This document shows positions 1 through 64,000 of a stretch of DNA of 64,000 nt, piece by piece. The position numbers and the translations under genes are program-made. The stretch spans positions 84,523-148,522 of the forward strand of contig WELA01001462.1 in the NCBI GenBank assembly GCA_009602735.1. The letters run 5' to 3'. The notes beneath the pieces were generated by a model. It was not told where the DNA came from and ran no database searches. It was given only the letters and a program-made list of their open reading frames with translations. The first letter of the stretch is position 1. The number at the start of each line of letters is the position of its first letter. The DNA is from Mesotaenium endlicherianum. Lineage: Eukaryota.

Positions 1-73
1 TTGTCATGCTGTCTCTTCAATGTACTATGAGTTCCTCAGCTAACTGATGCAGTTCTCTTACAAATGCTGTCAG

Positions 74-1748
74 GCCAGAGCTGTTCTGGGAGATGGCAAG
101 AGATATGGAGAGCTTGATAAGTAACGCAAAGCCCAACCCAGCTCATAGTGCTCTTGTGGAGCTGGAGTCAATGGGCAAATTAAGCTGCATCATTACTCAG
201 AACGTTGACAACCTGCACCAGGTGCTGCAGCAAGCCTACTTTTGCACACTGGTGTCTGCATGCCAAGCTGGTTGCACCAGTTCTTATTATGGATTGCAGT
301 AGAAAAAGTGTCGCAGCCACTTGGGGTGCATTCACTCGTCAAGTGTCCTTTCTGCTCGCCGCCGAATATCATGACTCCACGTGTCTTTATAACCAACTCT
401 TTTACATGATACTCCTACTGTCAGACCTCACTGAGGAAGTTCTGCACACTTCGCTCTGAATCTAGTGCAACACACCTAGTCCTTTGTCTGGCAGGCCTCC
501 CCGTGTCTGGAATCGTATCATTAAGCATGAATCTTTTTTAGACAGTGGTATGCCCGGAAAGTTCCTGGCTAGTAAAAGTGAATCACTTGTACAGTATCTG
601 GCTTCTTTGTGCAGGAGGCAGGCAGCACACAAGTGTGGGAGCTTCATGGAACGGCACAGACTTTTACCTGCATGGCCTGTAAGGAGCACTTTCAGGCTCC
701 AGACATTCTACCCCTCCTCTCCCTGGTACGACAATCCCCCTGTGTGCAAAGACAGTAATTTAGTTTATCAAATATAGTTGTAGGACCGGTACTTCGCTGA
801 ACTTTGGTCTAAGCAGCTCCTTTGGGTGAAAGTCAAGAGCTGGTCTGGGGCGTCATAGCTAGCTGTTATGGGCACTAGACTTGAAGTTTGCTCAGAAGGC
901 GTGTTAATTCTTGCTGTTTGCGTCTGGACTCATCTTGGACGCTTGGTTGCGGGCGCTGAAGGGTAGGAGGTGAAAGTGCCGCTCTGCAAAGTCTGCGATG
1001 GTATTCTCAAGATGGACGTCATCCTGTTTGGCGAATCGCTGCCCAGAGAGATCATGGAGAAAGCTATGCAGGCAGCCCTGCACGCAGATGTGATGCTTGT
1101 GGTTGGCACGTCATTGCAGGTTCGTTGGGCCTGGTCCTCGTGAGGAGGGTTACCTTAAGAGATAGTCCCGCAGACTATGCTTTGAACTTTCTTTGGCTGT
1201 GACAAATTTCAGCAGCTTGTCTAGTCTTTGGCTGGTCTGCAGGATGTAATCGGTAGACTCTGCCCTTAAATGACACTGAATGTTCACCTTTAATGCTGCC
1301 TTAGGTCTTAGAGGAGCACGTAATAGGTGTATTGCATTCTTGTGTATCACCTATCGCCTGCCAGCTTGTCTCTACCCTATTGTTGGTGCCTTGGGTGCAT
1401 ATAAGTAGCTCGCTCGAGCATGTGTATCAAGTTAAAAGCCTTCTATGCAGGACCAGCGCCCTAAAGTCAAGTGTGCACAAATGCTTGATCAGTGAAAGGT
1501 TAGCCTGGTGAGTCTCCAGTCCTCTACTTCATGGCATTGAAGATTCTCCTTTGCAGGTATCGCCAGCCAATCAGCTGACGGAGATCTGTAAGGTGAGGGG
1601 CGGCAAGCTTATTATTGTGAACACAAGTGCGGATGCACTAGACGAGGCAGATGTTGGACTTCAAGGTTGCGCAGGGGAGGTGTTGCCCAAACTCCTTGAG
1701 GCATGCCGGAGGCAGTCTGGCAGTAAAGCAAGCAGCTCATTGCTCTAG
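74..1748 (+). CDS. Sir2-family NAD-dependent deacylase, 3' exons 74-221, 615-725, 967-1119, 1557-1748 (5' exons upstream of window)
   Basis: GT-AG exons splice in frame to PELFWEMARDME..AKPNPAHSALVELE..IITQNVDNLHQ|EAGSTQVWELHG..CMAC..|..PLCKVCDGILKMDVILFGESLP..MLVVGTSLQ|VSPANQL..IIVN..AGEVLPKL*, giving the QNVD, catalytic HG, two CxxC and GTS motifs of sirtuins. Confidence 0.93.
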
Positions 1749-4700
1749 TCTCTCCTCGTCACTTTATGCCACACATGTGATAAACTTCTTGATGGTGTGT
1801 ACCTTCTTTTGATTTTTTCTGCTAGCATTATTTTTAGTGTTGTAAGCGGAGGAAATGTCTTTGAGCATCTATCTGAAAGTATTATGTGCTTTCACATTTT
1901 ACACTGACTAGGCCAGTAGACTCTTAAAATTTGGATGAGATGTAACAAGTAGCTTCCACAATGATGCAAGCCCATCTATTCCCCTTGCACCTACGAGGTG
2001 TGTGCTAGTCCTGTGTCATGTTATGTAATACAAAGTCACCCTATCATGTACATGCCAGATCTCGGTAGTTGTAGGATTTACCTACTTCGTAGTATTAACC
2101 CCCGTCAATTGCAGTCTGATACATACTGGGTCTGTACAAGGTAGCCCTTTAAGGCTACTGTCATTACGAAGCAGCACTTAGAAAGAAGCATCAGCTAAGC
2201 TGCAACGCTCTTGTCCATGAGAAGGTGTCGGGAATGTATTACTGGCCTTGGTACCCATAAGTAGGTGTGAACATGATAAGTGCGGAGGGGCTGGTTGCAA
2301 CAAGGAGGAGTGCATGGCCTTGAGGCTGCATGGTGTTGCTTCCTGTACATCCAAACCATGTCATTCAGTACTTGTTCCAGTAAGGACAATAAGTATGCTG
2401 AAAATGTATGCCCACTTGAGATTGTCCCTGTGGGGATGAGAATGTGCATGTAGGATTAATCTGTATGCGAGAAGTCTTGTAGCGACTAGGATCAGCAATG
2501 GTGGAGCTTTTGTTGGATCATGAGTGATATTACTATGACGTTGCCACGCGAGACGGCAACATAAGTTGTCATGAGCCATGCTATATAAAGTTCCGATTAC
2601 ATTCAAAAGGAATAGTGCTCTCTTTACTAACCCCTGCTTTCTCTCTCGGAAGGCTCACTACATGACAATCAGCACAACCGGGTTATGATGTTTTGACGCT
2701 TCAACGTTGCAGTCCCGAAATGCTCGTAACGTCGTGAAGGTCAAACCCTGCACTACGAGGATATGTTGTTTTTTACGCTTCAACGCTCCAATCCTGTAAA
2801 GCTCATGACTCCTGAAGGTAAAAACTTCGAGCTCGAAGGAACGAGCACAGAATTATTCTGCCATACGTCTTTCTCCACATCCTCGTCACAGTACTTCACT
2901 CGATGCGGCCATCGCTGTTGACGTCCTGATTGTTGTGTCTTCATTGGCCCTTGTGTCTGTGAGGTTGGTATAGCCAACTTTTATTCTCCCAGGATTGCAC
3001 CACAAGGCCTTTATCCTGAGATATAATTTGAACAAGGCTGTCCTTTAGGGTGGAATGAAGATTATGATAGTGCATAAAAGTTCAAATACGCATTAATGAG
3101 TTGCAGTGCAGTAAGGGTCGGATAGAAGATGGAAGTGAAACGTAATCTGTCCCTTTTCTTGAATAAAGTTGATGGTAGCTACTTAGCCAATGAGCCGTTC
3201 TGAACAAGGGCTGACTGTACCACTCTAGTCTCATAATCCTTGTCAATTGATCTGCTTGGCGAGAGGGTCAAGGTATGGTGGAGAGTGTGGAGCCTAGAGG
3301 GGGACCATTAGTAGAGGGTACATTATTGAGGTGGTTGTGTCGCTAATAAAATTTTAACGCTAACTCTATGGGGAATTTGTCCCTCTCCCTTCCTAAGTTC
3401 CTTCGCGAGTACACTGTTAGAAGCAGAAGTCTTACATTCATAGGAGCCTACATCTTAAGCACGGGCGCTCAAGAAATAAATGGCGAAGTTGCTGCCTTTA
3501 AGGAAAGCAGAGATTCTGTTCGTCGAAAAGTTTAAGAGGAGTAAGATTGTGGCGTGTGAACATTGACCTGAATTTAGAGGTAATTACTTGCTAGTGATTT
3601 GTTATAATCACATCTCTTTAAATTTCGTGGACCAATTCTGGGCGTGTGCTCCCTGCCTCCCTTTTTTTTCTTTTAAAGACTACAAGAACATACAGACCAT
3701 TAATGAGCGCTTTCTCCAGGTAGTATTAAGGAGTCTAGTTGCAGAAAAGAGCAAGTATTATTTTGTGAATCGAGACTTGAGAGATGTAGAGCTTCTGCGA
3801 GGTTCTTAAAATGGGTAGTGAGTGCTGGGGGTGGTTTGAGCCCTGACTGCACACCCAGTCCTTGTGTGTGCATGTAGGAATTCATAGCTCGGTAGGTTTT
3901 TGCATTCTGATGCTGTTGTCTGCGTGACAGGAAGGACTTGAGCTTAAAGCTTAAAGCCTTCATGCTGAAAATATACCTTCCGTAGTCTAAAACCTGGGGC
4001 CCAACTCAACCCCAAGTCCGTCTCTAATTTCCCTTATTCGACCCTAACTCCTTTGGAAGGCCAACCCTGCTCCTGCTAGTACTCTAGCAAAATTAGTCTT
4101 CACATTATGAGTTATCTTGTTCCTGGAAAAAAACCTGTGCCCGAAGCCAAATTGAAATAAAACCCGACCCAACTCGTTCTAGGCCAAGGCATTCATCTTG
4201 TCTGTTGAAACCTATCTCTGAACCCCACCGCAAGCCTCCTTACTCGCTCACTCAGTGTGTGAGGAGACTTCTCTCTGCAAATGCTGCTGGCGGCAGCGGG
4301 CAAGAGTTTCAGCATCCTTTGTGGGCGCGCCCGCCATTCTCGCCGCTTCTTTGAAATTTCTCCGACGCACAGCATGTGGGCTCCTTCTAGGTAGGCAGGA
4401 CAGGCCCCGGCCAGGCAGGCAGGCTCGAGAGAGATTTGGCGGGCAAGCAGGGCGGCAGGGAAGGGGAGCAAGTGCTCACTTACATACTGGGAAGCGCTCT
4501 TTCTAACAACCGATCCTCCTGCTCCTCCAGCAGCACCACCACTTATTTTGCATGGGCCACTCAGGACCTTCAAGTGAGAAGACCGAGCTGGGGGCTGCCG
4601 TGAGCACTTTGTGTCCTCTCGCACTCACTTGCTCACTTGGGTGGCCCTACAACCTCACTCATATCCCTGCCACATATGCAACAGTGGGGCATTGCTGGCT

Positions 4701-5198
4701 GCAGGAAACAGAGAGAGGAAGGGGGGTTGTCACACAGCGCTGGCGAGGCAAGGGAAGATTCGTGTGCCTTCCTGCAAACGCAGCTCACGCAACCCATTTA
4801 GCAGCACGTAGGCTGGCAGGTGAGTTGGAGTCGCATGTGAACTCGTCCTTCAACGTTCTTTGCTTTGCCTTCATATTCCCTCTGGATGGGATCAGAGAAT
4901 GGTGTATTCGCAGTCAAGGTGGCACCATTAAGAGCTGAAAGAACAGCCTTGACTGGGCAACAGTGATTAACTCCTGGCAACTATGATTGTGCTCGCAGAG
5001 TGATGTGTCTCACGGTTTGTTGAAGTGGGCCTTCACGATCTAATGAAAGAGAATAAATGCTATCTCCAGCAAAGGCCCTGGGGTCGAGCATGTGCTTATT
5101 ACAGCTTGTAGAACTCCCTACAGAGATTTCCTGTCTCCCATCTGAACGCCCGTGCAGCACCCGGATCCATCAAGTTCGCCTCAGAGTTTGCAAGGAAT

Positions 5199-5497
<299 letters not shown>

Positions 5498-5994
5498 TCT
5501 TCAGGTTGCAAGCACCATGCAGGGCTGTGGGTTGTGTTATTTGCCTGGATATAAATATCCCTAGCTCTGAGGAGCCTCTGCTATTGCACTTGCTTGCACA
5601 GGTGCTATTGAAAAGGCAGCAGCAGCGGCGTGCTGGCTGGCGTGCTAGCCTGTAGGAAGGGCAGAAGCTGCACTCCCTGTACCTAGGGCTCAGAAGGGGT
5701 GCTGTCCTCTTCCTCATGCTTGCACAGCACGGCTTCCCCTCCACTCCTCTCTCGGCCAGGAAGGTACAGCCTGGCATCATGATGCCCTCCATCCACTCTT
5801 TCCTCCTATCTGGCCTTTCCACTGTGGTTCTCGGCCAGTCACTTCCCGGGACAGAGTGCAGCGCTGCCGCCCGTCTGTAGGAGCGCCATAGTGTCAGCCC
5901 CCAATTTTTATTGGGGCTGTTTAGAACACCTGGTGAGGAAGGAGCTGCCGTTGTCAAGAAGAACAGGCTGCCTGCCTGTAAGTTACTAGCAGCC

Positions 5995-6730
5995 AGGGAC
6001 AGCTGTGAGTCGCGCAGGGATGGGGGCGGGCAGCGGGCCTGATGGCTCGCCTGGGTTCGGCTGGGTGGCTGATGGGAGCTGGAGGCGTTTGACCTGGCCT
6101 GGCCTGGCCTGGCCATATTGCCAAAGCCAAGAAGCAGGTAGGGTGCTGGTTGGGGGGCTTGGGCTTCTCCAGTGGCAGGTATTGGTGGAATGACGCAGGT
6201 CAAGGGTGGGCATGAAAGCGTCGTGGATGTGCGTAGCAAATGCAGATAGGCTTGCGGAGTTTCTGCATTGTAGCAGCACATTGTAGAAGTATTATTGTAG
6301 TCTAGATTAGATTACTGGTGGTGGTAGGCAGAAAGCACAGAAAGCAGGTTCGTGGGATGGCTCTGTGTGGATGTCTAGGTGACAAACAGACATACTCAGA
6401 GTTGGTCATGCAAGGATGGAAGTTGTAATGTGTAAGCCTGCACTGGCTGCATTTGGCACTGTGATGTGCTGGGCTGTCTCCAGTCTGTGAGCGCACGGCA
6501 GGGTTTAGCCCCTGCCCTGTGGCTCACACGAAGCCAAAGTCAGCCATGGGCGGGGCTGCACAGTTGAGGGGGCTGGTTGCTGGGTGGGGGGGTGATGGTA
6601 GCTGGTGGTGCCTGACGTGGCCTGGCCTGGCCTGGCCTACCCATGCTGTCCAGCTCCAGGAGCAGGCTGGCTGCCGCTGGGGTGGGGTGGGGTGGGTTTC
6701 CTTTTGGCAGGGCATGGGGGAGTGATGCAG
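5995..6730. repeat. Degenerate local duplication (~6000-6200 vs ~6530-6730) with (GGCCT)n
   Basis: Both segments contain agctgg..gg..tgac.tggcctggcctggcctggcc and similar flanks; translations GSWRRLTWPGLAWP vs GSWWCLTWPGLAWP. Confidence 0.6.
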
Positions 6731-9700
6731 GCTAGAAGAGAGGCTGGAGATGCCGTGGAGGCATGGAGCAGATGCAATGGGGCTTGCAGAGTTTATTTTT
6801 TTGTGATGTTGATATGGTGAATAGTATCGTATTCAAAGCAGGTTTTAGTGGCGATATTAAGCAGTAAGCAGGGTAGGAGGTAGCGTGAATGAATTAAGGA
6901 TATACGTGTACAGACAGTTCGAGGGCTGATAGCGTAGGAAGAAAATTGTGCTGCGGAGGCCTGCTCTGGCTTCGTAGCATCAGCAATACTCAGTCGTTGT
7001 CAATTGTAAGCTTCCGGATTTGACAAGCACAGGCTCTATCTGTACATCAAGCATAGTCATTTGTGCCCTTTTCCACTATAAATAAAAAGTTGGAAATGTA
7101 CTTCTCTTTTTGCCTCTTCATGTCTATTTAGTGGTGGTGGGAATATGTTATCAGTATCAAGGTTATGACTTCCACTTGCTCTGGTAGCAACCTTTGTGAT
7201 CTGTCAGGCAGCAGACTGTGATGGAATAACATGAAGGCTGTGTGGTAACGTCTACGCAATCAAGTTGTCTCGCGTAAAGGTCCATGATCACAGATTGTAC
7301 CTCACTGACACGTGTAAAATCAGTGCACGTCATTAGAAATAAATTCACAGGGACAGGTAGAAATGTGAAACTATCACTATTTTTAGCCAGAAAGCATCAA
7401 GGGGGGCTGCTTGGCACATTTGCACCTAATTTGCGTGAGTGCCTGGAGCAGCACAGGTTTCCTGCTCTCTAGCAGACTAAATGCTCTACATTACAAATCT
7501 CTCACGTCAAGCTTATGATACCTGCAATCCCCATGGTGTGGGCAGCCGAAGAGACAGAAGATTTCGACTAACAGCATATCTAGGGACTACGACGGCAGCC
7601 ATAATTACTAGAACCCATTCAGCAAGCCCACCATTTTGATGTGGGCCTGCTTTCTTCAACCTACCCCCTTCTACTTCCGCAATCGCGCTTGCAAGTTGCA
7701 AGGCTGCTTTGGCGCAGGCGGCACCTCAGCGCCATCTGGTGCTGCAGCAGCCGCATGGCAGTTGTGGGCAGCCATCTAATTGCCACCTGGCGCACCTCAT
7801 TACAAGGAGGCCAAGATCAGGCCAGACCCTAGTCACCTCCCCAGTTTCAGAATATATACACTTCAATGCCTTCAATGTGTGTCGTCTGCAGCACTCTGTC
7901 ACGTTCTGGCGCTCTCCCCTCATGACACACCATGTGAACTTTGAGCGTAGGCGTACTCGCCCGCAGGCGGGTCCGTCCCTGCACAACCAGGGGGCAAGTG
8001 GTGGCGGGCTCAGCAACAGGAGACTGCCGCCAGAAAGTATTTGATGGTGCAGGAGGCTGCTCCCGCCCTCTAAGGGAGCCAGAGGGGGGGAGGACAGCGC
8101 ACACAATCAGCATGCAGGGCAATATGCAGCAGAAGCAGGCAGCCCATGTGCCAGAGCCCCTCTCATACGACTCCCATATGAGCACACTACCCCTCCTTGC
8201 TCACATGCATGGTGATTGGAGCATGTCGTCAAAGCGCATCTTGTCGCATTGTGCTCCCAAAGACCAGAAACGGGGGCAGATGTCCACGCCCGCAAGTAGG
8301 CACAGAGCAAGAGAGAAGGGGGGGTGGTTTTTTTTTGGGGGGGGTGGGTGGGGAGGGAGGCTGAAGTGGTGCGTGATCAGCAAAGCGCTCACCTGCTCAA
8401 GCATCTGCATCCTTCAGGAGCGCTTCAAGTTCGAGCTCCAGCCGCTCGAACTCGCTCTCAAGGGGGTCTTTTTCTGGCCAATCGCGCTCGACAGGGAGGG
8501 AGCTGACCGGAGCATCCGGGCACCCGGGCTTTGCGCCTTCGGGCAGCACAAGAGATAATGGAGATGAGGTCAGTTGCGCCATCTAGGCAGGCTTATACCT
8601 CTCGCCCTCCCTACCTGGGCAGAATGTGGTTATAAAGAGGGGAAGGGGGAAGGGGGAGGGGGAGGGGGAGGACGAGGAAGGTATACTAACATTGAGCATG
8701 CTCTCAGCTGTAACATCACAATTGCAGAAACAAGCGTGCCAAATGCCTGACGAGCAATACACACAGTCCATTTTTTCCAGTTTCAAATTTTTAAGTGGCT
8801 GGTGGAGGAGGATCACGAGTGGAGATGGGCAAATTGGGGGAGGGGGTAAGGGAGCACCAGATGACGGAGAGCAGGCAGGGCAGCTGCCGCTGCTGTTGCT
8901 GCGGCGGAAGTCCGCGGCCGTAAGCATGGTGGGCCTGCTGCAGTGCGCGCCCCAGCCAGCCTGCTGCCATGGTCAAGACCAGCGAGTGCGCTGTAGCATC
9001 CGCATCAGCAGGAGGAGGAAAGGTGTGCCAGGGAGATCACCACATGGCAGCAGCAGAAGCACTAGTGGCGTTGGAAGGCTCAGCGTCAAGACATTCAGGC
9101 ACGTAGTCAACATTGGTGAGAAGGATGTGACAATCTGTGTCCACTTTCGGCCAGGCCCACTGTAAATATCTTGCATACACGCAAATGTTGTTCCATAACA
9201 AGATGGTTTCACATACATGTATACATACGTGTGTCATCCTGACACAAGTATCCATATTGCCTACATTTACAACCTATGCTTCAAAATTGTACATATACAT
9301 GTGTCACGGAATTACTCACATGAAAGCCCTGCTGATTTACACACATCTGCATATGTCGCATCAGACAACAAGCAGGAGATACTTTTCACCCACGCGCACA
9401 CACGCACCTGCAGAGCGGTGAGGCCAGCTGCGCGCCCTACTCTGCACGCCACCTTCCTTGCTGCAGCAGCCTCTTGTTCCTCGTGTACGTCACCACATGA
9501 ACATACTTTCAGCTGTGCACGAGTATTTCTTCTACCGTCCGCATACTGCAGAATGCACACAGCAGAAACTCATGCATATGTGAGTGGATGAAGGGAGTGG
9601 AAACCTTAGCTTAGACCAATGCATAAAGAGGCCAAAATCCAAAGCAGGCACCTTCGGAGACAGAGACATGTGGATGTCATTGGTCATGAAGTGCAAAGAA

Positions 9701-12607
9701 ACTTGTGCAGACATCTGCACACACCTGCTGCCGTTGGCAGACCAGCAAGGCATACACACATACTGATTGACGTGTGCAAGTACTTCAAATAAAAGGGACC
9801 GACATCATAATGTAACGTGTGCATTCACAGAACAATGATCGTATCACAAGTTTATGCCCCTGGATATAGGCCGCAAAAGACGAAGGAGATGACAAGCACA
9901 GAGCGGGTTTCAGCATTGGCCTTGAGAAATGCAATTGAAGGGTGTGACTGAATGGTTCTGCCTTTCACATGTCGACACACGCAGGAACAATGAAGCATCC
10001 CCGCCTTCACTTATGTGGCTGAAAACGTAGTTGTCATTGGCATGGAGAAATCTGTGACGCACAAAAAGAAGTATGCCAGAGAGCATGCGAGGCCAGCAAG
10101 CAAGCCAGGTGACAAAGAGCGCAGGCTGGATGAGCTGCGTGGCGTCCTGCCACCTAGCCCTCCCACATGAACGATGAACGTACCATAATGAGAGGGGGTG
10201 GAGGGCACCTATCAGGGAGCCGCCAAATCCTGCACATGGAAGACCAAAGAGATTCTGATGTGTGTGTGCATGAAATACAGAACATTGTCATAGATCAAGA
10301 ATGTACTTCCGCGTGTGAAGCACACTTGCATAATTGTTCATTGACGCATGACTAAGCAAGCAAGCTGCAAGCAAGGAGTCTAAACAAAGAAGTGGGGCAG
10401 CCTATCTATCACGGACTGTTGATTACGATGTCCATATGTCCATATGCAGCAAGAAGAGCAGCTTGAGCAGGAGTAAGAAGAGAAGAAGAAGATAATTGAG
10501 GCGCCCTTACATTCGCATGAACTTTGTGGGGTGATAAAATCGGCAACTATGGCCGAGGGGGCAGCGATTCCAGCACGCGTCCCTACAAATGACGACCTCG
10601 CCTCTGCAACACATCATGGATTTGGATAGGGTAAGAACAACTCAGAACCCTCTTGCGTGTCAATGGCACATCATGCAACACTAGACAGAATTCATCAGCT
10701 GGCAAAACTGCCAGTAGCATTCCATGACAGGAAAGATTCAGAGCACACAACATGGCACACAAGATTCAGAGCTTTAGTTGGCAGGCAGGCAAAGGGGACA
10801 ACATCTTTGATAGGGAATAAAGCAGGGTAACTAAATGAGGCGCGATAGACTGTGGGACTGACCAGCTGACCAACTCTGAGGATAATATAAGATAATCTTA
10901 TGAGCTACCAACTCTTTGGGTAATATAAGATAATATATGTGCATTTCACTCTGCAGGCTACAGCAGCTAGCTCAAGCATGAAGCAAGTTCAGAATGTTGC
11001 TCAGGGCATAATGGCTTGGACTTGCATAGCAGGTCTAATATAGCAAGAGACTCGTAGAGGCATCTGCAAGAAGCGCCCACGTATTGCATGCAGGAAGGTA
11101 TGGAGCTGCTTGCGTTGTATAGATTCAAGAGATGTATTACTCCAGTGCATAAGATTAAGCAAGGCAGGGTTGACTGACCCACCCAATAAAAGGGCGCTCC
11201 AGATGTGCGTAGCGGCATGCGCCAATGCCCCGCTTGCAGGTCCCACTCCTCCCCAGCTGGTACTGGATGCATACCGGAATCTTACTGGGAATGTATGAAG
11301 GCCGCTGCTGTTGCTGGTGTGTTATTGCCACACCGCTCAATGGATTTGAAAGATATGCGAAAGAATGGAGGACTTGAACCTCCATCTGTACAGACAAGGT
11401 GCTGCAGCAGTCAGATACTCAAGTGCAGGATGCACCCTTGTTAGGCTAGAGAGCTATGGAGCTCTTAGAACTGAGATAAGTTAAAGACATAATATTTTGG
11501 ACCTCGGAAGCTGACAGACGATGCCTTCAGTTCCGGTGCTTTCCTCGGGATGCTACATAAGCTGCTTGTAGTGAAGTGTCCAGCTGCCCTTTGAAGCTTC
11601 AGACCACAATACCGAGGTGAAAAAGTGGTCCGATCGACTTGCTCTCCAGGAGGAATCTCAGGGCCGACGTTGGGCAGTTCTCGATGAACGCGATTTCTTT
11701 ATGACTCGGTCCAAACGTTTGTGAGCAAGGGGCCAGAATAATAAATTTTACATTGCTGTAGTGCTAATACATATTAAGTATTACTGCTACTATATATTAC
11801 TTGAAAGCCTGTATTTGTCACCATGCAACCGGTCCGTCGCTCCCTTGGGCATAAAAGCGGTTCTCCGAACGGGCAGGTATTTCAAACGCGGTTGCCACCA
11901 TAAAGCACCATAAAGTAACCAGCTGCTGCTGCTAATCGTCAAGCGTCACAAACTGGCACATTGTGGCCTGGCTCTGGACTACACCGAGAAGACCATCCTG
12001 CACCATCCTGGACATGGGGGAGGATTGACGCTATTTCCAGCTTTGCTACCATGGTGGTCCCACACTTTTCCAAAGCGGTCCCGATGCTGCCTTACGGCTG
12101 CATTCTGAGCGTCGACACAAGATTCCCTTGCTAAAAACTTACGTCATATTCAGGTCATGTTGTCTCCAAGTGACAGCCCCTCCGGAAACTGGGGACTTGA
12201 CATCCTATGCGTCTCGTACAGTCGCCGTCATGCGCGTCATGAAAAGACACGATAAAGTCGAAGCCATGCGGATAACATGAACGGCAGCTAGTATTAAAGC
12301 GTACGAACGTCAAGCAATATACTCGGACATGAATGGCAGGCCTTAGGTGCCACAATTTCTGTGCCACATGGACTCCTGTGTTCCACATGGATGCCACATG
12401 GCAAAAATTTTGTGAAAGGCTGCTCAGTTTGGCTCAGTTGCTCAGAGTGAAGCTGGCAAAGCACGTCATACTGCATCATACAACATCAGACACACCACGG
12501 TGCATCACGGTGCATCACGGCAACTCTGGATTGGCTCGACCACTTTTTAGACATGTGGCATATCCGCTTATTGCCCACCCGAGCGTTACATTTACGGACG
12601 GCATTAA

Positions 12608-13852
12608 TGTCGCGACTACTATCCGTTTGACGGTGCCGCACGCGCAGCGCAAGCTACGGCCACCCAGGTACGGAAGCCAACGTTGACTCACCGACCACTT
12701 GACTGATTACGTCGCAGTCAGCGATTATGTCGGCGTCAAGACCACTGGCAAGGGGTCAATGTCAATGTGCCCCACACCCAGGGATGGGGGAGGTTTTGAC
12801 AGCATAGACAACCGCGAGGCTAGAAGCTGGGGATCAGTGATGAGCTGCCGAGCAGATACCAAGTCCGGTACTGTGTGACTGGCAGATTAAGCCAGGTCAT
12901 GGCCGCAATGCCAAGATAGGTTACGGCCGCCCGGTTGGGAATCTTGAGCAAGTGGCATTTGCTTGTACACGCCGCTCACGAGTTCTTAGCCATGAGCCAA
13001 TTAGGCGTGACTGCCAGCTGAGAAGCTAAGCAGCCACGCGCAACAGTCACGAGGTGTGCATGCATGCTGAGTGACTACGAGTTTGAGTTGAGCATGGCTA
13101 GGCAGAAGCGACATGCAGCTAAGCTTTGTGACTAAGCACGGCATTCTCGAAAGATGACGCTGTGTGGTGCCTGCGAAAGGCACGAATCTTGCCTGAGACA
13201 TGTCATTCACTCTCACGCACTTTTGAGAAGAAGCAGAAGGAGCAGAAGGAGGAGAAGGAAGGAGAAGGGCGCGAAGAAGGAGTTCCCAAGGCCATTGGAG
13301 AGCCGAGGCCCCACGCTTCTGCCGACGCTGAAGATTCTTCTCGGTGTATCATAGATAAGTTAGGATTGTAGGAGTTCCCAAGAGGGAATCTCACTGTTGA
13401 AAGTAGGAGAACAGCACAATCGAATATGCTAGGAGATTAGCACAAATTGGCCGAACGCCACAAGTGTGTGTGAAGCAGCCTTAAAATGGTGAGTTGTGTG
13501 TTGATTTCCAAGTTCTCAGAAGTCGCATTCGCATCTTGAAGAGAGAGGGTAGTGTTGGCAGATAAAGCTCTCAGTGAAGAATTGAGTGAGCCTAGCCTGG
13601 CAGTGAAGAACTGTTAAGGCGCGGTGTTAAGTGAAGAGCTTGACCCAGGCCAGCATAGACGAGTAGTTTCAGAGTTTTGTAAGCTGTGACTTTGTGAAAG
13701 TTAAGCGAAAGCCTGAAGGGCGATTTTCGCTGAATCTGACGTTGCATGTCGAGCTGCTTAGAGTGTGATTTTTGCAAACTACAATTTGCTCGCCTGTGAA
13801 CCCAAGAACCTTAAGGCATAAAGCCTATGTGGAAGTAAGAGACTTCCGTCCT
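12608..13852 (+). repeat. E1 repeat A1 (LTR segment A)
   Basis: Near-identical to 23780-25035; begins TGTCGCGACTACTATCC, ends ACTTCCGTCCT. Confidence 0.95.
13481..13523 (+). promoter_or_regulatory. TATA-like box (TTAAAA 13481-13486) and putative transcript 5' end / self-primer GTTCTCAGAAGT (13512-13523)
   Basis: The 12-mer is the exact reverse complement of 13853-13864; an AT-rich box lies ~25-30 nt upstream in all four A copies. Confidence 0.55.
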
Positions 13853-13864
13853 ACTTCTGAGAAC
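13853..13864 (+). promoter_or_regulatory. Non-tRNA (self-priming type) primer binding site of E1, ACTTCTGAGAAC
   Basis: Directly follows repeat A1, lacks TGG, perfectly complementary to 13512-13523. Confidence 0.7.
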
Positions 13865-13951
13865 CTCGATAACGCGCAAGCCTTTGTACCCAATTTGGGC
13901 AGAGAGCACCGCGTGTGGGGTAAAGTTAGTGAGTCTTGGTCACCATTCGAA

Positions 13952-15345
13952 ATGACTGGTGATGATAAGGATGAAAATCCTAAGTTCAAGTTGTCAAGTG
14001 TTTTAGTGGACGAACCAGTGGAAATAGTCTCACTTTCGAAGAGTTCGATGAGATCTATTGGGCTGATTTCTTTGAGAGAATCCGAAAGGATTTTTCTTAC
14101 ACTCTGTCAGTCGCTTTTATAAGCTTGGTTTAGTACTTGGACAAGGATGCCTCGTTGCTTTATCACCAATTCCGGAAGGATGAGAACCTTACCCAGGAAT
14201 GGGCGTTTGACGAGCAAAAGAAGGCGAGGGATTTAAAAATCCAGAAAGAGGCTGCGAAAGCCCGCCTGTCCGCTTTGTCATTAGGAAGAGCGATACCTGC
14301 TGCACCTGTTGAGAGCATAGACTTAGCTGCACTAACACAAGAATTAACAGATGCCATGAGGCAACTCACCGAGGGTCAGCAGCGAGCCGCTACTCGAGAT
14401 GATGATGCTGGGTCTGTCGCAGAATTGCGTAAAGTGTGTGCAGAATTGTCTGAAAAGATTGCTAATGCTCAGGAACGAGCAACGCGCAGGGCTGCACCTT
14501 TTACAGGGCAGCATGGTGATAGTGCCACCACGGAAGCAAGCCATGCGCAAGCGTTGGCTAGTTGCCGTAGGGATATGGAGGCTGGGAATGACCCGTTAGA
14601 CTCTGAGCACTGTCTGCGTCGTTTCTTTAAGTTGCCTGAAGCAAAATTCCCAAAGGATCGCAGTCTTAAGGTGCACCGTTACGTGCATTTTGTCCGTCGG
14701 AAGAACGAGACAGTGATGGAGGTCAAATTTAGATTGGTAGACCTTGCCAAGAAGGCACGAATCTATGAGCCTAGGATTGTGGCTGACAAATTCTTATTGT
14801 GTTTGGGTAAAGACACAGATCGGGAGGTCAGGCCTCACCTATCTGCGAAACGCGGAATCGACTGGAACATCGACGAGGCTGTTGAAATAGCACGCAATGT
14901 CAAGGAAGGTAAAGTCTAGTACAAGGAGGCTTCCAGGACGCTTATGGCTCCTAAGAGAAAGGAGGAATCCTTTCAGCCTAAGGCCAATAGCTCTAATTTT
15001 TAGTTTAAGAGAAAGAGCGGGTCTTTCAATAGGTTTGCTGAGCACGCCAACACTGCTGAGACAGCACAGAGCTGTTGGAATTGCGGGAAATCAAGACATC
15101 AGAAGAGAGATTGTCCGTACCTGGATGCTAAGCAATTGTTTGCTAGCAAGGCGCAGGTATGCGCGCATTGCAGCAAAAAGGGACACTCATAAGATGAGTG
15201 TTGGTCCAAGAACCCAAATCTGAAGCCACCATGGGCTAATGCTGCCACGAAAGAGGCAGATAAGGGTAAGAAAAAGGAGAAGATAACTCTGGTAACCGAA
15301 AGGGTAACCAGAAGTATGATGCTATTAGTGCAAAGATTGCAGAGT
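13952..15345 (+). pseudogene. E1 gag, disrupted by stops and frameshifts
   Basis: ORF 14137-14919 plus two CCHC knuckles, CWNCGKSRHQKRDC and CAHCSKKGHS*DEC; homologous to E2 gag. Confidence 0.85.
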
Positions 15346-16470
15346 TGAAAGCTCAATTTGCAAAATTAAATGTGCCTAATGTCTATTATGATGCAGATGT
15401 GGCCAAAAAGACCGTCTGCAAAGGCGACAAGCTGACGCCTGAGAAGGCCGTGGCTGCAACGGTTGCGGAGCGCGCAGATCATGATCGTTTGGTTCCAAGG
15501 AATGCTGGGAAGCTTCCTCAGACCTTTCGGATCGCTCTCGATGAGAACGAGATTGCGCAGCTACGACAAGCCAAGCCTGGGCCACGCAAGACATTTAGTT
15601 TTTCGCTAGAGAAGCTGAAGGCTCTGGAGGAACACCGGATTCAGCACATTCCTTGTCTTTCACTCGCTGATCTGCGTCTTACGTATCCTTTCACGGTTGA
15701 AGAAGTCGGACAGCAACTGGACATAGCTGAGGAAGGCGTAAACAGCGCTTTGCTGCCTACTAACTTCAGCACTGTGAGAGTGCAGAACAAGGATAGAGTT
15801 TTGACATTCAACGACTGGGCCGCTCCCAATATCCTATTGGACATTGGCGCACAGCCAGTAATCTTGGGAAAGCAAGTTGTGAAAGCTCTGGGATTGACGG
15901 CAAGGGACCTGAAAGAAAGTCCTTTTCAGTTGAGGAATGCATCTGGGCAGATTTCAAAGTCTTGTGGAATTACCCTCAAGCCTGTGAAAATCACAGTAAA
16001 CTTGGGGAAACCTGAGGAGGCGTCACTGCTCATAGAATGCACGGTGACAGAGGCAGAGAACTATGATGTTCTCTTGGGGACAGAAGCTCTGATTCCCCTG
16101 GGTATGGTCATCGACCTGCGGAAGCAGAGGGTGACTTACCAGTCGACAGATCGGCAACCGACAGGAGAAATTCCTGTAAAAATGGTTTGCTCGAGAGAGG
16201 CGAACTACGGACTGCTAGACTGTTGTGTGAATGACCGGTATCCAGACCATTATGACCTCATCATGCAACGCAAAGAGGAGGGCTACACCAGCGTCAACAT
16301 GCCGACTCCCTTGGTTTGGCAACCTCGGATTATGGAGCAACTGGAAGCTGTGAGTAACAGGGACCGTGGCCCGCAAGAGCTGCTGCCAAATCCTTATCCA
16401 ATTAAGTCTGCTGCCAATTTGATGCCTGGAGTAGACCTGCTGCCGCAAGGCATTGTGAGGATGGAAAATC
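15345..16470 (+). pseudogene. E1 linker and retropepsin aspartic protease
   Basis: ILLDIGAQPVILG (D[ST]GA-like active site) and YDVLLGTEAL motif in ORF 15345-16505. Confidence 0.85.
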
Positions 16471-16475
16471 CTTTT

Positions 16476-17460
16476 CGCAGGAGAGGAGTAGTAGTGCTGG
16501 AATAGTTTGCCGGACTTGGTCTTGGAACCATCTCACTGATTCAGCGAGGTATCCAGGTATCTAAAGTGCTGTATGTGGACAATGATGAGAGTGCTTTCAC
16601 AGCATTTTAAGAAGGTCATGAGTCAGATCCGGCAAATGCATCATTTCAAGGCGTTGGTGCCTACTGACTCTAGTTTGGTGCGTCTTGCTGGAGGAAACAT
16701 TCTCGATGTGAAGTCTGAGGACCTTTATGGTAACATGATTGACTAAATCTTTGTGGGATTCCCTTGTCAACCTTTCTCGCAAGCTGGGAACAGGAGGGGA
16801 TTCAATGACCCGCGAGCACAACACTGGGGATGGATGGTGAAAATCATCGGTATGCTGCGAGAACGCCAGCATCTCTACCCACCAGTGTTTGTGATTGAGA
16901 ATGTACATCCAGGGATGGATTACAACCAGATGAAGCCAGGAGATCCACGGCTGGTCTTCGACTCCACCCTGGGTCATCATGTATTGATCAACGACGCCAA
17001 GCACGGAGGACTCTCACACCAGGCCAGACTATTCTGGACCAACGGCATGTCCATTGAAATCCTGAGGGAGATGGAGGAGATTACGCGGCGCTCACCAACA
17101 GCAGTATCTGTGGGAGAAGCACTGATGGTGGAAACCAAGCCAGTGATCAGGAGGGATTCCTACCCACAGTACGTCGTCAACAAGTCAGGCCGNTCAGGCC
17201 AGCCAAGGGTGGTGCTGCCCACCTTCACGACATACCCAGGATCACGCGCATTCGTGAATGGAGGACCAGGAATGGTCAAGAATGCGCACGACATAAAAGC
17301 TCAGTGGAGAGAGCCGACAGCTGAAGAGAAGGGTAGGAGCCTGGGGGTACCCAACTCCACAAGAAATTGTTGCGATGGTGGGACAGGACGACGCTGGGAA
17401 GATATTCGGCAATATGATTGGGTATCACTCCATGACGTGGTTGGTGGAGACGATTATGAC
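16476..17460 (+). pseudogene. C5-cytosine DNA methyltransferase domain embedded in the E1 polyprotein (DNMT3-like)
   Basis: Motif I VVLE*FAGLG (16506-16520), II YVDND, IV GFPCQPFSQAG, VI FVIENV, VIII QARLFWTN, IX REPTAEEK, X IFGNMI; contains stops and frameshifts. Confidence 0.9.
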
Positions 17461-19199
17461 TTGGCAGCAGATGACATTCTCTGACAAGCCTATGCCCAGG
17501 CCAAGACCAGTAACAATTGGAGTCCATGTGGTGCTAACCTCTGATCAGAGAGCTATCAGGGAAGCGCAGCAGCGACAAGAAGAATATGCTGTTGAAGTAC
17601 GCCAGTGCAATATTGACGAATGGGCCAAAGAATGCACTCAGAATTCAGGAAATTCTGGAGGGTCTGGAAAGACCATTTGCCTGGAGGTGATCTTTGAAGA
17701 ACGCAGGAAGGAGACGGTCGAGAGATTGCCCGCCAAACCTGTTCTGATGAGCCCAGAGCCAGAGGCCAAAGGGCAACCACAAGACACAGATGGCAGCACA
17801 GCTGAGTCGATCACCAGGCGAATCATGGAGCAGTTGCTGGAAGCAGATGCCCCTTGACTCAAGGAAGAGAAAGTGGCAAAAGCAACTCGCGCTCTACAGT
17901 CAGCCATCATCAACATGGCGAGGCTCAACACAAGAGGGCATGAAGAACCGCCGCCTCCTGGAATAGAGAAGCCGAAGGAGGGAGAGGATGCAAAGATGCA
18001 AGGCCTCCTAGAGTTGGAGTTGCCATCACTCAACAATGGAGAGGAAGCCAGGGAAGAAATTCCACGTTTTCCCACGCCAGACTTGGATCTGCTTGACTTG
18101 CAGGAGTTGAGGACATACAACTGGGTAGCTGACCACCTGATGGGGCCAAGCCCGGCAGACCTTTATGAAGAACTAAGGTCACCAACATCCAGTAACCCTA
18201 CTGCCAGTCTTTCAGTGGCAGAGCCCAAGTCAACCGGACGACCGCCGCAACAGCAGAAGGTGACTGCCTGCACTGCTAAAGTGGAGACAGCGCAAGGTAA
18301 GCCCAAGGGTCGCGCAAGCAGACCAAGGAAGGTGGCCCGTGAGGGTAACGCATCTTTTAGGAGGATGCTAAAGCGATATTTCAAGCATAAGGGGAAGGCT
18401 CAGAGAGAGGGCGCTCCGCGAGGAACCACAGCCCTACCTCCTCCGCCTCTGCGGGATATTCTGCAGAGAGAGGAAGAGGACGGCTTGATTCGCAGGGCAA
18501 TGGCATTGGACATTAGTGTGCCGCCAGGCATTAACACGCCTTTGTTGCAACTATCAGATCTTAGGATGCAGAGGCCGGAGGCACCTGCTCCCATGAGAAC
18601 TGCAATCCCAGAATGGGAACTGATGGATCTGAGAAACACCATCAGCCGCTTGACCGCAACAGATGATGCTTTCCTCGCACAACTAGCGGCACCTCAAAGG
18701 CCGCAAACATTGGCGCAGGCATGGACGGTCACACCACCCGCAAGGGAGGAGTATGGCACGACCGTCGCCCGCATGGCTATTATTGAACGAGAGTGGGGCT
18801 GGGTAATCAGCCCTAGGACAGATACTGCAGGTTGGTCAGTGGCAAACCAACCCCGGCCACGTGAAGAAGGAGGAACCGGGACCAGTTGCACTGCAGTCGA
18901 CGAAGAAAGGTTCCTGAGGCAACCCATCCGGAGGCGCCTGACGTACACCTCACAGCAAGAAAGGCGACGCGTCATTGGGAAAGGTAAAAAGCCTAGGAAA
19001 CAGGCTGCAAAGCCTATGGCAACGGAGGAGCAAGCTGCAAAGCCTGCTACCCTGAGAGCCAAAATCAGGCAGAAAAGCCTGAGGGCCAGGATGAGGGCGA
19101 AAAGCCCCCACCTGCACCCAAGGAGTAGCAACTACTGGATGCCTTTGTTGGGGAGAAGCAACCTGAAACTGAGACTTTTGCCATTGGGAACATGGTCTC

Positions 19200-21830
19200 A
19201 GCCCAGCAGAGAGCACAAGTAGAAAGGTTGCTGAAGAAACACCGCAAGGTGTTTGCTTTTACTAAGGAGAAGATTGGTAGAACCACTGCCAGTGTGTGTG
19301 AGATTACCCTAACTACTGATAACCTAGTCAGACTTGGGCCGCATAAGCTCAGTTAGACAGAGTGGGACTGTGTGGAGAAAACTTGCGAAGAGCTGCATAA
19401 GCTCCGCTTGATTGAAAAATCTACCTAAGTGCATGGGGCTCCCACAGTAGTAGTCGCTAAAAAGGACGAGGTCGGCAATTACATTGCCACTCGTATGTGT
19501 GGAGATTACAGGCGACTGAATCTCTACACGGAGTTAGACAGCTATGTGATGCCTACGCCGGAGCGGATCTTTGCGATTGCCACCACCGGGAAGGTGTTCA
19601 GCATCATCGATCTGCGCCAAGGCTTCAACCAGATCCCTGTGAAGATTGAGGTAAGACCGCTTTCTGGGCTCAAAGGGAACTTTGGCAATGGACAGTAATG
19701 CCATTTGGGTTGAAAAATGCCCCAGCCATATTTCAGAGGACTATGGATAAAGTGCTGGAGGGGCTGGATTTTGCTAAGCTATACATTAACGATGTGGTAG
19801 TATTCAGCAAGCCCATAGAGGAGCACCTCGAGCACTTGGAACAAGTGATCCAGCACCTGGAGAAATTCCAGATGAAGCTGCATCCTTGGAAGTGCAGATT
19901 CTTTGAGGCACACGTGCCCTACCTAGGACATGAGATTGGGAACAATGCTATGTCCCCTCAGGCTATGAAGACTGAGGCTATTTACAAGATACCTGCACCT
20001 GCGAATGTGTCTAAGCTGAAAGCTCTGTTAGGGCTAAGCGGATACTATCGTAACTTTGTAAAGGATTATAGCAGAATTACTGTAATGAATCAGCTCATTA
20101 TTTATTTATTTAATTGCATATATAAATATAATACTAAATAAGTATTATGTCAATATACTCACATGTGCGAGTTCATCTAAATGAATGTATGTCGATGTAA
20201 TGCGAGTTTACTTACTTTGTCAAAACTGTCAGCAGGATGACTTTTGTATCACAGTATAGTCTCCTGACTTGTTGAGAAGGTCAGCAGGATGACATTTGTA
20301 TCATAGTATAGTTTGCTGAGATTTGTATATCAGTTATATATAGGATGTAATATCAGTAGGTTGACATAAAGTAAGCTCTCCTCATATTAGTCAGTCAGTA
20401 TACTTAGCTTCAGTACGCTGAGGATAGATTATTATTTATAGATTGGCACATGTGACCGTAGTATACTGAAAGTCGGAAGGTCGACTGAGATTCGGTAAAC
20501 CAATGTCCTACTAGTGTGGTTAACTCCTGGGTGGGCGGAGCCGTCGTCAGTCAACTGAACAATTAGGACTTCAGTCAACCGACCAAGTAATATGGTCGTT
20601 ATACCTAGATCCGTGAGTCCCAACTTAACGGGTTTCCCACGAAACGGCGCACCTTGCGCCGTGGTCAACCAGGTGGTCACTAGGTACATAGCTGGCTGGG
20701 ATCTCGTGGTCCCTCATTCTGGACAGTAGGCTTTACAGTCGGATTCCTACTTGCAAGTCATGTGTGCACTTTTGGGTTCGTTCTAATGACCAGCCTTCAC
20801 AAAAGTTGACATGGCTGCGTTGTCTGCGCTCCAAATGGAGCGAGCTAGGACTTTTCTGAAAGGTCTCGTCAAGATGCATCCGTTGCCGTTAAGTTTGCTC
20901 AATTTGGAGTTGTATTGGCAGAGTTATGCCCTCTGACATTTTGGGGTCACATAGCGGACAGATTCCATGGTTTTGCACCTAAGTCAGTGGGAAGTGTTTT
21001 AGCTACATAATGGTCACCTGAATGAGAGCGCCTTTGCTATTCAGTCCCCTGATGTTGTGCATGTGCTATACATGCTTGGATGCCCGGTAGGCAAGAGGCC
21101 ATGAGTTTCTATAAGAGAAGCTCAAGTCCTCAAGCTCGCCTCTTACTTGTGCCTCGTGTTAGTGTGCAACTATGGCGCACTACGGTAAATGAGTCAAGGG
21201 GTGTAGATGAGTACATGGAATTCATTATAAGGGCAAGATCGCTCCCTGATTTCACACGCTTCCACCTATCTCTGATCTTATATATTTAAATGAAATATAT
21301 TAATCTTGAATAAGCAAGATTCATTTCAATTGCTAAACCCATGACGGAACTTCTGAAAAAGGATGTGCCTTTTGTGTGGACAGAACTTCAGGAGAAAGCC
21401 ATGAACGAGCTTAAGGAGCGGCTGGTAACAGCCCAAATCTTGCGAACGCCTAACTACTCCAACCTTTTCAATCTGCACACTGACTGGAGTCGTGTGGGAA
21501 TTGGCGCAGTGCTCACTCAGGCCGCAAGCCCTAGAGAGGAGTATGTCATTGCCTATGCCTCACGCTCTAACAATCGAGCGGAGAGCAACTACTCGTCCTA
21601 CAAAGGAGAGCTGCTGGCAGTGGTTTGGGCTGTCACACACTTCAGAGAGTATCTGTGGGGAACACCCTTCACGCTGATCACGGATCACTCACCATTACTA
21701 TGGCTGATGAAGAATGGAGACCTCACTGGTAAGTTGGCTCGCTGGGCTCTTAAGCTGCAAGAGTACCAAATGACGGTGGTACACAAAGCAGGAGTGCTCA
21801 ACAACGACGCCGATGGACTCAGCTGGAACC
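19200..21830 (+). pseudogene. E1 reverse transcriptase-RNase H, split by solo LTR 20081-21328
   Basis: RMCGDYRRLN, IDLRQGFNQIP, MPFGLKNAPAIFQR, LYINDVVVFS (YxDD mutated), LHTDWSRVGIGAVL, ELLAVVWAV, TDHSPL, NNDADGLS. Confidence 0.95.
20081..21328 (+). mobile_element. Solo LTR (family C) inserted in E1 pol
   Basis: TGTAATGAAT...ATTCATTTCA inverted ends; TSD ATTAC/ATTGC; removal restores DYSRI-AKPMTELL; homologous to 25669-26930. Confidence 0.92.
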
Positions 21831-22129
21831 CAGACCCATCTTCAGATGATAGAACAGGAGCTCGAGAGGACGAAGATCCGAGCAGCCCAGCAGAGTTGGT
21901 GGCCTGCCTAGCCAAAATGGCTGGAATGGTAGCATCAGGTGAAGCTGAGCCTCTACCCCTGTTCAGTCTAGAGATCTGGAAAGATTAAGCTACTATGCAC
22001 TGGCTGAAGATGGGAACTCACTTGGAGGGGCTATCAGTGAAGGAGAAGGACCAGGTAAGCCATCGAGCTAAAAGGTTTTGCTAGAAACGCAACAACCTCT
22101 TCAAAATTGAAGAAACTGGTCAGGAGAAG

Positions 22130-23426
22130 TTAGTGCCAGAACCCATCAGGAGACGAGCTCTTGTGCAGGAAATGCACGAGAACACTGGACACTATGGTGT
22201 CAAGAAGACGTATAGTCTTTTGGAGCTGTCTTACTGGTGGAGGGGCATGAAGCAGCAGTGTGAAGATGTGATCAAGACCTGCCAAAGCTGTGATCGCGTC
22301 AAGGCTGGTTTTACACAGCAACATCCACACTTGGAACCTTTGCCAATCATGGGCCTAGGCTACCACTGGAGCTGCGATCTCGCAGGTGAGCTACCGCTGT
22401 CTAAGCGAGGTAACAAGTATATCATGGTCGTGATTGAGCATTTCTTCAAGTGGATAGAGGTCGTGCCTCTGACTGCTAAGGAGAGTCTAGGGACCGCGGA
22501 AGCACTCCTCAATGGTGTGATTGTGCGTCATGGAGCTCCAGCATAAGTGCCAAGGGTCTGAGTTCCAAGGGTCTTTTCAGAAACTCTTGGATAGATGCTT
22601 CATCGATCATCGCACTACCTCTAGAGATCATCCGCAAGCAGATGGTCTGGCAGAATGGATGGTGCAAACCATTAAGTCTGCTTTGCGCTAGTTTTGCCTT
22701 GAGCATGACAAGCGTGACTAGGATCTGGCCCTGGCATGGCTGGTTATGGGTCACAGATTTAGCAAGCAGGCTGCCTTGGCGACTTACCCGCCATATCAGA
22801 TATTGTTTGGCAGAAGTCCAGTAGTGCCCAGCAGCATCAAGCAGGAGATTGAACAGGTGAAAGACATGGACAGCCCTGATGAACTGCTAAAGGTGATGGT
22901 ACGTCGTAAGGTGTTATTTGAGCGCATGATGCCGGCTGCGCTGGACAATCTGAAAATTGCGCAGAAAAGAGATACGCAGCGTTACGCCAGGACGCGAGAC
23001 GAGAGCTACCGCCTGCAGATGACGCAGATTCAAGAAGGAGACTTCGTCTACCGCAAGCGCCAGACCAAGACCACCATCGACACCAATTCAGGTGCAGTGA
23101 TCTTACGCGTGAAACATGCGTTTGATAATGGTGTGTTAGAACTGGAAGGTTCTGATGGTAAAACCATGAGAGACCACGTGCAGAATTGCTCGCTATGCCA
23201 TTTGCCAAATATTGATCCTACGGTTAGGGTTGTGCCCAAGGAATTGGTGCCAGCCACGCCTTGTGCCAGCTGCAAAGTGCTGGATGATCAGGAAGCAATG
23301 GTAACTTGGCATAAGTGTGGTGCCCGTTGGCACACTTTCTGCATTGGCGAGGAAGAGATTATGGCAGGACGATGGGAATGTCCTGACTGCCTTCCTAAAC
23401 CCCCTAGCCGCAGGGCTGGAAAATAA
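22130..23426 (+). pseudogene. E1 DDE integrase with C-terminal PHD finger
   Basis: HHCC (HENTGHYG..CQSC), WSCDLAG, IEHFFKW, HPQADGLAE; C-terminus CASC..(W)HKC..WHTFC..GRWECPDC. Confidence 0.92.
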
Positions 23427-23461
23427 TGGCTTTCAGCAGAAAAGGCAGGGACGCCTCAGCT

Positions 23462-23473
23462 GAAAGGAAGGGG
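23462..23473 (+). promoter_or_regulatory. E1 polypurine tract GAAAGGAAGGGG
   Basis: Purine run shortly after the pol stop and directly before TGTAAG, the start of repeat B1. Confidence 0.85.
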
Positions 23474-23777
23474 TGTAAGAGGAATTAAGGCAAGGCAAGT
23501 ACTTTTAAAATTTTCTGCTACGTCTTAGGATAAGCAGATGGTGAGAGCTGGGTGAAGGAGAACATTGCTCTGAGTGTTGGTCATGGTTGCATGGTGCAAG
23601 TTCAGGAGCCCAGGGATGGGTCAACCTTGGTAAGGCTTGTCACCGACACACGTGCGAAGGTCGATCGACCATGTTTGCCCACACGTGAGGAGGGCCACCG
23701 ACACATTGACTAGGTCGAAGGCACACGTGCTGGAAGACTACGCACGTGCCGAGGGACCGACACTGTTAGGCACGACA
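23474..23777 (+). repeat. E1 repeat B1 (304 bp)
   Basis: Near-identical and equal in length to 25036-25339; ends GGCACGACA. Confidence 0.95.
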
Positions 23778-23779
23778 GC

Positions 23780-25035
23780 TGTCGCGACTACTATCCGTTT
23801 GACGGTGCCGCACGCGCAGTGCAAGCTACGGCCACCCAGGTACAAAATGTCAACGTTGACTCACCGACCACTTGACTGATTACGTCGCAGTCAGCGATTA
23901 TGTCGGCGTCAAGACCACTGGCAAGGGGTCAACGTCAATGTGCCCCACACCCAGGGATGGGGGAGGTTTTGACAGCATAGACAGCCGCGAGGCTAGAAGC
24001 TGGGGATCAGTGATGAGCGGCCCAGCAGGTACCAAGTCGGGTACTGTGTGACTGGCAAATTAAGCCAGGTCATGGCCGCAATGCCAAGATAGGTTACGGC
24101 CGCCCGGTTGGGAATCTTGAGCAAGTGGCATTTGCTTGTACACGCCGCTCAGGAGTTCTTAACCATGAGCCAATTAGGCGTGACTGCCAGCTGAGAAGCT
24201 AAGCAGCCACGCGCAACAGTCACGAGGTGTGCATGCATGCTGAGTGACTACGAGTTTGAGTTGAGCATGGCTAGGCAGAAGCGACATGCAGCTAAGCTTT
24301 GTGACTAAGCACGGCATTCTCGAAAGATGACGCTGTGTGGTGCCTGCGAAAGGCACGAATCTTGCCTGAGACATGTCATTCACTCTCACGCACTTTTGCC
24401 AAGAAGCAGAAGGAGCAGAAGGAGCAGAAGGAAGGAGAAGAAGGGCGCGAAGAAGAAGAAGGAGTTCCCAAGGCCATTGGAGAGCCGAGGCCCCACGCTT
24501 CTGCCGACGCTGAAGATTCTTCTCAGTGTATCATGGATAAGTTAGGATTGTAGGAGTTCCCAAGTGAGAATCTCACTGTTGAAAGTAGGAGCACTGCAAA
24601 ATAGAATCTGCTAGGAGATTAGCACAGATTCGGCCAAACGCCACAAGTGTGTGTGAAGCAGCCTTAAAATGGTGAGTTGTGTGTTAGTTTCCAAGTTCTC
24701 AGAAGTCGCATTCGCATCTCGAAGAGAGAGGGTAGTGTTGGCAGATAAAGCTCTCAGTGAAGAACTGAGTGAGCCTAGCCTGGCAGTGAAGAGCTGTTAA
24801 GGCGCGGTGTTAAGTGAAGAGCTTGACCCAGGCCAGCAGAGACAAGTAGTTTCAGAGTTTTGTAAGCTGTGACTTTGTGAAAGTTAAGCGAAAGCCTGAA
24901 GGGCAATTTTCTCTTTATCTGACGTTGTATGTCAAGCTGCTTAGAGTGTGATTTCTGCAAACTACAATTTGCTCGCCTGTGAACCCAAGAACCTTAAGGC
25001 ATAAAGCCTATGTGGAAATAAGAGACTTCCGTCCT
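23780..25035 (+). repeat. E1 repeat A2
   Basis: Copy of 12608-13852; joined to B1 by GC, forming the palindrome CGACAGCTGTCG. Confidence 0.95.
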
Positions 25036-25339
25036 TGTAAGAGGAATTAAGGCAAGGCAAGTATTTTTAAAATTTTCTGCTAAGTCTTAGGATAAGCAGA
25101 TGGTGAGAGCTGGGTGAAGGAGAACATTGCTCTGAGTGTTGGTCATGGTTGCATGGTGCAAGTTCAGGAGCCCAGGGATGGGTCAACCTTGGTAAGGCTT
25201 GTCGCCGACATACGTGCAAAGGTCAATCGACCATGTTTGCCCACACGTGAGGAGGGCCACCGACACATCGACCAGGTCGAAGGCACACGTGCTGGAAGGC
25301 TACGCACGTGCCGAGAGACCGACACTGTTAGGCACGACA
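25036..25339 (+). repeat. E1 repeat B2 (right terminus)
   Basis: Copy of B1; ends CACGACA followed by the TTAA TSD. Confidence 0.93.
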
Positions 25340-25668
25340 TTAAGAACGTATGCTTGCCGCGACATTAGGACGCCAATTAGACGTCACCGACATAAGGCCC
25401 CGAGCTCACCCTAGAGAGCTCCTTTGGATAGAAGATATAGGATTGAATTACAATCAAGTTTTTGACTATCGATGGTAAACTTACTTTTGACTATCAATGT
25501 CGCGACTGCTATCCATCTGACGGTGCCGCGCGCGCAACGCAAGTCACGGCCGCCCAGGTACGAAAGTCAGTGTTGACTTCAGTTCCATCAATTGACCACC
25601 GACAGGTCAGCACTACTTCAGGCCACGTGTGAACTTGCCCAAAGCTTAGGTCAAACCCGACGTTCAGG

Positions 25669-26930
25669 AGTACTGAATCAGTTCATTATTTATTTAAATA
25701 ATTGCATATATAAATATAACACTAAATAAGTATTATGTCTATATACTCACATGTGCGAGTTCATCTAAATGAATGTATGTCGATGTAATGCGAGTTTACT
25801 TACTTTGTCAAAAAGGTCAGCAGGATGACTTTTGTATCATAGTGTGGTTTGCTGACATTGTTGAAAAAGTCACCAGGATGACTTCTGTATCATAGTATAG
25901 TTTGCTGAGATTTATATATCAGTTATATACAGGATATAATATCAGTAGGTTGACATATAGTAAGCTCGCTTGATATTAGTCAATATACTTAGCTTCAGTA
26001 CGCTGAGGATAGACATATTCATTTAGATTGTTATTTGTAGATTGGCACATGTGACCGTAGTATACTGAAAGTCGGGAGGTCGACTGAGATTCGGTAAACC
26101 GATGTCCTACCAGTGTGGTTGACTCCTGGGTAGGCGGAGTCGTCGTCAGTCAACTAAACAGTTAGGACTTCAATCAACCGACCAAGTAATATGGTCGTTA
26201 TACCTAGATCCGTGGGTCCCAACTTAACGGGTTTCCCACGAAACGGCGCACCTTGCGCCGTGGTCAACCAGGTGGTCACTAGGTACATAGCTGGCTGGGA
26301 TCTCGTGGTCCCTCATTCTGGACAGTAGGCTTTACAGTCGGATTTCTACTTGCAAGTGATGTGTGCACTTTTTGGGTTCGTTCTAATGACCAGCCTTCAC
26401 GGAAATTGCCATGGCTGATTCGTTTGCGCTTCATTTGGAGCGAACTAGGACTTTTCGGAAAGGTCTCGTCAAGATGCATCCGTTGCCGTTAAGTTTGCTC
26501 AATTTGGAGTTTTATTGGCAGAGTTATGCCCTCTGACATTTTGGGGTCACACAGCGGACAGATTCCATGGTTTTGCACCTAAGTCAGTGGGAAGTGTTTT
26601 AACTACATAATGGTCACCTGAATGAGAGCGCCTTTGCTATTCAGTCCCCTGATGTTGTGTATGTGCTTACACATGCTTGTATGCCTCGTAGGCAAGAGGT
26701 CATGAGTTTCTAAAGGAGAAGCTCTAGTCCTCAAGCTCGCCTCTTTCTTGTGCCTTGTATTCGCTTGCAACTATGGCACACTACGATAAATGAGTCAAGG
26801 GTTATAGTTGAGTAAACGGAATTCATTATAAGGGCGAAGATCGCTCCCTGATTTCACACGCTTCCACCTATCTCTGATTCTATATATTTACATGAAATAT
26901 ATTAATCTTGAATAGGCAACATTCATTTTA
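25669..26930 (+). mobile_element. Solo LTR (family C) inserted in E2 repeat A1'
   Basis: Homologous to 20081-21328; TSD TCAGG/TCAAG; empty site visible in A2' near 33990. Confidence 0.9.
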
Positions 26931-27880
26931 TCAAGGGTAAGTGGGGTTCCATAGTCCAGTCAGCCAAAAAGTTGACTAAGCTAAAGCCTGCAAGAATGAA
27001 CAGATCAGCCGAAAAGCTGACTAGGCTGAAGAGCCTGGAGGAAACGCCAAGTCAACTGCGAAGCTGACCGTGCTGCAGACATGCAGAAGTTGCCGAGTCA
27101 GAAGCGCAGACCGGACGGCGATCTTTGTCGCTGGACTTGGGCCAAGGTGGCCACGACTTAAGGAGCCACCCAAGGGACATGGGTTGCGACGTTACCCAGG
27201 CTTGCATGTAATCGAGAAGTTTAGTTGCTCGAGTGATAAACTCGAGATTGCATGCATGCGTTGTGTGCGAGGTGTGACGCAGCATGGGAACTCGAGAGAG
27301 AGAGAGAGAGGCCTGCATGCGTGGTGCCTGGGTAAGGCACAAGCGTTGCACGATCTCGCCGTGCAACATTCTTGCCGTGCACATTTGCCAAGGCAGCAGA
27401 AGAAGCGCAAGAGAGAGAAGAAGAGAAGAGAAGGGCACGAAGGAGAAAGGAGTTTCCAAGGCCACAGGAGAGCCAAGGAAGCACGCTCTAGCCAATGCTC
27501 GAAGATTACTTCTCTGTGTATTATAGAAAAGTTAGAGTTAAGGAGTTCCTAATAATGGATCTCTCCGATAGAAAGTAGCGAGAGCTTGCAAAATAGAATC
27601 TGCTAGGATTTCTAGCGCAGAGTTGGACCAGACACCACAAGCGTGCGAAAGCACATAATATGGTGAGTATTGTGTTAGTTTCCAAGTTCTCAGAAGTCTC
27701 TTTTGTCGAATTGTTGAAAGCAAGAGCATAATTAACCAGGAAGACTCTCAGGGAAGAGTTGAGTGAGCCTAGCCAGCAATGTGAATTACTAAGGTGCGAT
27801 GTTTGGCGAAGAGCTCAAACCAGGCTGGCATAGATGCCATAGTTTCAGAGTTTTGTAAGCTGTGATTTTGTGAAAGTTAA

Positions 27881-30800
27881 CACTAGGTCGACAATGGTGC
27901 CAAATGTGGACCTAGAACCAAAAAAAAGTACCACTGGAGGCCTATATTCAGCCACGTGTTTCTATACTTTTTTTTAATCAAAAGATAATGAGACTTGTAT
28001 GCCTGGAACCACAAAGATCTGAACTCAATCGAAAAAATAGTTTCAAAGCGAACGGACGAGTACTGACAAAGTTGTACGACTTTCTCGGCCAAGAAGCAGT
28101 AACAAAATCGAATAGATTAGGTCAATATTTTCTCACTCAAAAGCACTCTATACTTCTTTCTTGTGCCCTGTAACAGCCATGGCTGCCACTGCATCTTTGT
28201 CTAGAGGTGTCGTGGTAGGAATAGGCACTAGAATACTAAATCCTAGCAAGATTTGGGAGAAAGTATGGGCACAGCAATCGGATTGGAGTTTGAGCAATTT
28301 ATCTGATCGGAGAGCTTGAAGAGAGATCACTAAGTACTAAGAAAGTAAGTATAAGATATACTTTGCATATGATGGGAGTATAAGACATCGAAGAGTTTGT
28401 TCAGATTGCAGCACATTCCAAAAGTACCCGAAATAGAGGGGGTGAAGCCATATGAGGAAGTTAGGATCCGAGCTGAATCTAGCCCTAATTTGCTAAACCC
28501 TGCAGTTGAGAGCCCTCCTCAGATGAGAACAGGAATCACTATAGAAAAAGAGGAGACTGTTGTAGAGGATAGAGGGTCACCAGAGCTGTCAGATGAGGAG
28601 TTTGAAGTAGCAAATGACGAGGAGGAAGAAGATATGAAGCTGGTTAGAAAGAGGGGAAGGCCTATTAAGGATAAGGGACCTGCTTTTGATGTACCAAGTT
28701 GCAGGGAGGAGAAACAGTACAGAAAGGAGGCAGCCAAAGAAACAAGGAGGAAGAGATATAAGAGGGGATATAAACAGAAGAGAGGAGTAGACTCGGAGAG
28801 TGAGGAGCACAGCTCAGATCGGAGCTGGAATCAGAAGAAGAGCCCCTGCTGTGTGAAGATTTCGAGGAGGAAGAAGAAGCTGGACCAGAGTATGCCTGGA
28901 GAGAAGCTGAAGTGCCAGAGGGGTTGAAGAAACTCGTGAGCACTATGGGCACATGCTTGACCAGGATGAGAAGTGAGCACTTCAATCACTTCTCTCCATG
29001 GGCTGTGCTCTGCACGCTTGTTACAATTGATTGGTATGACATGATGTGCGCGGAGACCAACGCTTATGCAGCAGCTGAAGGGGCCAAGAAGTGGGTCATC
29101 CTTAGTACCACAGACCTCATTCTTTGGCATGGTCTTTGTATTGCCATGGCTCTCAACCCTTTGCCTAGATACACACACTATTGGAGGAGTAACAAATCTG
29201 GTCCCGTTCAATTTCCAGGCTTTGGAAAATGGATGTCTAGAGATGAATGGATTCAAATAAAGAGATACTTACATTGCAAATGCAGGTAGAAATGTATTTC
29301 ATAGGAATTCAGGAGAGTACATGTAGTGATTAGAGTTATAATATATTAGTTTGCATATATTATAATACTTTTGAATATATTTGGAGTAGTATTGTGTGGA
29401 GTCAAGTGTGAATAGATATTCTAGTGACTTGGTTCATGTCCTCTGAACCTTCTAAGGCATTTTCAAAGTTAGAGGAAGAACCTAGAAGAACTTCATGTGC
29501 CATTTTTAGGTCAAAAGGACATGTGTACATTATTCTAGAAAGAGGTGGCAAGTTTTGGGATGCGTTGGGTGCCAACACATCAACATGCACCTTCCTAGAA
29601 ATTACTTATGTAGCAAGTATATAAACAAGAGCTAGAACATAGAAAGATATTCCAGAATTACTCTTGTACTTGCCAAATTCCAGAAATATATTAACTTTCA
29701 AGAAGCCATCTCTCTTCCAAGAAGCTACCACTTGTGTTTGAAGATCCTTGTCTTGAATAGATAGAATATTTTATTTCACAAAGCACTTTATCTATCTGTT
29801 TCACTACAGTAGAGGCTGTGGCAGTGTCAGTCTGTTATAAACTTGCTAAAAGAAGACATTCACCACCTACTACAATCCGGGCCAGCACATGACCATAGAT
29901 GAGAGGCTAGCTCCAATTAGAAATAGAATGTGTCTTGTCAGAGTGTATTGTCCTAAGAAAGCATATAAATTTGGTATAGAAATCTTCACACTGGTTGACT
30001 CTATTACATACTACTGCTGGGACTTCATTGTGTATGATAAAATGAAAGTCATTGAGAGGAACACAAAAATAGTCATGGGCCTGGTCAGTACCTTGCCAGA
30101 AAATCAGACTTACAGTTTTGTTTTGAATAGAAGTTTTACATGTCCTTCTCTTCTCCAAAAGCTGTCAGAGTTGGGTCATGGAGCTACTGGAACTGTAGAG
30201 ATTAATAGGAAGCATTTTCCTAAGCATGACTTGAAGTTGGATGTGAAAGCAGACTATGGTAGTTTCAAAGCTCGAGGTCTGAATGTAGTAGAGGTTGAGA
30301 GAAGGCAGAAAGGAGGAGGGAAGAGAATTGTCCCTTGTCTTGAAATTATTTTTCATTACAACCAATACAAGGATGCAGTGGATCAGTGTGATAAGCTCTG
30401 CCTTCGCGACAACTACTCTGTTGAGACTAAATAGGTGGCTCAAAAGTGGTGGCATTGCCTGTAGTGGGGCCTGTATGATGGTGCTATTGCTAATGCTTTC
30501 ATCCTCTATCAGCTGGCTCACCCTGACAAGGACAGGTACTCCTTTATGCTTGAGTTGGTGGAGGAGATGACAACAGGGGTTCATTTTCGCGCCATGTTGC
30601 CGAGGGTTGCGTCTAATGGTAGCCAGTCAGGAATAGCAGGGGAGGCTAGATGGACTGCAAGGCACTTTTCTAACCATGTGCATAAGGGAGTGAGGGCTAA
30701 TTGTGTCATTTGCATGTCTAAGAAGTTTTATCAGGAAGCAGCAAAAAGGAAGACTAGGTGCCAGTTCATGTGTCCACCGTGCAACGTGCACATGTGTCTT

Positions 30801-31563
30801 GATACTTGTTTTGAGATCTTTCACACCACTAGAAACATCATGCATGTAGATGTTCCTCCATTTAGGCTCCTTAATGGCTTCTTGGACCAGCAGTAGTTGG
30901 GAGTTCAGAAAGATTAATAACACTATTATTTTTATGAGTAATAGGATGCATAGACTCCATTTTGCGACGCCTCGACTCTTGGGGCTGTTGCATCATATGC
31001 CCTAAATTTTTCTATGCACATTCTTGAGACATCAGTGGTGCAGTGTTGCTTAGTAATAGGTGAATACAACAAAACAAGAATCACTAAAATGCATGCAGTA
31101 TTTTTGGAAATATGTCAGAAATATTTTGCTGCTTCAACACCTTGCTCCTTAAGTTGTGGAACCACCCAAGAAAAACCTGGTGTCAATTTTGACACCAAAG
31201 TTTGAGAGGTTGCTGCTGTATTTGTAGTGAATGAATTGCAGATTTGTAAAGTGCAATGCACTCTACACACCATAGGGTAGGCTAGGAAAAATTTAGCAGG
31301 CACCACTTTGCTGTACTTTTCCGGATACTGCGGCTGAAAGAAATGTACTTTTTCCTCGCTCGCGTGCAGTCCCACTGAAAGTACCAAAAGTACCATACAT
31401 ACCGGCGCTAAAATTGGAATTCTTACATTGGCAGAAACCTTATTCAAATGTGCATGTGGACATGCATGGCTTGCTTGTACCACGTTAGTACTAATTTTAA
31501 TATGACATTCAAAAACAGCTCCCCGTGGTGTCAGTTCTGGTTCCACAAACAGTAAACCTAGTG
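27881..31563 (+). mobile_element. piggyBac-like DNA transposon PB1
   Basis: TTAA TSD (27877-27880, 31564-31567); TIR CACTAGGTCGAC / GTAAACCTAGTG; empty site GAAAGTTAAGC in other A copies. Confidence 0.92.
28179..30896 (+). pseudogene. piggyBac transposase, frameshifted, with an insertion at ~29285-29810
   Basis: ETNAYA, MSRDEWIQIKRYLH, YNPGQHMTIDE, PKKAYKFGIEIF, LNRSFT, GATGTV, YNQYKDAVDQCD, C-terminal Cys-rich CVIC..CPPCNVHMCLDTCFEIFH. Confidence 0.9.
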
Positions 31564-31722
31564 TTAAGCGAAAACCCTGGTGGGTGATTTTCTCTGAACA
31601 TTGGTGCTGTGTGTATGTGTTAACCTGCTTAGACGTGATTTTTGCAAACTTACAAATTTGTTCACTTGGTTAAACCGTCAACTTGGGCGAAAATCTATTT
31701 GGAAGTAAGGCACCCCTGTCCT

Positions 31723-31736
31723 ACTTCTGAGAACTT
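31723..31736 (+). promoter_or_regulatory. Self-priming type PBS of E2, ACTTCTGAGAACTT
   Basis: 14/14 reverse complement of 27684-27697 in the E2 LTR. Confidence 0.7.
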
Positions 31737-32096
31737 CAATTGAGTGGTTCAGGTAAACAAGAATTTCCAAGCAAATTGAGGATTGAGGCCTGTAAAGGCT
31801 GCCAATGCTCAACCTGGAAAGGGACTCGGGGAAATTGAACTGTACATGCGATTGAGGAGTGGAAGAATTTATCATTTTGTGGAGCCTGCAGAAGGCTCTG
31901 ATTCTAGCTAGTGCCCACGAAAAAGTAAGACATCTGAGCGGTCTGACAACTCGTGGAGTGAGCGACCATTGAGAGACGAGCCTCGCCGTATCTCTGCAAA
32001 CGGTGAGAATTCGTATAACGCACGTTTCTTTTCACCTGATTGGGCAAAGAACAAGATTTGTGGGTAAGAGTCAGTGAAACCTGGTCACCGATAGAT

Positions 32097-33970
32097 ATGG
32101 TTGATGATGACAAGGATGAAAATCCTAAGTTCAAGCTGTCCTCAAAATGCTTTAGTGGAAGAACCGGCGGAAATAATCTCACTTTCGAAGAGTTTGATAA
32201 GATCTATTAGGCGGATTTCTTTGAGAAGATCCAAAAGGATGCCTCATACACGTAGTCTGTTGCATTCATAAGTCTGGTTCAGTACTTGGACAAGGATGCC
32301 TTGCTATTCAATTGCCAATTCCGGAAGGATGAGGATCTTACCCAGGAATGGGCATTTGGAGAGCAAAGGAAGGCAAGGAATTTAAAAATCCAAAACGAGG
32401 CTGCATAAGCTCGTTTGTTAACTTTGTCGTTAGGTAGAGCAGTGCCTGCCGCACCTGTGGAGAGCGTAGACTTAGTTGCACTAATTGAAGAACTCACAGA
32501 GGCCATGCAACATCTTACAGAGGGTCAGCAGAGAGCGGCCAAGCAAAAAGATGATGCTGGGTTCGTCGCAGAATTGCGTAGTGTGTGCAGATTTGTCTGA
32601 AAGGATTACAAATGTCCAGGAACGAGTAACAGGCAGGGCTGCACCATTTAATGGGCAGCAAGGCGAGTGCCGCTATCGAGGCTAGTCAGGCGAAAACTCT
32701 GGCTAGTTGTCGAAGGAACATGGAAGCTGGCAAGGACCCGTTGGATCCTGAACACTATCTTTACCGTTTCTATAAATTGCTTGAACAGCGTTTTTCTGAG
32801 GATTACACTCTTAAGGTGCACCGTTATGTGCATTTTGTCCGTCAGAAGAACGAGACAATAATGGAGGTTAAGTCTAGATTGGTGGATCTTGCCAAAAAGG
32901 CAGGAATATACGAGCCCAGGGTTGTGGCTGACAAATTTCTGTTGTGCTTGGGCAAGGAAACAGAACGTGAAGTCAGGCCACATCTATCTGCGAGACGGGG
33001 AATCGATTGGGACATCGACAAAGCTGCTGAAATAGCACGCAATGTCGAGGAAGGTAAAGTTTGGTACAAGGAGGCTTCCAGGCTGCTTATGGCTCCCCAG
33101 AAAAAGGAGGATTCTCTCCTCCTAAGAACAACAGCTTTAATTTTCAGTTTAAGGAGAAGAGTGGGTCTTTCAATAGGTTTGCTAAGCACGCCAACATTGC
33201 TGAGACAGCAGAAGGTTGTTGGAATTGCGGGAAATTAGGACATCAGAAGAGAGATTGTCTGTACCCAAATGCTAAGCAATTATTTGCTAGCAAAGCGCAG
33301 GTATGCGCACATTGCAGCAAAAAGGGACACTCAAAAGATGAGTGTTGGTCTAAGAATCCAAATTTAAAGCCACCATGGGATAATGCTGCCACAAAAGAGG
33401 CAGAAAAGAGCAAAAAGAAAAAAAAGAATAACTCTGGTGACCGCAAGGGAAATCAAAAGTTTGATGCTATGAGTGCTGAGATTGCTGAGTTGAAAGCTCA
33501 ATTTGCAAAACTAAACGCACCCAATGTCTACAATGATGCAGATGTGGCAGAGAAAACCGCCTGCAAATGCAAGAAGCTGACGTCTGAGAAGATAACGATT
33601 GCAATGGCCAACGAGCGGACCGATTGGTACCCAGGAATGCTAGGAAGCTTCCACAGACCTTTCGGATCACCCTGGATGAGGAAGAGATCGCTCAGCTACG
33701 CCAAGCCCGCATTGGGTCACGCAAGACGTTCAATTTTTTGCTGGATAAGCTGAAAGCTTTGGTGGAACGGCGGATTCAACATACTCCTATGATCTCACGC
33801 GCTGAATTCCCTTTCACGGTCGAAGAGGTCGAGCGACAGCTGGATACGACTGATGAAGGTGCGAATAGCGCCTCATTGCCCGCAAATGTCAGCACTGGAG
33901 GAGTGCAAAATAAGGAGGGTGCATTAAAGTTCCACAACTGGCCTGCCCTTAATATTCTATTGGACACCAG
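32097..33970 (+). pseudogene. E2 gag and truncated protease
   Basis: Collinear with E1 13952-15845; CWNCGKLGHQKRDC, CAHCSKKGHSKDEC; breaks at ILLDT and jumps into repeat A. Confidence 0.9.
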
Positions 33971-34119
33971 AAGTCACGTCAAACCCGACGCTCAGGGGTG
34001 AGTGGGGTTCCACAGTCCAGTCAGTCGAAAAGGTGACTAAGCTAAAGCCTGCAAGAATTGACAGGTCAACCGAGAAGCTGACTAGGCTGAAGAGCCGGGA
34101 GGAAACGCCAAGTCAGCTG

Positions 34120-34482
34120 CCTAGTTTTAAAATACGGATACGGCCTGTACGGATACGGCATGTACGGATGCGTATATACGGGTGTGTCAAAATTATACTC
34201 AAAATACGCCAAAATACGCCAAGCATGTTTGCGGCTGTAACTTTTGGAAAGTTTGAAATTTGTAAATTTTGTCGATCGCGTTAGGTGGAAAATGACAAGC
34301 GCGTCAAGAATAGATGGTCAAAAAAATCTAAAAAAATGTCAACCATCCGCCTGTAGAGGGGAAAAAGTTATTTTGGTATTGAATTAAACAACCAATCACT
34401 ATTATTTCAAGTTTCTTTTTGATACGTACACGGAGGATCGGTACGGCAAGCTAGGCCGATACGCGAGTATTTTAAAACTAGG
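34120..34482. mobile_element. hAT-type MITE
   Basis: 16-bp TIR CCTAGTTTTAAAATAC; 8-bp TSD GTCAGCTG; empty site near 27050. Confidence 0.92.
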
Positions 34483-36399
34483 GTCAGCTGCGAAGCTGAC
34501 CGTGTTGCAGACATGCAGAAGTTGCCGAGTCAGAAGCGCTGATCGGATGGCGATCTTTGTCGCTGGACTTGGGCCAAGGTTGCCACGACTTAAGCAGTCA
34601 CCCAAGGGACATGGGTTGCAACGTTATCCAGGCTTGCATGCTAACCAAGAAGTTAAGCTGCTCGAGTGAAAAATTTTAGATTGCATATATGCGTTGTGTG
34701 AGAGGTGTGACGCAGCATGGGAACTCGAGAGAGAGCGAGGCCTGCATGCGTGGTGTCTGAGTAAGGCACAAGCGTTGCACAATCTCGCCTCATTCTTGCC
34801 GCACACATTTGCCAAGGCAGCAAAAGGAGCGCAAGAGAGAGAAGAGGAGAAAAGAAGGGCACGAAGGAGAAAGGAGTTCCCAGGGCCACAGGAGAGCCAA
34901 GGAGGCACGCTCCAGTAGACGCTCAAAGATTCCTTCTTTGTGTATCATAGAAAAGTTAGAGTTAAGGAGTTTGCAACAAGGGATCTCTTTGATAGAAAGT
35001 AGCGAGAGCTTGCAGAATAGAATCCGCTAGAGTTTCTAGCGCAAAGTTGGACCAGACACCACAAGCGTGCAAAAGCACATAAAATGAAGAGTACTGTGTT
35101 AGTTTCCAAGTTCTCAGAAGTCCCTTTTGTCGAATTGCTGAAAGCAAAAGCAAAATTAACCAGGGTGACTCTCAGTGAAGAACTCAGTGAGCCTAGCTAG
35201 CAGTGTGAATTGCTAAGGCGCGGTGGTGGGCGAAGAGCTCAAACCAGGCTGGCATAGATGCCATAGATTCAGAGTTTTGTAAGCTGTGACTTTGTGAAAG
35301 TTAAGCAAAGGCCTTGGTGGGCAATTTTCTCTAAACATTGGTGCTGTGTGTATGTGTTGATCTGCTTAGACGTGATTTCTACAAACTACAAATTTGTTCA
35401 CTTGGTTAAATCGTCAACTTGGACAAAAGCCTATTTGGAAGTAAGGCAATTCTGTCCTACCGTAAGAAAAACTGAAGGATTAGAATTTTTTTTGCAAAAT
35501 TTGCGAAGTCTTGAGAAGGAGTTATGAGGGGTTTGAGGGCAAAGGGAACAACACCTTACGGCAATTTCTCTCTGCATTTGCTCAAGTTCAGGAAAGCCAA
35601 AAATGAATCAACCTCAAGCAAGTCCCCACCGACACACGTGCTAAGGGCTATCGACTGGGGAAATTCCCACGTGCCAAGACGCACTGACCAGTCGACCAAG
35701 AAAAGCCCACATGCGAGGAGGACCACCGACACATTGACCAGGTCGACGGCACAAGTGCTGGAAAGCCACACACGTGCCAAGAAACCGGCACTGTTACGCA
35801 CTACATCAACGCTAAGTTGTTCTCAATTCTCATGTTACATAATAGCAAGGCCGATCAGTCACATAATAGCACCGACATGTGAAATTCAAGGCAGACCCTT
35901 TGAGTTGTAACCTCTCGTGAAGTTTGAAATATCCAAGAGTTTTTACCATATGTGGGTTCTGTTGTAATCGGCATGGAAAAGAACCCGCCTATTATTGATT
36001 CAAGTTGGCGGTTGAGACTCAAAAATATTTTTTAAGATGTTGTTCGAGTCGCGTTCGCCCAGGTCGCAATACCATTGCCGACACGCTAAGCCGAATCAGC
36101 CTTCAGATTTCTTGCTATTGGAGCCAATTGCCGGGGTTCAAGAACAAAACTGTCAGGCTTTAAGGGCAGCCACTCTTGATTTTGCTGTACCACTCCATGT
36201 GAACGCCAAATAGCCTAATGACGCGGGCAAAACCTTCTTGGGTAGCATAGCTGATCTGTCTCAGTTGACTTGCATCAAATGATTACAGATTGCTATACCA
36301 AGGAATTTTTTTCATAGATCGCCTGGGTACTGGCTTGAACGGTGTAGCCGTAACGATGGACAGTATGGCCAGAAGGAAAGAATCCTCAAACTATACATT

Positions 36400-38250
36400 T
36401 GAGACGGAATTTTGGTGGCACAATTGCGCATTGTGGTCCCAGAAGGCCAAGTAAGACATGTGCTACTACGAGAAGCACATGACTCTCCTTACTTGGGTCA
36501 CTATGATATTACCAAACCCATGATATTGCACCGAGGGACCTCGTGGTCGTCCCTCAAGGTTGATGTTGTTGAGTGCATCATCAACTGTGCGACTTGTTAA
36601 GGGAATACCCACGTAACAATATTAGTTTTCGTGAGAATAGTGAAGATCTTTTCTAAGCTTTTCAGAAAAAAGTTGTGCAAAAAGTGGACAAAAATGCAAT
36701 GACGAGAAGAGGTGCTCTCAGAGTTGCACTGAGATTGACTCTGCAAGTATTTATACTTGCCAACACGAGCCATCTGAGTGCGCTTGGCACTCCTGCGACA
36801 CCTATGTTGGGGGTTTGTGACAAGACAACTGTACTTGTTGAACGTGACACCTCTTCACGTGACATGTGAAAGGAGACAAACCTCTCCTTGGGAGGTTTCG
36901 TTATGACTCTTGGCTTATTCCAGGAGCCTCATGACTTTACGTAGGTGTCATAGTGCCTCTTGGTAATATAAGATATATTTGTAATATATATTGTATACTG
37001 CACTATATATAAATGTATTATACTTGATAATACGAAATACCACGTTATGTACTTTTGTAGTATACTTGATAATACAATGTATATAGCGAAATTAGTTGGT
37101 GGCTCCCATGGGCCACTTCAAAGGTGTTTTCTTTCGGGTCAACGATCAGCGTTAACCGAAAATAATGACAATCATTACGTCTTGTATCGGGTAGCACACT
37201 TGCCGTGGTACAGAGCTTTTGAGCAGTAGCCCATTGTTACGAATATTTTTGAACTTGGTCACTACAACTTAGTAGAATTTCTTCCTAGGTTCGTACAAAT
37301 TCCAACCAAAATCGTAACCTAGCCATTTGATCAAAAGTTCCACACGTGGAGGCTTATGACCAGTGTAGCGATGTCCTAAGACTTTCGCTACATCCCAGGC
37401 TTTATCATCATTGACGAGCTCCAATTCCGGTGCTTGTGGCTGATAGTGGACACTAGACCAAAACAGTGAAGTAGACCGCAAGCAAACACAGGATGCGTAC
37501 GCCCCATGGACTTCCAATTCCATTTGTTACGCCACAGGATGAATTGTGCAATAACGAAAAAAACGGCCTACCCAGGGGTGCAGGTACTTTGGCTTCCCTG
37601 GGTGCGTGAGTTGCAAGTTTTGAGTTTGCAAATGTACTTTATTGCCAACCTCAAAACTTAACTCTTTCCTGTGCGTGTCGACAAACTGTTTTTGCCAATC
37701 TGGGGATTTGGCTAAAACCAGCTTTGCCTGTTTGTGCAAGAAATGGACAACTTGGCGTACACTTGGAACTCTTGTTTACGACTTCGCCATCTCATCGTTA
37801 ACCACGGGAGTGAGAGGAGTGCGCGGATATCGCTTACTTACATTACAAGAAAAACAAACGGTATTTCCTTAACAAGTTCCTGAGAAAAATTACTTACAGC
37901 GAACTCTGCAACTAAGAGGAGGGTATCCCAATTGGCTGGTGAGGATTCACATTATGCTTGAGGAAATCATTGAAGAACGGGATTCATACGTTCTCTATGG
38001 CAATCGGTCTGAGGATGGAAGCTTGTCAAGATCATTCATGATCTTCTTGGCATACCATGTAACTTGAACACTTAATCGGCAGAAAAAGGCGCAATCCTTG
38101 TGCAACTAGTGATGGTTTAAGGGGCACAAAGTGTACCTAGCTGGTGAAGGTCACTACGATATTACGAAACCCATGATATTGCACCGAGGGGCCTCGTGGC
38201 CGTCCCTCAAGGTTGATGTTTCCGAGTACATTATCAACTGTGCGACTTGT
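36400..38250. pseudogene. Scrambled chromovirus integrase and chromodomain remnants
   Basis: + strand HHCC REAHDSPYLGHY..CATC (36412-36600, partly duplicated at ~38148-38250); - strand FEVGNKV..PWVG and chromodomain WDVAKVLGHR..LLIKWLGY..NLYEP (37269-37739). Confidence 0.75.
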
Positions 38251-38281
38251 CGGAGGAGTAGCCAGGCAATGCCTTGCCTGT

Positions 38282-38637
38282 TGTTGAAAATCATCGTCAA
38301 CCATTGCTCACTCTTTCTCGAGACAAGACAATCACTTCTCTTGCAGCTTATTCACAACACTTATAAGCATGCACATACAAGAGGAGCACACTTTTTCTTA
38401 GGCTCAACTCTTTCTTACTCAAGTGTGTCCTTACTCAACTTCTCTGCCTCTCTATATTCACAGTGGCGGCTGCTAACCTACCTCGAACTCATCAACAGTC
38501 CTAGTCATCCCAAACTCTAGATATCGACACGTACACCAAACATTGACTAGACTAGACCGACCACACGCACATGTCGACCATCACACAAGTGAACACATGT
38601 GTCACACAAGTAGAGCTTGGACTGCCTATTTTCTACA
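38282..38637 (-). repeat. Copia 3' LTR (356 bp)
   Basis: Minus strand TGTAGAAAAT...ATTTTCAACA, preceded by the purine tract GAGAGGGAG; diverged relative at ~58020-58270. Confidence 0.85.
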
Positions 38638-41600
38638 CTCCCTCTCAGTTCTACTCTATTTGTTCACTACCTCTCTTAGTCCTAACATCTCAGCACACCA
38701 TTGGTGCTTTACTCTAGGAACAGCCTTTGTCAGAGTGTCAGCCACCATTTTGTCAGCTCTAACATACTTGAACTCCACACTTCTATCAAGCACACATTCT
38801 CTACACTTATGGTACTATATATCTATATGTTTACTTCTAGCATGCTCAACAGGATTGTTCCCTAATGCAATGCAGCTCTGACTATCACTCAAATTGATAG
38901 GGGGCTTATTCTGCTCATAGCACAAGTCCTCCTGAAGTCTTCTCAGCCACAGTGCCTCTCTCACCACCTGTGAGGCTGCCATATACTCTGCCTCCATAGA
39001 CGACATGGCCACCACTTTCTATCTTTTGCTTTTCCAGGTCACTGCACCCTTAGCCAACAAGAATGCATAACCTGTTGTAGACCTCCAAGTGTCTATATCT
39101 CCTCCCCAATCAGCATTGCTGTACTCCTCTAATTTCACACTATCACTCCCTCCAAGATGCAACCATAGGTTTGGTGTCCGCTTGAGATATCTCAGTGTCC
39201 TCTTCATAGCCTCCCAGTGTGCAGGTCCTGGATTCTCCATAAACTGACTCACTATCCCAACAGCGTTAGCAATATCAGGATGTGTGCACACCATCAGATA
39301 CGTGATGCTGCCTGCAACCTTCCTCATCGGCACCTGAGACATCATCTTCCACTCATGCTCATCCTTACACATATGCTCAAGCTCAGCTTGAGCTTAAGAT
39401 CAAGTGTTACGTTGACAGGCTTACAGCCCATCATATCAAATCTCTCCAACAATGTCTGTAGGTAAGCTGGCTGACCCAGCATTACAGTCCTCTTGGCCCT
39501 GTCTCTCTTCACTTGAATACCGAGCAGGAACTACACCTCTCCCAAGTTCTTCATGTCGAAGACACGGCTCAGGGTGTCCTTCACCTTCTGCATCTCCACC
39601 ATCTTCTTGCCAACAAGTAGCAGGTCATCAACATATAGCACCACCATCACTCTGTCATCTCTTGCTCCCTTCATATACAGACTGCTATCAGCATTGGACT
39701 TTACAAAGTCCTCACCTTGAAGGAAGAAGTCTATTTTCTGGTTCCACATCCTTGGGGACTGCTTCAGTCCATACGGGAACTTCTTCAGCTTCCACACCTT
39801 CTTCGGGAACTTCTCATCAATGAATCCCTCTGGCTGCTCCATGTAGACCTCCTCTTCCAGCTCACCATACAGAAATGCAGTCTTCACATCCATCTGATGC
39901 ATCTCCATATCCTCAACTGCTGCAATCAGTGTCACAACTCTCACTGTGGCAATCTTGACAACTGGTGCAAAGGTCTCATGATAGTCCTCTCCTTTTGTGA
40001 GAGTTACCCTTCGCCACAAATCGCGCCTTATATCTGTCCACTGACCCATCTGCCTTCCTCTTCTTCCTGTAGATCCATCTGCCTTCCACAACCTTCTTAC
40101 CGGGTGGCAGCTCTGCCAGGTCCCATATCTCATTCTTGGCCAGTGACTCCATTTTTTCCTCAAAAACCATTCTACACTTAGTTGCTTCCTATGTTCTCAA
40201 GGGAGCCTCAAAAGTCTTAGGCTCTAAGCCATCTACCATATAGGCCACCTCATGCTCCACTGCATCCTCCTCTGCCATGGACTCGGCCACACTCACATAC
40301 TCATCAAAGCCAAATCTGGCAGGTGGGCCTCCTCGAATGTCTAGGAGAGCTAGTTCTCTCCACTAGTGGATGCTTCTTCTCCAACATGTGATGTGGAGCT
40401 TCTCTCAGCTCCCTCTGTCACAGCAAGATTTTTGCCTGCAAGTCTCCTTGATCTTCGCTCCTCTGGTACTGTTGCTCCTTGAGGTCGAGGACCTATTCTC
40501 CTCCTCTTATGGACTGCTCCCTCTTGCTCATCACTCCTTGGCTCAGGCTCCTCCTGAGCTCCAGCATTCAATTACAGCATCTCTGGCAATGTCTAAACTC
40601 TAGTGGGAAGAGCTGCTCTTGCAGCTGGTTGAAGCCGAGTCTCAACTCTGCTCCGTTCTTCCCCCTCTGGCACAAACTCATCGTATAGTCTGGAGCTGCG
40701 AGGGACTAGCACCTTCTCGTTGAAGATCACACCTCTGCTCACAAACACCTCTCCTCTTCTCACCTTGACTAGTCTGTACCCTTTGCTGTTAGCATCATAT
40801 CCCACGAATATGCACCTCTCAGACTTGGGCTGCAGCTTATGTCTCTTATCTAGGGGAATATGGGACCACACCTCTGTCCCAAAGACTCTCAACTCTTGCT
40901 AAGAGAGTTTCTTCCCACTTCACACTTCCTCAAGAATCCTTCCACCTAGTGCAACTGAAGGCAACCTACCACTTACATAAGCAGCAGTGCTCACAACCTC
41001 TGCCCACAAGCTCACATGCTGTCCAAAAGAAAAGATCATAGCTCTTGTAGCCTCCATAAGAGATTGGTTCTTTCTCTCAGCAACTCCATTCTGCTGGAGA
41101 GAGTAAGTAATAGTTAGCTCATGCTTGACCCCCTCATCCCTCAGCAACTTGTCATAGTAGCCGTTGACGTATTCAGACCCAATGTCAATTCTCAATGTCT
41201 TGATCTTCTTCCCCAATTGCTTCCTTGCAGACGCCTTGTACTCCAGAAACTTCTCATATGCCTGATCCTCGGTTTTCATGAAATACTCCTCAGTCTTCCT
41301 GGAGTAGTCGTTTGTAAAAGTGATGTGATACAATTTCCTTGATGATCTGGTTGCTACACTTGCAGGTCCCCACATATCTAAGTGCACCAACTCCAGCAGC
41401 TCACTAGCTCTTGAAGCTTCCACTTTTGGGAATGCCTTTCTAGCCTGCTTCCTCATCTGACATCCTCTGCAGAATTCCAAGATCTGCCCAGTGAAGTCTG
41501 GCAATCTCCTCTCCTTATCCTGTGTCATCTGCCTCAATCTTTGCTCACTCGCATGTCCCAAACTCTGGTGCCACAGGTTGATGTCATTCTCCAACTTGAC

Positions 41601-42355
41601 ACCTCCCTGTGCACCCAGTGAAAACTCATCTTGAAGAACCTGGTCCATCACAAATAGAGCAATCTCAGTTTGGCACTGAATTTTGAACAGGCTTCCCGGT
41701 ACACTTGACTTTACAACCTTCATCACCACATCACCGTCAGGGTCTATGACTCGGCACTCTCTTCCTTCAAACACCCCTGTGTTTCCCAAGACTGTAGTCT
41801 TTGGCACTGAAAACAGATTCTTCACCAGTCCCAAATAGTGAAGCACATCCTGCATCATGACTTTGTGCCTCCTCTTGCCTAGCTGTCTCATGACTACCAC
41901 TTTCCCAATTCCAATCCCTTGGAGCAGCATGCCATCACCATCTGTGACTGGCAGTGAACTGCATGACTTGATCTCTTTCCTGGAAGTGGCATGTCTTGAA
42001 GCTCCACAGTCAATGAACCAAGCATCCTCATCTTGCTCGCTGCACACCAGTGACTCCTCTGTAGTGACAGCATTGGCACTTTCTCTTGCATCAGGAAGGA
42101 ATGTACCTTCTTTCTTCTGGCTGATGTTCCTACTCAAATGTCCCTTCTTGTTGCACCTGATGCACACTGCATCCCCGCAGCTTGGTGCAAAATGTCCTGT
42201 CTTCCCACATATGAAGCATCTCCCTTTCTTGCTTCCACCTCCTCTTCCTTGATACCCTCCTCTACAGGATTTTGACCTCCTTTCTCCCCATCCTTTTCCT
42301 TGCCGACTTGAGCTTGCCACATTGAGCTCTTTCATCTGCTCCACTAGTTGATTAC
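38282..42355 (-). mobile_element. Ty1/copia retrotransposon, 5'-truncated by a gypsy insertion
   Basis: CCHC knuckle, WFIDCGASRH protease, LWHQSLGH, integrase LVHLDMWGP..QQNGVAERKN, RT HQMDVKTAFL..YVDDLL, RH NADWGGD..SKHIDI..ADTLTK; PPT then 3' LTR. Confidence 0.95.
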
Positions 42356-45323
42356 TGTAATGAATCAGTATATTGGATAGATATGATATTCATTCTGATA
42401 TAATAGTTCAATAAGTTTATCCTGCTGAACATTAGTTAATATTTAGTCTGCTGGATTTAATCTTGCTCGATACTTAATACTTAGTTAAATTACTAAGCCG
42501 AGAGTAGCAAGCTGAAGTCCATTAGGTCAGCCTGTTGACTTGCGTCAGCTTGCTGACACATTCTTTGACAGTCAGCTGGCTGCCGTACTCGTCAGCGGCG
42601 AACTGCCTAGCTATGCATCTAAGTGTTATGTGCTAGATGAGTGGCCAGATGACACCCTTAAGGTGGATGGCAATTCGAGATGATGGGAGATGGCTGTGAA
42701 TTTGGTTAACCGAGACCCTACCAACATAGTTAAGTCCCGGGTAGGTGGTGCCATCGCACTTGCCGTTGAAAAGTAAATTCATTCCATGTACATATGCTAG
42801 GTATTGATCTCGAGTTCGGCATTCGGAAACAAGGCCAACTCTCTTGTATCGCTTACTGAGAGATATCTGAATCCAAAGCGAGAAGCCATTGCTACGCACT
42901 GTCTTCTAACCTTGCTTATGTATGAGTTTATAGATTGCATTATTGATGCTAGTTTACTTGCATTTGACTCGCGAGTATTGTTCACTGCTACTGTGTTGTC
43001 TTTTGTTGTTTAATCAATTAACAAAAAAATACCATGAAGATTACTCGCTGATATAAAGATCTTAATGAATTGTTAATCGCCTATTGGTAAGTCAATTCAT
43101 TTCAGTGGTATCGGAGCAGTTACCACAATATTTGTGCATGGTAAGGACTAGGTCTCAAACTAGCAACTCTCGAGAAATGGAGGGTAAGGACAATGACAAC
43201 ATTGTAGAAGGGCAGGACGAAAGATGCGTCTTTGGACCCCGCACCTACTTAGAAACGCTGCACGATGCAGGAGCTAGAGAAGCTGCTGAGCAGGCAGCAG
43301 CTCTTGCTGCATTAGCAGCCCAGCTGGCTGAGGATGAGCGTTTAGCCAAAGAGGTAGAGGAGGTAGTAAACAAGAGGGCCCCTGATGAAAGGACGGTGGA
43401 AGAGCAGATGGCAGAGAGGGCCAATCTTTGAAACCAACCTCCTGCTGTGCCTATTGTCATACCTCTCCCTCATATTCGCAGACAATTGATCGCAACGAGC
43501 ATAGTCGGAGCGGCAGCAATTGGGAATGCCGAAGTTGCTACTACTCGAGCTAATGTTGCTGCTGCTGCGTATGCTGGGCTACCACCTCAGAATGTAGATC
43601 TGGGAGCCTTATTTATACAGATGCAATCGCAAATGGCGAGCATGTAGCAGTCCCAACAGGAGGACAAAAGGATCATGATGGCATTGTTGCGTGACAAAGA
43701 CCAACTGGATTCTCAAAGCACAAGGGGTGGTGGCAGAGGGCCTAGTAAGCTTAAGCCAAAACCTCCCCAGGACTATGATCCTAAGGAAAACAAAAAGTAT
43801 TACCTGATCAAGTTTCTCGCTGATGTAGAGCAGTGGCTGGAGAACTACCCAGAACTGCAGGATTATGAGAAGGTCAGGCACACTGGTGCTCTATCGAAAG
43901 GCAGTGCAGCAGACTGGTGGCTGTATTGGAAAGGAGAGCGTAAGGCTCAGCAACTTGGTGACCCTACTTGGGTAGAGTTTGTCGAGAAGCTGCATGAGAA
44001 GTTCGATGTCATCAATCAGCAGGAGAAAGTTATCTATGCATTGATCTTCTTGACACTGAAGCAGACCACTTCAGTTGCTGAGTTGGCTCAAAAGTACCAG
44101 GAGAACATGATGAAGCAGCCAGATTTGCCAGAGCCGTATAAGATAGCATACTTCATGTATGGCTTGAAATCCGAAGTTTCAGGTCATTTTGCTGAAAAGA
44201 AATATGAGAAACTGGCTGACTTGGTCCAGGATGTTGTTGCCTGGGATCAGCAACAGTTCAATCACAAGCGCCAGAGTAAAGCTTTGGAGTCTACGATTGT
44301 CAAAAAGCCACACGATTCCTGTAATGCAATTGAAGGAGATCAGGCTAAGGACAATCAGGGTGATGAGTATGGGTACGAGTATAATGCTATACAGTCTACG
44401 GGAAGAGGTGGATACTCTTGGGGTGGCTATAGAAAAGGCGGTGGTAGGACTAAGCCGAGACCAGCCTCAGCAAAATCTGTTTGCTGCCATTGCCAGCAGC
44501 TGGGTCACTATAGAGAGCAGTGTCCGGTCAAGCACCTTCAAGCAAAGGTCGAGAGAAATGACCAGCCTTTAAAAGACAGCAACAGTCAGTAACCCAGTCT
44601 ATTGACTGTGAGGATGCTAGGGATAGTAAGTCGTTACTAGCTACCCTTCTAGTTTTAGAATACTCCCGTGCAGCCTCTTTTGGCCAAATCGTGTGTTCCA
44701 ATACTCCGTATCGTGATATTCCGTATTGGCGTATAAACAGATTTCTTTGATTTATTTCCGATTTATAGTTGGTCTATTCCACCGACACTCACGTATTTTG
44801 GCGTATTCCAACGTACAGGTTTGACTACCACGTTCTGTACGTACGGCAAATTGGCAAATCCGTATGCGTCGCATCCGAATTTCAAAACTAGGGTTGCCCT
44901 CGTAGCAGGTATTATAGGTCCTGCTGAACTGGATTCACTACGCATGCTTGACAAACGGATAAAGGAGACCATCAGCAGTATAGATCCCCAGAGAGTGCAC
45001 ACTTTGAATGATCTTGTTCCACCTGATGTCCAACATTTATTTGCTAAGTGAGGAGAACAATGCGAAAGTTAGGAAAAGTTAGTTCCCCCTAATCTATTGC
45101 ATTGTATGATTGCAGGTAGGAAGGTGAGGGCATTTGTTGACGGAGGGGCGTCACATACTTTTATCCACAAGGACTTAGTTAAGTGGCTAAGGCTGCCACT
45201 TGTCACCCAAGGGAGTACAAATCATTCCTTGGAGATGCCTCAAGTATACCGGGAGGAGTTATAACAAATCCTATTGAAATCCAGTTAAGTTTTGGCATTG
45301 CAGTTCTAACTGAAACGCTTACA
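42356..45323 (+). mobile_element. 5' part of a Ty3/gypsy element: LTR 42356-43104, tRNA-iMet PBS, gag, protease
   Basis: TGTAATGAAT...ATTCATTTCA; PBS TGGTATCGGAGC (43106-43117); gag 43138-44592 (AADWW, TWVEF, FMYGLK, CCHCQQLGHYREQC); protease FVDGGASHTFI near 45135. Confidence 0.9.
44648..44892. mobile_element. hAT-type MITE with the same TIR family as 34120-34482
   Basis: CTAGTTTTAGAATAC...GAATTTCAAAACTAGG; degenerate 8-bp TSD GCTACCCT/GTTGCCCT. Confidence 0.75.
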
Positions 45324-45907
45324 TTTGATAAGTGGTACACTGACCTTGGCAAGAAATATTTTGTATTTATTGGCGAAAAGAATAGCAATGAATAGCATAT
45401 AATGACCGCGTTTGTACTAATCTAGAAGCTAACCTAGGAATCTAGCTAGTTTATAATATTATGATGGTCATACAATGGTCTACCATGCTCCTACAAGGGA
45501 ACATTATGGACCGATGAGGGTCATACTATGCTCGGCTTGGAATTTGTGGAACAGTTAACAACCCTTAGGCGTGCGTGGTGCGTGTGCGGGTGGGCGAGAG
45601 GCTGGTAATGCTAATGACTGCTTCTCGTTTGCTTGTGCAATAAAAAAAGTTATCGCGATACTGCGCCTCATATAGGTGCAGTCGCCGCCACTAGGGCGAC
45701 AGTTACGCAACAGTTGCTTGCAGCTAATTGGCTGCGAGGAGATTGCTCTCGCAGTGCCACTTATCAAAATCTATTTTGAATATTTTGAATATTACTTTGA
45801 TAAGTGGTACACTGACCTTGGCAAGAAATATTTTGTAAATGTTGGCAAAAAGAATAGCAATGGAAAAGCATACAAGTGTAGGCTAGAACTATGTGTCAAT
45901 GTCGCGA

Positions 45908-46880
45908 TCAGCGGCGATATTTGCGTCTAAACGCGACTGAAATTTGTGGCTGTGTATACTGCGTGGTTGCTTGATCATTTTCTAAGTCTATGGCCTTAGC
46001 GGCGTGGCAAAGTGCCCGCGGGAGATGTACAACGTAGGCAGCTTTTGCTTGTTCTGAGCGCCATCTTCCCATTTCTTGGAGTACCCAATCAGGGACACCC
46101 GCATTGGCTGCTGCTGTGGCTGCCCCTTTACGTAAAGATTGTGTGCCGCATGTATGCATAGGGATGCCTACTGCGCCAAAGCATTCCAGGCACCATTGGC
46201 GTACTTCCATGTAGCTAGGTGCTCGGCCAATCAGTGCGTGGGCGCGGTTGAATCCTTGGATCAAGTGATCTCTTGCGCCATGACCCGGGATTTCGTCTAA
46301 TAGTCGGTACAGAATGGCGACAGGGAACCATGTTCCCCCAATAATAAATAGGGTGGCAAATGACCCTTGTTGGCCAGGGTCGATTTTGGAGTGAGGAATT
46401 TTAAGTCTAAGTGCCTCGGTATGCGGGTGTTCTTCGAATTGTATATCGCTGAGATTAATTTGGACTAGGTCTGACCAACGTAAAAGTGCATGGTACATAA
46501 ACAACAAGGTAGCGGCTTTGATCATGTGGTGTGGTGGTGCACCGGGAAATGCAAACTTTTCCACGATTTCTCGAAGTTTGGTCGGTGCCAACGGCATCTT
46601 TGTTTCATATGGTTTCTCTAATAATCGGAAAGCAAATTTCATGAGGAGAGTGGCCATGGGGGAATCGGTAGGGTTGGGCAAGTGCGCTAATCTGTGGACG
46701 GCACTGATGGCCGCTAACGACAGTGTGAAGATATGCCGAGAGGCTTTCTGTGTGATCAGGTGGATGAATTACACTACAATTGTGTGTGTTTCGGCTGGGA
46801 GCAAGGCTTTCTGGTGTTGAGTGCGAATCGTTGCCAGTACGTGTCATACGTTTGCAGTGTCCGAGGGGCAAGGGCCGCTA
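45908..46880 (-). pseudogene. Tyrosine recombinase
   Basis: ALAPRTLQTYDTYW N-terminus; LLRWSDL, HSKID, TQSLRKGAAT, MGRWRSEQAKAAY (R..K..[H>Q]xxR..W..Y). Confidence 0.92.
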
Positions 46881-46952
46881 GTGCCAAGTCGATCTGGCGT
46901 ATCTCTAGCTGTTTTTTTTGTTTGCTTGTTTGTTTGTTTGTTTGTCCGCCAA

Positions 46953-47385
46953 CTATCTGCGCACACAAGGGCTTGGTCTTAGTCGGAGGGCCAACATAGT
47001 GCAGAGTGGAATACCTTTCCCCCCAAATGCTCGCGTATCTTCTCCTACGGCTAGCACGTGTGTGCTGTACCCAATGATGGGTACGCCTTTGATAAAACTT
47101 GTCCAACTCCGAGCGTCCTGGAGGAGGAGGGGCCACCGTACTGCTGCCCGCCAGTAAGGTACTATGATTGTGCACTCTGCGTGGCATCTGCATGCGTGCC
47201 GGATTGTGTGTGCTATGAGCTGAGGGGGGGGGAAACAATAGTTATTTTCCCCTTCCGAACTGACTGTGAACGTGTTGGTGCTTTCGGCACCTCTACAAAA
47301 AAAGCGAGTGTTGAACCGTGCGACTTTTCGATTAGCTGAGGTGGCAAAACGGTCCACGGAGAATGGACCCCACATGACAGGTGGC
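46953..47385 (-). pseudogene. DIRS-associated DNA N6-adenine methyltransferase-like (MT) domain
   Basis: WGPFSVDRFATSAN..RFNTRF..NYCFPPPQLI..IIVPYW..WPLL, typical of the DIRS MT domain. Confidence 0.85.
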
Positions 47386-47779
47386 AGGCCCCAGGCCTGC
47401 GCAGTCCGAACAGCCGAACCTGCGATCGGGCCCACCAACGGGTCCACCCAGCAGCCAACGCAGCCAGCGCAGGTGCCGACACACGCGCCCCTTGCGTACG
47501 CTGTCCTTCTGGCGCCAGCAGGGTTGCACAGTGCTTGTGCAGCGACAGGTGGCGCCCTAGCACGGGTCCGCTAATTAGCAACTCCGGCTGCAACTTCAGC
47601 AGTTGTGCGAGTTACGGCCGGCCGCGCAGACGTGCGCAGTGTTGCGCACGAGCACGCAGCAACAAGACAGCCGCCCGCTTCTGGCTGCTGCTAGCAGCAG
47701 GTCCCAGCAGCCGCCACCACGTGTCACGCACACGCAAGCCGAGGTGCCAACTTACAACAGCGGCATGGCTTGGCGCACA

Positions 47780-50700
47780 CGCCAACACCGGCCAGCGCCA
47801 CAAACTACGCTGCGCACGTTCGACAGCAACGCAATCGGCACAGCTCCAGCAGCAGCTGCATACGCTAGTTGCACACACGCGCTGCCACATGGCACGCGCA
47901 CGCAAGCCAGCACAGCGAGGTGCGCCCGGACAACCGCGGCCGGCATAGCCACGTGGGAGGAGGGATCTTGGACTGCGTTGCGCAGCCAGCTTGCAGTCTG
48001 GAGCCTCAATGACGCACCCAGGATGGCGCACAGCCAGGGCTTAACACTAGATGGCCCACCAGAATACACACTTTTTGATGCATCTACTACTTTTACTCTT
48101 GATTTTTTCCCACTACAATACCAATCCAAATTCTAAGTGCTCATATATTTGGAAGCCTTATATCACAATCTTGGGGATCACACTTTTTAATTTGTAACCT
48201 GTTTTTTAGTTTAAGAAAAAAAATCGTAAAGAATGCAACCCAAAAATTTCTCGTGAAAACTGCAATTTTTGGTGCATCATAAATCTAACCACAAAATGAT
48301 CCACAGACTATGATTTTTGGCAGTACTGTGCATAAGGGTGATAAGTGGCTGCACAAAATTTCAAAGTCTTAAGAGAAGTATGGTGCACAATAGGTCTCAA
48401 ATAAAGATTGCATCACATTTGATGCGCAAAAAAACATTGATGCAACAAGCGTTTTGGTACCTGCCTGAATTTCGCAGCACTTTCTGAAGTGCACTGTGGT
48501 CATGCTAGTCTTAAAAAATGCATACCACACAAGTGCTTTGACACCTTTTTGAGACTTATTTTTTTAATTTTAACTACACTTAACGACTTAAATAAGTAAA
48601 ATATTCACTTTTCAAGGGCAGAATCTGCAATATTTTCATTTCCAGAAAAACAAAAAATATAATCAAATACAGTCACATCAGCACATGAGTCTCATACCCT
48701 CACAATCCTTATAGCTTTAGTACACATTTGATTGTAGCTTAAAACAGAATGCACAAGTTTCGTCGATATCTCGCCTAAATGTCTCTCTACTTCTTCTCTC
48801 TCTTTGGTCCAACATCAAGATGGGGGATCTCTCTGGTTGTAGGGTAGGTCTGGAAGCAAGGGGCGGCACACAAATAGACATTGCACTGCAAGCACTTGTA
48901 GTTCCTATACTAAGCTCTCTTCCTATTGGCACGATGCCCAAAAGTATCGACAATGCACACGACGCAATTATATCTCTTATCTACCTCTGCTGGAAAGTGC
49001 CTGCCACTGAACCTACCTTCTCCTCTAGGCTCGGCTGCCACCACCCTTGTTGACACTCCACTAGACCCTGCTTCATTAGAGTCTGGAGGAAAGCAGGTTC
49101 TTTGTCTATTGTCTTTGAGATGAAAGAATTTTCTAATCTCTTTGAATCTATTTTTACTCATGAATCTGCCAAAACTAGGAAGTGTTATAGGTCCTTTCAC
49201 ACTCTTTTGCCAGTAACTCCTCAGTCTTGGCAGTCCATGCAAGCCCATAGCCATGGAAAACAACCATCTCCGTGTATGTGACAAGAATCCAGCCTCTGAC
49301 TGGATGCTGTGACGCATAATTGTTTGTCTCCAAGACAAGCTGCTGAAAAAATGCAATGGGCATAAATAGACAGAAGATCCCAAAGGGGCTCAAAGCTCTG
49401 AACCTCCCGTCTGGAATGCCTTGCAAGCCATGGTGATGTGTAGTACTAGGCTGCAGCAAGTCCACCTGGCAGGTTTCTCCGCGGGTCGGCTCTTTCCAAT
49501 CCCATATTTCTTCATACTCCTCCTCCGCCTCCTCCTCCTCCAACATGGTGGGAGCAAGAGGCACCTCCTCTTCCTCCTCGGAAGACAAGCTGTCTTCCTC
49601 ATCACTGATGTTGCTGCTCTCAGAGCCAGACACAGAGTCTATCATGGGCTCTTTTCCTTTTTTTGTTGTGAGAGGGGCCCTTCAAACATGAACTTACTCT
49701 GAGTAAAAGGAGCTGCTATCTTGTTTGACTCCACAAGCCGACCCCTCTTCCTTCTCTCAAATGAGGGCTGGCTATCATCTATGCTAGATTGAGAACCCTG
49801 CTGTCCCATATCTAATTTTTGAGGCACCAAAGGGGTCTCAGACACTTGGAAAGATGACCTACGGTCATCTTGCTTCACAACCTCTTTTTCTGGTTCTTCC
49901 TCCTCATCTTTCCGCGAGTACACACCCTCACAAAATTCATGGAATGTCTTAGACTCTTTGCGAAGGTCCTCTCTCACGAAAGACTCTAGAATCTCTGTTT
50001 ACTCTTGTCATAGACAAAGTACACCTCGTACACACAACCCTCCTTCTTTTTCCCCACCACCCGCTTCTTCACCACTCCCTCTATCAACAACTCATCCCAA
50101 TAAGCATCAAACTTCTCTTTTGCCCATGCAGTACCGAAATGAGCAGCGGGAACCAAAATATTAGCGTCTAAAAGTGCGTCTAATGAACATTCAGAGGCAT
50201 CCATGGCGGACGAAAGCTCTCGAAGATGAAGGTTAGCCTTCTTTTCGGTTCGTTTTCTACATCGAAACTAAAATTAGCACCGTACAATAATGTGCACAAC
50301 TTGTACGCGTTTCGTCGCTTTGACCTGTAGATTTAATTACGGACACTTGGCGGCATAGCCTATTCTTTAAGGCAAATTTCAATAGAAAGTAATAAGTATC
50401 AAGAAAGATACAGAGGTAGCAAGGGGAGCAAGTAGATGCATCGGAATCTGTGAGTTGCATCATATTTGGTGCTCCGGGCCATCTAGTGTTAAGCCCTGGC
50501 TGCGCACAAAGCCCTAGCGCAAGCGCAAGTTGCGCTGCCGGGATCATGACGAATGCACGCGCCGAAGGGGGGGCACCACGAGGTCCAGTCAAAACAGCAT
50601 TGCCCCTCGCCCTCGACGGACCAGCATCACGGCCAGTCTGCGCAAGGGGCAACTTGGAGGCGCCACTTGGCGACACGACAGCAGCGCAAAACGCTGCGCA

Positions 50701-51900
50701 CAGCAGCGCAGTGCGCATCTGCACAGGCACTGAAGGAGGCGCATCTGCGCGACCAGCGCGGCCAGAAGAGCGCAACGACGGCCCTGCGATTGCGGCCTGC
50801 GCAATCCAGCACTCTTGGGACAGCGCAGCGCCACCTGGCAGCAACGCAGCGCCATCTGACGCACGTACAGCAGCCACAGCGCCCGACAGCGCAATCGGCA
50901 CAGGTCTAGCAGCAGCTGCGCACAGCAGTTGCGTGTCCACATCAACACATGGCACGCGCACACGGCCCGGCACAGCAGGATGCGAACAAGCGGGCGCGGC
51001 CAGCATTCTCGCGTCAACAGCGGCACCCCAGACTGCGCTGCGCAGTCCGATTGCCGTTCGCATCCCCGACGACGCACCCAAACCTGCGCACAGCCAAGGC
51101 TTAAATCCTGGCTGCGCACAAAACCCCGACGCATGCGCGACTTGCGTCTCCGAGTTCGCAACGTGCGCACGCGCCAAGGAGGGGGCGCCACGAGCTTTGT
51201 TCGGGGAAGCTGCACCCTACGCTCTTGACGGACCGGTGTCACGTCCAAGGGGTGCCAGAAGCAACCTGGAGGTGCCACGTGGCAACCCAGCGGCAGCGTC
51301 GCACACCGCGCACAGCAGCGAGAGGCACATTCGCGCACGCGCTGCTGGGAGCACATCTGCACAAACATCGCAGCCCAAGGAGCGCGTCGACAGCACCGCT
51401 CTAGCATGCGCCGCTGGTCTGCACCCCTGCATCAGCACAGCGCCCGCAGCAGCCGCACACAGCAGCTGCGTGCACACGTCGACACGTATCACGCGCACAT
51501 GCCCCGGCACAGCCACGTGCAATCTGGCGGATGCGACCCGCATTCCCGTGCAAGGGGGGGCGTCCCTACCTGCGCTGTGCAGCTCAATTGCCGGCCGGAG
51601 CTTTGACGATGCGCTCACAGCTGCGCACAACCAGGGCTTAAACCCTGACTGCGCACAAAACCCTAGAGCACACGCAATTCGCGCTGCCGGGGTCGCGACG
51701 AGCGCACGCATCGGGGGGGGGGGACGCCACAAGCTTCGCCCAAGCCAGCCGCACTCCACGTCACCTACGGACTGGCGTTACGACCCGTCCGCCTCAGGAG
51801 CTATTTGGGGGCGCCACTTGGCAGCTCTGTAGCAGCCCCGGATGCTACGTACGACAACGCAGGGCGCGCTTGCGCACGCACGGCCGTTAGCGCATCTGCG
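47780..51900. repeat. GC-rich tandem repeat, about 3 units of ~540-610 bp, interrupted by PB2
   Basis: Recurrent GCGCACA.CCA.GGCTTAA..CCTG.CTGCGCACAAA anchors with TTAA at 48041/50489, 51101 and 51638. Confidence 0.8.
48045..50488 (-). mobile_element. piggyBac-like transposon PB2, internally deleted
   Basis: TTAA TSD; perfect 13-bp TIR CACTAGATGGCCC; fragments LVLETNNYA and MSKNRFKEIRKFFHLKDN fused to the Cys-rich tail CVVC..CLQCNVYLC; DDD core missing. Confidence 0.92.
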
Positions 51901-51934
51901 CGACCAGCGCAGAAGGGGGGGCACAGCGACGGCG

Positions 51935-52170
51935 CTACAGCAGCGCCAGCGCTAGGTGACCGCCAGCGCCAGGTGCGTCAGCGCTAGTGCCAGTGCCAGC
52001 GCCAAGTGCGCCACCACCACCGCCAGCGCCAGTGCCAGCGCCAAGTGCGCCACCACCAGAACCAGCGCCAGCGCCAGGTGCGCCAGCGTTAGCGCCACTT
52101 GCAGCGCCAGCGCTAGGTTCGCCAGCGCCACCCGCGACCCCAGCGCCAGGTGCGCCAGCACCAACGCTAG
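51935..52170. repeat. (GCGCCA)n-type minisatellite encoding Gly/Ala-rich sequence on the minus strand
   Basis: Repeated gcgccagcgcca / gtgccagcgcca units; may be the start of the DIRS ORF1. Confidence 0.7.
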
Positions 52171-52734
52171 CTTTTTGCGACGCATCCGGCTCCGTTGTTG
52201 CCACGCGTTGGGCTCTCTAGGCTAGGCACAAGATCGGCTAGGCACAAGCCCAGACCGGGTTGGACGCAGGTGCGTCCAAGGGCTTGCGCAGGTTCGGCCC
52301 AGACTTGCTCCGCACCTTGGCAACGCCATTTCCGCCACAACCGTCACACGCTCCGCAGCCTGCAACTATTGTCGCCTGCTGCGCCAGCACGCTATCACTT
52401 GGCAGCAGCTCAGCAGCTGTTAGCGCATCCCGTGAGCGCACGCTCGTAGTAGCTGCAAGCTGGCCAGCGATCGCGCACAAGCGCGACGGACCAGACCAGG
52501 GACGCCGCGTTGAGGAGGCACCGTGCCTTCCTTGCTCCTTCCACGTGCTAGAGACGCGGACAGCGTCAGCTGCGTCCGTACCTCACGCGCTCAACTTGCC
52601 GATGACGACGGTGCAGCTCAGCGTTTTGGTCATCTCGCTGGCGCTGCACCGCATGCCAGCGATCTCCTTCGCCGACCTTGGAGTGACGCTGGAGGCAGCC
52701 AGGCAGGCAGCCCAGCTGTTGCTACAGCCACGCG

Positions 52735-53860
52735 GTGCCGGTCTACGCATCGCTTCCGGCAACGTCCGACGCCGTTGCCGCAGTGCTCCTCGCGCCTGCA
52801 CGCCCTCCGCACGAGCGCGGGCTGATCATCAGTCCCAACGTCACCCTTTTGGATATTGCGCAGGGTATTGTCCTCGTCAACACGCGGGCACCGCAGCGCA
52901 TCATGTTTGACACGGGTGCGCAGTCGGTCCTCATTAGCCTTAGCTTTTGTCAGCTGGGTCTCTCAACCGCCGACCTGGAGGAGTTGCCCACGCGGATCAA
53001 CATCGCGACGGGCACTTCAGAGTTTGTCACTGGGCGCACGCGACTAGCCCTCCGCTTCACTTTCCGCCCAGGGACTGCGGATGAGACGACCATCCATCGA
53101 CATGCACTCGTCATCCGCCGCGGGACCTTTGACGTACTGTTGGAGCAGGTCGTTCTCTTCCCCATCGGTGCCGCTATTGATAACTGGGCAGAGCGCGTTC
53201 ACTATCGGCCAAAATGGCGCACGGGAGGTAGCCGCACTGCCTCTTTGCCGCTCGACATCGTGGATCGGCGTCCCGCTGCCACTGCACTCTATGGCTTCAT
53301 GGCATCTGACGACGACATGACCACTAATGAAGACCTGCTGCAGCTCTAGGATGAAGAGCCAAAGTTATCTAGAGCGGAGCTGCATCTCACGCCAATAGAT
53401 CAAGCCACTATTCTGCCTCAGGTAGAAAGTCCAGGGCGGCTTGCAGCAGCAGGGCAGACGGTGACAGCCGCAGTGCAAGAGACGCCAGCAGCAGGACAAG
53501 AGGTGACCTCAGCTGTTTTTACTTGGAAGCTGGGGGGGACACTCATGCTGAGAGGCGCAAATACACGTTTTCACTAAACCACACGAAGAACTGTGGTCCG
53601 GGCCACCTTCCAAACCTTGACTTGCAGGTTCGTCCCCGCGACGCGCGGCCGCCCAAGACTTGGGCATCCCCCATCTGCTACACTCCTAGCCACGAGGCCC
53701 AGACGCGGCTATGCAACAGCTGCAACATCGGCTTCCACATCGGCGACCATTGTGGGCCCAAGTGCCAGTTGAAGACAATATTTGCTGCGGCTGCGTTGAG
53801 CAAGCACTAGGCAGCGATTACAGCTCATCAATTGGAGGCTGAGAGCTAGGGGAGGATTTA
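52735..53860 (+). pseudogene. Remnant of an E1-related gypsy element: protease, PHD-like fragment and purine tract
   Basis: IMFDTGAQSVLI..LGL..DL..FDVLL..LFPIGAAID aligns by eye with the E1 protease; PIC..LCNSCNIGFH near 53670-53740; GAGAGCTAGGGGAGGA near 53841. Confidence 0.7.
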
Positions 53861-53865
53861 AAATA

Positions 53866-55120
53866 TTTGACAGCTGACTCTCATTTTGGCCTTACGGCCA
53901 CCTGCATTTCCGTTTCAAGTGCCGCAAAGCCTGCTTGCCTACTTTTGTGTTGCTAATGCCAATTGGACGCACCCGACCCCGTAATGCACGACAGCCGTCA
54001 TGACTCATTAGGTCGGGGCCGTCGCACTAAATTGAGCTACACGTGTGCCAACCATCAACCTAAGAAAGCCAACTTTGACTTGACTTTACGCATCCATATA
54101 TTGACCTTTTCTAAATTTGCAAAGTGCTGAAATGTAGCGCGTCAAGTCATCTTCCGAATGGCACTGGTTTCGCGTCATTTGATCAAGTATCAAGCGAGAT
54201 ATTAGCAATCTAGTCCGTGCCACCAACCGGCCCCTAGCGAAATTTCACCAAGGGCCAACTTGTGATTTCAATGTGCCCAAAAGTCACACTTGTTGGCTAT
54301 TCGTGACCCCAAGGACCCCTAGCTTTATGTGCACAAATCCACAAGTTCCCTAGCATACATATACCTTGCATGTAGTAATATATGTGCATCATTGAAGCTA
54401 TAACTTGGTGATCGCATCACCTATTCCTAGAGGAAGCTTCCTCAAGCTTCAAATCTACCTTCGAGGCATAATCTAGGTAGCATTGGTCTAGGTAAGCTCC
54501 ACCAATGAGAAGCATTTAGCATATTCTTAAATCTAGTTTTTCATTGGATTAAGTAGTAACTAGTCTATTTAAGCGCTAGCACAATAGGTACATATCTGTG
54601 TGTGCAAAGGTAGATTTTAGATGAAGACTATATGCATTGAATCCGCGCCTAACCTGCCAGGTTCTCAGGAGTATAAGCAGTAGAGATGTCCCTAGTGAGA
54701 CTTATATTAAGAAGTCCAATTATGCCAGCTGGAAGCCACAGAGTTATCAGTAAAGCTTACACTTTTATCTCTGGTGTTTTTTAGGACCACTGAGTCTCTC
54801 TCTTGTGAAGAGCAAGGCCTCCTGGCTTCCAGTCACTTGAAGAACTTCACAAGTGGTGAGCAAAGTCACAGCTTAAACCTTGCCATAGGACTACTCTTGA
54901 AGATCATGATTTGCTTCCCGTGATCTTTTGGGCCAGACTTCAATAGTTGTTTTCCAACAGTCTTGAGGTGCTCACTCTGGAAAAATCAAGACATTTGACA
55001 GCTGACTCTCTTTTTGGCCTTAAGGCCACCTGCATTTCCGTTTCCATTGCCGTAAAGCTTGCTTGCCTACTTTTGTGTTGCTTATGCCGATAGGACGCAC
55101 CCGACCCCATAATGCACGAC
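53866..55120. repeat. ~125-bp direct repeat (53866-53992 and 54992-55120) in very degenerate retroelement-like sequence
   Basis: ATTTGACAGCTGACTCTC..GGACGCACCCGACCCC.TAATGCACGACA occurs twice; the minus strand resembles an RNase H (HYGVGCVLS). Confidence 0.65.
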
Positions 55121-57343
55121 ATCATAACGCTATCTGCACACTCGAACTTAACGACACATATTAAGAGGTCCATGACCATTGTCAATCTTTGGTGACGGTC
55201 GTCACACTTAGCCCGACAGTGCGTGGAGCACATTCTTATGAAGTGGAGAAAATTTCTACGCTTCAGAGGTGCAGATTTGTTCCCAAACAGTTTCCATGCC
55301 ATTGGCCGCATAATTACCATCTTTGCCTGCCTTGGAGGGGTTAATTTCCTCCACCTTTGCCTGAGTTAGCGTAAAAAAATCCGTCCACACCCTGGGCAAA
55401 GATTGGCGTAGATCAGTTTCTGGGGCGTTTTTGACATTCTACTATGGGCGAGTCTCAAAGTGCATAAAACTTCTTGCATTACAAGGATACTGTCGAGCTG
55501 TCTCGTCAAACTAAGTGTAACACAATTTTTTAGCAAGTAAAGACGTTGACAACATACACAGACAAACATTATCTTCTTATTCTCACTTTTTTGTTGCACC
55601 TGTACTTTGTCAATGACAGCAAGTGCAAGCAATGGCTGGCGGGTCTCTCTACTTTAAAATCGGCAATGTCAGTAAATGCTATGAAGTCCTAATCTAACAA
55701 GGCGCTACAGAATATGAGTGATGGGTTTGACGTTGAGCAAGAAACTTTAGCGGAGTTAGAGGACGATTTGGTCACAATGCAAAATAAGACGGACAAACAT
55801 CCTAATAGTTTGAAGCCTCTCACAGAGGAAGAGCTTTCTTGAGTCCAAAAGAAAGTTGAGGACAAAGAAGCAAACTTGGATTGTATGCATGACACATTAC
55901 AAAATGCGGAGCCACTGGTAGTGCAGGTTCACGCGTGCCTACTTGAAGTGGAACAATTATTACCTGGTGTACTCAGGGGACTTCAACGAACCTGTCTGTG
56001 GGTCATCGGTACGCATCTTCCCTCTTGCAACATCATAGACTTGTATGTGCCATGTTGAACATAGGCCCCCGTGCATGTACTACGGGCTCCATTCTTGAAT
56101 CAGACATCTCGTGCACATTTGTAGCAAGTCACCACTACTGCTCCTTCGGCTCTTCCCTTTGTGGCCCGCCATTGTTGATGCTCCTCATCTTGTGCTTCTC
56201 CTTCCCACACTGGGTCCCTTCAGGTTTATGGCTAAATGTGATGCTGCTCCATGCTTCCTCTCCACCATATTTGTTACTCTCTTTCTGTTCAATAATTTGG
56301 TCTCAGTCTTCTTGGTGTGGAGCCTCATATAAACTTTGGTATCTTTGCCACGTCTACTTGGCATCTCTTGTCTATATGAGAGAGAGAGAGAGTTGAAGGT
56401 CGTTTAGCTTGCCCAATGAAGAATGAGCTTTGCAAGTAACGTCGCCGCGCTGCTCAACCGAGGAACCGAGAAAAGGTGCGGCCGAGATCCAGTGAATATG
56501 CGAAGTGAGGCTGTAAGCTTCTATTGTATGGCGTAGATTGCTCCCCCATTGAGACAGAGGATGTTGCGTGCAGGGACTCAATTGGACTATGTTGGAATGG
56601 ACTACCTCGTAGACTTCTTCAAGCCTTGCTTCTATCCTACACTAACCTAATTAATATAAGCATATCTTCAGTCTACTTTAAGGTTTTTTTTAAAAATTAT
56701 TTTGCTATAATCTGCTACCTAACTTGCTGAGACTGAGTGCCTCTTGCTTGGATGAGCTTGTGGTTAATGTCCTTGCACAGAAACTATCTGTATGAACACA
56801 TTCTAATCTCTATTCTGATGTCTCTTCAATGCTTTCTAACTGAGTTCTTAGGAAAAGAGTGCATGGGTGGGACTCTAGCAGTATTGTAATTTTACACCAA
56901 AATAATTATCTGCTAAGTGTATATAGGAACATGTTTGTTGTTGTGCTACTCTCTTTTTGTAATCTGAATCATGCATATATTCTGTTTTTTAGCACTCCAG
57001 CTTTATACTTGTTCAAAATTGGAAGAAATTCTGAGTACATAATGAATTTGCCAAAAAAATTACTCATGAATCCTTGGATATGTATTGTGGTTCAGAGCAG
57101 CATCTTTGACAGGCAAACAATGCATGGCAATATGATTTGCGTACACCTATAGTTGATGGGAAAGAATAACTATTATTTAGTTGACATGAGTCTCATGGTT
57201 CGCGCCCTCAGCTCCGCATTGTGATCTAAGTTGGAGAGCGAGGTGTGTGGGTGCCTTCCATTGTCAAGCGTAAAACGAAGAATGGTGAACACTCTTTTGA
57301 TAAGCATTAATTTTGCAAACTCTGGCATTGAAAGGAAGACATC

Positions 57344-57800
57344 TCAGTTGTCTTCACGAAGAATTACATAATGTAAAAGTTGTTGCAAAACACGATCCGG
57401 GCGCTCTGTTTGGCTGTCCATCAACAGACAAAAGCTTGTGGCCATCTTGAAATGTGTACCACAATATTTGCACACTTCTTGCCAGAATCGACTCGTATAT
57501 TTGCTATCACGCTCACTTATGATTTCCCCTTGGCATCCCATGCGACATAAAAATGTTATCAATAAAGAGTCGTTTGGTTTCTTTAGCGTTAAGTCGCAGC
57601 TTGGTGGGCACAAAGTGTACCTTTTTATGGAACGGTCAGCTATCGTTAACACCCCTTCATGAATCCTTGTTGTGGTAGGTGAATCCACAAAACAATCAAG
57701 TCTTTTGCTAGGAGCCATTCGCAAGCTGTAGCTGATGCAGCTTTTCAACTGGCAACATATTGCTGGCTTGACCTGTTGAGAAGTTGCACAGTGTACTCGA
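57344..57800 (-). pseudogene. Degenerate gypsy integrase core
   Basis: IISERDSKYTSRFWQ..MATSF..DSQTERPDRVLQQLL. Confidence 0.75.
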
Positions 57801-58479
57801 TAAACCCTAGCACATCTCTTACTCGGCCTTCTGGGACCACAATGCGCCCATTGCGCCACCAAACCCTCTTTTCAAACGTGTAGTTTAGAATTGCGTTTGT
57901 TAAAATTAAGCGAATTTGACTCCAATTACTCTTGCCAGCTAAAAGAGTGTGTTTGTGTGTATCAATGCATTAAGCGGTCATGTATGCACGTGCGTGAACC
58001 TGACTGTTAGTGTGAGGTCAAGACAACGTTTTGTTCGAAGTGTCGATGTATAAGATTTCGGTGACTAGGACTCTCGATGAGATTGAGGTATGTAAACAAT
58101 TGCCATGCTGAATATATTTGAGAGCGAAGTTTTGTAAGTTCACACTTGAGATTAAGAGAAAAACGTTGAGTGAAGAGTAAGAGAGTGCTCCTCAGTATCC
58201 TGTGTGAGTTGATGTGCTCTAGATGAGCTTTGAGTGAAGTGATTGCCTTGCCAAGAATTAAGAGGGTCTGAGAGTGCAATGGCCATTCGCAGGAGATGAT
58301 TGCCAACATGGTATCGAAGCAAGATTGAAGTCCTTTGATGAAAAGGATAATAAGTATTCAGTGTGGTCAAGAAGTGCGTGTGCACAATTATTTAGGCATG
58401 ATCTGAAGGGTGCTAAAGTTGGCTCAATTTCCACTTCCTACAGCGGAATCTCCTAGGAAACCTAATATGCAAGTTTCAA

Positions 58480-59020
58480 TTTGTCTGAGAGTCAACTTTT
58501 CTTAGAAAATCCTGAGTTCCAACTTTTACTGTACAAACTTGGAAAGAGAGAAGCAAAAGGTTCTCTAAGCATCGGCTGAAGCGTGCTTTCTTGAGCTCCT
58601 TGTGGCCTTAGGACTCCTTCTTCTTCGCGCCTCTTCTTTCTCCTCCTTCGTTCTCCTTCCTAGAAAATGAGGATGAAGATGAGGTTCAAGTCTGTCGTAA
58701 AGTTCGCGCGTGAATGCATGACTTCTTAGCCAGTGACAGCCTTGACGTGGCCGTCGAGGTGACACACATCATCGTGGCAATCTTGTGGGACTCCCACAGC
58801 TGACCTGGTTCGTACTTCCCCACCCATCCCAAGGTGTCGGGATTGCATTCACCCTGTTGTCGTCATTATGCGCGTGTCATGGGTTGGACCTCAGTTCTGT
58901 GTTGACCTTGAAAGTTAAGCTGGGTTTGGTTGGTGGGAGTCAACGGTCGTTGTGCCGTACCTGGGCTCGGCGTGACTTCTGCCACGCGAGCCAAACCGCC
59001 ATTTTGACAGTCGCTAGTGT
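58480..59020 (-). repeat. Diverged remnant of repeat A of the E1/E2 family
   Basis: The reverse complement contains AAGTCACG..CCCAGGTACGG..CGTTGACT and GGCGCGAAGAAGAAGGAGT..AAGGCCAC..CACGCTTC.GCCGA, as in repeat A. Confidence 0.6.
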
Positions 59021-59863
59021 TGAGCCATCAATTGATGGTAAAAAGTAATGGTAAAAGCTGGGTAAAAGTGTATTCTGCTGAATTCTTTGGCTTGCAGCAA
59101 CTGGGCTGCTGCTGCAGCTGCAACCGCTGGCCGGAAGTCGCACGAAGGCAGGTTTCAGTGGCTCAACTCGTGGAGATGGCTTTACACGTGGGGATTGCAC
59201 AAGAAATGCTTAGGGAATAGTGTCAGAGATATGAATTTTGATCGATTGAAGGGTCCACCGCAGGGCCTCGAGAAAAATGAACGGCTTGCGAAGGACCTGT
59301 GGCCTGGAGTGTTTGTACGGCCAGAGGAACACTGAATTTGGAGCACTGCGGAGCACGGTTGTCAGCTACCGCGATTCATGGGTCGAAGTTTTGAATCTTC
59401 AAGTTACAAATGGTTACAAACTGTTTCTTGAATAAAGGTCAGCAGTACGTTTGCCGTCTGGGTCATCTGTCTCCTGTAGGCCAAGCCGATGTCATCATAA
59501 TTTATACTTTGGAGAACGTATCACATCTAAGGAAGGCTATTAAGGTGCATCATCTTGGCTAGTAAGTGGGTTCTTCATGAGGATTGTCCACAATGACTCA
59601 GTCACTATCAACGGACGAGGAGATGGAAGGAAGTAGGCTAGTAACTCTCCAATTTGAAGTGGGAGATGCTAGAGACGTCAAGATGATAACATGGGATAGC
59701 GTCATGTGAGAGCTAGTTAACACGTCTTACTTATCAATCAAAGCGAGGTCTGAACCTAGGGGGCTTTCTCTCCACATCCATGAGCTTAATAGGATAAAGT
59801 CTGCAGTATCTTATTCCAAAGTTCCTGCAGGTGTGAGAGACTATAACGATTCAGGGAAGCATT

Positions 59864-62800
59864 ATGGCAACCACAACAAGGCGCCGGCCTCCCTCGTTGG
59901 CGGAGAACCTCATGCGGGTCCCTATTTCTCAAAGATCAGGCCTGATGGAGAAATTACAAGGGGGAGATGCACGCAACGTTCTTGACATGCTCCAAAATGT
60001 TGACAGCTTAGACTCTCCTTCTAAGAACCGACCATACATTTGGCCATTCAGCAGCCCGGAAAAGTGGTTTAGGCACTCTCCAAACACTCTTAATCACCAC
60101 ACACATCCGCCGCAAAAATCGGCGCATGACGGTAGCCCAGAACAGATAAAGAGCACAGATGCTTCTCACAAGTTTCACTTGAAAGAAGCATCCTTTTGCT
60201 CCCCAATCAAAGCGGCAAAGGCCGCTTCAAAAGTACTTGGCGATAACAGTCCCGAGACAAGCAGAGGAGCCCTAGGCGAACAGGCCAGGACAGGGGACAT
60301 AAAAGGGCATGCACCACCCCCAGGAAAAGTCGCTCGGAAGTTTCACTGCTGGTGGCTTCTGCTGTCACTTCTCTGTGTGTTTTTCTTTGCCTGGAGTGTA
60401 AGGAAGCTCTATGCAGGTGTTTCGTCCGCACGAGGTACGTTCCCAACTGTTGGTGACGGCACATGGGCGACCTGTCTAGCAGTTATATCTGAAGGGGTGG
60501 GAGCCACCAGCCACCCATGTGGAAACGAGTGTGTAGACGTGATGCATCAGGGATCACGCCAGGCATTGGGCCGAGTCGAATACGCTTCCAGGCCTCATGT
60601 AGAGTGCCTCAGTTCCGGACTGGGCAAGGCTGGGGGTACACCTGTCTCGATGCCAAGAATCGTACTCTTGCCGGTGTCAGGAGGAGATAAGTTCACGTCG
60701 TACTGATGTGAGGGTAGCATGTGACTGTAATGCTGCTCTTGTTCTTGGTCACGTGTCCCCTCACCGCTCGCAGGAGCCGTGTACGCCGCTCACAATGGGC
60801 AGCAATGCCTGTGGCGCGGGGACTGTTGCAGAGCAAGCTGCGGTGAATGGCTCCTCCTTGGCGATGCCCACTCACCTGGCTGCAAGAGCAGCTATGCGGG
60901 GGGCCCCCTTGCCCTACACCTGGAGCACATACTCATACATATTCTCTTCCGGGAGGCACATTGTAGAGGTTCCTCCCATCCCTGTGCTCCCCAATGCTCA
61001 GGGGGCGGGAGGCGTTGAGCACGTACTCCATGATGCATCTAAGGAGCAGAAGCAACCAGAGGAGGGGGACGGCGGGCAGACGCCAAAGAAGTATGCGGGT
61101 GGCGTCAAAGTAGGTCTTTCAAACGAAGGACAAGAAGGGGGTGAGGCGATAGTTTCGTCGGAGGTGCCGCATGAAGAGGGCGATAGCTTAGTGCAGGGTG
61201 GGGACGAGAGCAAGGAGGACGTGACAAGGGACAGCGCCGCTCCTTCTTCTTTCTCTTCCGCAGCGCAAGCAGGCACCAGAGCCGAAGCGGAGCAGGGCTC
61301 TGATGATGCGGCAGGCGGGCTACACAAGACCCAAGCGAGCGCCGAGGGAGGAGAGGAAGGCCTCTCCCGGGGAGTCGGTACAGAGGCGGGTAGTGATGTC
61401 ACAATTGTGTTGGCAAAAACGGCATCCCGGTCGTCGCCTTTGCCTCAAAAGGCGCCTCAGAAAGAGCACCAGGGGGACGAGGGCGAGGTCTTTGCTTGCG
61501 ACAGGTCCAGCTGGCGGGCGGACGTGTGCCGGATGCGGGGGGACGTGCGCGTGAAGGGCGATAGCAAGGTGCTGTGGCTGTTCTCCCGCAACCAGACGGT
61601 CCCGCGGGGCACCCAGAAGGTGAAGCCGTACCCGCGCAAGTGGGAGGGCCTCACTGAGTACTGCATGGGCACCGTCATGGAGCTCGTGCTCAGGTGCATC
61701 GACGACCCCACGCAGCAACAGCAGCAAGAGGCGCGAGTTGCATCAGAAGCCGGGCTTTCAAGGGGCACGGGAAGAGCCCAGCTGGAGCAGGCGCAGCAGC
61801 TTGGGACATCTGACGCTGACTTTGAGGGCGCCAATCAGGCTGTCCAGTCCAGCAGGAGGCTGCTGAGCGGCGCTCCTGGAGGGGGCGGGGGTGCTCTTGG
61901 GCAAGGAGGCGAGGAGGAGGCATCCCATGCCTGGGGTCGTCCTGCTGGCGTGCAGGTGGGAAAGGGAGCTGAGGGCGGCAGGAGGCGCTTGCTCAAGGCC
62001 CACTCCAAAGCCCACAAGCACCACGCCAAGCTGCCCGCAGAGAAGGGCCTGGGAAGCTCCCACACGAAAGTCTTGAGGGGAGCAAAGGAAGTGTGGGGCC
62101 GGGTGTCGGGCATGGAGGGCTCGGCCCAGCTTGGCGAGTGGCGAAGCGACGAGAGGGCCGATTGGGACCGGAGCCCCTTCATGTACCTGGGCGTGTGGCC
62201 CAAGGAGTGGAAGCTGCGCAAGTGGCTGGGGGCTTGGAGGGCCAAGGGGAGCATGACGCGGTGGCCCCCCGGCTCCCTGAAAAGCCCGCCGCCGCTGACG
62301 TGCGACGTGCGCCACCGTGTGCCAGCTGTCGTGATCTCCACCGCTGGCTACTCCGGGAACATCTACCACGACTTCAACGAGTGTATGCGCCCAATTGCGC
62401 CTCTGCGCCTGCCTCCGTGCGTCCTTGCTGCCTGCACGTGCATCTCACTCTTTCTCTGGGCTAGCTGGAGTCAGGCTCTGGAGTTGAGAGGGGATCAACT
62501 CTGTTCGTGCCATGCTGCTTGTGAGTCGTATCCGTATCATCCTTTGTTGTGAAATTGCTTGCTTACGTAGTGTCCAGGTGTCACACGTGGAGTAGTATGC
62601 CCCCTTGGTGACTGGACGATCAAGGTTCGTGAGTTGGTGACGGCAAGGACAAGTGCGTCGTAACTATCCACCTTCTCTCTGCCGCCTGTGCACGTGGCGA
62701 GAAGAGGTAAAGGCGGCCCTAACCCAGCTAATGCTGATGATCTTTTGGACGGCGGGCGGGGGCCGGTGCAGGCCTCATCCCTCTTTGGGTGACAGTGCAG

Positions 62801-63664
62801 CAGTATGACCGCGAGGTCGTCCTCGTCATCAGCGATGCCCGCGATTGGTGGATCCTCAGATACTGGGAGCTGCTGGACCAGATGTCCAACTACCCTCCCG
62901 TGCTCCTCGGCCAGGTGTGTGCGTGTGTATGTGTGTGTGTGTGTGTGTCAGCTTCAGCGACGTGTCCACAGCTGGTGCCTGGAGCTGTTGGGCCGTGCAT
63001 GCGTGCAGGCGTCGTGCGTGTGTGAGAAAGGGGGGCTGCATCCTGCACTCGATGCAAGAGAGCTGATGGGTGAGAGTGGTTGAATGGGTGCAGGATTCCC
63101 AAGTGCACTGCTTCCCAGAAGCGACAGTTGGCGCCACCACCCACGACGACCTGGCTGTGGATTCCACTCGCATGCGCGACCACAAGAGCATCCACGACTT
63201 CCAAGTGAGAGGCAGCTCACACTCTTTCACTATTCTCGGAAGCTTGTCAATAGTCATATTAACTTTGAGTGTCTACCCCCCCNNNNNNNNNNNNNNNNNN
63301 NNNNNNNNNNNNNNNNNNNNNNNNNNNNNNNNNNNNNNNNNNNNNNNNNNNNNNNNNNNNNNNNNNNNNNNNNNNNNNNNNNNNNNNNNNNNNNNNNNNN
63401 NNNNNNNNNNNNNNNNNNNNNNNNNNNNNNNNNNNNNNNNNNNNNNNNNNNNNNNNNNNNNNNNNNNNNNNNNNNNNNNNNNNNNNNNNNNNNNNNNNNN
63501 NNNNNNNNNNNNNNNNNNNNNNNNNNNNNNNNNNNNNNNNNNNNNNNNNNNNNNNNNNNNNNNNNNNNNNNNNNNNNNNNNNNNNNNNNNNNNNNNNNNN
63601 NNNNNNNNNNNNNNNNNNNNNNNNNNNNNNNNNNNNNNNNNNNNNNNNNNNNNNNNNNNNNNNN

Positions 63665-63727
<63 letters not shown>

Positions 63728-64000
63728 GACACACACACATATATGCTTGCTCACACACTGTGGGCAGAGAAGCTCACCTGTGGCTCAGGCTGGGGCGTGG
63801 TGAAAGGCGAGTGAAGGCAGGCGGCGCCGCAGTGCGTGTGGAATAAGTGCAAGCATACTCCATTGCTGTGCTGTCCTGATGCCGCGAAGCTTTCCCCTGG
63901 GTGATCTGGTTGGTCTGGCCCGCGCAGGCAATGCTGCGGCGGGCGTGGGAGTCCAAGGTCACGCCGGCAGTTGGCGGCGGCAACTGCTCGCGGCCGCAGA
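59864..64000 (+). CDS. GT61-family glycosyltransferase (xylan xylosyl/arabinosyltransferase-like), 5' part; exons ~59864-60416/60434, ~60832-62382, 62772-62914, 63094-63204, 63928 to end
   Basis: TM helix WWLLLSLLCVFFFAW; CDRSSWRADVCRMRGDVR, KVKPYPRKWE, CDVRHRVPAVVISTAGYSGNIYHDFNEC|LIPLWVT..DWWI..MSNYP|HCFPEATVG..DFQ|AMLRRAW. Boundaries of the first intron are uncertain. Confidence 0.92.
63283..63664. other. Assembly gap in a GT61 intron, flanked by (TC)n(AC)n microsatellite
   Basis: N run followed by tctc.. and acac.. up to ~63740. Confidence 0.98.

Follow-up and report, generated by a model that had tools for sequence, protein, structure and literature searches.

How does a Ty3/gypsy retrotransposon with a DDE integrase come to lie in a genome with its long terminal repeats (LTRs) split into pieces? 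It is settled knowledge that, in retroviruses and in LTR retrotransposons alike, the DDE integrase works on the ends of linear cDNA (PMC11054761; this and the other papers are cited here for the portions available). In the window, the whole 64-kb stretch of DNA that was analysed, element 1 (12608-25339) has no pair of complete direct LTRs with ends set by the polypurine tract (PPT) and the primer-binding site (PBS). It has instead split repeats in the order A-B-A-B. We consider it rather probable, from the arrangement of its repeats, that this decayed Ty3/gypsy element arose from a cDNA whose ends were joined head to tail, and that its own DDE integrase then cut a palindrome inside the repeat.

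Layout and coding content of the two elements

Element 1 runs TTAA, A1, PBS, coding region, PPT, B1, GC, A2, B2 and TTAA, and a GC dinucleotide separates B1 from A2. An earlier note on this DNA had described the split A-internal-B-A-B layout, the PPT, PBS and GC, the TGTCG...CGACA ends and the TTAA duplication, and all of its coordinates are confirmed. It had, however, given the end of A as CCTAC, which takes in the first two bases of the PBS; A terminates at CCGTCCT (13852). The note had overlooked element 2 (25498-35805) and the methyltransferase and PHD domains. The features are as follows.

12604..12607, + strand: left target-site duplication TTAA
12608..13852, + strand: repeat A1, starting with TGTCG, the left integrated end; predicted promoter, R and U5 inside
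13853..13864, + strand: PBS, adjoining the 3' end of A1
14134..15270, + strand: gag remnant interrupted by stops, with two zinc knuckles; recognised in the translation, without a Pfam match
15828..16091, + strand: aspartic protease (PF13975, E 1.3e-5)
16490..17481, + strand: C5 cytosine methyltransferase within pol, with stops and frameshifts (PF00145, E 4.5e-11)
19195..20081, + strand: reverse transcriptase (RT), broken (PF00078, E 3.8e-20)
20082..21326, no strand assigned: later 1.25-kb insertion of an unrelated repeat, interrupting RT-RNase H
21335..21985, + strand: RNase H (PF17917, E 1e-35)
22085..23426, + strand: integrase with an HHCC finger, a DDE core disrupted near 22545 and a C-terminal PHD finger, by domain search and alignment
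23462..23473, + strand: PPT, GAAAGGAAGGGG
23474..23777, + strand: repeat B1, final letters CACGACA
23773..23784, no strand assigned: internal palindrome CGACA-GC-TGTCG, putative attachment site, kept in relatives
23780..25035, + strand: repeat A2, matching A1
25035..25036, + strand: A/B joint, flush between the PBS-defined end and the PPT-defined start (0 bases lost or added)
25036..25339, + strand: repeat B2, ending in CGACA, the right integrated end
25340..25343, + strand: right target-site duplication TTAA
25498..35805, + strand: element 2, a diverged family member, 70-79% identical to element 1, with the same ends and a TCAA duplication

A1 (12608-13852) and A2 (23780-25035) are 95.8% identical, and B1 (23474-23777) and B2 (25036-25339) 96.7%. 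Divergence is about equal within the two pairs (K2P 0.035 for A, 0.034 for B), as expected if a single insertion was the origin of all four repeats.

The domain order, gag-protease-methyltransferase-RT-RNase H-DDE integrase-PHD, is that of a Ty3/gypsy element, and so is the position of the PBS after the 5' repeat and of the PPT before the 3' repeat. Aligned relatives have the HHCC finger and D,D(35)E integrase characteristic of Ty3/gypsy, with the triad intact in 17 of 17; the copy in element 1 is broken at the second Asp. The closest solved integrase structures are those of Ty3 and foamy virus. There is no chromodomain at the C-terminus, where a PHD finger takes its place, and none of 53 ORF translations from three elements matched a tyrosine recombinase. 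The PF00145 methyltransferase was found in element 1, in L027 and, weakly, in L019; that of element 1 has a weak PDB match to M.HaeIII only (E 0.006). The element 1 copy is dead, its coding frames carrying stops and frameshifts.

Element 2 has the order TCAA, A' (interrupted), PBS (31723), gag and the start of the protease, a deletion, A2' (to 35458), AC, B' (35461-35805) and TCAA. The deletion removed B1' and the internal site. The AC at its A/B joint equals the first two bases of the PBS.

Integrated ends, internal site and A/B joints across the family

The split layout with internal ends is a family trait and not a one-off, and it recurs in many relatives from algae and plants. At least 63 read contigs of run X1 depart from the reference just before the start of A, and at least 42 just after the end of B, counts that hold among the contigs listed and are compatible with a few conventional ends in the family to which elements 1 and 2 belong. 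The flanks of these contigs differ among themselves (agreement 0.38 at the A start and 0.39 at the B end). In metagenome relatives, the right end finishes in CA at the end of B in 43 of 44 distinct cases, all 12 left ends begin at A with no B upstream, and seven full-length relatives have the same layout as element 1. Exact 4-bp duplications flank nine of the 12 two-ended elements; two more differ by one transition and one (L036) has none. Copies had been predicted to run from the A half-site to the B half-site with 4-bp duplications, as they do, and the predicted absence of conventional copies, with a complete LTR at both sides, was borne out among the listed X1 contigs and the ends of the metagenome relatives.

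The duplications vary in sequence between copies. A piggyBac origin of the TTAA duplication was ruled out, since the duplicated 4-mer is a different one in other copies. Of the 44 distinct right ends in relatives, 22 have a single B and 22 have B-A-B; one-repeat circles, recombination or short-read collapse could account for the single-B ends. Neither a PPT nor an internal site was found 3' of the integrase at loci L030, L033, L043 and L042. In one raw RNA run, 65 reads were recovered and 63% continue unlike the reference, an observation that carries no evidential weight.

The spacer of the internal site is 2 nt long in 22 of 22 sites, and 20 of these spacers are GC or its deamination products. 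CA-GC-TG is kept while the remainder of the repeat diverges, and it is present in loci with unrelated repeats (L001, L002 and L074). At L014 the site reads GGCA-GC-TGCC, with matched changes on both arms of the palindrome. From this conservation, we infer that the CA-GC-TG palindrome is the attachment site.

The cDNA ends defined by PPT and PBS, for their part, lack a conserved TG/CA. B starts with AT, AG or CG in relatives, and the TG at the start of B in element 1 is probably incidental; the TG of TGTAAG was dropped as a candidate integrase end because it is not conserved in relatives. The A/B joint is variable where the internal spacer is fixed. One family provided 17 distinct insertions: about 10 of their joints are flush (a call that relies on boundaries set from the commonest joint), four have lost 2 nt at a microhomology, two have an extra or changed base and one has a longer deletion. 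Such a variable spectrum is expected from de novo end-joining.

The PBS is complementary at 12 of 12 bases to a 12-mer inside A1 (13512-13523, + strand), with the A2 copy at 24695. Shuffled sequences reached 12/12 in 1 of 300 trials for A1 and in 0 of 300 for A2. Three families have three different 12-mers, each complementary to its own PBS. This complementarity to a site within A predicts self-priming, with 13512..13523 as the predicted transcript 5' end and self-primer. The match is not significant in the decayed copies L019, L068 A1 and L078 A1. A search of the 64-kb window found no tRNA genes.

Precedents among known elements

The split direct repeats of element 1 are those of PAT, TOC1 and Ngaro (A1-ORFs-B1-A2-B2), in which a tyrosine recombinase replaces the DDE integrase (PMC4157794, PMC8547959). 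Element 1 differs from them in its TG...CA ends, PPT, PBS and 4-bp duplications. Canonical Ty3/gypsy elements share its domain order, DDE integrase, PPT, TG...CA ends and 4-bp duplication, but their integrated ends are the reverse-transcription ends and both of their LTRs are complete (PMC6317226). Tf1/Sushi and Tcn1 likewise have a PBS that can pair with part of the LTR, although self-priming is only predicted in element 1; Tcn1 and Tf1 are chromoviruses, whereas element 1 carries a PHD finger (PMC6317226).

The earlier note knew of no description of integration from an att site inside the LTR for a DDE-integrase element. For the layout there is a precedent, KnitGypsy-Dnmt3 of Klebsormidium nitens, to which the legend of Fig. 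4c in de Mendoza et al. (2018, PMC5890265) ascribes DIRS-type repeats, defined there as A-coding-B-A-B, together with Gypsy domains. Element 1 shares with it a Gypsy pol with a cytosine methyltransferase as well as the repeats. In the portions available, that account is silent on any attachment site, on a duplication and on the mode of priming, and offers no mechanism; its main text does not mention a PHD. We found no mechanism for a split-repeat layout in a DDE-integrase element in the literature searched, where subscription papers are thinly covered; Repbase Reports or Craig's 2021 thesis may describe one. New here are the predicted self-priming, the variable A/B joint set against the fixed 2-nt spacer, and the finding of the internal-site signature in Chlamydomonas.

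Gypsy-7a_cRei and related C. reinhardtii families are, like element 1, Gypsy elements with a PHD (Craig et al., PMC9940879). In the Chlamydomonas repeat library, the internal entry ends with a purine run, B and GC, and this same B also closes the LTR entry (PMC9940879). Judged by eye, the signature is present in 8 of the 12 numbered Chlamydomonas Gypsy families with both boundaries visible, including the active Gypsy-7a. The Fig. 6 legend records that the left LTR of Gypsy-7a lacks its last 8 bp, which is documented for 7a only, and the available text offers no interpretation of the asymmetric LTRs (PMC9940879). B measures 6-8 or about 50 nt in the Chlamydomonas families, against 304 in element 1. 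The PBS of Gypsy-7 starts with TGG, so this family is probably tRNA-primed.

Proposed joining of cDNA ends before the cut, and alternatives

In the route that we favour, the RNA would begin inside A and self-prime at the PBS, and ordinary reverse transcription would yield a linear B-GC-A-internal-B-GC-A whose ends lack a conserved TG/CA. Both ends would then be joined, probably as a two-repeat circle, to form the A/B joint. Integrase would nick both strands of the palindrome, each time 3' of the CA; the resulting CA-3'OH ends, with their 2-nt 5' overhang, would be identical to those of ordinary 3' processing, and strand transfer would create the 4-bp duplication. Only a cut at the left-hand site would yield a copy with R at both ends of its RNA, able to replicate again; single-B copies (A-internal-B) would stem from one-repeat circles or from later recombination and be dead ends. 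DDE enzymes cut a palindrome of two abutted ends at the circle junctions of the IS3 family. Retroviral LTR-LTR junction cleavage is similar (PMC1905944, PMC11054761), and HIV-1 integrase cleaves the palindromic junction in vitro, a chemical precedent (PMC1905944). In retroviruses, however, the palindrome lies at the ligated ends and its cleavage is a side route, whereas in element 1 it is templated inside the repeat, distinct from the joint made by ligation, and its cleavage seems to be the sole route. The two-LTR circle as a precursor has been refuted for retroviruses (PMC11054761), which counts against our proposal.

The order of events and the form of the joined molecule are where alternatives enter. 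Integrase might cut the left site of a linear cDNA first and insert both halves, leaving host repair to join A and B in the chromosome; the final layout, duplication and variable joint would be the same. We give this little credence: it entails a chromosome break at every insertion, and about 20 bp of each end are protected by integrase (PMC11054761), so the Chlamydomonas families with a B of 6-8 nt could hardly supply a right end from so short a piece, which argues for joining before cutting. The earlier note had proposed a circularised cDNA with an att site inside the LTR. Families whose repeats are unrelated have nevertheless kept the site, and it is the A/B joint that points to a circle. 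A plain symmetric circle, though, predicts the mirror form A-B-A-internal-B half the time and does not explain its count of 0 among nine two-repeat elements (p about 0.002 versus the half expected). Slightly less credible again is a symmetric circle cut at either site, with the mirror form later collapsing to A-internal-B by A-A recombination or in assembly. The 22:22 split of right ends and the greater length of A than of B in all families measured agree with it, but no mirror form occurs among 14 left ends (12 in metagenome relatives and two in the window), and the 86 new Chlamydomonas insertions are termed 'the same 15.4-kb' element (PMC9940879).

A one-strand event would explain why the mirror form is absent. 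RT might jump from the template end to the other cDNA end, so that the A/B joint forms with no ligated circle and a branched or nicked molecule is cut at the internal site. Bases lost at microhomologies, and PBS or PPT bases left behind in the joint, also fit, but end-joining fits the same spectrum and the data do not separate the two. We know of no such template jump for a Ty3/gypsy RT and regard it as unlikely. It is very improbable that the tyrosine recombinase of a PAT or Ngaro element acted in trans: the repeat layout equals theirs (PMC4157794, PMC8547959), yet the varied 4-bp duplications, the TG...CA ends and the intact DDE triad are all typical of an integrase, and the three elements searched encode no recombinase. 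For this locus the evidence is the assembled sequence itself, but misassembly or a one-off rearrangement after insertion is scarcely believable, given that B2-B1 divergence matches A2-A1 divergence and that the layout is common to element 2, at least 105 flank-bearing contigs and seven full-length relatives.

If the ends are indeed joined before the integrase cuts the internal palindrome, this lineage would be a natural exception to the linear-end rule. A circular precursor, once suggested for retroviruses and later refuted there, would be in use here, and the route would converge on the layout of tyrosine-recombinase elements. The split-repeat layout would be uncoupled from tyrosine recombinases, which bears on the origin of DIRS-order elements. 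We think it fairly likely that an entire branch of Ty3/gypsy in the green lineage, reaching from Chlamydomonas to the land plants, no longer integrates linear cDNA ends and must join them before its DDE integrase cuts the templated CA-GC-TG; B lengths of 6-8, 50, 115-180 and 304-345 nt would then reflect a site drifting inward from the end. Long-B members would escape surveys in which paired LTRs, TG/CA ends and a duplication are all required (PMC6317226). The route is open to direct testing, as Gypsy-7a_cRei, with the same signature, transposes in common Chlamydomonas laboratory strains, with 86 new insertions in CC-4532 (PMC9940879). A quick RNase H tree places element 1 and K. nitens proteins, which may not be KnitGypsy-Dnmt3, in one weakly supported group of 51 rows (SH-aLRT 84). 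The viral collection yielded a single distant contig, L081, and the tree puts it outside the clade.

The split-repeat layout and its spread

The Ty3/gypsy copy at 12608-25339 (element 1) carries a direct repeat split into two parts, A and B, arranged as A1-internal-B1-GC-A2-B2. Self-comparison of the window bore out this layout as described in the earlier note, together with its TGTCG left end, its CGACA right end and the TTAA target-site duplication (TSD) flanking both. A1 (12608-13852) is 95.8% identical to A2 (23780-25035), and B1 (23474-23777) is 96.7% identical to B2 (25036-25339). GC forms the spacer between B1 and A2, and A2 directly abuts B2. The A and B pairs have diverged to nearly the same extent (K2P of 0.035 versus 0.034), which fits a single insertion event and is at odds with a late or misassembled B2. 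A different pattern was observed in five of five relatives from metagenome loci (L019, L027, L036, L044 and L068), where the A pair has diverged more than the B pair (0.09-0.12 versus 0.05-0.10); conversion between neighbouring B copies is one possible explanation.

Element 2, a diverged relative at 25498-35805 (79% identity to element 1 in gag, 70-75% in the repeats), also begins at A and finishes at B, with TCAA at each flank; its B1 has been lost through deletion. Other features of the window, which contains 384 N, are as follows.

Further features in the window
20082-21326 and 25670-26928: AT-rich, non-coding 1.25-kb insertion in two copies (92% identical), one inside each retroelement
27881-31563: piggyBac-like insertion with short inverted ends, a TTAA duplication and ORF remnants, within the left repeat of element 2
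34120-34482: small element with ~16-bp inverted ends and an 8-bp duplication, within the right-hand A of element 2
47827-51936 (with internal repeats) and 59837-62552: long ORFs outside both retroelements

The split-repeat layout is a family trait. A metagenome scan provided 80 loci, the best 80 of 505 confirmed. Self-BLAST, which covered 66 of 81 loci (the other 15 had little or no DNA beyond integrase), recovered the complete A-internal-B-A-B layout in seven. When the A and B sequences from two families were used as queries against all 81, 55 had usable right ends, representing 44 distinct flanks: 22 finish with A joined to B (three of these lack B1) and 22 carry a single B, a set that leaves out five loci with truncated repeats (L020, L039, L040, L057 and L075). 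The terminus is CA in 43 of the 44 distinct right ends, two of them manually assigned to a CACGACA copy lying 15 nt upstream. Every left end (12/12) begins at A, with no B preceding it. Among 12 two-ended elements, both window elements included, nine have exact 4-bp TSDs, two have TSDs mismatched by a single transition, and no TSD flanks L036. The predicted A-start, B-end and 4-bp TSD were thus largely confirmed, and no conventional BA-internal-BA copy was seen among the window elements and metagenome loci examined. L023:10159 and L035:2403 stop at a CACGACA repeat 15 nt short of the usual B end, which could reflect cleavage at a cryptic half-site or slippage at a later time.

Contigs from sequencing run X1, which may be the window's own sample, diverge from the reference exactly at both predicted termini into unlike flanks (63 before 23780, 42 behind 23777). 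Among the 17 rows listed (a further 290 are unlisted), no loose end fell at the start of B or the end of A.

Coding content and priming

Between its repeats, element 1 encodes gag (with two zinc knuckles, judged from translation), protease, a C5 cytosine methyltransferase, RT, RNase H, integrase and a PHD finger. It is a dead copy: its ORFs have many stops and frameshifts, the integrase core is broken near 22545, and a 1.25-kb insertion lies in RT-RNase H. The D,D(35)E motif is retained in 17 of 17 aligned relatives, and the integrase of one matches, among solved structures, those of Ty3 and foamy virus. No Pfam match to a tyrosine recombinase was found in 10 window ORFs or in 43 more ORF translations from both strands of element 1, L027 and L019. 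Element 1 is like Ty3/gypsy in every respect except how its ends relate to the repeats, and its assignment as a PAT or Ngaro element was rejected. Named homologs belong to liverworts, Klebsormidium and green algae; in a quick RNase H tree (the careful tree search is unfinished), element 1 groups with liverwort and Klebsormidium proteins with weak support (SH-aLRT 84). These affinities make a non-seed green plant the likely host.

The 12 bases following A1, at the primer-binding site (PBS), complement 13512-13523 within A, a match reached by 1/300 and 0/300 shuffles. Two metagenome families show the same kind of complementarity, each with a different 12-mer; the exact complement is present in five of seven copies of one family, and in some decayed copies the match falls below significance in the shuffle test. 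Judged from sequence, this pairing predicts self-priming of the kind described for Tf1/Sushi and Tcn1 (PMC6317226). The same pairing defines the reverse-transcription repeat as B-GC-A. Its ends have no conserved TG or CA, as B begins TG in element 1 and AT, AG or CG in relatives.

Published elements and Chlamydomonas families

The trait is real, clade-wide and barely touched on in print. According to the earlier note, circularisation with integration from inside the LTR is not known to have been described for a DDE-integrase element; the layout itself had already been published for KnitGypsy-Dnmt3, which the Fig. 4c legend of PMC5890265 describes as having DIRS-element repeats with Gypsy domains. 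Section 9 of that paper offers no mechanism, and a search for the element name in its three supplements gave no match. We found no mechanistic account of the layout in the literature within search reach, which took in neither Repbase, Craig's thesis nor most subscription papers.

In Chlamydomonas, the two LTRs of Gypsy-7a_cRei are unequal, the left one being without the final 8 bp of the right one; the polyprotein of this element carries a PHD finger, and 86 new insertions are reported in CC-4532 (PMC9940879). Entries of that paper's repeat library were inspected by eye as text. Each internal entry ends in a purine run followed by a short B with a terminal CA and then GC; the same B closes the corresponding LTR entry. 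This signature was seen in Gypsy-3, -5 (reverse strand), -6, -7, -8, -9, -10 and -11, and Gypsy-1, -4, -12 and -13 appear conventional (-2, -14 and -15 lie outside the judged set). Three of these families have a B of ~50 nt; in the other five it spans 6-8 nt. Documentation of a shorter left LTR covers 7a alone.

Internal sites, joints and the probable route to integration

The internal site, a CA-GC-TG palindrome at B1/A2, has a 2-nt spacer in 22 of 22 cases (GC 7, AC 8, GT 3, AT 2, AA 1, TC 1). CA-GC-TG (once CA-GT-TG) also follows the polypurine tract in three further loci with unrelated repeats, and the internal site of L014 has matched changes on both palindrome arms. The joint between A2 and B2 varies: among 17 distinct insertions of one family, ~10 are flush (relative to boundaries set from the most frequent joint), four lack 2 nt at microhomology, and the remaining three show, once each, an extra base (the first of the PBS), a G, or a loss of ~8 nt. 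In element 2, the joint carries two additional PBS bases. A constant spacer and a varying joint fit a templated enzyme site plus a new join each cycle.

Reverse transcription would yield a linear B-GC-A-internal-B-GC-A, and the integrated form would require joining of both cDNA ends and a cut at one internal CA-GC-TG. Staggered nicking of both strands just after CA would leave the same ends as ordinary 3' processing; in vitro, HIV-1 integrase can cleave the palindromic junction of its circles (PMC1905944). Families with short B suggest that joining precedes cutting, because a B of 6-8 bp is shorter than the 20 bp per end that integrase protects (PMC11054761). End-joining followed by a cut at the internal site is probably the route to the integrated form. 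Such a mechanism would run counter to an established rule, and it can be tested in a relative that is still active.

Its weak point is asymmetry, because a two-repeat circle holds two sites, yet the mirror form, A-B-A-internal-B, occurs in 0/9 (p ~0.002). Of the proposal that the cDNA circularises and integrates from an internal att site, the conserved site and the joint between A and B speak in favour, and the missing mirror form speaks against a symmetric circle. Three alternatives are less probable: a template jump by RT is unlikely, joining of the ends after insertion more so, and a symmetric circle with later collapse is slightly less likely again. Where B is short, the context of the two sites differs and might bias cleavage; where B is long, the contexts are alike. 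Only the observed form appears to yield a transcript bounded by R on either side and would, on that account, be the sole form able to replicate again. The palindrome at 23773-23784 contains CG and CHG sites, and element 1 encodes a cytosine methyltransferase; speculatively, methylation could tell apart the two internal sites in cDNA.
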